A DNA stretch of 62,729 nucleotides, the filler included, from Asterionella formosa (Eukaryota), in assembly GCA_002256025.1 (NCBI GenBank). It is 10 parts of 10 records of this genome, joined end to end, with 100 filler letters (N's around TTAATTAATTAA, not from the genome) between each part and the next. Parts side by side here need not be neighbours in the genome. Positions count along the whole stretch, not along the records: positions 33,042 to 57,894 come from NKIB01002129.1; 9 more parts are not named here. The stretch is one strand, 5' to 3'. This document shows, piece after piece, positions 1 through 62,729 of the stretch. Under the pieces are notes generated by a model. It was not told the origin of the DNA, did not search any database, and saw only the letters and a program-made list of their open reading frames with translations. Position numbers and translations under genes: made by a program. Position 1 is the first letter of the stretch. Every line of letters begins with the position of its first letter.

Positions 1-13
1 CAGCAAAGGTGTT

Positions 14-697
14 GTGCTTCCACGAAGGTCAGCACTTTGCAAACGCAGATTGGCCACCAAGAAAGAAGATACGTGCGGGCAACTCTTTGCAGAGGAGCCG
101 TCTCTCGCGTCCCAGCCTCTTGCTTGGTACAGTCGAAAACTCGATACCCATCCTCTATTAACCAAGGCGGTAACCAGCTGCCTTATTGCTCAATCCGGAG
201 ACTTGTTCTCTCAGTACGTAGAACAAAGGCGATCGAATACAATCACCTTCAAGTGGGATATGGTTCGTACCGCTCGAATCGGCCTGCTGGGCTTTGCTCT
301 GGTAGCACCAGTTGTACACTATTGGTATGGTAGTTTGGCAAGGTTTTTCCCGGGATCCACTGCCTCCGTCGTTGCCAAGCGTGTCTTTTGGGACCAGGCC
401 TTCTTTTCGCCGCTCTTTTTGCCATCATGGTTGACGTCACTATGGATGTTAGAGGGCCAGTCAGTTTCTGATATTTCCGACATGTTATGTGCCGAAGTCC
501 CAACAGCTCTGATTGCTAATTGGGTCGTTTGGATCCCAGCTCAAATTGTCAACTTTCGTTATGCTCCTGTCAAATTTCAAGTTCTTTTCAGTAATGTAGT
601 GGCTTTGGGATGGAATGCCTATTTGAGTTTCACAGCACATGAGGCCGAAGCAAACGTAGAGAAAGCCAGACAGAAGGAAGCTGATTTAACAGTTTAA
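14..697 (+). CDS. Mpv17/PMP22 family membrane protein (probably 5'-truncated at contig start)
   Basis: WY..KL.THPLLTKAVTS...GDL.SQ, D..RT.R, P.VHYWY..L, KRVFWDQ..F.P, NW.VW.PAQ.VNF.Y.P...QVLF.NVV..GW..YLS are typical Mpv17/PMP22 motifs. The listed start is a GTG near the contig edge. Confidence 0.9.
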   Translation: MLPRRSALCKRRLATKKEDTCGQLFAEEPSLASQPLAWYSRKLDTHPLLTKAVTSCLIAQSGDLFSQYVEQRRSNTITFKWDMVRTARIGLLGFALVAPVVHYWYGSLARFFPGSTASVVAKRVFWDQAFFSPLFLPSWLTSLWMLEGQSVSDISDMLCAEVPTALIANWVVWIPAQIVNFRYAPVKFQVLFSNVVALGWNAYLSFTAHEAEANVEKARQKEADLTV

Positions 698-791
698 CTC
701 GTGTTGCTGATTACTAATTTATGCTTTCTCGTTTTTTCAAGACTTCACTTATATAAACATATTTGGAGATCATGATTCAGTATTCATATTT

Positions 792-1223
792 CTACATTTC
801 AATGTTCAACTCAAACCCCTGATGGTTGCTTTCTCTTGGATTAGAGTCGGCTTCATTGCAGAAGGAAAAGGCGCATTCGGGTTCACTTTCAGTGGACGTC
901 GTGTACAAGTGCCAATCGATGCTGATCTCCTTTGGTACGCCACTTCGAAGAACATGGTCTTCGCTATCACAGAGAGGATCCCAGCTTAAGTCGTCTTCTG
1001 TCGCTGCTGATGGACAAGGCGACATTTCGGATTTGAATGTTGCGTCGCCCTTGGACCTTTCAATTTTGCGTTTTACGCCATTGAACCAGTTAGCCATGAT
1101 CCAGCTGGAAATGCTTGCCGCTAAAATTGTTTCGAGTACCATCGGAGAAGCAACCTGCGGATCTCTTTCTGTTGTATGTCTGTTGTGGGCTCTGGAGGGC
1201 GCTTCGAAGTCTCGACAACTCAA
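792..1223 (-). CDS. hypothetical protein (143 aa, short hydrophobic segment then acidic tail)
   Basis: ATG-started ORF convergent with the Mpv17 gene; no recognisable family. Confidence 0.3.
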   Translation of the reverse strand: MSCRDFEAPSRAHNRHTTERDPQVASPMVLETILAASISSWIMANWFNGVKRKIERSKGDATFKSEMSPCPSAATEDDLSWDPLCDSEDHVLRSGVPKEISIDWHLYTTSTESEPECAFSFCNEADSNPRESNHQGFELNIEM

Positions 1224-1514
1224 CTACCGGATAATTATGAAGTTATGAAATTTTATGAAAACAAAGTTGCTTCGCGACAAGAATGCAAGTTATTTGACTA
1301 CATGTTTATTAATAAAATCCGTGAAGTTTTGAGGAGTAAAGACATTTGTACTGAAACTGAAGAAGCAACAACGACAAGACATGATGAGAACAAAGTTCAA
1401 CAAGATCGAAACAATGGCCAGCTCAGCAGTAATTACCGTCTGCTTCTCGTCAAGTTGATCTTGCACTTTTGAGCGTGTACCAAAATTGACTTTGATCAGT
1501 CAAAGAATGTTGAA

Positions 1515-1614
1515 NNNNNNNNNNNNNNNNNNNNNNNNNNNNNNNNNNNNNNNNNNNNTTAATTAATTAANNNNNNNNNNNNNNNNNNNNNNNNNNNNNN
1601 NNNNNNNNNNNNNN
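1515..1614. other. artificial contig spacer (N44-TTAATTAATTAA-N44); same spacer at 3129-3228, 28104-28203, 29717-29816, 31329-31428, 32942-33041, 57895-57994, 59506-59605, 61118-61217
   Basis: 100-nt spacer carrying stop codons in all six frames; the flanking contigs are about 1.51 kb or about 24.9 kb long. Confidence 0.97.
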
Positions 1615-1916
1615 GGGAAATTATACGCACAAACAAGGACAAGGTATTGTATATAGTACATCCGAGTATTCGTGTGTCTTGTACTATTTATCTAGTAGGT
1701 ACTAGATCCAGGTAGGATTCGGACACAAAAACATTGCAACTAGCTACTACTGGCTTCCTGCCTGTTTTTTGGAACAGAAAAACTGCCAGCCATCCTCACG
1801 TGACTCTATATTTCTCTAATAATTGCACTTTTTCGCAACAATTGCGTTACTCTCCTCTTCTCTCTTTCCTTTCTCCCTTCGAGACTTCTTTCTCGCTCAA
1901 GAACAGACCAGCCAAG

Positions 1917-3128
1917 ATGTGCGATGGTTTCTGTCCTTTCGAGGATCACAGGGCTCAGTATGGTGATGATGATACTATGTATCCTCATTACCACATCAAG
2001 ACGAATTTCAGTGTTCCTTTCACTACTGACCAGTTTAAGAGTACTTGCGACAGTATGGACAAGTTACTTGAGATTGGCATGTTCAAGGATTTCCAGAGAG
2101 ATCCTGAATTGTCCATGAAGAAACTCTATCTTCGATTGATCAACGCGTATGAGAATGAGTCCTTTCTCCCTCAACGCTATTGGTTGGTCCCCTTCAGTCC
2201 AGAGTCTATGAGTCTGATCCGCGAGGGATACAGGACTCATGTGGATTATCCACTACTCTATTTTCTTGCTTTTTTCACTCATGTGAGCAAAAGTCTTGAG
2301 GCTCTAGGAAGATTGTACATTGGTCGCATCAATGTACGTGACCCTAATGCTGATGATAGGCAGTACAAGTGGAAAGTTAGGATCACCCAAATTCCCCTTG
2401 ACACCTTCGCCACCTCTAAAATCCCTTTGGAGATCAATGAGATTATGACTTTCTTATCCAAATCTTTTGGTAACGATTGGAATTCCGTTGTTACCAACCA
2501 AGCTCTATACGCAAATCAGCTCCAGAAGAAGCTTCATGGCAACTTCGTCATTACCATTGAAGAGAGGGAGAACTTGGAGAAGAAGTTCAAGCCCGTAGCT
2601 ATGGTTGTTGTGGAGCAAAAAGAGTTTCCAACTCCTATTGCTTGTATTCACTATCTGGTGACAAGTAACCATAACTCAACCCATGATTTGCACAAGTACA
2701 AAGAACGTGGAATGGGTCAGCTGCTGATCCAATACTCGTCTTCGTATCGATGAGGAGGCCTGGAACTGTGCATACCCAGGATGTCCTTCCCAACATCAAC
2801 CAGTTTTTGCGCAGGTGCTGGGCAATGCGGTTGAGTGGTATAAATCCTTGGGATTTGTACACTGCAATCCTATTCCTTGGATGGACAGGATCAATCATCC
2901 TCTTGAAAACCTTCTTCATGATGAGAGGAACAAGAACGATGGCGATGTTGATTCATACAATTATGGACCTGATATGCCAGAACCAGCAAATTTCGAGACC
3001 TTTCCTATCGTGCGTTTGCGAACAAATATAACTGGGAGTCTTCTTTCAGCCACTCATTATGATCTTCTTGATCATCAATTGGAAGAGCAAGCCTATGTGT
3101 ACTCGATGTTTCTTCCCATTGGGGGTTT
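1917..3128 (+). pseudogene. frameshifted protein with a GNAT acetyltransferase-like domain (3'-truncated by contig end)
   Basis: Frame 1 has ACIHYLVT...YKERGMGQLLIQY (acetyl-CoA binding motif A). The +1 frame, open from 2728, continues ...VFAQVLGNAVEWYKSLGF (motif B). The frameshift lies between 2728 and 2750. Confidence 0.55.
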
Positions 3129-3228
3129 NNNNNNNNNNNNNNNNNNNNNNNNNNNNNNNNNNNNNNNNNNNNTTAATTAATTAANNNNNNNNNNNNNNNN
3201 NNNNNNNNNNNNNNNNNNNNNNNNNNNN

Positions 3229-3710
3229 TTTATCTGAATCAATCCCAGCCCAATTTCATCCAGAATAAAGTCATTTGGTACTATGAGCGAGTTGACGAAC
3301 TCATCAATATTGGCTAGCCAACCGGGAAAGGGTTTCCTCTTTTCAGGGGGACCAATCTTGTTAATGTCAAGAAGTGGACCAGTAGTAGTTGCAGGTACGA
3401 CATTTTCGGATGGATCCTACTCGTCAATGTTGAATGTGTCAGCAGTTGGAGGTATTTTCATTTCAGGTGGAGGAACCATCTCGTCAATGTCGGTTGGATC
3501 AGCAGTAGACAACTCAACAATATCTTCGACGTCCTCATCAGCTACAACGCATTGCTTCTCTACCGAATCAATGCGAATAGAGGCAGCATCAGAAGTTTCA
3601 GCCGTACCCACTACTTTGCTGCTCATTGCGCCAATTAATCGAGATATAGTCAATGTTGGAAGATTGGTATAGAGATGAGCGGACTACTGATTCTTGTATG
3701 ACTCACGAAG
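3229..3710 (-). pseudogene. degenerate coding fragment of unknown family
   Basis: One minus-strand frame reads as protein-like (acidic/Pro-rich, then KRKPFPGWLANIDEF...) through two in-frame TAG stops to the contig edge. Confidence 0.3.
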
Positions 3711-5080
3711 CTGAAAGGTATGTATACAGAGTACCGTAGTGAATCAAGACTCAGAAACAGAGTACAAGGGAATGGGGGGAGAGGCGGCCCAATGTCAGAG
3801 ACATGAGTGTTTCAGATCAGGAAAAGAGTACCATGGAAATGGCCAGGGAGAACAATATATATATATATGTAGTGATTCTACAATGATAAAAATTGGGTTT
3901 TTAGTTTTTACATTCAAAGTAGTCATTACATAATCCTACGTTATTTAGGTAACTTTGGAAAACATTACTTTCAGATAACAATGCACTTGGGTAACTCATT
4001 GGGATATGGGCACAGAATCCCCTGAACATAATGTGCTTCTTGTGTTGGGGCTTTCAGTCTCAATATCATTTTTTAAGGGTTAATGAAACCAAAACACTGT
4101 TTGGTTGGAGTTTTGGTCGACTGTTATCTAGAGCATCTCCGCCACATTGACCAAATACCAAAGCCAATTACAGTTAGTTCACTTGGTTGAGGATTTTGTA
4201 TCTACATTCAAATTCTTCATATTTTTCCCACTGCATTGACCAAATCCTAAAAGAGTCAAATCTCGCTAGGGGGCAATATGGAAACAGGCACAGGAAGCAA
4301 GGAATGGAATCAATTTGATTGAATATCGAACAGTGATGATGCAATGCCGGTGGGCATACACTGATGGGCGATGATGTGGAAACAGGAAGCAAGAAGGAAT
4401 AGAAATATTCAAGAGCACAATACTGCTACCTCTTCAGCTGCTGCATTGACTTCTTTCGCATTGGCCACACAATATTACTGTCCTCCAGCTGCTGCATTGA
4501 CTTCTTTCGCATGGGCCACCAATCTTAAGGCTGTCTTCATGTTGGGCACTTACCAGCAATGGAAGAAATTCTTCCAGCCCATGAAATCAAAGCCAAAAGT
4601 ATGGCACCAAGCCAAAGGCCACTCCTTGGTTGTCACTACCTTCACTGTTCCCTCTTATGGCTGGGAAGTCAATTCAAGTCACTGCTGGAACCCTTTCTGT
4701 GGATGATGGGCTTTCAAAGCTTTCAAAGCCCAAGTAAGTTCTTCAAATGGCACACCACCTCACCTTTGACAAACAAACCCAGTACTGAGAGAGCCCCTTG
4801 TCATCTTCCCTTCCTCATTCAACATCTGAACCCATCCTGACGATGTGCCAATTTATGTTGAATAAATAATGAATATGTGCATGTCTTATGACACCAAACC
4901 GACGAACTGGGTACTTATGATCATATTTGTCTACATGACGAGAGTATGGTGCATGTATTTTAGTCTTGTATGCACTAATAAAACCATAAACGTTATGTTG
5001 CGGGCGCGAGCCATTACGCACTGCTAGAGCAATAGAAACACTTCTGTTATTTGGCGTGGGTCGGAGTATAAAAGACCAAA

Positions 5081-5143
5081 TACCTGCAAGTTGCGGTCAT
5101 TTTGCTTAAATAGACTTAATTCAGGATAAAGAAAGCTAAATCC
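5081..5143. mobile_element. MITE end (family also at 22817-22882 and 54785-54888)
   Basis: TACCTGCAAGTTGCGGTCATTTTGC...GGATAAAGAAAGCTAAAT is the reverse complement of the segments at 22817-22882 and 54822-54888. Confidence 0.65.
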
Positions 5144-6269
5144 TTAATTCACCAAATTACCTCAGCTTGCTGATATTTGGTCCATATGAAGGTCATAATT
5201 TGCTTACAAAGCTAAAGTCTTGGTCGATGCCGCGGCTGAAATATTTTTTTAGTTTTCGACCAAAGTGACGCGTCATGAAGAGTAATGACTCCAAGCTGCA
5301 ATTGATCTTGATCTTGTTCGATGCGATGGAGATGATCGTAGCAACGGCCTTACGCATTTAAATCTCAAATCTGATGATGCCCGAAACGTGAGGTAATAAT
5401 ACCGGCATCTGAATCCTACTGTATGATTTCCACAAGACCAACCTGGTACAGGCTTATGCACCATGTGTACCTGTCTATTTCTAGACGGTTTGTCTGTGTC
5501 GCATTAATAATGCCATTCGTAATGAACTACGTAAGAGGCAACCACAATTAAGGTTTCGGGTTTCCCGACAGCAATGCAATCCGAACCCGACACTTCCTGG
5601 ACTTACTAAGTTTGACTTTTTTCATTTTTAGCTACATAGGTTTTCGTAATGGAAGCACGTAGCCGATACCTTTTCTACCGGGCTCACGATTGAGGTAAAA
5701 TAGCACTCATAGAAGACATTTCATTCGAGCATCGCAAACCGGTTTCTATGTACCTCATGTTTTACCTGGTACCTGGTCCCGGTAACTCTGGTTTGACGCT
5801 ACCTGGCACCAGTTACTCAACCACCCACGCCCTACCAGTGGTACATAGGTACTATCCACAGCTTGCTTCATTCATGACAAAATAAAAATTATTATTTGAA
5901 ATCATCAGCATGTGTCTTGCTCATTTTCTATGCAAATATTAAGAGCCCTCTTCATATATAATTATTTATATGACGTGTTTCGTTCCGCTTCCACACTATC
6001 GCACCTGCCAGGCATAAAGAATGTGTCGCTGCTGAAGGAAAGGTCGTGAATAAGATTGGTACCTGGTACTGGAATTGTTCACAGCAAGATCATGCTGTGT
6101 TAAAATAAAAAAGGAGCTTTGAGAATGTCCTAATTCGCTTAACAACAAACAAGTGAATTGTGGTGTCGACAATCTCGATTGCAGCATATATTTCTTTCAC
6201 CGTCAAATACTGTTGTAGTTGCACCGATCGCTGACAACCCAACAATTACATTCGAACAACAAGGCTGCG

Positions 6270-7427
6270 ATGCCGACTCGTCCTAATATTCAATTGCAAA
6301 CGCAGCTGCATCCTTCCTTTCAGCCTTCTCATACTGATGTGATTTGTGGAAAGGGGAAGGCATGTTACACCCATCCTGGAAATCAGACATTTCGGATGCT
6401 GGTTGAAATCAACCTGCCTCGATACACTTCCTCCAGTCGTATGGAAAAGAGTAGAGTGGTTATCGAAATCACCCAAATCATTCGAAGCAATGCCACGAAT
6501 GGGGGAGGATTCGTCAAAATGGACCAAGCGACTGGATTGTGGGTTGAAGTTGGCGATGTAGCTGCAAGAGAAAAGGTGGCTCAAACCATTCGAGAGCTGG
6601 CCCTCAAGAGTGATCCGAAGAAAGAGGCTCAAAAGCAACTGAAGCGCGCGACAAGCAGAGCTCGACGCCTTGCCTCAAGAAAGGAAGCTGGCTTTGATGC
6701 TGTTCCGGAATCATGCACCGAAGGAACGACTGAAGCCACTAGTTCCAACATCTCGTCGTCAGAGGAAGTCGGGTCAATGGTGCCCCAACCTCCTGCCCTA
6801 ATACATCAGTCTTCGATTGACTGGTTCGGAGATAGCGACCTGTCTGATAATAGCGTTGCCGATCACCTTGACGATACCTTTTTCGACGAACACGCGTTTT
6901 CAAGCAAGCCTTCGCCCCCTTCGCTTAGGTCCGAAGTGTCCATGGCAGCAGCGCCGACATCTCTGCCTTATTTACCTTTAAGAGTAGTTTCCACTGGCCC
7001 TCTAATTCCTTCATCGTTGAACACCGAAGTGGCGACGACAGCGCCTACACCGCTGCCTTACCAACCTTTGAGAATGGTTTCGACTTGCCCTCTATTATCT
7101 TCATCGTTGATGACCGAAGTGAAGACAACAGCGCCGGCACCCCTGGTGTACCCGCCTTTGAGAATGGTTTCGACTTGCCCTCCATTACCTTCATCGTTAA
7201 TGACCGAAGTGAAGACGACAGCGCCGGCACCCCTGGTGCACCCGCCTTTGCCCGAGTCTTTGTCAAGCTCTCTAGCTCCTCCATCGTTGACGTATCAGTC
7301 ATCGCGAGAGTGGTTCTTGGCGTCGGATCAAGTAAACGCCGAGCCTATTGTTGGCATCGACGACTTTTTTGATGATTTTGCAGACACCAGCACCCCTTCT
7401 CTACCGCGATCTGTCTCCATCTGTTAA
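6270..7427 (+). CDS. DUF6824 domain protein (diatom-expanded family) with a Pro/Ser-rich repeat tail
   Basis: DVICGKGK...HPGNQ.FR..V...Y....R.EKS.VV..I...IR...GGFVK.D..TG.W.EVGD..AREKV.Q..R matches the DUF6824 signature; first ATG at 6270. Confidence 0.85.
   Translation: MPTRPNIQLQTQLHPSFQPSHTDVICGKGKACYTHPGNQTFRMLVEINLPRYTSSSRMEKSRVVIEITQIIRSNATNGGGFVKMDQATGLWVEVGDVAAREKVAQTIRELALKSDPKKEAQKQLKRATSRARRLASRKEAGFDAVPESCTEGTTEATSSNISSSEEVGSMVPQPPALIHQSSIDWFGDSDLSDNSVADHLDDTFFDEHAFSSKPSPPSLRSEVSMAAAPTSLPYLPLRVVSTGPLIPSSLNTEVATTAPTPLPYQPLRMVSTCPLLSSSLMTEVKTTAPAPLVYPPLRMVSTCPPLPSSLMTEVKTTAPAPLVHPPLPESLSSSLAPPSLTYQSSREWFLASDQVNAEPIVGIDDFFDDFADTSTPSLPRSVSIC
6920..7250 (+). repeat. in-frame 90-nt (30-aa) tandem repeat, about 3.5 copies
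   Basis: Units of SL(M/N)TEV(K/A)TTAP(A/T)PL.Y.PLRMVSTCP.L.S within the DUF6824 CDS. Confidence 0.85.
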
Positions 7428-9252
7428 TCTCGATACTGAATTAGCGAAGAATGTTTAGAAGCTAATTTTTTGGCTGCAATTATTCTAGTTGTTGGTTTAC
7501 CGGTACAGAAATACTGCTGGCGGTTTTTAGTATAATGGCTTTACTTCATATGACAGTGTTAACCCGATATAGATTCCGCAGTATTGTCGTTGTTACGATC
7601 ATCATACATCATTCTATTCCATTACATATACACATAATAGCAACAAGCAACTGATAGTTTTTCTGTCGCTACCACTATTTAGTTTGGACTTACTAAACTG
7701 GTTGATATTCCAAGACTTAATTGGGATCCAAACAAGTATGTACAAATAGCGGTTTTGTATTTTTCTTTTGCACGTTTATGTAGTAGGCTGAGCTATTAAT
7801 TAGTATCTGCCCAGAGAAACTTTCGATCCTAACCAAGGCAGATGATTGCATTGGTCTGTCCCAGGATTGTTCATTAAATTTTGGCTTTTCTGAATCCAAC
7901 AATCAGTGCAACAACCAAAATGCCTAATTGTTGGATGTTGGAGGGCAATATTTCCCAAATTTTCAATAATCCAAATGTTGGCTGCAGTTGTTGAAAATGA
8001 TTTACCACCAAGACAAATCAAAAGCTTGCCGAGAATGTAACTAAATGATTATTGGTGTAGACTATTTCTTGTCTGACATATTGGAATGAATTTATTTTAT
8101 GTATCTATCACCTGTGCATCACTCAGCCATTTTAATTCAAGTTTATAATTATAATAATGGACTCTTTTAGATCAAGTCACCAAGCCTTGTTCGAATTCTG
8201 CCTCCTTCAACTTCCAATCCTATTATAGTTTGAAAATAAATACTTTTCAATGTCTTGCCATTTAACTTTCATTTCTGGCAAACTTATATTTGAATGTGAT
8301 TGGCTGAAGCGTGTTTGTTTAGGGTGACTAGAGTGAACCATTGAGGGAATATGAAATGTAGTGTTGCATGATGCAATACATCATACCTACTGAATATTAT
8401 ACTAATGTACTGCTCGATACTCCATGTACTAGAATATTAGGTCACTACTCCGTACACATACCAGTAGACTGTTACTGGGAGTACTCCTGTGTTGAAAAGG
8501 TCCATTCTCCTTCCCGCAGGCTGGATCTCTCTTCACGTAAGCTCTTACGTGCTAGTGGTACTACCTAGTACCACTTACTTTCTCTCTGCTCTGCTTCTAG
8601 CCTTCCTGCTAGATAAACTTATTGACCTTCCTGTCAATTAACACTCTGTTTACTCAATTGATAATCTAAAATTAAATTATAAGCTACACTAAGAAATTTT
8701 CCTTTCCATGCATCTTCGCTTCCCACAAAGTCATTCTAAGACTATCCTCGAATTTACACTTGACATTTCCATGGAAATCTTCAATCTTTGATCTCGTTTG
8801 ATAGCTGATGGATGCGGCAATGCATGATTCGACTCGCTGGATTACAATGAAGTCCACAATCCTCGTGACTCGAGCTAATATTCTTGACACTTGGCTGGCT
8901 GCAACTCTCGCTCGATTACTTGGTACCAGGTACCAGCACCAGACCTTTTACCTTGTACGCACTGTACTTTACCAGATACCACGATAAAATGGAAAAAGAT
9001 GTTGTGTGGCTCTGGAGATGTCTATATATCTAGCTCCATATATTACAGTGAGCTATATTCTTTCATGTACATAGCACATGGTTAAACCCTGATACAGGAA
9101 TAAATAGATTTCACAAACGCTGTTGCTATCGTCTCATGCAGCATGCCGCATCATTTCAATTCGACAAGCAATACCGCACCGTAGTTAATTGACTGACAGG
9201 TTGAAGCCGTTTGTGCTATCCTCAACACACTCTTCCACTTACTACACCAACT

Positions 9253-10790
9253 ATGACGACTCCTCATTCCCCGTCTATTGAACAATGGGATCTCACATCC
9301 GCTGTGTCTCCTTTTTTGGATCGTCACATGGTGTTTCCCTTGCTGGAATATCTCGACACTCTGATCAACGACAAGATCTATTCGTATAGCAGCAAGGACG
9401 TAGCTGCTGCTCGCCTTTGCCTGCTGAGACCAACGCACATGGTAGATTACGCGATTGACATCGCTAAGGAATTGGGAGACGACGTAAGAGAAATGGAGGA
9501 GCAGAAGGCCAAGGTTTACGAGGAATTGGCAAAGTTGAGAGCAGGATGTGCTGCTTTGAGTGACCTCTGCAAGAATGAAGTCGAACGGGTGAGTACTGTA
9601 AATCGCTTTCGGATCCGTCGCTGCTGTGCGTTTCAATAGATCTCTCACCGTCATCATATTCAACCCAAACACAGGCCAAACTCGTTGCCGAAGGTAACTG
9701 GAACGCCGCTGGTCTCGCTTCTTCTGCAAATATCGATTCGCAACAAATCGAAACATACCGCACGCTGGCCAAATACAACTTCGAATGCGGCGACTATCAA
9801 GCCTCGCGTGACATGCTGACTGATTATATTTCCCTCTTGGCCTCTCCGCCTGCTCCCAAGAATGAAGACGACGACTACACTAATGTCCAAGCGAATGAAC
9901 AGCAAAAGCAAAACAGCAACATTGGCAACAAGGACATGTTTTATCTCAAAGAAGTCAACCTAGATCTGCTGCAAGTTCTTTGGGGCAAACTTGCTTGTGA
10001 GATTTTGGTCGAAGACTATAAGGCTGCATCCACTGCTGTCGACGCCACCCGAACTGCCGTGGAACTGCTCGTCACCAACAAGGAATTGTCGCCACTCAGA
10101 GCCTTGGAACAACGCACCTGGCTCCTACATTGGTCCCTCTTCGTTTATTGGCAAGTGGGCGGTCTGGAACATCTGGTTGACTTATGCTTTAGCGACAGAT
10201 ACAGACAGGCCATTACAACGCATGCTCCACATTTGTTGAGATACTTGACTGCTGCTGTCCTCCTGTGCAAGCGCACCGATCGACGTTTGCTCAAGTCCCT
10301 TATTCAAGTCATGCAAGATTGTGATTACACTGACCCCATTGTGGAATTCGTCAACTGTCTCTGCGTCAAGTTTGATTTTGATCAAGCGCAACTTAAGTTG
10401 CAAGAATGTGAGTCAGTCCTCAAGTCGGATTTCTTCCTTTGCAAACAAACGGGCCTCTTCATGGAAGAGGCTCGAGTCTTTGTTTTTGAAAACTACTGTC
10501 GTATTCATAACAAGATTGATTTGGCAGCGTTGGGAGAAAAATTGGCCATGGACCAAAAGGAAGCGGAACGCTGGATTGTGGATTTGATTCGGAATGCAGA
10601 TTTTGATGCCAAAATTGACGCCGATTGCGTCGTCATGGGAGCTTCCACACAATCTGTCTATGAACAAGTTATGGAGCGTACAAGAGATTTGAATGTCAGA
10701 TCTGCGACGTTGGCACAGAATCTTAAGACAGCCTTGAACGAAGCTCGGAAAGAGAAGAGCAAGAGGGAACGAGCTGCCATGGAGGATTGA
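9253..10790 (+). CDS. EIF3E: eukaryotic translation initiation factor 3 subunit E; exons 9253-9588 and 9675-10790
   Basis: WDLT....FLDRHMVFPLLEYL N-terminus, LWGKLACEIL, QRTWLLHWSLFV, PCI domain (ENYCRIH..ID, AERWIVDLIRNA...AKID). An 86-nt GTGAGT...ACAG intron joins the two ORFs in frame. Confidence 0.95.
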
Positions 10791-11027
10791 ATGACTTAAA
10801 GAGCACATACATAAGAATGTGGAATATATTACGTTTCCTATAGATTGAGATATGTTTGAGACTTTATTGATATCATTGAGGAGAAACAAAAGATAAATAT
10901 GGGAAGTTGTGCGGAATTATGTCAATTTACTTGATATCATTCGATAGCCGTCCGCCTGTTGTCAGATACAAAGAATTCCTACCACTAGGTGAATCGTGCT
11001 AGAAAGAATTACCTATGAGCTTCGCTG

Positions 11028-13649
11028 CTAGTGGCAAAGAGACATTCCAATGTTCCGTGCATTGGAACTTGCACTGGCCACAGTCCAGAACCAGCGACGA
11101 AAGCTTGCATCAGTGGATGCATCGTAAAATCTAAATTTTTCACGAAGCTCTTGTATGTCTGAAGGACTTAAGGATGCCAACGCTGGGAAGTGCACCAGTT
11201 GTTGCTCGTGTGGGTCTGCATGGGAGGGTGCGAGCCGAGTGGTGAATCGCCGACACATTGAGTCACCTTCGTTCAGCATAAAAAACGAGGGACTGGGAAA
11301 TCTCGTCTTGGACCGCGCCTCCAGAAATGCCTTGCAATGTTGTCGGACAGCATCGTACTCCTGGCCAGTAGTATCTCGACCGGACCATACGAAAAGACTA
11401 TCGTGGTGGTCAGCCGCAATTATACAGTTATCCCAAAGGGCCAACGTGTCGGATGGGACAGCTTCGAGGGGAGGAAGTCCGGGTAAACCATCGACTCTAC
11501 AACTCCATAGCGAAGGAGCCATCATGCAGAGGCAGTCCTCAAGCGGGAGTCGAAGGAACAAAGAACGAAGTTCAGCGCGATCGTCAAAAGATCTCATGGG
11601 TCCTGGACTCACCATAGAACCACGGCGCAAATGGAAAAGTCTGTGTAATGCATCAGCCAATTCGGGAGGGAAAGCAAAATCCAACGCTGAACTGGCTGTC
11701 AACACAGGAGCATGACCCCCTTCTTCATCATCTAAAGAATCCCGACGACCATTTTTTCCTTCCACCAATCCTAAAATACGAAAGGCTCCAGAGATTCGAT
11801 GGATTGTATTGTCAAGATCACATTGGGCTTCAAATGCCAAAACTTCCATTCGGACTGGGTCCACCATCATAGTTTCGGTACCTTCTGCTTCTTCACGGCC
11901 AACGAGTGACCTGAACACAGTTTCCTTACCTAACACTACGGGAACTACACTTTCGTCCATACCAGCCAGAAAATCATGGACACTTTTCGCTACTGGAAGT
12001 CGATGTGTAATCACTCTAGTCACTAAAACTGTACCATCTTCCTCCAGATACCTTGCCGTACATTGAAATAGCGCATATTTGTGTGCGCTTAGCACAACAT
12101 CCTCATTCACTTGTAGCATAATTGACAATGTGGAGAGTGGATCGTATCGTCCCATGCGGAGTCGGGTCAGCGTTGATTCCACGACTTCAACCTTTGGTAA
12201 GTTATTCGTCATCATTCCATGCTTGGCCGCCAATGATGCACCGATGGCAAATGCCGATCGCTCATTGGGTAACAGGACTTGGGCTTGGTTGTAGATTATC
12301 TCTGTCGAACCCACGACATGCGTCGGATGGATAAATGATGACATGCGCAAATCAATCAAGCATTCACTCATTTGATTGAGTAACGAATCCATATCGACAG
12401 TCCTGGACATGTGAGTTTGTGTCATGACATGAGTTAAATTCGATTGAAACTGTGTTCCTTGATGAAAGGATTCATGCGGAAGGGCGTAGCCTCCACTCGG
12501 TTCCACCAGCGCTTGAAAGGCAGGCATGCCCAGGGCATGCAAACCTCCACAAAACACATCAACGCCTATCCCATTTTCCAAGGCATCCTTGCCAATCAAT
12601 GAAAAGTACGGAATAGCAATTCTCGTTTCGTTTTGATCCACGAAATCTGGTTTGTCAGGTCGGACAAGACTCCCATCTCCCATATTGGGACATCCATTGG
12701 TAAAGAGGAGTATCCGTGAGGTGCGCGAGGGTGCTCCAAAGTTGGCAATATCCATGGCAGCTTGCAATGCTTCGCCTGTGCATCGCATCTGTGCTGTCTT
12801 TGTTGGTGGTGCTATCCATGGGGACTCCGGTTTGTTGGAATCAGTATCGCCTCGTTGCCTGGCTAATTTCCTGCGTCGCAGCATCTCCTTCCTAGAGATT
12901 GACTGCGTTTTACCTTCACCAAAAATGGCTGCCATACAAAACCAAAACGTGGTCAGCATCTGGTCATCAGACAAATATGCCCGATTCTCTATTTGGCTTC
13001 GCCTCGCCATCAGCTCTTGATCCGTTTCGTCAACATTCGAAGGAAAAAGCACGTCAGCAGAGGCCATGCCAGTATGTCCAAGTTGATAGATCCGAATCGA
13101 TTCATCAAAAATAACCAACCCTATCCTCACTTGTGTCTTGCTGTCTAGTGATTTCAAAGTTGCCTGAAAGGCCTTACCAATGGCATTGGCTTCTACCGCT
13201 TCTAGATTTCCATCGACTACCAGTACAATGTTTAGCGTGCCTAGTTGTTCCGGTGCATTCGAAATGCTCTGCCGGTATTCGACGATGGGCGATACCATAA
13301 TACTTGATAAGTCATTGTAATAGTCAGTCCCGCTGGCATCAAACATTTCGTTCGGGGCGACATTGTCGGCTCCACATAGGGGACATGTCCACGCCTGCGT
13401 CGCGGCGTCAAAAGTAGCATACAAGCTCATGTAACTCAAGCATGTCAAGCATAGAATGGGCGGTATGTCCTTCACGACGGCTTTGCTGTCGTTGATGCCC
13501 ATGGGCGTCCAAACCATGCCGAATGGAAGCTCGCAAGAATGTTTCAGGCCGGGTCCTGACGGACATTTAGACGAGGTGAAAATGGCGCCATCGCCAGCAC
13601 GATCGCGGTAGCATGGATGCTCTTTGGGGTCTGTTGCCGCTGATGCCAT
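11028..13649 (-). CDS. Sec23/Sec24 family COPII coat-like protein
   Basis: LPFGMVWTP, zinc finger CxxC...W.CPLCGADN, vWA trunk (RCTGEAL..A, RILLFTNGCPN.GDG), gelsolin-like segment (DHHDSLFVWSG), EGDSM.RRF..RL.PS. Confidence 0.85.
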   Translation of the reverse strand: MASAATDPKEHPCYRDRAGDGAIFTSSKCPSGPGLKHSCELPFGMVWTPMGINDSKAVVKDIPPILCLTCLSYMSLYATFDAATQAWTCPLCGADNVAPNEMFDASGTDYYNDLSSIMVSPIVEYRQSISNAPEQLGTLNIVLVVDGNLEAVEANAIGKAFQATLKSLDSKTQVRIGLVIFDESIRIYQLGHTGMASADVLFPSNVDETDQELMARRSQIENRAYLSDDQMLTTFWFCMAAIFGEGKTQSISRKEMLRRRKLARQRGDTDSNKPESPWIAPPTKTAQMRCTGEALQAAMDIANFGAPSRTSRILLFTNGCPNMGDGSLVRPDKPDFVDQNETRIAIPYFSLIGKDALENGIGVDVFCGGLHALGMPAFQALVEPSGGYALPHESFHQGTQFQSNLTHVMTQTHMSRTVDMDSLLNQMSECLIDLRMSSFIHPTHVVGSTEIIYNQAQVLLPNERSAFAIGASLAAKHGMMTNNLPKVEVVESTLTRLRMGRYDPLSTLSIMLQVNEDVVLSAHKYALFQCTARYLEEDGTVLVTRVITHRLPVAKSVHDFLAGMDESVVPVVLGKETVFRSLVGREEAEGTETMMVDPVRMEVLAFEAQCDLDNTIHRISGAFRILGLVEGKNGRRDSLDDEEGGHAPVLTASSALDFAFPPELADALHRLFHLRRGSMVSPGPMRSFDDRAELRSLFLRLPLEDCLCMMAPSLWSCRVDGLPGLPPLEAVPSDTLALWDNCIIAADHHDSLFVWSGRDTTGQEYDAVRQHCKAFLEARSKTRFPSPSFFMLNEGDSMCRRFTTRLAPSHADPHEQQLVHFPALASLSPSDIQELREKFRFYDASTDASFRRWFWTVASASSNARNIGMSLCH

Positions 13650-14206
13650 GGTGATGCTATTGCTTATTCAACTAGACAACCAGTACCAGGTATTTCCCGG
13701 TGGTGGTACCTGGTACCTGGTAGTAGAGTAATGGTGTCTTGCGGACCCAGGCCGTCGCTGTTTTGTGCTGCATACGACATGTACCGGTAGTCATCGGCGG
13801 CAAGCAAAATGCAACCACAATCATACTACCAGGAGGTACCGTACCAGGTACCGGTAATATATTACTGTGGGGTACCTGGTACCATGTATTACCTGGTACT
13901 GTGGGTATTTATTTGACAGTCATTAAACTGGTGGGTACCAGGTACCTGGTACCAGGTAACTGTACACTACAGTATGTACCAGGAGGTGGCTACCGGTACC
14001 AGGTAGTCTACATAAATTAATTGGGAATGAATATGAATCACCACATTTTGTAAATTCATTTCAGAAAAGATATTTATCACTGTTGTTGACTGGAATACCG
14101 ATACCTGGTATCAGGTACACTTGGAGCACCAGGGAAGGCACTTTCTGATGATTGATTAAGAGCGCTTGAAGAAGTAGTAAAACTACACTAATTAGCTAAA
14201 TGAATT

Positions 14207-15829
14207 CTAGTCCTTCCAAACCAATGGAGTCATCAAAAATAACTTCTGCTCATCCGCAAACAATCTCCTAGCAAGTTTGGTGCCCAATGAAGCTGCTTTC
14301 TTGACTGGAACAGTACTAGAAAAAGTCATGTACAATTCAAAGTCTCGTCCATTCATGGCCAAAAAGAGCTCGCCGTCCAAGATGTAGCTTATACCACTTA
14401 CATTAGGTGGGGTTTCTGTAAGCCGCATCGCTGGACAACACCTCGATCCAATACCAGCGATATTTTCGTGGTCCTGCGGTGCAACATTGTCCAAGGCATC
14501 AACAGTTGCTTCCGTAGTGCATGTTCCAAGTCTCATGCGCAGACACAGCCGATGATAGTTAGTCCACACGTGCTGTTTCGACACTTCGTCGACAAAAGGA
14601 AACTCCGGTAAAGGCGCGCTGATGCATTGTGTCAATTTACCGCCTGATCTGATGGGAACATCCAAACGAAATACAAAGTGGATGGCCTTGGAATAATTGC
14701 TATATTCTTCCATTCTCGAAATCATGACTTTCTCGTCCAACGCCTTTCTTAGTTCTTTGAGTAATATACAATCCGCCTCTACTGGAATTTCGCTAAAAAT
14801 CTCCTCGCGTTCCGACGTGACATCATCGCCGTGACCAGAGATACTACCTGATCCCAGTGAGGTCAAACTGGCGTGATTTCGAGTCCAACCTGCATCATCA
14901 AAATGAGAGTCCCGTTGCGACTGTGTCCGTTCCATTATTCTCAAAATGCTCCCTCGCTCCTCCGGAATCTCCAATGCTCGTCGAATCAGATCAGATGCTC
15001 GTCGAAATTCTTCAAATTGTTCCATTGAATTAAGTTGGGAGATCAAAACAAGAGATAGCTTTTCATTCTCTGCTAAGCAGCTGGTATATACGTGAAGGAA
15101 ACCAGATGCATTGAATCTAGGAAGACAAACCGGAAACCATAGTTCACTCGTTAATAGTCCAGATTGGCTATTGACAAATCGGACAATGAGCCGAAGGTCC
15201 GAGGAAGTGAGCTGATGAGGGATGTAACTAGGTTGTATCATTGTCAAGATTTGATTCCCGACCAATAAAATGGCAAACACTGTATTAGGTGTCTTACTTC
15301 CGACAGTTTGCAACGCTTTGGAGCACGACTCTCGTAGTCTTGACGAAAACGGGCCTATGATTTTGGCGCCTCCTGTCAGATAGTTTGGTTGTGACTTTGT
15401 TGAAATATCGCACAAAATGCTTTGAAAGGCGCTGTCTCCAATATCAAGTTGATATCCCGGACATTGAGCAAAGACGTCTTGTATTCGGTTTGTCATTGTA
15501 AAAATAATGTGAGAGTAGAGATATTCTAGTTGGAGCTTGAGATGCGCTTCAGGTGTTCGAGTCGATGATATCGCTACCAGTGTCAAGCTCCCGACAGACA
15601 TGAAGACAATAGTTCTTATGTTAGTCTTGAGTGTTTGTATATCACCAAGATTCGCTTTTGGATCCATGACAGATGTGCGAATGGCTTGAAGCATACCACA
15701 CGCCTTCGCAAGGCTTTCTGCGTCGCCCGACGATGAAAAGATTGGTTTTCCGGCCTCTGACATGATGATTATTTGCGTCGGAGATTGCAGTGACGATGGT
15801 ATACAATTGTTACCAAAATCAATCTCCAT
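14207..15829 (-). CDS. MON1: vacuolar fusion protein Mon1/SAND
   Basis: IIMSEAGKPIFS..GD longin start, L..QL.YLY..I, L...DL.LI..FV, ELWFPVCLPRFNASGFLHVY. Confidence 0.9.
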   Translation of the reverse strand: MEIDFGNNCIPSSLQSPTQIIIMSEAGKPIFSSSGDAESLAKACGMLQAIRTSVMDPKANLGDIQTLKTNIRTIVFMSVGSLTLVAISSTRTPEAHLKLQLEYLYSHIIFTMTNRIQDVFAQCPGYQLDIGDSAFQSILCDISTKSQPNYLTGGAKIIGPFSSRLRESCSKALQTVGSKTPNTVFAILLVGNQILTMIQPSYIPHQLTSSDLRLIVRFVNSQSGLLTSELWFPVCLPRFNASGFLHVYTSCLAENEKLSLVLISQLNSMEQFEEFRRASDLIRRALEIPEERGSILRIMERTQSQRDSHFDDAGWTRNHASLTSLGSGSISGHGDDVTSEREEIFSEIPVEADCILLKELRKALDEKVMISRMEEYSNYSKAIHFVFRLDVPIRSGGKLTQCISAPLPEFPFVDEVSKQHVWTNYHRLCLRMRLGTCTTEATVDALDNVAPQDHENIAGIGSRCCPAMRLTETPPNVSGISYILDGELFLAMNGRDFELYMTFSSTVPVKKAASLGTKLARRLFADEQKLFLMTPLVWKD

Positions 15830-16307
15830 GGCTGCCTATCGAATTAGGAAAGAAGGGACCTTGATGAGCGAATCACCTGAAGTTGTAGATGAAAATGTAC
15901 TCACAATTATCACCCATTAATTCATTTACCGGTTAGACCGGGTAGCTACGGTAGTACAATAATGTCTTGTCCGAAATCCAAATCGGTATCAAGTCCCTTG
16001 AATCATATAGGTAGTACCACCTGGTACGAGGTATTCTACACGGTAATACTTGGGTCGCACATGGGAGCATTATTTAAGTATTAGCTACCAGGTACCAGGT
16101 ACTAGGTACTAGGTACGCCCGGTTGCTGCATGCTTCATTCTTTGCTCGTCACTCCAGAATCCATCATCCTTGCTTCTGGTGTGATAAAGAAAGTTCGAAA
16201 TTGAGTGGTAACCATTTCTTGGTCATCGATTGTCTATCTGGAGTCCACTTCCTTTGTCATTGCTACTACTGCTTACTGATTCCCTTTCCCTGTCATACTC
16301 CATCACC

Positions 16308-17426
16308 ATGATTGGACGGAGCATTGCAACTTCTCGTGCTGTTTCCGGACAGTTTCGCTTTTTCTCTCGCATTGTCGACTTGCGATCCGACACGGTGACG
16401 CAGCCATCGAAGGATATGCTGGCCTTTGCCATGTCGGCGCCTACTGGTGATGATGTTTTTGGTGAAGACCCTACTGTTTCGCTATTGCAGCAAACTTTGG
16501 CAATTCAATTCAACAAGGAAGCTGCGCTGTACTGTCCAACGGGCACCATGGCGAATTTAGTGGCTATTTTGGCACATTGTCACGGTCGTGCAAGTGAAAT
16601 TGTCATTGGAACGCAATCGCACTTGTGTTTATGGGAAGGCGGCAATGTCAGTAACATTGGTGGGGTCAGTACCAGGCAAGTCCACGAGTTAGAAAACGGA
16701 CAGCTTCCACCAGATCAAGTGAGAGATGTGTGGAGATTAGACAATGATGATCATTTGGCCAAAACGGAACTGGTATGCGTTGAAAACACGCAAAATATGA
16801 TGGGCGGAGTGGCCTTGCCAAAGAGCTACATCGATCATATGGGTGGCCTGTGTCAGGAACTTCATGTGAAGCTACACATCGATGGGGCTCGTATATTCAA
16901 CGCTGCTATTGCCTTACATGAATCCGTCGGATCCCTTTGTGCGGCCGCCGACACTGTAAGCATTTGCTTGTCCAAGGGATTGGGAGCACCTCTTGGAAGT
17001 GTACTAGTAGGTGACGCGGAAACGATTAGATTAGCTAAACGAGCCCGGAAGCGGCTGGGAGGAGGAATGCGTCAAGCAGGGGTTGTCGCCGCTATGGGCT
17101 TGTATGCTATCGAAAACAACGTCGAGAGATTGGCAGATGATCATACCAGAGCACAAAGAATAGCATCAGAGATGAAATCACATGGATTCATTATTCCAAG
17201 AGAGGGAAAGATTGATACAAATATAGTTTACTTTGGACTTCCTGAGAATTCATTGGTGACGAAGGGAGAACTCTGTCGGCGCCTCCTGGACGATCATGGA
17301 GTCAAAGTTACAGGCGGATATAGTCGAGGCGGCCAACTCTTTCGAATTTGTACACATTTAGATGTGAACGACGAAGATGTTGATAGAGTGACTGAAGCAA
17401 TTATCAAAGTTTGTGTTACAGGGTGA
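16308..17426 (+). CDS. low-specificity L-threonine aldolase (PLP-dependent) with probable mitochondrial transit peptide
   Basis: DLRSDTVT.P, GDDVFGEDPT, PTGTMAN, ENTQN..GG, HIDGARIFNA, SICLSKGLGAP.GS, GGGMRQAG; Arg/Ser-rich leader from ATG 16308. Confidence 0.93.
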   Translation: MIGRSIATSRAVSGQFRFFSRIVDLRSDTVTQPSKDMLAFAMSAPTGDDVFGEDPTVSLLQQTLAIQFNKEAALYCPTGTMANLVAILAHCHGRASEIVIGTQSHLCLWEGGNVSNIGGVSTRQVHELENGQLPPDQVRDVWRLDNDDHLAKTELVCVENTQNMMGGVALPKSYIDHMGGLCQELHVKLHIDGARIFNAAIALHESVGSLCAAADTVSICLSKGLGAPLGSVLVGDAETIRLAKRARKRLGGGMRQAGVVAAMGLYAIENNVERLADDHTRAQRIASEMKSHGFIIPREGKIDTNIVYFGLPENSLVTKGELCRRLLDDHGVKVTGGYSRGGQLFRICTHLDVNDEDVDRVTEAIIKVCVTG

Positions 17427-18123
17427 ATGGGAAAGCCGGATTCAAAACATTCCATTCGAGGTTAGCTCTTGTCACCTGTTCCAGAATTCTTTTTTCAGGC
17501 TTGTCCTTGTTCAATAGAGGAACATAATGACGGAATAATTGCTGCCTTGCGGTTTGCTTCCTATTGCCATTTTAACTCCTCCCCGTGTATTGCACAGAAA
17601 TTTGGATATTGAAAAGGATATCACAACAATGCTAGGTATGGCATCATGCTCGTCTTTCAATTGGACTCTTCCAGAGCCAAATGTGCCAACGAAGTTAATG
17701 CGGTTATCAAAGCGTGGAAATCACGTTAAGAATGAAATGAAAGGCAGCAGCCTCAACATCCCTTTGCCAATTGTTATTGGTGAGATGCAACCTTGTTGTG
17801 CGCGGTTGAGAGCGTTCAAAGCAAATTTGTTGTTATCGCTGCTCATCAAAGTCAAAAGCAATTTTGCACAAAGTACCACAAACTGTTTTCAGAACTATTC
17901 AGGAATATGAGGATGGGTGAGATTGATTTTTCTTACTGTGAATTCTTTGCAATGAAGGTGACAAGGGAATTTTTTTCTGGACTTCGTTTCCGCTAGAATG
18001 ACTTAAAAACTCATTGTATTAAACTCATTATTGATTCAAAAGACGACGAGCACACAAGTGGGATAAATTGTAAATATTGCTCAATTCCGTATCAATGTTG
18101 ACTAAATGAATTCAATTTGTTGT

Positions 18124-19860
18124 CTATTTTCTAGGAGTACTAGCACGATGCCGAAATACAAGGTCCATCAATGAATTCCCCATGATGTTTTTGGGGTCCC
18201 ATGCTGCCCTCAAGTCATTGAATTTGTCAACTGGATACTGTTCTCGCATGTGCTCTTGTAAATCGACAATACTAGGAATGGTGGCAGGCCTTTCCAACTT
18301 GGCCCAATGGCTCTTTGCATCTACTTCTTTGCCGACTGACCGCATCAAGTCACAATAAATGCCAGTAAACGTGTCTGTAATTTCTCGTCGCTGACGTTCG
18401 TCGTCTGAAGGAAGGTACATAATGATCCCCACCCAAGAATGCAAGGCTTCTGGAGTACCATGGGCCGGTGACATTAGAGAAGATGATGATGCAGACCACC
18501 TTTGTTCAATTGGTGAGTGAGCCGCGATGCCCTTTTCCTCAATACCTGCCAACAATTTTTCCATAAAGAGGATATCGTTGTCATTCTTCTCGTCGTATGT
18601 TCCTGTCGGAAAACAAACTTCCCAAACCCACTGCTGCCCTCCACAATCAAATTGCAGCAGCTGGTCTGATGGCTTTGTTTGATAGCCCGCAGACAGTTTC
18701 CAAAACTCGGCCTCGGCTGCATTAACGATCTTGATGTGCTCCACATTCAACGGATCAACTGCAAGTAGTGCGTCTCGTAACTCCCCAAAACCCATACCCC
18801 TTATCGATACTGGCGTAGCAGGATCGGTTGGGTGGTCTTTGCTGAATGAAACCAGTAAATCGCGCAATGGAGAAAACCTAGTCTCATCGCTTTGTTCCAT
18901 ATATTGTCGTGGTACATTCTTTACAACTTCCGCACCTTCCGGATCATTCGTAACGCACACAACCACATCTGTATAAGGAATCCACATGTACCGCATGTGC
19001 TTGTGTTGCTTGAGCAACATCGGCAGCTGTTCCTTGGCTTGTGCGCGTGTCAAGCAAAACGTGTGCTCTACCAATTTGTGTGCGGGAATGACCTTCATGG
19101 TGACATTGGCAACAACACCCAAGCACCCCAAACCCACCTTTGCCAAGTGAAAGCACTCTCCATCCTCCTCGGAGAGTGTCAACGTTCCCAGAGCCGGTGT
19201 AACAATGGTGAGGCGAGTCACATATTCATCCACCGGCGCTACCGCAGCTCCGGTCCCGTGCGCTCCGACACTGATAAATCCACCCATTTGCTGCTCAGCA
19301 ATAGATGCCAAGTTGGGGAGAGTCAGATTGTACTTTCGTAGCTCGTCAATAACTTGCGATACACGCGCTCCTGCTTGCACCGTGACAGTCATATTTTCCA
19401 TGTCCAGCTCCAACAATTGATCCATGCCTGCCATGGACACCATCCCTAAATTGGAAAAGGCGATTCCATTCGGACTCAGGGCCGACCCCAAAGGACGCAT
19501 GGGTTGATTGTGGCTATGACAGTGCTTGACCATGAGTTGTAACTCTTCAAGGGAATTGGGCTCAAAGAAATTTCGATCATGAACGGAAACAGCATGCGTG
19601 CCAGACCAATTCAATACAGTAGTCGAGTTATTCTGCAGCTCGAGTGATGTCGTCGACTCGTCCAGTGTGGATGATGAAGCGATCAAGGCAAGGCCAGCTG
19701 TGCCTAGCATTAGGGCGTGCAGGTTGTTGTATTTGGAATCATGATTCCAATTCTGTCTGACAGTTGCAACGGTTTCAATGGCAGGACTTTGCAGTGGGTG
19801 CCGGCTCTGATGGCGAGGAAGGTGCTGCAGAAGTCGTCTCGTGACACTTCGACACGCCAT
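18124..19860 (-). CDS. GLDH: L-galactono-1,4-lactone dehydrogenase (mitochondrial, ascorbate synthesis)
   Basis: NWSGTH, GSALSPNG, NLASIAEQQMGGF..VGAHGTGA, FDCGGQQWV.E, PIEQRW, SWVGIIMYLP, HWAKLE. Confidence 0.93.
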   Translation of the reverse strand: MACRSVTRRLLQHLPRHQSRHPLQSPAIETVATVRQNWNHDSKYNNLHALMLGTAGLALIASSSTLDESTTSLELQNNSTTVLNWSGTHAVSVHDRNFFEPNSLEELQLMVKHCHSHNQPMRPLGSALSPNGIAFSNLGMVSMAGMDQLLELDMENMTVTVQAGARVSQVIDELRKYNLTLPNLASIAEQQMGGFISVGAHGTGAAVAPVDEYVTRLTIVTPALGTLTLSEEDGECFHLAKVGLGCLGVVANVTMKVIPAHKLVEHTFCLTRAQAKEQLPMLLKQHKHMRYMWIPYTDVVVCVTNDPEGAEVVKNVPRQYMEQSDETRFSPLRDLLVSFSKDHPTDPATPVSIRGMGFGELRDALLAVDPLNVEHIKIVNAAEAEFWKLSAGYQTKPSDQLLQFDCGGQQWVWEVCFPTGTYDEKNDNDILFMEKLLAGIEEKGIAAHSPIEQRWSASSSSLMSPAHGTPEALHSWVGIIMYLPSDDERQRREITDTFTGIYCDLMRSVGKEVDAKSHWAKLERPATIPSIVDLQEHMREQYPVDKFNDLRAAWDPKNIMGNSLMDLVFRHRASTPRK

Positions 19861-20609
19861 CCTGGTGCTTTTATGAGGGATTTTTACCGGTACCAGTAGT
19901 TGAGTTACCTTAAAGACTGTCTTGACAAGGTAAGGCTATGCTGTGGAGGAGGCGGAGGCAGAGGCAGAGGGCTTGGTGACTTTATCACCTTACGACGATG
20001 AGCTAGAGATGTTGAAATGTGCGCTCGTTCTTGTTGTTTCACACATCATTCATCATGAAATACTCCGTACCGGGTAGTGAATCAGCTGTCCGTAGAATAC
20101 GTACTGGTACATACCTGTACAGTACTCATGATGAGAGGCAAATGACGGCGGCACATCATAAGAATCCTTCTCTGAGCGAGGATACGCACTTTGTTATACT
20201 TTTATTCAGTACTGAATAGTATATATTCATTTGTATTGTCTTGTTATCAAATCTTCTTCGACGAAAAAAATACCTTCCGCTCCGTTTTTTAATGTTTTCT
20301 CCATAGTCAATTCCGTCGTCCTGGCTGCACATGCAAGCAATCCTCGACTAGAATACACGATCACCGCTAATTATTTTGTAATTATTTTAGATATCATCCA
20401 CTGGCGATGCCTTTTCTTATGAAAATACGGTCGGTACAGATGGTATGAATTATACAACCAAATGTTACGTACTATGCAGACCAGTAGGTACATTACGAGG
20501 GGACCAGTAGTTATGATAAAACAAATGATACCTGGTACCAGGGTACCGCGAATACCAAACTTCTCAACATACCGGGTAAACTCCTCGCACAACCAAATTC
20601 ATACCCACC

Positions 20610-21430
20610 ATGATCACGACCCACCAACAGCGGCTTGTTCTTTTGTTATTCCTTTTTCCCTTGCTATGCTTGTCGAATCAAACGGTTACTCACTATCTAT
20701 GTAAAAACAATTCAGAATGCTTGAATGGTGGGTCTTGCGTTGAAGACAATCGCAACGGTGTTATTTACAGTGTACGTTCCAATCATAACGCAACCCTCGT
20801 ATCGTCGTCCTCGTTGGTTTCGTGATTGTTCCCTTCCATTCATTGATTTAATGACGCTCCATTATATGTTTATTAAACCCATGTACTCACCCAACACAAA
20901 AGGCATGCGACTGCACACCTCCCTGGGGTGGCAAGTACTGCGGTACCTCGTGTGCATTGGCCTGCCTTCACGACGGCGTATGCCAAGCCTCACTTGCAAT
21001 TGACCCCGGCGCATCTCCCTTTGTTTGCCGCTGTCGAGGAAACTTCCAAGGAGACTTATGCCAAACTCCTTATGTGACTTGTCCAGACCGGAGTCAGTGT
21101 TTGAATGGCGGAACGTGCGTTCTTGTCGACCCCCCGACGGGTACCTATGATTGCGCCTGTCCTGACAATACTTCGGGATATTCTTGTAATGTTGTCTCAA
21201 CTTCGGGTATCTTGGCAGGAGTAGAAAAAGATACGGGACTTTCTATTGGGGGGATTATTGGGGTTGTCATTGCTTCGTTTGTATTAGTTGTGGGCACCTA
21301 TATGTGCATTGCTTACCTCAACCGACGACGAGGATACAAACTAAGTGAAGATATGAGAAGGCAAACTAACGCTGCCTTTGAAATGGATGATTTGAGTTTC
21401 GGGCCTGATCATGAGGAAGAGATTCTTTAG
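20610..21430 (+). CDS. type I membrane protein with EGF-like repeats; exons 20610-20771 and 20903-21430
   Basis: Signal peptide, three CL(N/H)(G/D)G.C...C.C...G..C EGF motifs, TM helix (GIIGVVIASFVLVVGTYMCI) and basic stop-transfer. A 131-nt GTACGT...AAAG phase-0 intron joins the ORFs in frame. Confidence 0.8.
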
Positions 21431-22769
21431 GTTTTTTGACATTGCGATGGGGGTTATTTTGCCAGCAATGCAGGTTTTTTCATCAAATCATGCCGCCGAC
21501 TTGAGCAACTCTACAATCCCGATGTGATCCATGGCTGTCAAAAGCAATGCAGCTGCAGACATATATCGGCTAGCTTCAGTAAAATCATCGAAAACATGCG
21601 TCTTCTGCTTTACTCTAACATAACATGTATTAGTGTATTTTGCATAGCCAGCAATTTCCCTTTGTTGACTCAGGGGTTCGTGCCATTAAGAAGGAAAAAT
21701 CAAGGAAATGAACAGATGGCCCCAGTCCCCGACCCTACTTCGGGGGGAAAAGCTCGAAGCAAGGGAAGTTTTTATTAAGGAAAGAGCCAGAAAAAATCCG
21801 ACAGCTATATTCATGATATCCCAATTGCAATCTTCAAGATTTCTCAAGTGTTATACTAGTTGTACTGCAGCTCTGGAAGTAATCTAGATAGAGTCTACAA
21901 TGAAATTCGAGCTGCTGGAAACAGGGCTGAGCTACTAGCTACTAGTATGGAGATCCAAAATGGCAAGCCCTGTCTATGATATTCTCTAAATAGAGAAAAG
22001 ACATTTGCGGGCTGCAACATCCTCGACTCCTTTTGAGGTTGCAAAACAAGCAATCAGCAACGTATTGTCGCTGTTCTGGCGTTACATCCCTTTTCTTATG
22101 TCTATTGAATAACAAAGGGTCAATGAAAAAAGGGGGGGGGGGGCATTCCAGAGCAAACATTCCAATCAGGGCACAATTCTACAGAAAGCACTAGACTGCT
22201 TAGAAGATATATTTTGCAACCATTTGGTTAGGAATAATTTTGGAATGGCAGAGGCTGTTCTCCAGAGAATAAACGGAGCTTGCGCTTCATGATTGGCCAC
22301 ACCATAAAGTTTGGTTGCAACTACAGGTATACTGGAACAGAGAGAGTACCACACTGGGACTCATATTGGTACTCTGGGGTCACACCAATTTGGATTTGGA
22401 TATACATACAATATCTGCCTACTGGCACCAACTAGGTGTCAAAATTGTTAATATCAATCCAATCTATTTAACAATTTGGGAATCAAATAATCAGGGTATT
22501 TTAGGTTGCCACAAAAGATTTGCAATACTTTTGGGTTAGCACAATAGAGGTGCAGTGCTGGTGGTACGGAGTACTCCACTCCTTCTGTAAGGTAAGCGCA
22601 GTGTAGTGCATACTTACTTAGCTGGCGGGTTAGCACAATGGAGGTCGGTAGGTTTGGTACGTTGTGAAACATACAGTTCTAACCTGATGCAAGAAAATAC
22701 GATGATAGTAGCGTCGGACCAAGCAAAATGCAATCGCGGTTCGGAACTTTAGCTAGGGTTTGGATAATG

Positions 22770-22813
22770 GTTGAGGTGTGTTACCGCAACTCATTGCGGT
22801 AACACACCTCAAC
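22770..22813. repeat. perfect 20-bp-stem hairpin
   Basis: GTTGAGGTGTGTTACCGCAA-CTCA-TTGCGGTAACACACCTCAAC. Confidence 0.9.
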
Positions 22814-22816
22814 TAA

Positions 22817-22882
22817 AGATTTAGCTGTCTTTATCCCAGGAAAAAGTGTCTATTTATGCAAAATGACCGTAACTTGCCGGTA
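22817..22882. mobile_element. MITE end (same family as 5081 and 54785)
   Basis: ATTTAGCTGTCTTTATCC...GCAAAATGACCGTAACTTGCCGGTA. Confidence 0.6.
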
Positions 22883-23196
22883 CCGCTGGACTGTACATAG
22901 TGGGGTTATTGATGAAATGTGACTTTATAAATGATAGGGTTTAGGTTATATATGTAGTAGGAGTTTGTTTTAGTTTTGCTTATTAGGCGCTAGTGACCAG
23001 TGTACTTCGCTTCTTGTCCCCATAATCCTCGGCCATCACTCCTCGTCTCAGCACTTTTTTCGCCTTCTTGTTCAACAAGAAACGCCAACAAGGGAGCGAG
23101 GAGCGAAAGAGCAATCGCTTGATAAAGGCGATTCTGCTTTCATTGATGATCGCTCAACATATTAAAAAGGGGCACTCACAAGGTCTGTCCTCTTAA

Positions 23197-24390
23197 ATGA
23201 AGAAAAACTCTTCTAATTATTTGCAGTCCCAATCCAAAATGGCACCATCAATCTACTCGTTGATGGCTCACTCCGCCGTCCTCGCGAAGGATCTCAACGA
23301 CACGCACCGCCTCCCACCAACCTACGTTGGTGTTCGACGAGTCCGCCCATCCACTAAACAAGTCCAATCAGCGTGGGTCGGTGCCAACGAGAGAAATGAC
23401 ATTGGGTCGGTGATATTCAAAGTCAAGAACGAAGATGGGACCGAACGGCGTATGACAACGAAGGAAAAGAAAGGGCTCAAGATTAAACTAAGAAAAGATC
23501 GTTATGATTCCTCGAAGAAGAAGCGAGCAGTGGAGAAGGCAGGGTCTACTCAACGCGACGATGATGCTTTGATTAAGATCGCGGGTGTATCATTCACCAA
23601 TAACAACGATTCCAAATACCATCAACTGCAACTCGACAGTTCAGCACTGGAAGAGGAATTGGCAGATCTTCGCGGAGACCGGCATGGAGTTCCTCCTGTA
23701 CTTTTATCGCCCCCAATGACAATTCAAGCTAGATCGCTATTGATGAACGCAACTATTCAACGACCCACCTACAGACTGGACGACGAATTGTCAAAGGCAT
23801 GGGCCGGGGAACTCAAACAAGGCATGCTAGCCGCGGAACAAGTTCGGAACGCAGAAGACATACGTCCCATGGCATATCAAGTTGTTCCAGAAGTATGGAC
23901 TAGATTAAGACCAGAATCCTTGAAAGATGGGGTGGCGGGAGATGATGTGGTTGTTGCCGGGACCAACGTTTTTCCCGACGAATCAACCTGGACTATGGTG
24001 GCGATGAGGAAAAGTTCCCATTCATCCGATTCCGCAAACACAATACTGGTCGATTTATTTTACCATCATTCTCAAATACATATTTCCTGTGGTGTTAAGT
24101 TTGGTTGTGATTACCTACTTTACGATGGGCGCAGACACGAACGACATGCCTTTGCTGGCTTGAGAGTGATGGTTGATGAGGCAAATCCATACGATTTGGC
24201 GGGATATGTACGTGGATTGAATACAGCTGGAAAGCTTGCACTTGTGGCAAAAGTGGAGGCGGATGGGAGTGTGGCTTTAGTGGACTTGGCATTGGAAAAA
24301 ATTCTAACTGCACCAACGCATCTGAAACGAAAAAGAAAGCAGGCCAGAAAGGATGTTGGGCAAAAATTGACTAAGACTATTCCTAAATGA
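23197..24390 (+). CDS. tRNA-splicing endonuclease catalytic subunit-like protein (Sen34/Sen2 type)
   Basis: C-terminal G.KFGCDYLLYDG....RHAF...L.GYVRGLNTAGK..L.A carries the Tyr/His/Lys triad pattern of tRNA intron endonucleases. Confidence 0.75.
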   Translation: MKKNSSNYLQSQSKMAPSIYSLMAHSAVLAKDLNDTHRLPPTYVGVRRVRPSTKQVQSAWVGANERNDIGSVIFKVKNEDGTERRMTTKEKKGLKIKLRKDRYDSSKKKRAVEKAGSTQRDDDALIKIAGVSFTNNNDSKYHQLQLDSSALEEELADLRGDRHGVPPVLLSPPMTIQARSLLMNATIQRPTYRLDDELSKAWAGELKQGMLAAEQVRNAEDIRPMAYQVVPEVWTRLRPESLKDGVAGDDVVVAGTNVFPDESTWTMVAMRKSSHSSDSANTILVDLFYHHSQIHISCGVKFGCDYLLYDGRRHERHAFAGLRVMVDEANPYDLAGYVRGLNTAGKLALVAKVEADGSVALVDLALEKILTAPTHLKRKRKQARKDVGQKLTKTIPK

Positions 24391-26437
24391 TTACACAAGC
24401 AAATCATGTGCTAATTGAGGCTAGTGCCTACAGTAGTCTACTCGCATGTGTTTGTCCAAGTTGAGGTGAATATACTCAAGTCATTTTAGACGTAGCATGA
24501 CATAGCAGGAGTGAGTAAAATATAGAAACAAATAATGATACTGATGGCAGCACTGGCCATATCATCTTGCGCTGTTGCACAGAATCATTTTTGTTCCTTG
24601 CTCATGATATGACTAAGCAGTTTGAGTATTTTCACCTTTGTCATGGAAATGGTCAATTTCTTTATGCATGAGTCATCATTACACAATCTCTCAAACAGAT
24701 GTACTCTTCAATGAATACTAAAAAATGGTTACCAGATGAATATTGGCAATTATCATGTAAAACAATAACTGAGGTTCTGCAATGGTTATTTGAACAACTA
24801 GCGATTTGCCATCATGATGACTTTTTTAAGCTGCAGACGACTGTAGTGAATTCTTTCTTTGCTCTTTAGAGGTTGGGCAATCTATGATATGCCTTTTACA
24901 TACAATTTATGCTGCTGGTATACATGGATTGAAGGAATAAAGATTTTGGGTGCTGCTGTTAGCGAACTTGACTATTGAGGACATTATGACGATGTATGGT
25001 GACCCAGAAAGCCTTAGCCCTGCATGTTATCTGCCTCGACCCATGGAATCATAACATAAACAAAAAGACAGGTGGCAAGTATGGTAATGGCACTCAAATG
25101 CAGTGTGCTATTGACTACTGTTTGCTAGAGCACAAATCTATGAGAACTATTGCGACAAGGAGTAGTAAGAAGAACAAAATCAACTTGAAATGTCTCAATA
25201 CAGCAAAGGCCTCACAGATTATACTACCAAGAAATTGAATGCTTAATGTGACAAATTCAATGCTACGTATTTTCAATCATGATAGCAAGAACAGATGAGG
25301 TGGTCAGAGGAGTTCTGGTGAAAGTTAAATTTGAACCTTGCATGTCATGCTGGATGTTGCAGCAAAAGAGTTTCTCTAAGAAAAACAGATAATTTCCAAC
25401 TAAAGCACCATCATTCATGATTGTCAGTGTTTTTGTCAGTGTTTCTAGCAGAGGTGGAAGGACAGGAAGCTACACTGAAGCAAATCTCAGCAATAATCTC
25501 CTCACCATCTGTTTGATACTGCACACATCTGCTGAGATGGGGAGCGAATTGGCCAGCGACTTCAACTAGAGCTTCATTAGAGGGGAATTGGGAAAATATA
25601 TTTTCCGAAATCGATTTTTTGTTGTTGCATCAACAGATGGATTACTTTATGGCTGCTTTTGTCAAATGAGGACATAAGTGCAGACAAGCACGCTCCTAAG
25701 TAAATGCTGACAATTAGCTCTGTGTCACATCTAAGTCCTGCAAGGAAGCAGTTGTGGTAGTAGAAGGACTAGCTAGCCAAATGGCAGGAGAGGGTTTTAA
25801 ATCTATGGCTTCAGCTCAGATTAGTTATCTCATTGTTTTGTGGATTCAATGGAATTGGCCATGTGGTGAAGGCTTCTATGCTGTTCAGGACATTTTTAAC
25901 ATCCCCCCACCCACCCAATCAGAATAGTGCGAACTACTATATTTGAGTCCTCTGAGTCCTTTATAATCTGGGTTAACTTGGAATACAATTGTTCAAATAC
26001 CGGTAGTCAGTCACACTTCGTAACATTTTGCAAAACTCTACAAATGTAATATTCGACGTAGAAAGAGTACTAAAGGTTACGATGCTATGCATGCCTGACT
26101 GCATGTACTCAGGTGATCTTGACTGAATCATGCATCGCTGCTTTAAAACAGAATTGACGATTGCAAATCCGCGACGTAGTTGTGTTCGTTCACACATCAT
26201 AACAAGAACACTTTGATTTTATATACCGGTACTATATACAGGTAGGTAGGTACCCACAGGTATGGGTAGAATCTAACGATTATTTATAAAGATGTCAACC
26301 AGCATGCATGTATGACAATTGGATGATAGTACCAGTACTGTATCGAAACCTGACACCAGCGAAGGAGGAAAAGTTAAACAATTCTCACAAAAAATATTGC
26401 ATTTCTTCGTTTCGTTAACTCGACAGTCAGGATCAAC

Positions 26438-26719
26438 ATGCTTGCCGCGACAACAAAACAACCTCATCGACACGTGCAGCCCTTTCACTTTGAATCCGAG
26501 CAAGAGGGTATACAAATACCAGTTTCTCCTTTTGGATTGCGACGATGTGCAGCAAGCCTTTTGGATGACGACATCATCGATCACGAAGTAGAAAGATTCA
26601 TGAGTATTCAAAAGAAAGATAGCATCAATGCCACGATGCAAAAAGGGTTCCTGAAACGAAGCAGGTTCGAGAACAATATTGTGCATCAATGGAGAGTTAA
26701 ACCCTACATAATGGGTTAG
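26438..26719 (+). CDS. small hypothetical protein
   Basis: ATG-started 93-aa ORF convergent with TatA/B; no family recognised. Confidence 0.25.
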   Translation: MLAATTKQPHRHVQPFHFESEQEGIQIPVSPFGLRRCAASLLDDDIIDHEVERFMSIQKKDSINATMQKGFLKRSRFENNIVHQWRVKPYIMG

Positions 26720-27037
26720 AACTAGACACAAGAATGCACTGCCATGAAGTCCATCTTTTTTTTTAAATCTATCATTACTGCAGAATATCTATCAGTCGGG
26801 ATCTTCCACTGTTACGCATCAGGTTCTTTTCTGCTGAAATATATCTACTTGCATTTGGGTAGATCGTGTGTTATTAAGCTTAGTACTTTGGTGACTTGGT
26901 GGGGAATCGAAGACTTCTCTCTCCTCGATGGATCGAAGGTGGTGTATCATTTCGAGACTGTAATTATTTTTCAGCTCAAATAAATAGGCTGCAATAGTGT
27001 GCTTTCCTTTGTATTTGCTTCACCAATTTGTAGGTAG

Positions 27038-27448
27038 CTATTCGTTGTCAGCATCCTCCATGCGCTTTGCTTTCCTGGATCTTGCATTGATTTCCCCCTC
27101 GTCCAGTCCCTTTTTGAATTCTGCGGGCACATCTTTTAGCTCATCCTTAAATTCGGCCGCCATTTTGCCGCTCGATTTTATGAGCTCCCCCAGTTTTTGA
27201 GGTCCTAGCACAAATGCACCGGCCACGACAATAATGGCAATTTCCGCTGGTCCAAGTCCAAATAAGCTGCACGTTTGAACAACGGTGACAGACTTACGCT
27301 GCTTTTTCAAGAGATTATTTGGAGTGCAAGGATGGAAGATTCTGGATTTTTTTTCGACTCCGAAATGGCTCATTGTTTTCTGTGGAGCAAAGGCTGTCGC
27401 CACCATTACGGATGCAAAAAGGCCTGTAATGACACTAGGGAGTCTCAT
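27038..27448 (-). CDS. plastid twin-arginine translocase TatA/B (Tha4/Hcf106-like) precursor
   Basis: Signal peptide with ATA-FAP cleavage motif and transit peptide, then [25 protein letters not shown]...GK...EFK (TM plus amphipathic helix). Confidence 0.88.
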
Positions 27449-28757
27449 GCTGATTGGTTTCGTTCTCTCCTTTTTTCGAACTTGAACGGAAATACTTCTT
27501 CGGGGAGAACTCTTGATTGCTGGTTTGGTAGGCTATGGGCTATGGTATGCTTTGTACAGTGTGGTTGCGATAGAACGGGTCGAAATGTTATGTACTCGAA
27601 TTCTGTCCGTGAACTGCTATACCGCATCAGCATTTTAATATGTAGCATGGTGCGGATCATGATGGTGCGTAGTACATTAGCTACAAGCTATAACGCCATC
27701 ATCATGGATCGTCCCCCCTTGGTAAGGGGCGGTGTTCGACTTGCTTCGGCTGGTGCTCTTGCTTCATGTTCCGTGTCGAAGGACTGACGATGATTGGGAG
27801 GATAACATGTACTACCTGGTACCGTGTATGGCTTCTGTGCTTGCGCGCTCCTGCGGAGGAGTACTACAACACATACCTGCTACCTGGTACCCTGTCACTG
27901 GTACGGTACCTGGTATCTGGTATAGAATATCATGGTCTATGTGCCAATAAATATATACCAGGTACCCCCTAAAAACTGAGAGTCATACAAACTTTCAGTT
28001 TTGTACTGATAGTCATAACAAAACGGGGTAATCACACGGTTTGAGACGAATATTTGTAATATTATAAATCTGTATTAGACAAAGTCCTTCCTGTGCATAT
28101 AAGNNNNNNNNNNNNNNNNNNNNNNNNNNNNNNNNNNNNNNNNNNNNTTAATTAATTAANNNNNNNNNNNNNNNNNNNNNNNNNNNNNNNNNNNNNNNNN
28201 NNNGATCATATGATAAATGGTGTCATTGATGAGAAAATGAAAGATCAAAATTATTTTCAGGAATTAGGATTAATTGATCTTAAAAAATATGATCAAATGA
28301 TCCTAAACACATGAGCATATTCAGTGTTCCCCTGCACTTTTGTGGTACTACTCTCATGATAGAAGTAATACCCAGCAAGTATACAGTACTTGGCCATATG
28401 AATTCTTCGAATGGATATGGTCAATATGTCTATATTCAAAAATGTTTGATTTCGACCATTTGAAAATTTGGTGATGACTCCCGTTTATTAAGGGGCTTAA
28501 TTAAATCAGCCACTGACTTGTAGGTACAAGAATTGACACAAAATAAATTGAAAAAATTCAACAGGTCGTGAAAAACTATGAACTCATCATGCATTGTATA
28601 TATTTGAATTATGTATAATCAAAATTGATGTCAGTATACACAGGATTTGCCATATAATGAGTGTGTTTAAAACTATGCAAATGTTCAACTATATATACAT
28701 TAAAGCTTACAAATCTTTCTATAGATGTGTTCATGGCTGTAACATTTGAAATCATGT

Positions 28758-29107
28758 TTTCATGTTCCTTGTCATCATGCATACACTTTCCTCCTGAAAT
28801 GAAGGATCATCACACATGATGACCTGGAAAACGAAAGTGTTAATACAACACAATGATACTTGCTGCTTAGAAGGAGTGACTACGGAGAAGGGCGGGATCA
28901 ATTGATTACAAGTCAAGAGCAAATGCCTTTCATGTTCCTTGTCATGCATATACTTCCTAAAATGAAGGATCTCAAGCAACACATTATGCGAAAAACTGAA
29001 GTGACAATACAACACGAGGATACACCATGCGGCTAAGAAGGATGGAATATGATGGAGAAGGGCGGAATCAACAAGCTGTGCATGGTACCACATCAAGAGC
29101 AAATGCC
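28758..29107. repeat. diverged tandem duplication of about 170 bp
   Basis: TTTCATGTTCCTTGTCAT...AATGAAGGATC...GGAGAAGGGCGG...TCAAGAGCAAATGCC occurs twice. Confidence 0.7.
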
Positions 29108-31428
29108 AGGATGATCAATTGTTGGGATTACAAATACGGAATGACTCTTCCCCTTTCAGTAATTCAATAGCTCCTTTTCGATTTGGTGGCTGGCCAACCA
29201 TCAATGTGGACAAAAGAAATCGGTAAGTGCTATCATCTTTGGATCAATCCACAACTGTTAGAAAAACTGACACATGTGTGTTGCTTCCTTCAGGATAATG
29301 ATAGACAAACAGTTTTTGCAAGTTACAAACAGCAGCGTTGGAGCCCATTTATTGATCGATGCTTTCTTTTCCAATCTTCAACTGACACGCACATTATTTT
29401 GCAGAAATATGCATCAGTTACTTCCTCAATTTGTGGTAAGTGAAGATAGAAGCGAAATGCATGTTGTCGTGTAGGCAAAATATGAACAGCTAACAACTAA
29501 TTGCTTCTCTTTATTAGTATGATTGGAAAAAGAAACGGATGAAATACTATTTCATCCGTTTCTTTTTCCAATCATTTTCCCAATACTAGTAGTATTGGGA
29601 AAATGCGTGAATGCAAACTCACATCCATCAGGAATAAAAAGAAAGCAGGGGAACAAGGGCAAGGCAACCAGTACTACTGCAACAACCTTCAGAATTGGAT
29701 TGGGGGGAAGGTGGAANNNNNNNNNNNNNNNNNNNNNNNNNNNNNNNNNNNNNNNNNNNNTTAATTAATTAANNNNNNNNNNNNNNNNNNNNNNNNNNNN
29801 NNNNNNNNNNNNNNNNTAGTTGTTTAAAGGCCATCACCAAGACAAGAGATTTTGTCCCTTTTTTAACAGGTTTTGAGGATGAGCAGTGATGATGAGCTTC
29901 TCGATCCTTGGATGGCAAGAGTATACTCTGCAGTAGTAGACAAAATGGTTGTAAATTATGGTAACAATCAGCATTATATATGCCACCATCCTTCAGTGGA
30001 GACTGTTGACATTGCTGATGTTACTCCTTTGCAAGGAGGAAAAGCATTTATCCATGGGATTCTAGAGCACTGGTAATAGTTAAGAGGAATAGTGTATGAT
30101 TTTATGCAGTTACAATGTCCAAATGAATTATTGCTGTTCCATTTTTAATCCAAACACAGTTCCAGTACATTACCTTATACTCCCTCACAAAATATACCTA
30201 CTAGTACATGCCGTATGTACACTGGTGAGACATGTATCATCGTGGTACCAGGTACCAGGTCCAATACCAGCTTATCGCTCTCGGTGTGAGTGATATGCTG
30301 ATGATGTGATGCTCGATTTCGACATCAAGCATTACATCCAAGCTGATTCTGGATTCCGTTTCTCCATATTCTCGTGTGTAGAATTTGTCGTATGTAGATG
30401 GCTGGTACAAACGGAACACACCGACCTCAGTGTCCGGTAAAATGGTTGTGCAACTCATCATCAGACATCTACCGGACACTTACGCTGATTTTCGTAGAAA
30501 TGTTCGGACAGTAGGCCGGTTTTTCAGCCGAAGTCTGAACTTCCGTTCATTCCCATTTTATAATTTAACACGGTATATCTAGTACTACTATGTTGAACTT
30601 GGAGTGAAGTTTGATCATTTGAGGGAAATATCGGACGAACGGCCTTTTTTTCTGGTAGCTGTTTTCTCGTGGAATTTTACATATGTAGTAGATGTCTTGA
30701 TGGAATCTGTGTTTATGCACTTCGATGCAAATTACGTAAGTATCATGTGTGAATGTGCAATTGTCAACTATCGTACTGGTATCTTAGGAACCAGCGTCAC
30801 CAAGCAAAAAGGCAAGGACTTGACTGTGGTACATACGTGGTCTCTCACGATAGGACCCCTGTTGTACCTGGTACCTGGTACCTACCATACCATACCATAC
30901 CATACCATGTACCTACCGGTACTAGGATACAGAACTTCGATCCAAATTATGGCTTGGTGCCCCCCCCAAAGTACATCAGGTACACACCGGCCCATTGTAC
31001 CAGTAGCTGGTTCTACATTTGTAAAATTTAGCACAACCCAATATTTGTTTTGAATACATAAAAGTAGAGTCATCCTAGTTGATGTCATTCATTTCCTCTT
31101 CATTAAATATATGAATGAACATACCACTTGTAAATAATAAACCATCATGAATCTCTTGACAATTACATGCCACATGCACTGAGGAGCCACAGCCTCACAC
31201 TTGATTGCTACACTCACCATGATGATACCTCTGTTTGTCATTGTTTGATCTTCACCATCAACTCCTTGCTATAACTATGATCGACCAGCAATGCCATCCT
31301 CATTGAGTCTCAGATGTTCTTGGTGACANNNNNNNNNNNNNNNNNNNNNNNNNNNNNNNNNNNNNNNNNNNNTTAATTAATTAANNNNNNNNNNNNNNNN
31401 NNNNNNNNNNNNNNNNNNNNNNNNNNNN

Positions 31429-32941
31429 GCTGAAATCAGCGGAGTTGGAGGCCCAATTGCGGTATTGCAAAAGGGAACGGTTAAATGGAGCATACAGGAC
31501 GACTTCGGTCATATTCACCATTTTCGTATTCCTGGGACGTATTATGCCCCTGATGCACCTTTCCGCATGTTTTCCCCTCAACACTGGAGCAAGGAAATCA
31601 ACCGATGTAACAGCAGAGGAAAGGGAGCATGGTGCGCTACGTATGAGGACAAGGTCACCCTACATTGGGGAAACAATGGCTATGTTCGAAGTGTGCTATT
31701 GGACCCGGCAACAAATGTGGCAACTTTGTTTTCTGCGCCAGGGACAAAAAGATACCAGATCTACGAAGCAATCATGGTAACTCAGGAGCCTAATGTCAGG
31801 ATTAATTGTTTTAACATGAACATGGTTACTGATGACGAATGTTCTGGTGAAGAGGGTGATGAGTCTCCCCTCATTCGGCCATGCGACTACAATGATAATG
31901 CCGCACTCATTTGGCCAGTTCCCAACGGAGGGGTGGGAGCCCTTGCCAATCGGAAGAGAGGCGACAAATTGATGGCCCAAGTGAGTGATGTTGCGCCCAA
32001 TGCCCTTCTTTTCCACGATTCAGCCACTGGTCTGACGGAAATCGAGGATTCCGACGCCCTGACGGCTACCGCCGAGCTTCTTCGTACCCACTATCAGCTG
32101 GGGCATCTTCCGTTTAAGCAAGTTCGAAATATGGCCTCCACCGGTTTCTTGCCCAAAAGGCTGTTGCAGGGAAGAATTCCAAAATGTACTGCTTGCATGT
32201 ACGGCAAGGCCACCCGACGAGCATGGAGATCCAAGGCTCTGCCCAGCAAAGTGGGAGGGAGAACAGCAACCTGTCCTGGGCAGTGCGTGTCGGTCGATCA
32301 AATGATGTCGCCTACGCCTGGCCTGATCGCCCAACTCAAGGGGATCCCAACGACGCAACGTTACACTGCGGCCACAGTGTTTGTGGACCATTTTAGCCGC
32401 CTCTCATTCGTGCACCTGCAGAGGTCCCTCACCTCCGATGACACTGTTCGAGCCAAAAGAGCTTTCGAGAGATTCTGCGAGTCCCATGGTGTGAAGGTGC
32501 TTCACTATCATGCGGACAACGGTCGGTTTGCCGACGCGCTGTTTCTCCAAGACGTAGCCGATCAGCGACAGGAAATCACGTATTGTGGGGTCAACGCTCA
32601 CTTCCAGAATGGGGTGGCAGAGAAGCGAATTCGGGACCTGCAGGATATGACCCGCACGGCGCTCCTGCACGCTACGGCCAGATGGCCTAAAGTTATATCG
32701 AACTGTCTGTGGCCATATGCTCTGCGCACTGCTAACGACGCAATAGTCAGTGCTCCCCGGCGACTGGACGGAAAATCGGCGGCCAGCGTTTTCTCGAGGA
32801 CAGATGTGTCTCCTAAGATTGGGTCCTTTCGCCCCTTTGGGTGCCCCGTGTACGCCCTATCTAATCAGCTGGCGGCAGGACAGAGCATACCTAAGTGGTA
32901 CAAGAGAGCAAGGGTGGGAGTGTACCTGGGACAATCCCCCC
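31429..32941 (+). mobile_element. Ty1/copia (CoDi-type) pol fragment: protease C-terminus, GAG-pre-integrase and integrase; open across the whole contig
   Basis: GTVKWSIQDD, SPQHW, H..LGH...C.AC.YGK zinc motif, VSVDQM, FVDHFS, YHADNG.F, HFQNGVAEKRIRDL, PFGCPVY, GVYLG.SP. Confidence 0.93.
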
Positions 32942-33798
32942 NNNNNNNNNNNNNNNNNNNNNNNNNNNNNNNNNNNNNNNNNNNNTTAATTAATTAANNN
33001 NNNNNNNNNNNNNNNNNNNNNNNNNNNNNNNNNNNNNNNNNTTCGTTTTGTCATATTACATCCTACGCTACAAACTTGCGTAGAGGAATATACTGCTTTG
33101 CACAAGCGAATCTTTGCGCTTCTTTTGTGCGTTTTACGCGTCTGCCTGGCGGTCCGATCATAAGTACCAGTAGGTCTATGTTGGTGCAATGTGGTGCAGC
33201 GACAATATGACATCAGCAAGGAGTGCCTTAGTTAAAAATTCATTACCGGTAGTAACCTATATATATGATACAAAATGCTTGCAATACTTTATTAGTACCG
33301 GTATGTCCCATTACATGTATGTACCGGGTAGCCTACGGCCGTTGGCTACTACAAAATACATATCTTATATGAATCTGATCGTGATCCTATGTAGAAAATA
33401 TCACTACGGTGGTGCAGGCCGTAGCACGGATTTTATATATGGGTAGTCTGATGGTGCAATTTTGGTTTCTCTAAGTAATAGTGGTGCAATCGGTGGTGCA
33501 ATTGTGGTGCAAATGCCAATGGGCAGTTGAATTTACGAATAGTTTTCTCTTTTTCAACCCTGTTTGGGAAAAGTCCCGTTGGTCTACATTCAAGTGTCAC
33601 TGTTAGGGTTAGCTGTTTTTGGTGTGGAACACATTGAAGCTTGAGCCAAACTACTTCAACTCTGTGTAGACTTGCCTTCCGCTTCTGATCCTTTCCTTTG
33701 GTGCACAACCATCCACCTTCTTCTCCCTACTCTGCCTCTAGTCTTCCTACATAATCCTAGTTAAATTAATTCTCTTCTCTTTTTGATTCCTTCCTCCA

Positions 33799-36700
33799 AT
33801 GTCCAGGCAAACTACACAGACCCATTCCCGCCAGACTCATGTGCCACAGTACTCCCAACCCCCTCGACACTCCACTCGGCTTCTCCCCCATACTTGTTCC
33901 TCTCAACTCTCTCATTCTTCACCACCTGCAGAGACACATGATGTCACAGTTCCTCATCTCTTTCGCGGTTTTGCTGCACAATATCATGATCTCCGGACCC
34001 AACTTGGTTCTTCCCCACACCAAGTTCCTCTTCCTGATTCTCCTCCTGCAATTCCACCCATGGATTTTTCTGTCTCCTCTGATCCAGGCCACATAGAAGC
34101 ACATATTACTACTAGACCTGGTCATCCTCGCTTTCACCGCCAGTCACTCCAAGAATGCTTCCTTTTTCCTATTCTGAACCAACAACACACTGGGTCTATC
34201 TCCCACACCTTCCTTGATGACGCCACTACTGTCCTTAGTGCCCCAGCATTTGGTTCTCAGTTTCACCAATCTTCGCCTCCTGCTTCACTCCCTCTTACTA
34301 TTCCTCTTACGCAGGCTGAACTTGATGCTCTTCCATGGGAAACTATTGCTGCTGACTATCTCTGCAGACATCACTGCAGGATGCCCAGTTCTTCTAGAAC
34401 TGCTACTGAGCGCCCCATACTCTTGGGGATTCCTCCATGTTCCCCTACTGAGCGCCCCATACTCTTGGGGATTCCTCCATGTTCCCATGGATCGTCCTTT
34501 CCCAACCCATGTCCTCCTGATCCTGATCCAGATCCAGATGACAACCTTTCTCACAGTGATGTACCTTCCACAGATCATTCTCATTCTTCCAACCCTTTTC
34601 TCCCTCGCTTTCGGCCCACTCCTCCAACTGCAACTGAACTTGATACATTTCTTCGTGGTCTCCGCATCCCCTTATTACTTTGTCACAGGCGTTCCCCACT
34701 TGTTGCATGGTTTTACAGTTCTATGGGCACTCTTTTGGGACCTTATGGAGGTCAATACTCCCAGTTGGGTAAAACAATTCCTAAACTTACCACTCTTGAT
34801 GCCTCTCAATTTTTTGTCTGGTACAAGTCCCTCCGCTCTGCTCTTAATTCCACTGGCTTCCATGTGGATCTCCTACCACAGGCCATGGATTTACTTCATG
34901 ATGCTGATCTTGGTGAAACTCCAACTAATGGTGGCCTTGTTGCATCTCTGCATATTCTATTTGGTCCTCACTTCTCTATCTCTGCAACTTCTGCTTATTT
35001 TGAGGGGGAACATCATCGTTTTGGCAATACCCTTTACTCTGTCCTCTCCTCATCTGATGTGCTGCCACTCAGATATGGAGACAAAGCCAAAGACCTTCTT
35101 GACAAACACAGTCCCACTGGTGATGATTTTGGGGTGGTATTACAAGATCTCCTGCTCTTCTTTCACCCTGGACTCCGAGATAACCTTGCCCCTGGCTTTG
35201 CTCAACATCTTCCATCTGCTCCCCAATATACTATCCTGGGTAACCAAACTAATCTGGATGCCCTCACCAAATATAATACTCTCTATACACGATGGCTTGA
35301 GCTTCTATATCTTTACCCAGAACACTCCACATTTCGCCCAGTTGATCTCCCTCTCCACTACATCCAAGGCCTTGGTTCCAATGCGCACTTCCTTTAAGAG
35401 GAACTATGTTCATTACATTGCCTGAAATCTGATGACATACGGCTTTACTCACAGCATGTCGTGCGGCTTCAGCGGTCCCTCTTTGGCTGCAAGTTGAAGG
35501 GTTATATTCAAAGCTCAAGTCCCTCTTGCGATACCTTCCGACTCCTTGCACTAATCATTCAACCAATGATGCAATCCACCTGCACTCAGCAACAGCCATG
35601 TCCTCAACCACTCCTGACAACTTTCCTGTGTCTGCCAGCGATATTGCGCACACTCTGGACCGTGTTCTTGATGGTCACATCTGCACTGATCAACACCCTA
35701 TTCATGCTCTCATTGTCTCCGCTATCCAGTGCGCACGGATATCAAACCCGCATGGCTTATGTTCTTACACATGGTGTGGCGTGAAACACGATCCTCTCTG
35801 CTGTTGCATTTGTTTTGGCAGCAACCATAAAACAATGGACTGTTGGCATCTCAATGGACTATCTGACAACAGGAAAGAATTGTAAATCAAAGCAAAAGAA
35901 GCAAAGCAGTCCAGATTACCACCTTTTGACAGTCCTTCACGTCTCCCCCCGCACTCATCAGCTGTCCACAAATCATTCCCCTCGCCCACTCAGTGTTCAT
36001 GCTATCTCCAATTCACTGAATGTCAATGAAATATTTTCTTCCCCTCTTGAATCCCTTCTCAAAGAAGTTCACTTGACTGCACAGGACCATACACAACTCC
36101 CTTTGGACACTGGTCCTCATCTTTATAGCTGGGATGATCATGGACAATCCAAACCTGTCACCCCATCAGTATATCACACAGGAATGGTGGCTTTTGCAAA
36201 TCATATCAGAGAAGAGTATGAAAAAGACTTTGATCTTACCCATTCATCTAATGACCCACTGAGATGATCTTGCACCCCCCTTTGTCACTACTTCATTCTC
36301 AATCCACCTTGATCACAGCTTCCCTTGAATATGCCGCCCACTTATGAGATGGTGAATCTCTCATGCATGTGGATACTGGGGCAAATGGCAATGTCACTTG
36401 TATGAGCAATGAGCTGCACAATGTGGTCAGTTCCAATGTGGTCTGCCAAACAGCCAAAATTGGAGATATAGATCAAGTTGGGTACATTTGAGCCTTATTG
36501 CCATGCTTCATTTCTGCAGATCGGACTGTTGAACTTGAAATTTCGTTGCCAAACACCGTTGAACTCCCCCATTACCGACGTCGGTCCCTTAGTGTCCATG
36601 CTCTCAAACAACTTGGTTATGAAGCTGACCATAGACTTTGTCGAAATGGGAATTTGCTATGGTTAAGACTACCAAATGGAAAAGAATATCTTTTTAAACT

Positions 36701-39543
36701 CCTTACGATTGATGATGCAGATTATCTCATTGTTCGCCTCCAAAAACCGACTCTCCCAACTACCACTTGAGCCATTGCTTGATCTCGTCAACACCATGAA
36801 ACCAGCTGGTTAATATCATCTTATCCATCTACGCATGGGATGTCCTGGTTGTTGCTCTATGGAGCGAATTACTGCTCAATGGTAAAAGCGTGCGTTGTTG
36901 GATTACCTGCCAATGTTATCATCCCAGACACTTTTTCTTGCCCTTTCTGTCTCAAAGAAAAACAACCTTCACTATCCAAACATCTTACCAGGGAATCACC
37001 ATTTAAAGTAGTTGGCCAAATGCTTCGCTCACATGGATTTTGGTTTTTATGGCAAACAATCCTGTCGGGGCTTCAAATGTTTCTCAGTTGTCACTGAAGC
37101 TATCTCCAATCACCGTTGGACATTCTGTTGGCAATCAAAAACCACCCCGGTTACACTTGTTCTTTGGATTGTACAACATGTTCAAATTAGAACAGGCCTA
37201 CAAGTTCGACGCATTCGTATGGATGGGAAATGTTTGATAATGATACATTGAAAATGCAACTTTCACTTCTGCACATCGCTGTTGAACCTACTGGAGCATG
37301 CACCTCATCTCAGAATGGGAAAGCAGAGGTGTCTATCAAACTGATTGGTTCAACAGCTCAATGCCTCATGTATGGAGCACAAATGGACCCTACTTTCTGG
37401 TGTTTTACTGTTACCTATGCAACTTTTCTCGTCAATGTGCGCCCCTTTGATGCTCATAATGGCAGAACTCCTCACGAAGTTTTTCATAAGCATGCTCCTA
37501 ATCTCTCTATGGCATTCATTTTTGGATCTCCTCTTCATGTTAAAAATCTTCGAGCAAGTCGTCATCAGCCAGATTCAAACAACCTCCTGGGGACATTTGT
37601 GTGTTTTCAAGGTAGGGCTCACATTTACCAATACATTGGTGATTCTGGACGAGTCCAATATGCGCACCATGCAGTTGTCGATGAGTTATGTGTTCATCAA
37701 CTCCATCATGATCGTTCCCCTGCGGCTATAGCTTTGCTGGACCATCCTGCTGGCGATCAATCTGTTGGAGCTCACACTCTAGCGCTACAACATGCTATAG
37801 AGGGGAGGACCTTATTCCCAGCTGCACTCCATGGCTTCCGCTTGACATGGCTGTCAAAGAGATCTCTGACCTCTTGCCTGATGAGGCTCATGGCCTTCAA
37901 CTGGAATATCTTCCTGACTTAGCTCATTTTGAGATCAGAGGCATTGATCCCTATAGCGCATTTGGATGTCGCCTGACCAAAGGCCCCACAAAACTCTTAT
38001 GTAGTTGTATACTTCTGCAGATAAATGGTGACGATGTGCGCACGGTTAATGATGTTGAAGAACTCTTAGACGGTTATGTTAGTGCTACACATGGCACCCT
38101 CTCTCTCATTGACACACATGACCCTCGATTCATCCCAGGTGTCCTCACCAACCTCACCATACTTTCTGTGAAGAAACCGCGCGCTAATGGTCACTGGAAA
38201 GACTATTTCAGTTTTGGTGCAGGTGATATTAGTATGCTCTGATCAGGATTTACCATTTCTGGTCTGACATCACATCCTGCTAGTCAATGTCCCCGCTCAC
38301 ATGCCGCTTTATTTATGAAACTCCCTCTCAATAAACAACCCTGGAAAGATTTAGGAGTTGAAATGTTTGCACATGTTCAAGGCCGCAAAGATGCTTCACG
38401 CAAGTGGGGCAAACATATTGACAAAGTGATCTATGGACAACTTGGTCTCACCAAATTGCTGGCATTCAACATGAAGAAGCTTTAGCAAGTTGTGTCCCCT
38501 ACTCAGACATGGAAATGAAACTCGCCATTAAGTCATATGATTTTGAATATCGCACTCTCCTTGGTCAATTCCAACATCTGTGTCAATGGACGCGTCTGGA
38601 CATTCAAAATGCAGTACAACGCGTTGCGCAATATCAAAATGCTCCTGGGATGCTCCATTTTGCGGGTCTCTTACAAATTGCAAAATATCTACGACGATAT
38701 CCTGATATTCCATTAGCTTTCAATCGTAAGCTGTCATGTGGTTTTATTCTTTCAGTTGCTCATATTAGTCAAGCAGCTCCCTGGCTCAGGGAAACAACTG
38801 TCATTAGTGTTGAGGCTCATCAGTTTGATGAGGAACAAACAATTTGGCATCTTCCTCCAATAACTTTCAATACTATTACCACTACCGATGCGGTTGCCAT
38901 GCCTAACCTTCTCCAGAATCAGAACCATTTCTCTGGTGTTAAGTCTACTCCATGCAAATAGGAAGATTATTTTGCTGCCCAAATTATTGCTCATGCAGGG
39001 AAACTTACTTACAATGTTTGTCATATTGCCACTAAAACGCAGGCTCTCAAAGAACATGTTCGTCATGCCCATGTATCCTTTCACCGTGTTTCATCTGCTT
39101 GCAATCTAGCTGATCACTTCACTAAGGCATTATTTTTTGCGACTTTGCGTGCACACTGCATGACTATTATGGGATATGCATTTATTGATCATCTTCATGG
39201 GGCCCTTGTTCCTTCACTTGATTCTTCTCCACCCCTGCTTTGACAACTACTGATTTCTTTCTCTTGTCTATCTCCATCCTTCATGAGATGGGGGGGATGT
39301 CGTAAATCACCAGTATGTCCATCATGTATGTCTGTATGTCAGACACTGATGGTTGCCGCTACCCGTTTTGCTGTTCTTTTATGTTTGTATCTATTTACTT
39401 TTACTTTACTATAATCACTCTTTTAACATACCCCTTACAAACTCCTATTGAGCTTGTCAGGTTCGTTAATTGACTCACCCTACTCTCCTCCTCCTCCGTT
39501 GTCCTCGTCGTCGTTCGCTATCTTATCCTCTTTCACAACGGCA
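33799..39543 (+). mobile_element. degenerate Ty1/copia element (gag, PR, IN, partial RT, RNase H, PPT, 3' LTR)
   Basis: Long gag-like ORF with CxxC...H....C knuckle (about 35800), protease HVDTGAN (about 36366), HMDF and QNGKAE integrase motifs, YRTLLGQFQHL..WTR.DI..AV RT segment, NLADHFTKAL RNase H, purine tract 39285-39297, then LTR. Many stops and frameshifts. Confidence 0.85.
39298..39543 (+). repeat. 3' LTR of the copia element
   Basis: Begins TGTCGT right after the PPT and ends ACGGCA (near-inverted terminus). Confidence 0.6.
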
Positions 39544-40307
39544 CATATACAAATGTAGGAAGCTTAGGAACTGCTGATGTGTCTTTCCTGTAACATTAAC
39601 TTGAGATACCTTATCAATCTATTAGTATTAACGTTTATATTATCGCCAAGGCAGAGAGTGCTTTCATGAAGATATTCCCTGAATTGATTGACCGGCAACC
39701 AAACACCATGAATGGCAGGCAGGATTGCTGATAGCAGCCAGCCAGAACTGATATTGCTACAACTTTTTGAATATAATGTGAAAAGTGATTCCCCAAAAGC
39801 GTTCCACTCATGACTAGAAGAACGCATCTAAAAGAAAACAGGGAATCACTTTTGTGCAAGTAATGGCGGCAATATTGAGCAGCATAATGAGGTGACCAAA
39901 GTTAACAAATTGGCGTGATATTCCTTAAACCTATAGAGATAAGGATCACATTTTGTACAAGTTTTCTACGTGGGCTACTATCATTATTTTTGATGCAACC
40001 AGTCGAAGCTAAAATCCATCCTGCTACTGGTAGGATGAAGAAAGACATCCCCAGCCCTAGAATAATGCAATTGGATGTTCATTGCTGCTTGAGGTTAAGG
40101 AAGATTGACGTTCGCTGCGTAAGTGTAGTTAAGTAGGATATCAGTTTCCTGCTTGGGATTAAAGCAAGATGTCAGTTTCTTCTTACAGATAAGTAGAAAG
40201 TTTCCTTTGTGGGAGGGCCGGCGTGCATTTATTTTACCCCGCCGGCCAATACCAAGGGACATAATCGTATAACACCTTGAGTTTTTCCGGCTAATTTTGA
40301 AACGTGT

Positions 40308-40578
40308 ATCAAAAATTCACTTCGATGTGTACAAGTTAGTTTTCCGTATGCCCCTTTACTCAACGGCAGAACGAAAAATTCATTGAATTGACAGCACAGG
40401 GTACACCGGCACGTTACGGTCATTTGGCATTAAAAATATTTATTTAGGTGATCAAAAATTCACTTATATGTGTAAAAGCAAGTTTTCCGTACTCAACGGC
40501 TTGACAAAAAAATTCATTGAATGACTGCACAGGATATACCGTTACGTTACGGTCATTTGGCTTTAAAAAATTTAATAT
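40308..40578. repeat. diverged tandem duplication of about 140 bp upstream of the micro-exon gene
   Basis: ATCAAAAATTCACTT...AGTTTTCCGTA...AAAAATTCATTGAAT...ACGTTACGGTCATTTGGC occurs twice. Confidence 0.8.
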
Positions 40579-40935
40579 AGGATAAAAAGAGAACTAAACT
40601 ATGTACCAAATTCAGGACAATTGCCGTAAAATTGCAGACGTGTATGACTTCAGAAAAGATTCATTTATGTACATATGACTATGACTGTGCGAGAATTAAG
40701 TAATGTCGTCCACATGATGTTATTGTGTTGATAACAAAAAGAACATCATGGTCGTTTCGTTTTGAACAAAATTACCGGTACTCGGGAAAAAGTCACGACA
40801 CTTGCTTTGGACAAATTACCGGCATTCGAGCATAATTCATATGACTATTGGCCTATCGGTCCCAAACTTTTCATTTCACAAGGTTCATAAAACTCAAAAT
40901 TGAACATCAATATACTCGGTTTCTCACTCATCATC

Positions 40936-42452
40936 ATGAAGGCCATTCGTTCTCTTCTCTTGCTTGCTGCGGTTTTCCGCTCGACGATGGCAGACTCTAC
41001 CATGACCTCAGAGGTACGCCAAAAACCGGGATGATGCATGCGTTTGCATCTGCCTGCGTTGAATCAAACTCTGGTGAAGAGTGAAAAGATCGGTCGAGGA
41101 GCATCAAACTGCTGCGGGTGTACGTTTTACTTACATTTTGAATCTATTTTACTTTTCCTTCATCTGAACCCTGACAGCATAAGAGAGTCCTCAAGGTATG
41201 TTGCAAAACAGTAACTTAAGAGAACAAAACCAACGAAACTGGCAGCAAAGTCATTCAAACGAGTACCGTGCTGGCTACTGTTGTACATTTCACTAAGCAA
41301 CTCTTACAATTTGATCCTTTCCCCTCAGGCTTCCAAGGCCCCAACAGCTCCAGTTGTTCCTGTAACCAAGGTATGTAGTTATAGTGACAAAGCTCCTTGC
41401 TTGATGGTATATTTCTGCATATTTGTCCAAGAAAATCATGGAGTTTTTTGATCTCAAGCTCCTCAATGAATTGGACTCATTCAGAACTGCATTGTTAATT
41501 GACTCTATTGTGACTAATCTAAAGCATATTCATTCTTTGACATTCACAGCCTCCCAAGGCTACCAAGGGTCCCAAGGCTCCCAAGGTATGTCCATCACCT
41601 TGCTTGATGTGTTGGCATCATCATAAGAAACATACCCAGGGGAACATGAACTTTGCTCTCAAATTAATGTTAACCTGCACATACGCTTTCAGTGCAATGT
41701 CAATTGGGTTGTGCTGACATGACTAACACGAAAATTTTGACTTCACTGTACAAATTACCTTCTTATGAGCAGGGACCTACTGAAGGTACTAGGGACCTTA
41801 AAAAGGTATGTTTTGTGGTAGTAGCTGAAAACCACATTCACATGTGCCCACAGACTCATCCAAACTGTTGTGTGCATAATCATGTCCACTGTTGGCTACT
41901 GTTGTACATTTCACTAAGCAACTCTTACAATTTGATCCTTTCCCCTCAGGCTTCCAAGGCCCCAACAGCTCCAGTTGTTCCTGTAACCAAGGTATGTAGT
42001 TATAGTGACAAAGCTCCTTGCTTGATGGTATATTTCTGCATATTTGTCCAAGAAAATCATGGAGTTTTTTGATCTCAAGCTCCTCAATGAATTGGACTCA
42101 TTCAGAACTGCATTGTTAATTGACTCTATTGTGACTAATCTAAAGCATATTCATTCTTTGACATTCACAGCCTCCCAAGGCTACCAAGGGTCCCAAGGCT
42201 CCCAAGGTATGTCCATCACCTTGCTTGATGTGTTGGCATCATCATAAGAAACATACCCAGGGGAACATGAACTTTGCTCTCAAATTAATGGAAACTTACA
42301 CCTAAGCTTCTATGGCAATGTCAATCTTTCCGGTTGTCACTTTCATCGCTGAAGTGAATGATCAACTTTATCTCAAGCAGTTTTTATGGAACAAACAATT
42401 CATACCCAATTTACTCACCTCCTTAACTGTGTTTCTTTTTCCTTAGGCCTAA
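40936..42452 (+). CDS. micro-exon gene for a secreted Lys/Pro-rich silaffin-like precursor (96 aa); exons 40936-41013, 41178-41195, 41329-41370, 41550-41585, 41773-41805, 41950-41991, 42171-42206, 42447-42452
   Basis: Seven GTA(C/T)G...(C/T)AG introns, all phase 0. Spliced product: MKAIRSLLLLAAVFRSTMADSTMTSE-HKRVLK-ASKAPTAPVVPVTK-PPKATKGPKAPK-GPTEGTRDLKK-ASKAPTAPVVPVTK-PPKATKGPKAPK-A*. The last exon is the least certain. Confidence 0.75.
41272..42290 (+). repeat. 398-bp direct repeat (41272-41669 and 41893-42290, period 621) duplicating two micro-exons
   Basis: The copies look identical by eye; the ORF track shows the same 67-aa spurious ORF twice. Confidence 0.92.
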
Positions 42453-42759
42453 AGCAACAATGTAATGAATTAGTTACATTAGATTAACATGCTCTTCAAT
42501 CAACACTTCATCTTTGTTTTGAAATCGTTTCGGATTTTTTTGTGGCCAAGTCCCAGCATTTCTGTTAATAGCCATATAAATATCTAAAGTTTATGAATGG
42601 TATACCCTCTGTTCATTTATTGTTGCAACCAAACTTTTGGTCACTGTCACTTATCTATCATCACAACAAACTCCAATCATTGCTAATAGCCATTTCTAAT
42701 TAAATATCATTCTGATGATTGGTGTTATAATACAAGTTCTAACTTGTCTAAAATTAGGT

Positions 42760-43050
42760 GAAACTAACCTCAGATTTTTGTCCTATTTCGAAGAATTATG
42801 CCCCAATTGACTGGAGTGTTCCTTTTCTTGGGTAAGCCAAAAACTTGGGCATAACTGCACTGGAATGAACAAGATTTATCTGCCCCAACTCATTTGCCCA
42901 GCGCATGAGGCCAATGTAACTTTGATAAAGTTGGATGTCATCCTCTACAAGGACTTCTTTAGAATCTAATTCTGGGTAGTAGTCTGGAGCGGCAGGTGTG
43001 CCCGGGCAGGAATGGCCATAATTGGTTTTGAGAGATCCAAGACAATATAA
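42760..43050 (-). mobile_element. copia RT fragment (downstream part), split by the Harbinger insertion
   Basis: Minus strand reads PAAPDYYPELDSKEVLVEDDIQLYQSYIGLMRWANELGQI, the copia YHPELD/YQSLIG.LRW motif. Confidence 0.8.
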
Positions 43051-46000
43051 GAACCAATCTTAACAGAGATACAAATTATTTTTTGTTGTATCTTCAGAAA
43101 AAAATGAATCTTCACAGAGATACATTTCAAAACTATATCTCTGTAATGGTAAAACAGTTAGCCGTTTTCTTTGTATCTCTGCAAACATGTGCATCAGACT
43201 CAACAAAAATATTTGCAGTGTGCGCTTCAATTATTCAACATGTCTGACCATCATCACTACTGTAACAACAGTGACAAATGGACCGGAAGAACCTGACAGT
43301 TGGGATGTCATTGACAATCTTGATATAGAAGGGGAACAACAGAAAAACTTTTTGTTAATTGCAGCGATTGCATTATCATTTTTGGAGCCCTATGAACGAA
43401 ACTTGAAGCCAGCGCAAATTACAAAATGGGAGCATCAACGAATTTACTGGAATGAGCATGCCACAAAGAAGCTTTTTCATGAGAATAGATTTCATCGTGA
43501 ATATCTCATGTCTCTTGAAGCTTTCAACCAACTACTGGAACTTCTTCGACCTTCCATCACAGTTAATTTTGTCAAATCAAATGCAAGTTCCGGTTTTCAC
43601 AGCTCAAATCAGCATATTTATCCTTAGTTGATCCTTGCCATTGGACTTTGCTGGCTTGCAGGCGGAAACCTCATAGAACCACATTTGTCATGTCTATGGA
43701 GTTTCTTATCCATATGATTATGCCATCACTAAAACATTCCTTGATGCAGTGAACTCATTCACAGCATTATCAATAAAATTCCCTACAACAAACAAGGAGA
43801 AACAAACAGTGATAAATGGATTCCTTAACAAAAGCGAGCAGCAACTATTTTGTGGAGGCATTGGTGCTATAGATGGAAAAAGGATTGTGATGGCTTCCCT
43901 CAAGCATATTGGTCTGGGCATTATACGTCATATGGATTGAATGTTCAAGCTGTTTGCAACATAATTGTTGTTTCCTTTACTTTCGTGTCATGGCACCAGG
44001 AAAATGTCCAGATCAGAAGGCATTTGAAAGAACAAAACTTTTCAGATTGTATCCAACCTTCATCCAGGAAAATACATAAGTAGGTGATGCTGCATACACA
44101 TTGACTGATCAAGTGCTCTGTCCATTTGTTAGAAGTCAAAGGGAATCAACAAACAAAGATGCATACAACTATTTCCTTTCACAACTCCGCATTAGAATTG
44201 GAGATGACGTTTGGATTGCCCACCAATAAATGGAGGATCCTCCTGAGGACATCCTTGTCCTTCAGGATGAAGAAATCAGTTACAATTATTTCTGCTTGTT
44301 CCCGCTTACACAATTTTTGCCTACTCATGGATTATGATAAAAAGAAAGAACTTGCTAATGGAATGGAATTTCTGAATAGTTTGGAGCTTGTTGATCCAAT
44401 GCCCAATGCTCCTCTTGGGTGGGCTCATCTTCCAACTGTCAGGAAGTTGGATGTAGTACAAGGTACTTCACAGATTCTGCAAATTATTCTTGATGTTGTC
44501 ACCAACAATGGGTTTAGGCGACCTACGGCCAATGTGTTGCACTGACAGTGAGAACTGATTGAAATAGGATCAATGTAGCATACAAACTATAAGTGGAAGG
44601 AATTAGGTAATAACAAGAACTAAGAAGATATATTATTGGTAGCCTAATTATGATTAGATGCATCCTCTTCAGCTGTTTGTACGAGAGCTACAGAATTCTA
44701 GGTCAGTGCATTCATAGCTTCAAAACGTTTGGCTTCAAAAATTAAAAAAATGACATTGTTCTCTTGATACTCTTTACCATCACATTTTTGTGACACTTTA
44801 TTGCTTGCTACTTCAGTCCAAGCTTCCTTTAACTTTTTGCGGTAAATATTTACAACATCCACTAGTTCCTTCTCTCGTTTTACAAGAAAAGTTGCTCGAG
44901 AAAATTCTGCATTGGAACTTTGAGAGGCGAGTGTCATTTGTGTACAGCGCTCATTTGCTTTTGAAAGTTCTATAAGCGCGTTGACCACTTGTTTGGAAAT
45001 GTTTTCAAACTACTTAATGGGGAAATTTCCTTGCATCCAACTCACACATAGTTGGAGTATTCCCTAGACACAAAATATCTTGCCGATGTTTCTCATCGAA
45101 GAAGATATTAATCGATAGTATGTGCCAGTCTTCTTAATATATTTGGGAGCAGTTGCAGCATTTATTTTCCTCTGATTCTTGGGAGGTCGTCCCTCTTTCT
45201 TAATAGTCTGGTGGGACATTCCAGAATCATCATCCAATAAAATATCAGCAGGAACTGGAGATGTAAATGCAGACAATTGGGAAGGAGATAATTCAGAATG
45301 TGTACTTGAGTCATTGGCAATATCTTCTCTGGTAGTAGTAAGTTGCTTTGATAGTAGTAGGCGAGGAGACATCCTTGTTGATGATTCAGGAGTAATGGTA
45401 GAGCCTTTTCTTTTCAGATGCTTCTTTAGACGAGGAGACAACCTTGTTGATGATTCAAGAGCAAAGAGAGCGCTGTTTCTTTTCAGATACTTCTTTGATT
45501 CTTTTGATGACTTTTTGTTGTACCCAATCATGTCTCGAAGATCAAGAGTCTTTATCCAATTCTTATTGTCTGTAATCTTTACCATCTTTGTTTGTTTCTG
45601 TATCCGGCAATTTTAAAAAGAACGCAAATACAACGAAGTTGTTGTAGCGATATCTGTTGAATGAGAATGTCTTTTACTGTCATCAAAGACCCTTCCTCGT
45701 TGTCAATGAAAAAATCAGCAGGAGTGATACATGCTGTTAAAGTATCTAGCTTACGTCAATAGCTGCAAGCTTACTCATCCAACTATTTGTATTGCTAGCT
45801 TTGGTGATAACTTGACTTTTCATATGTTTTAAGACTCCAAACTAAAGTTGAAAAAAGATTTCACACTTTTCTGGTTATGAGCTAAAACTAAAACTCCAAA
45901 GATGACCTTTCTTAGATTGTTGTCCATCGCAACAACTGTTCATTCCTGAACACGATCTGTTTCCCACCATGATTACTCCAATTGTTCACACTTTACAATA

Positions 46001-46529
46001 AATGAATTGACATCTCATGTCGATCTAATGTCAATCTCATGTCAAAACCAAGATTTATTCATTGAACAATTACGCGCCATCGTTCATTAAAATATAATCA
46101 TATTGTCATTTAATCAAATTGATCGAATCACATAAAATAGAATCCACGATTCGATTTTTTGTCAACATGCAACCCACTGGTCATCCTGTTTCCTTTCTGA
46201 AGAGTAAGTTTCATTGTCCGTTGATTCAAATAATTCCATTGCGCAAGTTGTTTACAAGTGATGAAAGTATTATTCACCCAAAATTCATTTCTGTTGCTGC
46301 CGTTAGAGATAGAAATGGGGATTTTGCTGATTAATTGAATTACATGACGTATATTAAATTTATAAAGTTAGTTATGCTTAAGTCTGTATCTGCAGCGATA
46401 CACACAGATACCCATTTAGGAGCAACAAAAAATGTGTTGCTGGAACAACATATCACCCAGATATGTGCGATACAAAAAAAAGTCCGAGCAACATTTTTTT
46501 GATTTTTGTATCTCTGTTAAGATTGGGCC
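43051..46529 (+). mobile_element. PIF/Harbinger DNA transposon, full-length but decayed
   Basis: 25-bp TIRs (GAACCAATCTTAACAGAGATACAAA and its near reverse complement ending GATTGGGCC, 2 mismatches) with TAA on both sides. Broken DDE transposase on + (GAIDG, GDAAYTL, E.TFG...KWRIL, ACSRLHNFC; about 43270-44545) and a convergent second ORF on -. Confidence 0.9.
44698..45585 (-). pseudogene. Harbinger accessory (ORF2) protein, disrupted
   Basis: Basic ORF convergent with the transposase, inside the TIRs. Contains ESSTR(L/M)SPRL twice, AT-hook-like EGRPPK and a coiled-coil-like C-terminal fragment. Confidence 0.55.
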
Positions 46530-46532
46530 TAA

Positions 46533-47050
46533 GTAACTTTATGTTGACATGTACCAAGTGTGTATATCAGTTCCTTCAATGGCGATTCTTCAAGTTCCCG
46601 CACCTAGGTAAACATGACAGTGGACCCACATCCTTAAGATGATAGTTGAATGGTTTGATTTCAAGTTGTTTGAGAAAACATGTAGGGTCTTCAGATAGGC
46701 AGAGAATGTCATCAACATTTACTGGGCAATATGCGAATACTTGTCCAATTTTCTTCAAAAAATAAAACAATTTTCCGACCATAGAACAGCATTCTTTATG
46801 GAGAGTAACTTTGCCTGGAATTTTTTCTCAGAACAATTCCTGGCAATGCTGGGGTTGATGCATCTCTTGGATACTTTCCAAAAATATCATGATGATCTTT
46901 GAGTATAATATGCACACTATCCTCCATGCTTGACTCCAAATAGCGTCCCACTTTATCTTGGCCCCAATTGTACCGCACTCCCAAATGTTGCTTGAAAGGG
47001 CCAAGCTCCTTGATTGTGAGTTTTCCTTGATTTCAGTTTTGAACCATTTA
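46533..47050 (-). mobile_element. copia RT fragments (upstream part of the split RT, plus a fragment of a second copia RT)
   Basis: VNVDDILCLS (YVDD box), LKDVGP, YLGA, W.MS; separately LGPFKQHLGVRYNW...STPALPG. Confidence 0.7.
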
Positions 47051-47439
47051 TTTCCAGTAATATGACATTATAATGCAGCAAGTACCAGCAGTTCATGAAA
47101 CCAACACCGATTTACTGATGATTTCGATGATATACAAAAAATGTCTATATTTTTCGATTTTCATTTAGTAAGCCAGAAGAGTAATTTAAATTTTAGTCCT
47201 GGATATGCTCCGCCAGCTTTAACCCTTATGGGCACCTCCAATTACCACCACAGCTCCTCATCCATCACATACCGCCAACGGTTCACCAAATCACTTCCAG
47301 CAAACAAGTTCAAACTCTCTTCCATTGACAGATACCGACCCAGTGAAGCAAGCAAGCCAGGGCCGGCCGGCGAAATAGTATTCCAATGGCCTCACTGGAC
47401 GACATGGGCATTTATCTTAATCCTAGTAGCGAGTGTTGA

Positions 47440-47763
47440 AGCACCTGTTATTCATCCTTCCTTAGACATCACCCCCACAATAGAAGACAATCTTGATCCA
47501 CAACAAGGTTCCTGGGGGGACCTCCTTTCCCCGGCCGGCAACAATATCATTCGCATTCTTTTCCAGAATGTGAATGGAGTTACACGGTATCCTGCAACTC
47601 ATTCTGAAATACAACAGAACTTAATCCGAATCCAAAGCCACATCACAGGCTTGTGCGAAACAAATGTAAACTGGCGCAATTTCCACTTCCAGGATGCATG
47701 GGAGCAAAAAATGCAATCAGGGTTTACTGATCTGTGCTTTACTCATTCTTCGTGCGATAAAGG
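47440..47763 (+). mobile_element. non-LTR retrotransposon APE-endonuclease fragment, cut by an LTR insertion
   Basis: IRILFQNVNG...ITGLCETNVNW is the EEP/APE N-terminal motif of LINE ORF2. Protein-like sequence ends where the TGTCA LTR begins. Confidence 0.7.
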
Positions 47764-50520
47764 TGTCACAGGGATGTGAGATAACTGATGGGTTTCCGGG
47801 TTATGATTTGAATTCGAATTGTATCTTGCCACCGATTTACGTTTTTGGTGTTTGTGATGGACATTTGAGGTTCATCTGTGGGTCTTCTTCTAGGTGTTCT
47901 GATGACAATTGGACTATCGTCTGGAATGGGCCTTTTATGCGATATATGTGCTCATCATTCCTGAATATCTGAAGGCTTCTATGGGTCTTCGTTTTTCGCG
48001 GTTGTATTGGCGAGCATTTGCCTGGCTTGGATTATTGTAGATAAGGCAAAATACTTGATACAATCATATAATTAAAATTAGACTTATTCCCCTGTGTCTA
48101 CTGTCTTGCTGATTATAGCAAACTACGTTTATTTACGGATATTCGTCAGTTTCCCTCACGCTTCCCCTGCGCAAAACGACAATCGTCATTAGAAGACTTC
48201 CGTCTAACATTCTCTATCGATCCAATCGACTTCGTGGACTTGATCCTAACATGGCTCAAGCAATCAATGCCCCCGCGGTTTTCATTTTCACCCTTACATC
48301 TGCTCTTGCAAACCCAGACCCTGTCGATTACAACACCAGTGAGGGAATGAAACTCTACAAGTCTGTCACTGAGAAACTTCATCACACCTTCGACGGTGAG
48401 ACAGGCAGTCTCCGCCTCTTCCTTCAGGCCTTGCAGCAGAGAGCGGATGCATTAGGATGGTAGTCCATCCTCACTGTTCCCGATGACAAGAACATTGGAC
48501 GCAACTTGATTACAGAGTATGGTCGTGTTTCCATGGCAAATGTAATTCCTCACGCAACCACCCATGTGCATAGACGCGTGACGCACAGAACAGTGCCCAG
48601 CTGTTCACGTGCATCTATGACTCTTTGTCCCTTGAGGCATTGCTCAAGGTGTCTACGGACTCATCTACATATCAACTTGCATCTCCCAACGCCCCTACAC
48701 ATGTGGTTGCCAGCGGAGCCGCCTTCCTCAAGCTACTTATCACGAGGTATACAGTTGATACCCGATCTACTGTCGCAACTATTCGCCGCACTCTAAGTGC
48801 GCATGACCAGTACATCCTGTCTGTAAATTGCGACATTGAAAAATTCAACCTACATGCTGTGCATGTACAGCGCGATGCCTTGTTGTCTCGTGGTGAAACA
48901 TTGTCTGACCTCTTGACCAATCTATTTATGGCATACAAGGCCGTGGAAGACAAGGTTTTCCATGACTATATGGTTGGACAGCAGAACCAGTATCATGATG
49001 GGCAAGTGGGTTTTGATGCTGACTCCCTAATGGACCTTGCCCTCAATAAATTTAAGATGCTTGTAGAATCTAAAAGGTGGAATCTACCTTCTGCTCAGGA
49101 TGTCAGATTGGAGGCTCAAATTGTTGCACTCACGGCCAAATTTGAATATTTCAAGGCCAACCGAAATGTCACTCCTAACGGCAAGAAAGAAAAGGAGAAA
49201 GCTAGAAAGGCTAAGCTTGCCAAGAAATGGGATTGGAAATTGGTTCCCCCTCAGGAAAATGACCCCAAAACTAAGACTGTGGACACCAAGGAATATCATT
49301 CTTGGTGTCTCCACCATGCTTCATGGACAGTGCATACAGCAAAGGAATGTAATCTTCATGGACAGTGCATACAGCAAAGGAGTGTAATCTAAATTCTAAT
49401 GCAACACCTGCGACCAATAAGCCAGTGAAGAAACCCATCAAGGACAAATTGGCTGATGCGATTACCCTCTCCAACGCTTTGGCCAGTATCATGGAGACGC
49501 AGGATGATGATGTGATGACGATTCAAACAAGGGAGAGGACGATGTTTCAGTCACAGGCTAGGGAATGGGCCGGAAAATGATGACCATTTTAAGTAGCTTT
49601 TTTAGCTATTGGTTATATCAATCCATTCTCTGCGGGCCGGTTTTTGCTGTGACTCTCATGACGGATTACCTTTTTATGTCATTGGAAGCATGCCTATGGT
49701 GCATATGGTTTCTTGTGATCTTTGTGAACACCCCTTTATGCGCTCTGCATCATCTAGTCGGTACATACCAAAGCGAAAACGTTCCAAGATTCCTCTATAT
49801 GCTTACGCTGGGTTACAATATGGTATAGGCATTTGCAAAGCCATGCTACGAAAGATGGAATTCTCTCTGGCCCAATCATCAAAACGGTGCCAACCTCGCC
49901 ATGGGCAATCAGGGGTTTGTGTGGGCAAAAAATGGAAGGTCCCTGCCTACATAGCAATGTCACACCCTCCTATGGGATACAGTATGTCCACCACCCATCA
50001 AGGTTGCTCAGTCACACCACAACCATTTGACTCTGACAGTTATCTACTAATGATTGACAAGTGCTGTTCTAAATGAATGCGTCACTAATTGTCGTACCAA
50101 CCTTGTAGGTACCCCTACCTAGGTAAGGGCCCAAATAAGTGGCATGGGAGGCCCGATACCAGTTCTACTGAAGGGAACGGTTAAGTGGAAAATAGAAGAT
50201 GATACAGGACGTGTTCACATTTTTCGTATTCCTGGGACATTTTATGTGCCCAAGGCCCCATTTAGGATGTTATCACCCCAACACTGGAGCAAAGAAATTA
50301 ACCATGTTCGGATTGTAACTAAGGGAGCATGGTGCACTACCTTTGAAGATAGTAGGGTGACCCTGTGTTGGGATGATAATCGCTATGATCGAAATGTGAA
50401 GCTGGATCCGGCTACAAATTTATCTACATTGCTAACTGCTCCAGGGACTAACTGATATCAAATATATGAGGCGATTCTCAAAATGCAAGCAGAGTTCAAA
50501 ACAGAGCTTAGGTATTTTAA
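47764..50520 (+). mobile_element. 3'-truncated CoDi-type copia: 5' LTR (47764-48181), disrupted gag (48251-49580), protease region
   Basis: LTR TGTC...GACA. Gag with DIEKFN, NLF.AY..V.D..F..Y and WC.HH..W..H...C knuckle. FDSDS..MID.CCS protease motif; KGTVKWKIEDD...SPQHWSKEI is shared with the 31465 element. Confidence 0.85.
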
Positions 50521-50756
50521 ACTAAACACCACTGTTCCTGGCAATAAGTGCATCTGGTCTGATGGTCAGGCAACAGAGCAAGATTCAACACCTTCGTGAA
50601 AACCAAGATTCGTTCTCGATTTAAAGATATCAGAACCCATCGTTAAACCATCAGATAATGAAGGAATGATTTCTTGAAAAACAAGATTCAATATCGGTGT
50701 AGATCTCAGAACTCAGCAGCATGATCATGAAGGAATATTAACAAACCTTTCTGAGA

Positions 50757-50817
50757 GAATGGCTTTAGGATAAGCGCCTTGCCTTTGATCTCAGATTGTG
50801 AGGTTCAATTCCCACAC
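50757..50817 (+). mobile_element. tRNA-like SINE head or tRNA pseudogene
   Basis: GAATGGCTT...TTGCCTTTGATCT.AG.TTGTGAGGTTCAATTCCC (B box); aligns to the SINE head at 51687-51756. Confidence 0.55.
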
Positions 50818-51399
50818 ATGGAATCTTTGGATGATTCCCAGTGAACAGGATAATGAGCATTTCTGAGCAAGACACTTACAATCAATTCTATTTGATGCAT
50901 GCCCCCTCAATGAATTAAGCCCATTCTTTCCATACATTTGCCAGTTGTTCAATGCTCATGGTGGCTTGGTTTTGTTCTGCATTGTCGGAAGTAGCCGAAT
51001 CTTGCACGAAACAAAGCGATCCATTGAGAGCAGCAGCGTATTTGCGCAAAGGATACCAAAGCAATGACTGGGCTTGAATCGTCTTCTATGCCTTGGCCGA
51101 TGTTGTAACTTAGCATGAACACAATTACACAGCTTTGGGTGATGGTTCATGCCATCTTGTGTGTCATGCCAGGCAATAATGAGGATTGCTGTTATCCCTC
51201 ACTATGTTGCCAGTAAACTTTTTTTGTATCTAGTTTGAGGAGTGGAAAGGGCTTCATTGTAGTACTTGTAATGACATGTTGTTAAGGAGTTCTGAAAGGA
51301 ATTCGATGGACAGACACACTATAAGCACCTAAATATCTATATTCATGTCATGCAAAGAAGAAATAGCCAATTATATGCATGATAATAAAATGATAATCT

Positions 51400-51756
51400 G
51401 TTTTATAGCCCATTCCTACTCCCCTTTTTCAAGGCAAGTATTCATTGTTGTGCTGCCTGCCGACAAGTCCTGTGCTTCCCTCGTTTTGTTAGCGTAGGTG
51501 AGTCCCCAACCACCCTTCACGAAAGATGATTGTCTTAGCCGCAGCGTTAGGGGAAACTCCGACCGCCTAGGAGGGCGGCACAAGCTGCTTGTAGGGGGGC
51601 AACCCACTATTTCTTGCACACCAGGCAAGACCGTGCGGGACGGTAAGGAGTGTGGGAGATGAACCCAACAATCGCTTCTCAAAAAAGTTGCGGGAAACGA
51701 ACCTCACAAACTCAGATCAAAGGCAACATGCTCAACCAACTACCGTAAGCCATTCC
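51400..51756 (-). mobile_element. putative tRNA-derived SINE, apparently full length (about 360 bp)
   Basis: Minus strand has an A-box-like TAGTTGGTTGAGC, B box GGTTCGTTTCCC, a GC-rich body and a 3' end GGAATGGGCTATAAAAC followed by an AT-rich tail. Confidence 0.6.
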
Positions 51757-51805
51757 TATATATATATATATACATGATAGTACTATGCATCCATAGTAGT
51801 AATAA

Positions 51806-51972
51806 GAATTTCCCCGAACTCTGCAGCTAAGACAATCACCTTTCGCAAAAGGTGGTTAGGGACTCACCTACACAAACACAACTAGGAGGCACAGTTCTTG
51901 TCAGCAGTTAGCACAATGAATATACTTGCTGCCTATGTATAGAGAAAGGGGAGTACCAATGGGCTGTAAAAC
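51806..51972 (+). mobile_element. 5'-truncated copy of the same SINE, inverted
   Basis: Diverged reverse-complement match to 51400-51559, ending at the same 3' terminus (AATGGGCTGTAAAAC). Confidence 0.65.
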
Positions 51973-53838
51973 TTTATTAAACTCGCCTTTGTACTTGGCT
52001 ACAAAATTTCAATGTAATGTAATATCATGCTAACAATGTATTTTTCTATGAGATGTGATTCTAGCTGTGGTTGGTTCTTGTTGACAGTGACGAGATCTTC
52101 CAGTGCTAGGTACTAGTACTACTGCCATCTTGGTGCTTTCATGGCTTTTGGTTGTTGTTTGTAGTTGGCGCTTTGTCAAAGAAGTCTTTTCCTTGATTTC
52201 GTAGATGTCATTTCTATTGTGGTGCTTGTTTTGTTATGATGGCATGTGATGCTTTGGGTGACATTTCCATCTTGGCACTTGCTCATTATCAGACAAAGTG
52301 GGAGCTTTCAACCTGTTGATTGGCGATTTTTGTCAATTTACAATAGCTAGATTTAATCATACTAGAAAAACTCCTTTGATTTCTTTCTGTAAAATAGTCA
52401 CACTAATGGCATGACATTTCATACTTCGAGGTCAACAGCACCATGAAAAAGTGGAGCATCATAGTGATGATACTTAGTATACATCATATTTGTAACTCCT
52501 CGTACATGATGTCTCATGTCAAAACATAGTACCAGATCTAAAAATCCAAAACAATATATTATTGTTACTTTGCGATTTTCAAGTACTTCATCATCTCTCA
52601 GCCAATCTTGATCACATTTCGGAAATGTTTGTTCCTGACCTGTTACCATTGAAGATCCATGTTACACTGTGATATATTTTAGTGATTATTTGGAGAATGG
52701 AGCATTTTCAGTTCTACCAGTACCAGGGTACCACCAAAAACTGAGAGTCAACGTTTGGAAGATTTTGAGCTGAGAGTCAACGTTGAATCGAGTAAATTCA
52801 CGTTTTGGGCTAAATATGCTAGTTACGAACATAATTATTCAAGCTTTACTGTAGCGATTTATGTACTAACCAATAATGATTGTGCTTTGAACTCGTCAAT
52901 TAGCTAGCATTACTTCCGTATTTGGTCCCAAAGGTTGAAGTCGACGAGAAATGGAATAAAAAAGCTAAATTAATTTTAACTCCATTCAGCTTGCATCACC
53001 TTTTATATACTATGTATACTGGCATTAGAAAGCATTTCTGTCGGTAGATTCATTTCGTGTCCGATTAGTTTTTTTTGTGATAGTAAAATATAGAACGACA
53101 TCATTTTGCATTCTCCTCTACCTAAATGGAGAACATCAGCTGCAACCTCTTGGCTTGACTACCTGAAACACTACATACGAGGATTTGTCATGAAATCACA
53201 AAAAAACCCATGAAATGAATTGAAACAAGAGGAGCGAGGACCACCGGAGAGATGAGAACTTGAAGTGATTGATATGCGAGGTCCAAACGAATACTTGAAG
53301 AATATGCTACCAGTACTGTTATGATTGGCACTTAATGGTAAAACCTTGGAACCTGTTACCGCCAGGTACCTGGCAACGGTAGTTGGTACCGCTGATTATA
53401 GGATCAACAAAAGTAATGGAAAAAAGTTTTGTGGTAACAATCGAGTTAAAAAAACAGTTTGGGGGAGAAAATCTTCATGTATAAATTAAAAATTATGATT
53501 CAAAATGGGTAAAACTAAATGTCTTAGATCTTCAAAACTGTTTTACTACTTTAGAACTGATTAAATGATAGCTATCCCTACTCTATCGACTACAATACTG
53601 TTTGCAATTGGTTCGAATTTTATCATTTAAGGTTGCAGCCACGCAGTCACACATTGCGAGGTCCGTTTTTTCCCAAAATATTTTTATTTATGAGTCAATT
53701 TTTACTTGTGCCTGAATTTTCTTGTATCAAGCTCAGCCGTAGTTGGAGGCTGACCAAGCATCAACACACCACTTCAGTGTTTTTAACACATGTACACATT
53801 GATACCACGAAAATATGTGTTGGCTCAAGTGAAACTGC

Positions 53839-54018
53839 TGGGGGGGGGGGGGGGGGGTTTTTTTGATTTTTTCCCCTTTTTTTTTGTTNNNNNNNNNNCC
53901 CCCCACCCCCCCCCCCCCCCCCCCCCCCCCCACACCACCCCCCCCCCCCCACCCCCCCCACCCCCCACCCCCCCCCCCCCCCCCCCCCCCCCCCGGCCGC
54001 CCCCCCCCCCCCCCCCCT
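53839..54018. other. poly-G/poly-C low-quality stretch around a 10-N gap
   Basis: Homopolymer runs flank the Ns; probably a sequencing or assembly artefact. Confidence 0.7.
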
Positions 54019-54290
54019 TAATTTTGCTACTGCAGCCTTTTTTTGTTTTCTTCTTTGCAATAGTCTAGGAAGAGGCAATGATTTGTCATCGTCATAAGTG
54101 CTACTAGTATGCAAATTAAGAGAAAAGTCAGGGTCTTCTTCATATCCTTCTGCTATGCTGGAAGACAAGTACTATGACAGAGGCAAGTATCAATACTTGT
54201 TTGACCAAGAAAGATGAAGGGTAATTATAAAGAGTGTATATCACAAAAAAATCTAGTTGGCGTAATATTTGTGTCATGCTTGCATATTTA

Positions 54291-55480
54291 CAGTAAATTT
54301 TATCAGTGACAAGGGACATGATACATACTGATCAACGGCTGTATCATTGATACAGCCTTGTCAGGGGTCCAAAAACTGTATCAGTGATACAATAATGATA
54401 CCACGCTGGTGATCAGGCCGAAAATCCCGTTGGTGATACAAACCGCCAATTTTGAAGGTACATTTTTAGTAAAGATATATATCGGCGTTTCATTTACAGG
54501 TAGGTATTAATCCTAGCTAAAGAATTCTAAAAGCCATGCAGGATACTTAAGTTCTACGGAGTGCAAACTTAGTCGAGTTTGCGAGTCATACAATCATTTA
54601 ATCACAGTTGTGATACCGATTTGTCGATGGGTACCATACTACATGGCTGGTACCGAAATATCTTTAGTTCGCTCACTGTATGAGGTTTTCCATGTACCAT
54701 GTCATAAATTCGAGCTACAAGTGCCGGTAGTTAATTGTCGTGCGCCATCGTCACCTCCTCTCTGCCTGCCAGATGGTACCCTGGTACCTGCACGTTGCGG
54801 TAATTTTGCTGGAGCTAATCATTTAGCTTTCTTTATCCAAGATTAAATTAATTGTTTGTTTAAGCGAAATGACCGCAACTTGCTGGTAACAGGGTACCAG
54901 GTACCTGGTGTTTGAAATGTAAGTATGGTGCTTCCTCTAGCGGGCTCCAGTCCTGCGCTGGAATGACCGGTCCAGATCTTTCTTGTGCCGCTGCCTCGTT
55001 TGTGTATTATTCTGCTATATAAATACTGTCTATTTCCGTTCAGACATTCCTCAGGCTAGATCTAGTCTATGGACACCTGTCGACATCAACAGATCAACAG
55101 ACACATTCTGACAACCTGATACTAGTCGTACCCCTGGTACCAGCTTTGAGAATGACTGGAGGAATGTTTGCAAATCATGATGCCCTAATGTGAAAAATCC
55201 TAATTGACAAGCGTTGATACAACATCAGAGGTTTAAATGAAATATCAGGGCCATTCTTATCATTCTGTTATTTGTTGTCATTGGTGTATCATCGCCGAAA
55301 TATGATACAAAAATGGCGGTTTGGTTTTTTTTGTGTATCACCAACGGTTTTTTTGGTCTGATCACCGGTGTATCATGGGTGTATCACTGATACAGTTTTT
55401 GGACCCCTGACCAATGCTGTATCACTGATACAGCCGTTGATCACTGTGTATCACATCCGTTGCCACTGATAAAATAACTG
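54291..55480. mobile_element. non-autonomous TIR element (Tc1/mariner-like MITE) with TIRs of about 165 bp
   Basis: CAGT...ACTG termini, TA on the left and TG on the right. 54291-54453 is a diverged reverse complement of about 55309-55480; repeated TGTATCA(G/C/T)TGATACA palindromes; no internal ORF. Confidence 0.8.
54785..54888. mobile_element. 104-bp mini-MITE nested in the larger TIR element
   Basis: TACCTGCACGTTGCGGTAATTTTGC ... GCGAAATGACCGCAACTTGCTGGTA form imperfect 25-bp TIRs. Confidence 0.7.
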
Positions 55481-56428
55481 TGGACATGCCAGCGCCAACT
55501 ATATAATCTATTTTGTGGATGGTAAAATCAACATCAGCAACACAGCGAAACTTGAAAACGCCACTGGTGCAATCGATTGATCTAATGGCGTCTATAACAC
55601 AAAGTCTAACCTAACACCACTTTTTGCAAGCACTTTTGTCATATAATAGTATTGTTGTAGTTGTATTAGCAGTCATAGCTTTAGTCATTGCTGTAACAAA
55701 TCAATAGTTCTGTTTGCAATCATATAAAATGACAAATGTTCCTCTTCTACATTGTTGATTCGTAATTTCTTATGCAATTTTAAAGATATAGCTATATTTC
55801 CTTTTCTATTGCATCGTTCGTACAATGATATCTTAGACCGCAAAAGCGCAGTGACTCCTTTGCCATTTTGATGGAGAAATAGCTGATTATTGACATGTTC
55901 AATGTGTTGACGAGTCTCTCAATACCTGGTACCATGGGCTAGTAGCATGTACCACACAGGCTCCGTAAGATGATACCAGTATGATATTTGTTATTTTATT
56001 CTGGTTGTTATTTTTATTTAAGCTATGCATATGCATATTACTGCTCATATATATCTAGATGCTCATAGCTGGCCTATCACCGTTGACAATCCTTGTTACT
56101 CCATGATACACTGTGATCACAAACTAGTGATACAGAGACACTTTTGGAATGAATGAAATTCAGTTCAAATCAAGTTACCATTGCTGATACTAAGAACAGC
56201 CCTCAGACTGCACGTCAGAATAGCTATTATGAATAGCCAAATCCAGGAAAGGCCCATTCCCGCTTGGGTTTTTTTGTTGGAATTTCAGTGAAGACAAAAT
56301 ATGACGTACTCTACATTCACATGATTTTGAAGACTCAGCGATGCAAAATACAATAGACAAAGCTCAAAGCAAAACATGATATATTGGCAGGACTCATCAT
56401 CGTCACAGCCATCAAATCAATAAAATAA

Positions 56429-57894
56429 ATGATGAGTATGATAAATATCTTTTCGAAAAAAGGATTTCGCAACAATATTAACTCAACATTCGATTGGTGC
56501 AAGTCCATGAAGATATTGCAAAACCACTTTCCGACAAGGCAATATAAAACTACAAGGCCTTCGAATCGTGCAAGTCACATCAAAAGCATCAATCCGAAAC
56601 AATACCATGACCAAAAACTATCAGGACCTCTTGCATATAAGACAGAGTACAAAGCCCTTCACGTGGCTATTTTGACTTGGTACTTGCTCTTCGGGGCGTT
56701 GCATGAGTTCTCCCATGTCCTCGCTGCTGCAGCCATTGGAATCGGAAACAAAATCTCTGTCAAGGATTTCCTTTTCACTGTCCTTGGACGAGGAGTCATC
56801 ATTCCTGGACTCTCCAATGCTGATCCTGTCTTGGTGATGATCATTCGTCATAGCGGATGGATATCAAGTATCCTGTTGGGTCTCGTTGTTCATTTGATCC
56901 ATTCAAGGACACGCAGTGCAACCAATAAGTGGATCAACTCCGCTTGCTCTGCTGCTTGGATTACAGCAGCGGAGGCAATAAGTACTGATCTTCTTGGCTT
57001 TGGCCTGTATGGCACCTTGAGCTCGTCCACTTTCCTTTGTGGCAACTTTGGAATTATCCTCATCAACCCACTCTGGACTGAAAGCTCCCAAAGTAGTAAA
57101 CAGGTCCTTGATTTACTTGCCAAGATGATTAATGCCACCATGATGCGAAGTGCACAGACTGGTAAAGGGATTGCTTGGGCCAAGAATGACAACAATGAGA
57201 TCTACGGGATTCGAAGTAGAGTTGTCAATGGCAAGCGGATTTATTTAAAGGTGTCAAAGACAAAGTTAAGCAAGACACATTTACCCACGGCAAGATTAAG
57301 GGAGGTATCCAAGGCTTCTATGGCCACACTCGCTTTGCTACTTCTTCAAAGGCTACTTATGACGGGACACACCCTCATCAATGGACACCTTCAACAGTCA
57401 GACGAGTGTATCTCAGGAATGCCATGAGTTCCAACAGTTGTCCAAAACCAAGCTGCTTGAAGGTAGAGAATTACATCTGTCACAATGGTGACTTTGATTT
57501 CTTTCGTGTTAACGATATTTACTGTGATCTCAACAGCATCCAAGATTGGTTGGTCAAGGCAACCGGTGCTCCTATGCCGACTTCGGTTGACAGCTGCGCC
57601 ATTGCTGGCATGATTGACATGATACATACTTCGGGATGCTTCGCTTTGAGTGCTCGTTTTGCGCTGCTTCTAGGCATGTCAGGAAGTACCATTTCTGCAA
57701 ATGATGATATTCCGTCATGGCCAGCTTTTGAGGAAGTTGGTACAGCTTTCGAGGTTGCACTTGAAGCATTCTGTGCGAAACACCTCATTTCACCTGCAAT
57801 GATAGGAGACAGTGAGGATCTCCGCCAAGGTCTCACCCTTGAAGCATCTCGAACCATCGAACCAGCATGGTACTACTCACATGAAGCCTTCACG
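56429..57894 (+). pseudogene. HExxH membrane domain fused to a class II (Ntn) glutamine amidotransferase-like domain; frameshift near 57237; 3'-truncated; start uncertain
   Basis: LHEFSH within hydrophobic helices, then CGNFG...MMRSAQTG; after the frameshift GHTRFATSS...THPHQW and ICHNGDF (GATase-2 motifs). Confidence 0.7.
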
Positions 57895-58778
57895 NNNNNN
57901 NNNNNNNNNNNNNNNNNNNNNNNNNNNNNNNNNNNNNNTTAATTAATTAANNNNNNNNNNNNNNNNNNNNNNNNNNNNNNNNNNNNNNNNNNNNCTCCTT
58001 TTCTTGTCGTTGTGGTGATTGAAAAGTAATTCTTGTTGTGCCCTTCTGCCAAAGTAGTGTTTCTACCACTTGTCGTAGAATTCTACGCAACTGATTGAAT
58101 TACGGGGAGTGATAGAAGGGCATACTTATATATAAACCTGTTCGCATATGTAAAAATAACATTCATTTGCGTGTGTGTCGTATGATGTCGCTCGTGTTTG
58201 TAATTCTTGACACTTGTCCATTACAGTACTAACATAGTCTACCTGAAATAATTTCTCTACCTCCTGACGTCGTTGAGTTCTACATGAAATCATGACCATG
58301 ATGATGCCGGAACTTTTGTCCATCATGAAATATGTTTGTACATATGCCCTTCGTGATAGTAAACCGGTATCAGTACAATAGGTACATTTATTGGAAAAAT
58401 ACCGGTGGTACCACTCCACATGGTTCGTTATAATCGTCATGTAGAAGAAGGTTGAAGTTTAGCCCAATGTATGTTTGATACCAGTATTTAACATAGATTA
58501 ATGACCCCGAGGGTCATTTTAGCTTACCCGGTATTCAGCTAAGCAAAATTCCGGAAATGATTGAGAATTTTTCCCTTTCCACCTACTGACAAAATGTTGG
58601 TACAAAAGCCTCCAAGACAAAGTGAAAGTGAGAAAACTTGCTTACCGGTACCATGTTTCTGTCTCACGATCAACCAGCTGTCATGCATGCATGCAATATT
58701 CTTTTTTAATTGGAAGAGACGAGAGAAGTGACACAGTAGAGCGTGTGATAGACCTACCACAGCTATGACAGGTACAAT

Positions 58779-59505
58779 TTATTTCACCCACTGCCTGGTT
58801 ACCTTGATAGTAATTCTGGTTTCTTTAACAACTGTAAATGAATGCTGACAAACAAAGTATATCTCCACTTCCAATTTTACCAGGTTGCTTAGACAAGTCG
58901 TGAGGTTGCTTGAGGCCCCTGCTTGTTTACTGAGTTGTTTAATATAAACAATTCTGGGACAGCTCTCCTTTAATTCAGCATCGATAGTACGAAGAATCTT
59001 CATTATTTGTGGTATTTTAGCTTTCTAATAAGAGAACATGGCCTGGCCTTGTTGATTTAGTTGAGTCACTTCACTTTTTAAATCTTGCACTCCAAGATTT
59101 ATTTGTTTCACTTCAGTTGGCAAACCTTGCAAACCCTGAACTCCATGATTTATTTGTTTCACTTCAGTTGACAGACCTTGCACTCCACGATTTATTTGTT
59201 TCACTTCAGTTGCAATCACTTGCATTGAGGTGAAATTTTTTTATTAATATCACCTTCACCTTCACTAAAATTATCAATTCAACAGTGATAGCCTTTTCCT
59301 GGATCTCTCTCAAGCTTACTAATAATATCCCCCCACCAATGATAGCGCTCGTTTGGATCCCTCCTCTTCAGCAATCCTTTAAGCAGAGTTTTCAAAAAAG
59401 TCCAGTCTTTGATTTTTGGCAAAAATGTTTCGACCTTTTCTTCACAAACTTGGTCAATCCAATCTTTTATTTTCTTAAGCTCGTCCAGCAATACTTCTTC
59501 ACGCG
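58779..59505 (-). pseudogene. fragment of a possible kinase C-terminus plus coiled-coil repeats and a Roco/TORNADO1-like tail
   Basis: LLKGLLKRRDPNER (kinase subdomain XI-like), TEVKQIN.GVQ.L repeats, CPRIVYI...FVCQHS...RQWVK; split into several short ORFs. Confidence 0.35.
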
Positions 59506-60062
59506 NNNNNNNNNNNNNNNNNNNNNNNNNNNNNNNNNNNNNNNNNNNNTTAATTAATTAANNNNNNNNNNNNNNNNNNNNNNNNNNNNNNNNNNNNNNN
59601 NNNNNGGCATAAGAAAGCAAGGAATCCGTTGGGGTCTCCTGGATCTCCTTCATTGTAGAAGTGTAATCAAATAAATGTTTTGGTGGAATCATTATATGGA
59701 TGATCAAATGGGGCGACAAACTGGCATCTGTTTTCCAGGGGAGTGAACGGCCTACTCATCAAGCTAATTGGGCGCTATCGCTTTGATGCTATAATCTGTT
59801 ACCTCCATGTCGAGACCCGTCCTGCCTGTTATGGCGGGCCTCTCTCAACTCATGCTGGCGGGCGGCGATTACCAGCTCCTTCAGGAAATCGCCACCATGC
59901 ACCTACCCAACCCAACCAACACAACTGCTATGGCCTAAAAATGGGTGCCGAGACCAGCATACCGGTCTCGGATTCGGCCTAGTAAAGCCAAAATTACCCA
60001 TAGCTGTGTACCCACGCTCGCATTTATGACGACTAAAGTCGCCCTTTCCATGGCCTTGTCTT

Positions 60063-60135
60063 GTCACGTGCTAGGAGTAGGTAAGGAGATTGTACGTGGT
60101 CACGTGCTAGGAGTAGGTAAGGAGATTGTACGTGG
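60063..60135. repeat. perfect 36-bp tandem duplication
   Basis: GTCACGTGCTAGGAGTAGGTAAGGAGATTGTACGTG twice. Confidence 0.9.
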
Positions 60136-60789
60136 GTACACAGCTTTAGGTAATTTTGGGTTAGGGTTACGGTTACAGAGCCATAGCGCCACTACCGGTA
60201 GTGCGTTTCAGTAAAAAAGTGCTGCTCTTTCTGATTATATAATATACATGGTGTGGATATATATACATGGCTTGCAGTTAAGGCGTGGGTACATTTGTTC
60301 AGTGGAAAACGTGTTTTTAACTATAAATGGTATCAATATATTTATGGCTCGCGGTTAAAGCGTGGGTATATTGCTTTAGTCGAAAAGTGTTGGCTTTTTA
60401 TGAGTCTATATATATCTGGTTTGAATATGTATATATGGCAAGCGGTTATATGTACATATATATTACTCCAATATATTCGATGTGCAATTCCTCTCCCATC
60501 ATACTGTTATCTGTTGCCTATATGGCGTGCTATTGTAATGTACGTCCTGTTACTAAACCCTTACATAGGAGGTATCCTTATCCTTTCTTGTATTGTTTAT
60601 TTAAGGGCAAGTGTTTATTTAAGGGCAAGAAATGGTCGTTTGCCTGTGGCAACACTATTCGAATTTGGTTATGATCAACTCAAACACAACCTCCAAATAT
60701 TTTCAAAAGGTCACATCAGGTGCAATAAGTTCCAACAGTGGTACGCATTTTAGTGAATTTGTTACATCCATTGTCGAGCTCCCATCATA

Positions 60790-61117
60790 ATGAATCGTAA
60801 GACAAAAGGTAAGCATCTGGATAAGGAGGATCGTTATGAGAAACCGCAAATTGACATGACTACCAAACCAGCCATTGACGCGGCCACTACCTTGACAGCC
60901 TTATCGGCAAGGCGATTCAATCCCATTCCTCAAAAGCGTGCATTCATAACTAAAACGCCGCGTATACAACGCGCCCTCAGGAGTGATGGACCGGTCCAAA
61001 CACCGGAGTCGCTAAAAAAAATACCAGGAGAGAAAAGGAAATTTCGACCTGATCCGGCTGAGGCAGACTCTGGATCATTGAAAGTTGCGCCATCGAAGGA
61101 GGAGGAGGAGGAGGAGG
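60790..61117 (+). CDS. hypothetical protein, 3'-truncated at a GAG repeat
   Basis: ATG-started basic ORF running into (GAG)n and the contig end. Confidence 0.35.
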
Positions 61118-61232
61118 NNNNNNNNNNNNNNNNNNNNNNNNNNNNNNNNNNNNNNNNNNNNTTAATTAATTAANNNNNNNNNNNNNNNNNNNNNNNNNNN
61201 NNNNNNNNNNNNNNNNNCAAAACCGATTTAAC

Positions 61233-62285
61233 ATGAATGATTTAACTCCCCAGGTGAAACAGGCCATATTGCATGATGGAAAACTGATTGATGTTGTATG
61301 TTTTGATTTCATGGCTCAGGTTAAGAATCTCTTGACAAATGACACACTAATGTCACCACAAAATGTGTCATTTGATTTCGTCAATCCGTGTAAAGCACCA
61401 CAACCCACCAGTGTCAGATCCGAATTTCACACTGGTACCTGGTGGATAGATGCCCATGAATATTTATGTTCTCAGCCAAATGACTTCCTTGTTCCACTAA
61501 TGTTCTTTATTGACAAGACACACACGGTTGAAAAAGGAAAGTACACAATGGAGCCTGTCCTAATGTCACTTGGTATTTTTACTACCAATGTAAGAAATAA
61601 GGTCAATGCATGGCGGCCAATCGGATTGATCCCAAAGCTGACCTCATCAAGTCTATCTGAAATCCAGTCCCTAACCCCTGATCAAAAGGAATTCGATTAT
61701 CACGCTGTCCTTGGTGTGATTCTTGAGGGGGTCAAGAATGTCCAACAAGCTGGTGGATTCAAACACATTTTCAATTTCGGAGGCAATCAATTTACACTTA
61801 ATGTGAAAGTTCCGGTTGGTCTAATTCTCGGTGATGCTGAAGGTTTAGATGGACAATGCGGACGAAAGAAAACATATCTAAAGACTGCCAGAATGTGTCG
61901 TGAATGTGATTGTCCGTTTGATCAAACGGACAATCCATCTCATGAATGCAGTCCTGTAGGTCAGATTGATTACGAGGAACTATTAATCCGGGGCATAAAA
62001 GATTTATTGGATAAGGTGAGCCAAAGATTCATCTATCCCTTTTGGTATCAGTTGTGTTTTGGTGGCGATCCTAAAGGCGAGAAGAAATACAAAGTGGCTA
62101 AGAAGAAGATCTACGCAAAGTTGCACAGGGACTTTTACAGGTTCAAGAAAAGCAAATTAGACGAAGAATCAGTGGAGACGACAGATGAAAGAATCAAGGT
62201 GGCAAATGAAACTAGGAGTGAATATGAGTATTTCAAACGGTCAATGAAAGAAGTTGCAAGACAATTGAACTTCACTCCAGTTTAG
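61233..62285 (+). mobile_element. Plavaka (CACTA/CMC-related) transposase, truncated or chimeric
   Basis: SEFHTGTWW, PLMFFIDKT...G...EPV.MSLG, RNK..AWRPIG.IP, YH..L..IL, ILGDAEG.D..CG, CRECDC. Family-like sequence ends near GGDPKG (about 62078). Confidence 0.8.
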
Positions 62286-62387
62286 TGAAAATGAATTTCA
62301 ATTTTGACGAATTGACTATTGTCAAAGGGCAAATGAACTACTAGGAACCAAAATTATTACTAATATTACTGATTTACTAATTCAATT

Positions 62388-62725
62388 GTTGACAGCAACT
62401 CATTCTTTCCTTCTTTTTCTATATTGTACTTGCTACAGTTATCGCTCGTTAGAGTATTTGTAGCTGCTCCAAAAAGAAGGATGCCATTGCGGCAAACCTC
62501 AATTTCGAAGCAATACGGCAACATGCATTGAATGTTAAAATATGCAGCAGCTGTTTCAAAACGAATTTATGAATTCGATCGTTGACAGCTGCTCCTCCTC
62601 TGCTTCTTTTTCTATCTTGTACTTGCTCGACTTATTGCTGTAGACTATTTGTAGCCGCTCCGAAAAGAAGACGGTCATTGCGGCACATCTCAATTTTGAC
62701 TCACTACGGCGACATGCAAGGTTGA
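62388..62725. repeat. diverged tandem duplication of about 190 bp
   Basis: GTTGACAGC...CTTCTTTTTCTAT.TTGTACTTGCT...TATTTGTAGC.GCTCC.AAAAGAAG...CATTGCGGCA...CTCAATTT occurs twice. Confidence 0.8.
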
Positions 62726-62729
62726 AATA

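Follow-up and report, generated by a model that had tools for sequence, protein, structure and literature searches.

A transcribed micro-exon gene missed by gene callers encodes a putatively secreted, possibly silaffin-like precursor with two pentalysine clusters

Within a 62.7-kb stretch of DNA (the whole stretch analysed, hereafter the window) lies an almost certainly real gene that gene callers miss, with its coding sequence divided among eight micro-exons. The gene is transcribed, splicing at the predicted GT..AG sites takes out all seven of its introns (133 to 240 nt), and the mRNA holds a complete 96-codon frame. Judging by its N terminus, the product is probably secreted. A silaffin-like reading of it is plausible, and association with silica is the role that we favor, if still short of calling it probable; the micro-exon form would be new among silaffin-like proteins.

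All coordinates are positions in the window, and the gene is on the + strand (Table 1). Its eight phase-0 exons (78, 18, 42, 36, 33, 42, 36, and 6 nt, within 40936-42452) splice to 291 nt, comprising 96 codons and a single terminal stop and yielding a 96-aa product; the nearest in-frame stop 5′ of the ATG is at 40888. Splice sites are canonical and in phase 0, as had been predicted: the donor of E1 is GTACGC and the other six are GTATGT, while six acceptors are CAG and one is TAG. Every internal exon has the lysine codon AAG as its last codon, and six of the seven AGGTATGT sites on the + strand of the window fall in the gene, against about 1.1 expected per strand. Outside the duplication described below, the introns have no mutual similarity and thus no introner-like repeat.

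Table 1. Features of the micro-exon gene, in window coordinates
Feature	Position	Strand	Length and content	Evidence
5′ untranslated leader, minimum extent	40904..40935	+		RNA contig starts at 40904-40905 in X1, X2, X5, X6
E1	40936..41013	+	78 nt; start codon, signal-peptide-like segment, start of pro-region	RNA contigs in 4/4 runs
Intron 1	41014..41177	+	164 nt	Removed in contigs linking 41013 via 16 extra letters to E3/E6
E2	41178..41195	+	18-nt micro-exon with first R-x-L (R-V-L)	Variant seen in spliced contigs of X1, X5
Intron 2	41196..41328	+	133 nt	Gene model and RNA contigs
E3	41329..41370	+	42 nt; spacer module, last codon is first lysine of pentalysine cluster 1	
Intron 3	41371..41549	+	179 nt	GT..AG joint (E3-E4) in 12 X1, 5 X2, 0 X5, 1 X6 contigs; placement common to intron 6
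E4	41550..41585	+	36 nt; four lysines at spacing 3, two PKA.K motifs	
Intron 4	41586..41772	+	187 nt	GT..AG joint (E4-E5) in 11 X1, 3 X2, 0 X5, 1 X6 contigs
E5	41773..41805	+	33 nt; linker with second R-x-L (R-D-L)	In P0001-P0003
Intron 5	41806..41949	+	144 nt; in frame, stop free	GT..AG joint (E5-E6) in 7 X1, 1 X2, 1 X5, 0 X6 contigs
E6	41950..41991	+	42 nt; identical to E3	
Intron 6	41992..42170	+	179 nt; 100% identical to intron 3	GT..AG joint (E6-E7) in 7 X1, 6 X2, 1 X5, 0 X6 contigs
E7	42171..42206	+	36 nt; identical to E4	
Intron 7	42207..42446	+	240 nt	GT..AG joint (E7-E8) 42204->42445 in 0 X1, 1 X2 (depth 3780), 0 X5, 0 X6 contigs
E8, coding part	42447..42452	+	6 nt; Ala and stop	Gene model and RNA contigs
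3′ untranslated region, minimum extent	42453..42626	+		Contigs 42445-42626 (X1) and 42445-42509 (X2) run on from E7/E8 joint
Duplication copy 1	41272..41669	+	398 bp; end of intron 2, E3, intron 3, E4, start of intron 4	100% identical to copy 2
Duplication copy 2	41893..42290	+	398 bp; end of intron 5, E6, intron 6, E7, start of intron 7	

Spliced RNA contigs came from four lake or freshwater runs (X1, X2, X5, and X6), representing at most three samples from three studies. The original prediction had named RNA as the check on its seven junctions, and spliced contigs from the four runs have GT..AG joints at the predicted positions, with the E1-E2-E3 link provided by a variant allele; the joints have sides of only 19 to 36 letters at a likeness of 90, settings prone to foreign matches. 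Spliced contigs reach depths of 2493 to 3780, versus 13.5 to 739 for intron-holding contigs, and the contigs that keep intron 1 are all shallow (39 in X2, 13.5 in X6). Bins with no RNA coverage were not counted as evidence. The link from E1 through the variant E2 to E3/E6 is carried by one contig in X1 and one in X5. This E2 has two substitutions (His to Gln and one synonymous) and keeps R-V-L-K, and the accompanying E1 has five substitutions and an in-frame 3-nt gap; the joint is seen in this variant and not in the exact allele of the window.

Because E3 and E6, and likewise E4 and E7, are letter-identical, a joint from E4 to E8 is indistinguishable in the contigs from one between E7 and E8, and 278 of the 448 pieces placed in X1 fit two positions. 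The same letters that form the intron 7 joint in X2 are placed as 41583->42445 in one X1 contig (depth 2793). We rejected this placement ("E4->E8") and 41013->41948 ("E1->E6") as exon skipping, and 42204->41771 (which goes back 434) as an extra repeat, all three being alternative placements of ordinary joints. The contigs lend no support to the proposal that the peptide is varied by skipping exons. Separately, loose ends of contigs in the lake runs point to transcripts with other modules.

A 5.8-billion-protein collection also holds traces of splicing at this locus. Its entries for the locus are intron read-through mistranslations only, in agreement with the claim that ORF finders miss the gene. 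Intron 5 is retained in P0001 (from ENA). In P0002 (from JGI), E6 and E7 are joined exactly as predicted, with intron 6 removed and intron 5 retained, and in P0003 (also JGI), E5 and E6 are joined exactly as predicted, with intron 5 removed; P0002 and P0003 are independent, partly spliced products. ORF callers read through intron 5 because it is in frame and stop free, the next stop not coming until 88 codons past exon 5. Taken with the RNA contigs, and with the variant for E1-E2-E3, these products bear out the eight-exon model junction by junction.

It is most improbable that the spliced transcript is real but noncoding or derived from a transposable element, with an accidental 96-codon frame. 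Retroelement and transposase remnants do flank the locus on either side, and the protein searches described below found no relatives, both of which would suit such an origin. All eight exon lengths, however, are divisible by 3, and the joined exons are free of internal stops, whereas retention of any of introns 1 to 4, 6, or 7 brings in a stop within 6 to 43 codons (intron 5 is stop free). Exon GC content (0.55) exceeds that of the introns (0.34 to 0.45), lysine codon usage is uniform (16 AAG, 1 AAA), and the gap in the variant alleles preserves the frame while R-V-L-K is kept, all of which argue for a coding gene.

The coding region contains a perfect tandem duplication, each copy comprising two exons with the intron between them and parts of the flanking introns, with a start-to-start spacing of 621 bp. 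The order of the unique part of intron 4, E5, intron 5, and E6 is found independently in P0001 and in P0002/P0003. Peptide number in this gene would grow through tandem duplication of such an exon-intron-exon block, here 398 bp and 100% identical.

Searches for relatives returned only the locus itself. With the read-through ORF 41674-42072 as the query, only P0001 to P0003 matched among five candidates in the protein collection, where the word-indexed search covered proteins of 72 to 252 aa; P0002 residues 75 to 114 matched only P0002 and P0001 among four candidates, and when P0002 was run by HMMER against all 1.84 billion representatives, P0001 and P0003 were the only other proteins matched. 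These sequence searches found no homologue beyond the locus, although their failure says little about true absence because the queries carry only 25 to 37 true coding residues. In the PDB, a query of 26 P0002 residues gave one nonsignificant sequence match, to a PilP protein (E = 0.96), and Rfam and tRNA scans were empty. When 18 nt of E3/E6 were sought in metagenomes, 27 loci came up that we dismissed as chance, since they matched over 18 to 21 nt and held nothing else of the gene.

The layout of the product is as claimed: it opens with a signal-like segment, after which R-V-L precedes a Lys/Pro/Thr unit and R-D-L precedes a second, identical unit. At the N terminus, K2 and R5 precede a hydrophobic core (9-residue hydropathy maximum, 2.78), and small residues occupy positions -3 and -1 relative to 19/20, the signal segment having been judged by eye and by hydropathy. 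R.L motifs occur at residues 29 and 65, with another at residue 5 inside the signal. The pentalysine expression K..K..K.{1,2}K..K matches exactly at residues 46 to 58 and 83 to 95, and both matches are created only by splicing of E3/E4 or E6/E7; in the raw frames of the window it has a single, unrelated match at 23461. The lysine-array pattern is found in the window in E4 and E7 only (four overlapping matches, zero expected). Successive lysines are separated by PP, AT, GP, and AP, and PKA.K occurs four times, twice per repeat unit. The cited motifs are present, and the case for them is stronger than first stated: both repeat units fit the pentalysine silica-targeting expression, and both have two copies of PKA.K.

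An address other than the cell exterior was weighed against these features. The product would, under this alternative, enter the plastid by a diatom-type bipartite presequence, in which a short signal is followed by an aromatic residue, or another internal compartment, and its Lys/Pro/Ala-rich tail would bind nucleic acid in the manner of histone H1. Residues 11 to 14 read A-A-V-F and are followed by a Ser/Thr-rich segment; diatom plastid signals accept F and Y at +1, and both F14 and the Y that replaces it in the variant allele fit. Lys/Ala/Pro repeats also resemble nucleic-acid-binding tails. We nevertheless consider internal targeting very unlikely: a signal of 13 residues with Val at its end would be atypical and short, the segment after A-A-V-F includes two acidic residues, and the R-x-L sites and tandem peptide layout would have no role there.

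Under the favored, silaffin-like reading, the N terminus would direct the product into the ER, with cleavage likely after residue 19; a short pro-piece would be cut off at R-V-L (residues 29 to 31), and the remainder would be cut at R-D-L (residues 65 to 67) to release a pair of cationic Lys/Pro/Thr/Ala peptides that are almost the same. Each of them would have a single pentalysine cluster, in which five lysines follow one another at spacing 3 and which is formed only by splicing E3-E4 or E6-E7, and may be associated with biosilica, its lysines being modified. In biochemical terms, silaffins are defined by tight binding to biosilica, coming free only when the silica is dissolved. R-x-L follows the signal peptide and stands at repeat ends in silaffin, cingulin, frustulin, and silacidin precursors (PMC4557024) and is also treated as a processing motif in PMC5501833. 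Silaffins carry lysines modified by methylation or polyamines and precipitate silica in vitro (PMC4557024). A pentalysine cluster comprises five Lys in 12 to 14 residues (PMC9650480, PMC5501833); a 13-mer of this type with a signal peptide targets GFP to silica in Thalassiosira pseudonana (bioRxiv 10.1101/2021.09.18.460806). A silaffin-like biosilica role is the likeliest of those considered because such a cluster and a signal peptide suffice for silica targeting in that species.

The product shares several features with silaffin precursors (Cylindrotheca fusiformis Sil1p and T. pseudonana Sil1-4): an R-x-L site after a signal or signal-like segment, tandem repeats of basic character with R-x-L between them, K..K arrays, pentalysine clusters matching the published expression, and no detectable sequence relatives in other species (with partial queries here). 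It differs from Sil1p in length (96 versus 265 aa [PMC4557024]) and from silaffins generally in being serine poor (Ser 6 of 96, one per mature unit), with Pro/Ala/Thr/Gly between lysines, in lacking an acidic N-terminal domain, and in its division into eight micro-exons. In centric diatoms, the silaffin-like or KXXK-motif proteins, the cingulins, and the "soluble silicome proteins" are classes set by short motifs in disordered, low-complexity sequence rather than by homology. The product resembles them in its PKA.K motif, which is enriched more than 20-fold in silica-extracted proteins (bioRxiv 10.1101/2021.09.18.460806), and in that PT-type repeats are found together with KXXK in such proteins, among them TpSil1 (PMC5501833). 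It differs from cingulins in having no Trp/Tyr-rich regions and from KXXK proteins in failing the screen of PMC5501833, which asks for KXXK with S or G as X, because its K..K spacers are P/A/T/G.

The composition of the product (K 17, A 15, P 15, T 11, and V 8 of 96 residues) bears on a second secreted identity: a Pro/Lys-rich protein unconnected with silica, whether an extensin/PRP-like wall, mucilage, or adhesion component or the precursor of a cationic (e.g., antimicrobial) peptide, whose R-x-L and K..K motifs would follow from composition. We rate this as a doubtful but substantial possibility. With few Ser, the product is nearer in composition to Pro/Lys-rich wall proteins, a pattern typical of plant PRPs and HRGPs, than to the Ser/Lys silaffins, and the plant proline-rich and hydroxyproline-rich wall proteins are also secreted and built of repetitive Pro/Val/Lys/Thr-rich units. 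Those proteins, however, are not known to have R-x-L processing sites or regular five-lysine arrays. In 51 of 20,000 composition-matched shuffles of residues 20 to 96 there were at least two pentalysine matches, and therefore lysine richness accounts for part of the signal; an abundant secreted or surface product would also suit the contig depths, which run to thousands in the lake metatranscriptomes, and the host may be one that forms no silica. The lysines, however, show no scatter but run five in a row at exact spacing 3, twice, and R-x-L stands at both silaffin-precursor positions, just past the signal peptide and at the repeat end; the PKA.K and PT-type associations with silica-extracted and KXXK proteins likewise argue against a non-silica identity. 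Of 92 silica-extracted proteins, 27 match the pentalysine expression, versus 1.5% of the non-silica background, a fraction that itself allows for matches of no silica significance (bioRxiv 10.1101/2021.09.18.460806).

In architecture, the gene resembles the micro-exon genes (MEGs) of Schistosoma, whose exons are symmetric and 3 to 81 bp long (PMC10526429): a small, putatively secreted protein is assembled almost wholly from very short symmetric exons (6 to 78 nt here). Introns here are 133 to 240 nt, unlike the MEG introns of up to 5 kb, and MEGs also vary their proteins by alternative use of exons; the host is an alga-like protist rather than a flatworm, and the likeness is one of architecture only, with no sequence relationship claimed. 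A literature search returned nothing relevant on micro-exons in diatoms. The most specific picture would be of a freshwater protist that silicifies, probably a diatom whose genome is otherwise intron poor, and that makes its silaffin-type precursor with a micro-exon gene like the schistosome MEGs, in which the modules (signal, R-x-L pro-piece, spacer, lysine array, and R-x-L linker) are phase-0 exons ending AAG/GTATGT, the pentalysine cluster arises only after splicing, and block duplication adds peptides; taken in its entirety, we think this rather unlikely.

The gene neighborhood is intron poor and alga-like. The window also holds a plant/alga-type galactonolactone-dehydrogenase-like (GLDH-like) gene, which together with a Sec23 gene falls in broad eukaryote clusters, a Mon1 gene, and a DUF6824 gene. 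DUF6824 has a diatom/stramenopile range; our literature search returned no paper on DUF6824/PF20710. From the intron-poor neighborhood, the GLDH-like and DUF6824 genes, and the freshwater origin of the RNA, the host is most probably a diatom.

Diatom silica-forming proteins are found by motif and not by homology, and few species have been studied. Genes of the type described here can hide in micro-exons, where ORF-based or prokaryote-style callers give only intron read-through artefacts; public collections hold only such artefacts for this locus, and therefore motif screens of diatom proteomes may miss small lysine-cluster precursors. The architecture cleanly illustrates how modules can be assigned one to an exon and how a gene can grow when an exon-intron block is duplicated. 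Should the silica role fail, this would still be an abundant, unannotated gene for a putatively secreted cationic peptide. Should it hold, the product would be a compact natural candidate from freshwater plankton, with two pentalysine clusters in 96 residues, and if the micro-exon silaffin reading is true, the transcripts at the loose contig ends would represent a gene family whose messages are abundant in lake plankton yet escape standard gene callers.

The plus-strand gene at 40936-42452 resolves into eight exons (E1 to E8) and seven introns (I1 to I7), and both the sequence and the exon table bear out the original prediction of eight phase-0 exons joining into a 96-residue frame. All exon lengths are divisible by three, and the spliced frame comprises 291 nt and 96 codons, with its sole stop at the end. 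Donors are GTATGT (six introns) and GTACGC (one), acceptors are CAG (six) and TAG (one), and the last codon of all internal exons is AAG (lysine). GC content is 0.55 in exons versus 0.34 to 0.45 in introns. The closest upstream in-frame stop before the ATG lies at 40888, and read-through of introns 1 to 4, 6, or 7 meets a stop within 6 to 43 codons; I5 is in frame and stop free. On the plus strand, six of the seven AGGTATGT sites of the whole 62.7-kb window fall within the gene, versus about 1.1 expected per strand; the arrangement is nonrandom.

Coordinates of the micro-exon gene and of other genes in the window
Feature	Coordinates	Strand	Description
E1	40936-41013	+	78 nt, sequence read and exon table
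E2	41178-41195	+	18 nt, sequence read and exon table
E3	41329-41370	+	42 nt, sequence read and exon table
E4	41550-41585	+	36 nt, sequence read and exon table
E5	41773-41805	+	33 nt, sequence read and exon table
E6	41950-41991	+	42 nt, sequence read and exon table
E7	42171-42206	+	36 nt, sequence read and exon table
E8	42447-42452	+	6 nt, sequence read and exon table
Sec23	11031-13649	-	intron-less, 873 aa, letter-identical to ESM Atlas record
Mon1			ORF
GLDH-like flavoenzyme			ORF; nearest Atlas clusters plant and green-algal
Threonine aldolase			ORF
PCI-domain protein			ORF
Mpv17/PMP22			ORF
DUF6824 protein	6270-7424

The gene is transcribed and spliced, and its complete frame carries signs of coding constraint; that the frame is accidental and the transcript noncoding is very improbable. 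Part of 40800-42600 was present in 14 of the 17 runs listed, 13 of these 14 recorded as RNA, and the covering runs (10 studies in all) are almost entirely lake or freshwater metatranscriptomes. Logan contigs from four RNA runs (X1, X2, X5, and X6; at most three samples, from three studies) were compared with 40600-42800 at a likeness threshold of 90. The predicted junctions from E3 to E8 were recovered as GT..AG joints, with contig counts, in that run order, of 12, 5, 0, and 1 at E3-E4; 11, 3, 0, and 1 at E4-E5; 7, 1, 1, and 0 at E5-E6; 7, 6, 1, and 0 at E6-E7; and 0, 1, 0, and 0 at E7-E8. One X1 contig placed as E4-E8 has letters identical to the E7-E8 joint. Joint flanks are only 19 to 36 letters long, which is unavoidable because the exons are 33 to 42 nt.

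At the 5′ end, one contig each from X1 and X5 runs from E1 (end 41013) through 16 extra letters and a shared AG into E3/E6. These letters match E2 except at two positions (one synonymous change, one His to Gln) and retain R-V-L-K; because they sit between E1 and E3/E6, the 18-nt micro-exon is used in splicing. Since the E1 so joined differs from the window by five substitutions and an in-frame 3-nt gap, the E1-E2 joint is demonstrated for a close allele or paralogue rather than for the window's exact allele. Contig depth was 2493 to 3780 for spliced versus 13.5 to 739 for intron-holding contigs, a poor measure of expression and one taken without a comparator gene. Exon skipping is arithmetically possible because all exons are symmetric; the RNA joints are neutral on it because identical exons leave the relevant joints ambiguous.

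The same RNA holds further variants. An alternative exon 1 (40904-41013) occurs in X1, X2, and X5, its five substitutions including A12T and F14Y alongside the in-frame 3-nt gap; X5 also contains an intron 7 contig with no differences from the window, which favors a paralogue over a strain variant. Loose contig ends at 41586 and 42207 mark lake RNA exiting after E4/E7 or entering before E4, with other short, Lys-rich, coding-like modules beyond, among them one linker variant with an ending unlike E5 and one 255-letter continuation after E7. They suggest that other exon modules are carried by paralogues or alleles, in the same or related organisms.

The expectation that ORF finders would miss this gene is supported by the public proteins. 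When the in-frame read-through ORF (41674-42072) was used as query against 5.8 billion proteins, three entries matched. By alignment, P0001 (ENA) is I4-E5-I5-E6-I6, unspliced; P0003 (JGI) keeps I4 and I6 with I5 excised exactly; and P0002 (JGI) keeps I5 and I7 with I6 excised exactly. All are gene-caller mistranslations of partly processed transcripts, and with their long flanks they confirm two junctions plus the genomic order E5 to E6. The correct product was absent from the results of three protein searches, the word-indexed tool covering only proteins of at least 72 aa, and protein searches with P0002 found no relatives.

A 398-bp block (41272-41669), spanning the I2 end, E3, I3, E4, and the I4 start, recurs 621 bp away at 41893-42290 with 100% identity, the likeness extending at 97.5% over 436 nt. 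Beyond this the introns share no further likeness, and the window holds no second copy of the gene. The repeat is an exon-intron-exon module that was duplicated in tandem, or homogenized by gene conversion, very recently, and it doubles the peptide unit.

The other genes of the window are long unbroken ORFs: Sec23 is intron-less at 873 aa, against seven introns in 291 nt here. All 12 members of its 90%-identity cluster come from metagenomes or transcriptomes. The DUF6824 protein, of a family with a diatom/stramenopile range, has one 385-aa copy at 99% identity and six further relatives at 43 to 65%, all from JGI, ENA, or Logan sources. We take the source of the window to be a freshwater alga with few introns, most likely a diatom. 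Retroelement remnants lie upstream of the micro-exon gene and transposase-like ORFs downstream. The former, retroelement-like ORFs on the plus strand (31381-39243) interrupted by N runs and frame breaks, comprise integrase/RT-like translations and a weak match to gag-pre-integrase (E 1.5e-4, short of the Pfam cut-off); between 34001 and 36000 the GC skew is strongly negative (-0.31). The latter, short ORFs at 43064-44545 (plus strand), gave no Pfam match at E≤0.001, and by motif we take them to be a decayed DDE (Harbinger/PIF-type) transposase. A Plavaka transposase domain ORF (PF18759, E 7.3e-13) at 61218-62285 adjoins an N run. Short N runs at about 31384-31428, 32950-32994, 57895-57939, and 61173-61217, each giving 15 X in ORF translations, are assembly gaps or masked stretches. 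Immediately 5′ of the gene, direct repeats at 40308-40581 and 40769-40839 comprise units of 92 and 41 nt (spacing 133 to 143 nt, identity 77 to 88%) and a 27-nt motif that recurs every 44 nt some 100 to 170 nt upstream of the ATG; they may be promoter elements.

Per-exon translations match the peptide layout originally predicted. The product (K 17, A 15, P 15, T 11, V 8, S 6) has a calculated pI of about 11, and at its N terminus a pair of basic residues is followed by a hydrophobic core, whose hydropathy peaks at 2.78 over 9 residues; position 19/20 has small residues at -3/-1. An internal basic protein, plastid or nucleic-acid-binding, is improbable. R.L motifs lie at residues 29 and 65, with another at residue 5 within the signal-like segment. 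Lysines 46, 49, 52, 55, and 58 and 83, 86, 89, 92, and 95 are spaced exactly three residues apart, and both sets match the published pentalysine expression K..K..K.{1,2}K..K; among composition-matched shuffles of residues 20 to 96, 51 of 20000 gave at least two matches. Both sets cross a splice junction, the first lysine being the final codon of E3 or E6. The PKA.K motif is present in four copies.

Judged by its motifs, the product is a silaffin-like precursor. The Sil1p precursor has a 19-residue signal peptide followed by R-x-L, with R-x-L also at basic repeat ends and modified, K..K-clustered lysines, and silaffins, frustulins, cingulins, and silacidins are proposed to share R-x-L as a general endopeptidase site (PMC4557024). 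Pentalysine clusters, five lysines in 12 to 14 residues, are described as mediating frustule targeting (PMC9650480, PMC5501833). K..K..K.{1,2}K..K is given for 27 of 92 silica-extracted proteins versus 1.5% of background, PKA.K is among motifs enriched >20-fold, and such proteins are without alignable homologues (bioRxiv 10.1101/2021.09.18.460806). The silaffin-like screen combined KXXK (X = S or G) with a signal peptide and noted PT repeats in 14 screened KXXK proteins, including TpSil1 (PMC5501833); our product differs in its non-S/G spacers and few serines.

The product would enter the ER, R-x-L processing would release two cationic peptides, and these would carry modified lysines and be incorporated into silica. 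We tentatively favor silica association, at somewhat under an even chance, because of the exact pentalysine arrays, the canonically placed R-x-L, and the PKA.K motifs; the few serines, the non-S/G spacers, and the lack of relatives found weaken it. A different secreted role, in the wall or mucilage or as a cationic peptide, is a considerable, if lesser, possibility. Searches for diatom micro-exons or microexons found nothing relevant in the literature covered, and no silaffin-like precursor is reported there in which each exon encodes one module and splicing creates the targeting cluster. Flatworm MEGs resemble this gene in design only. The gene is real and its architecture striking; its importance would hinge on the putative function.
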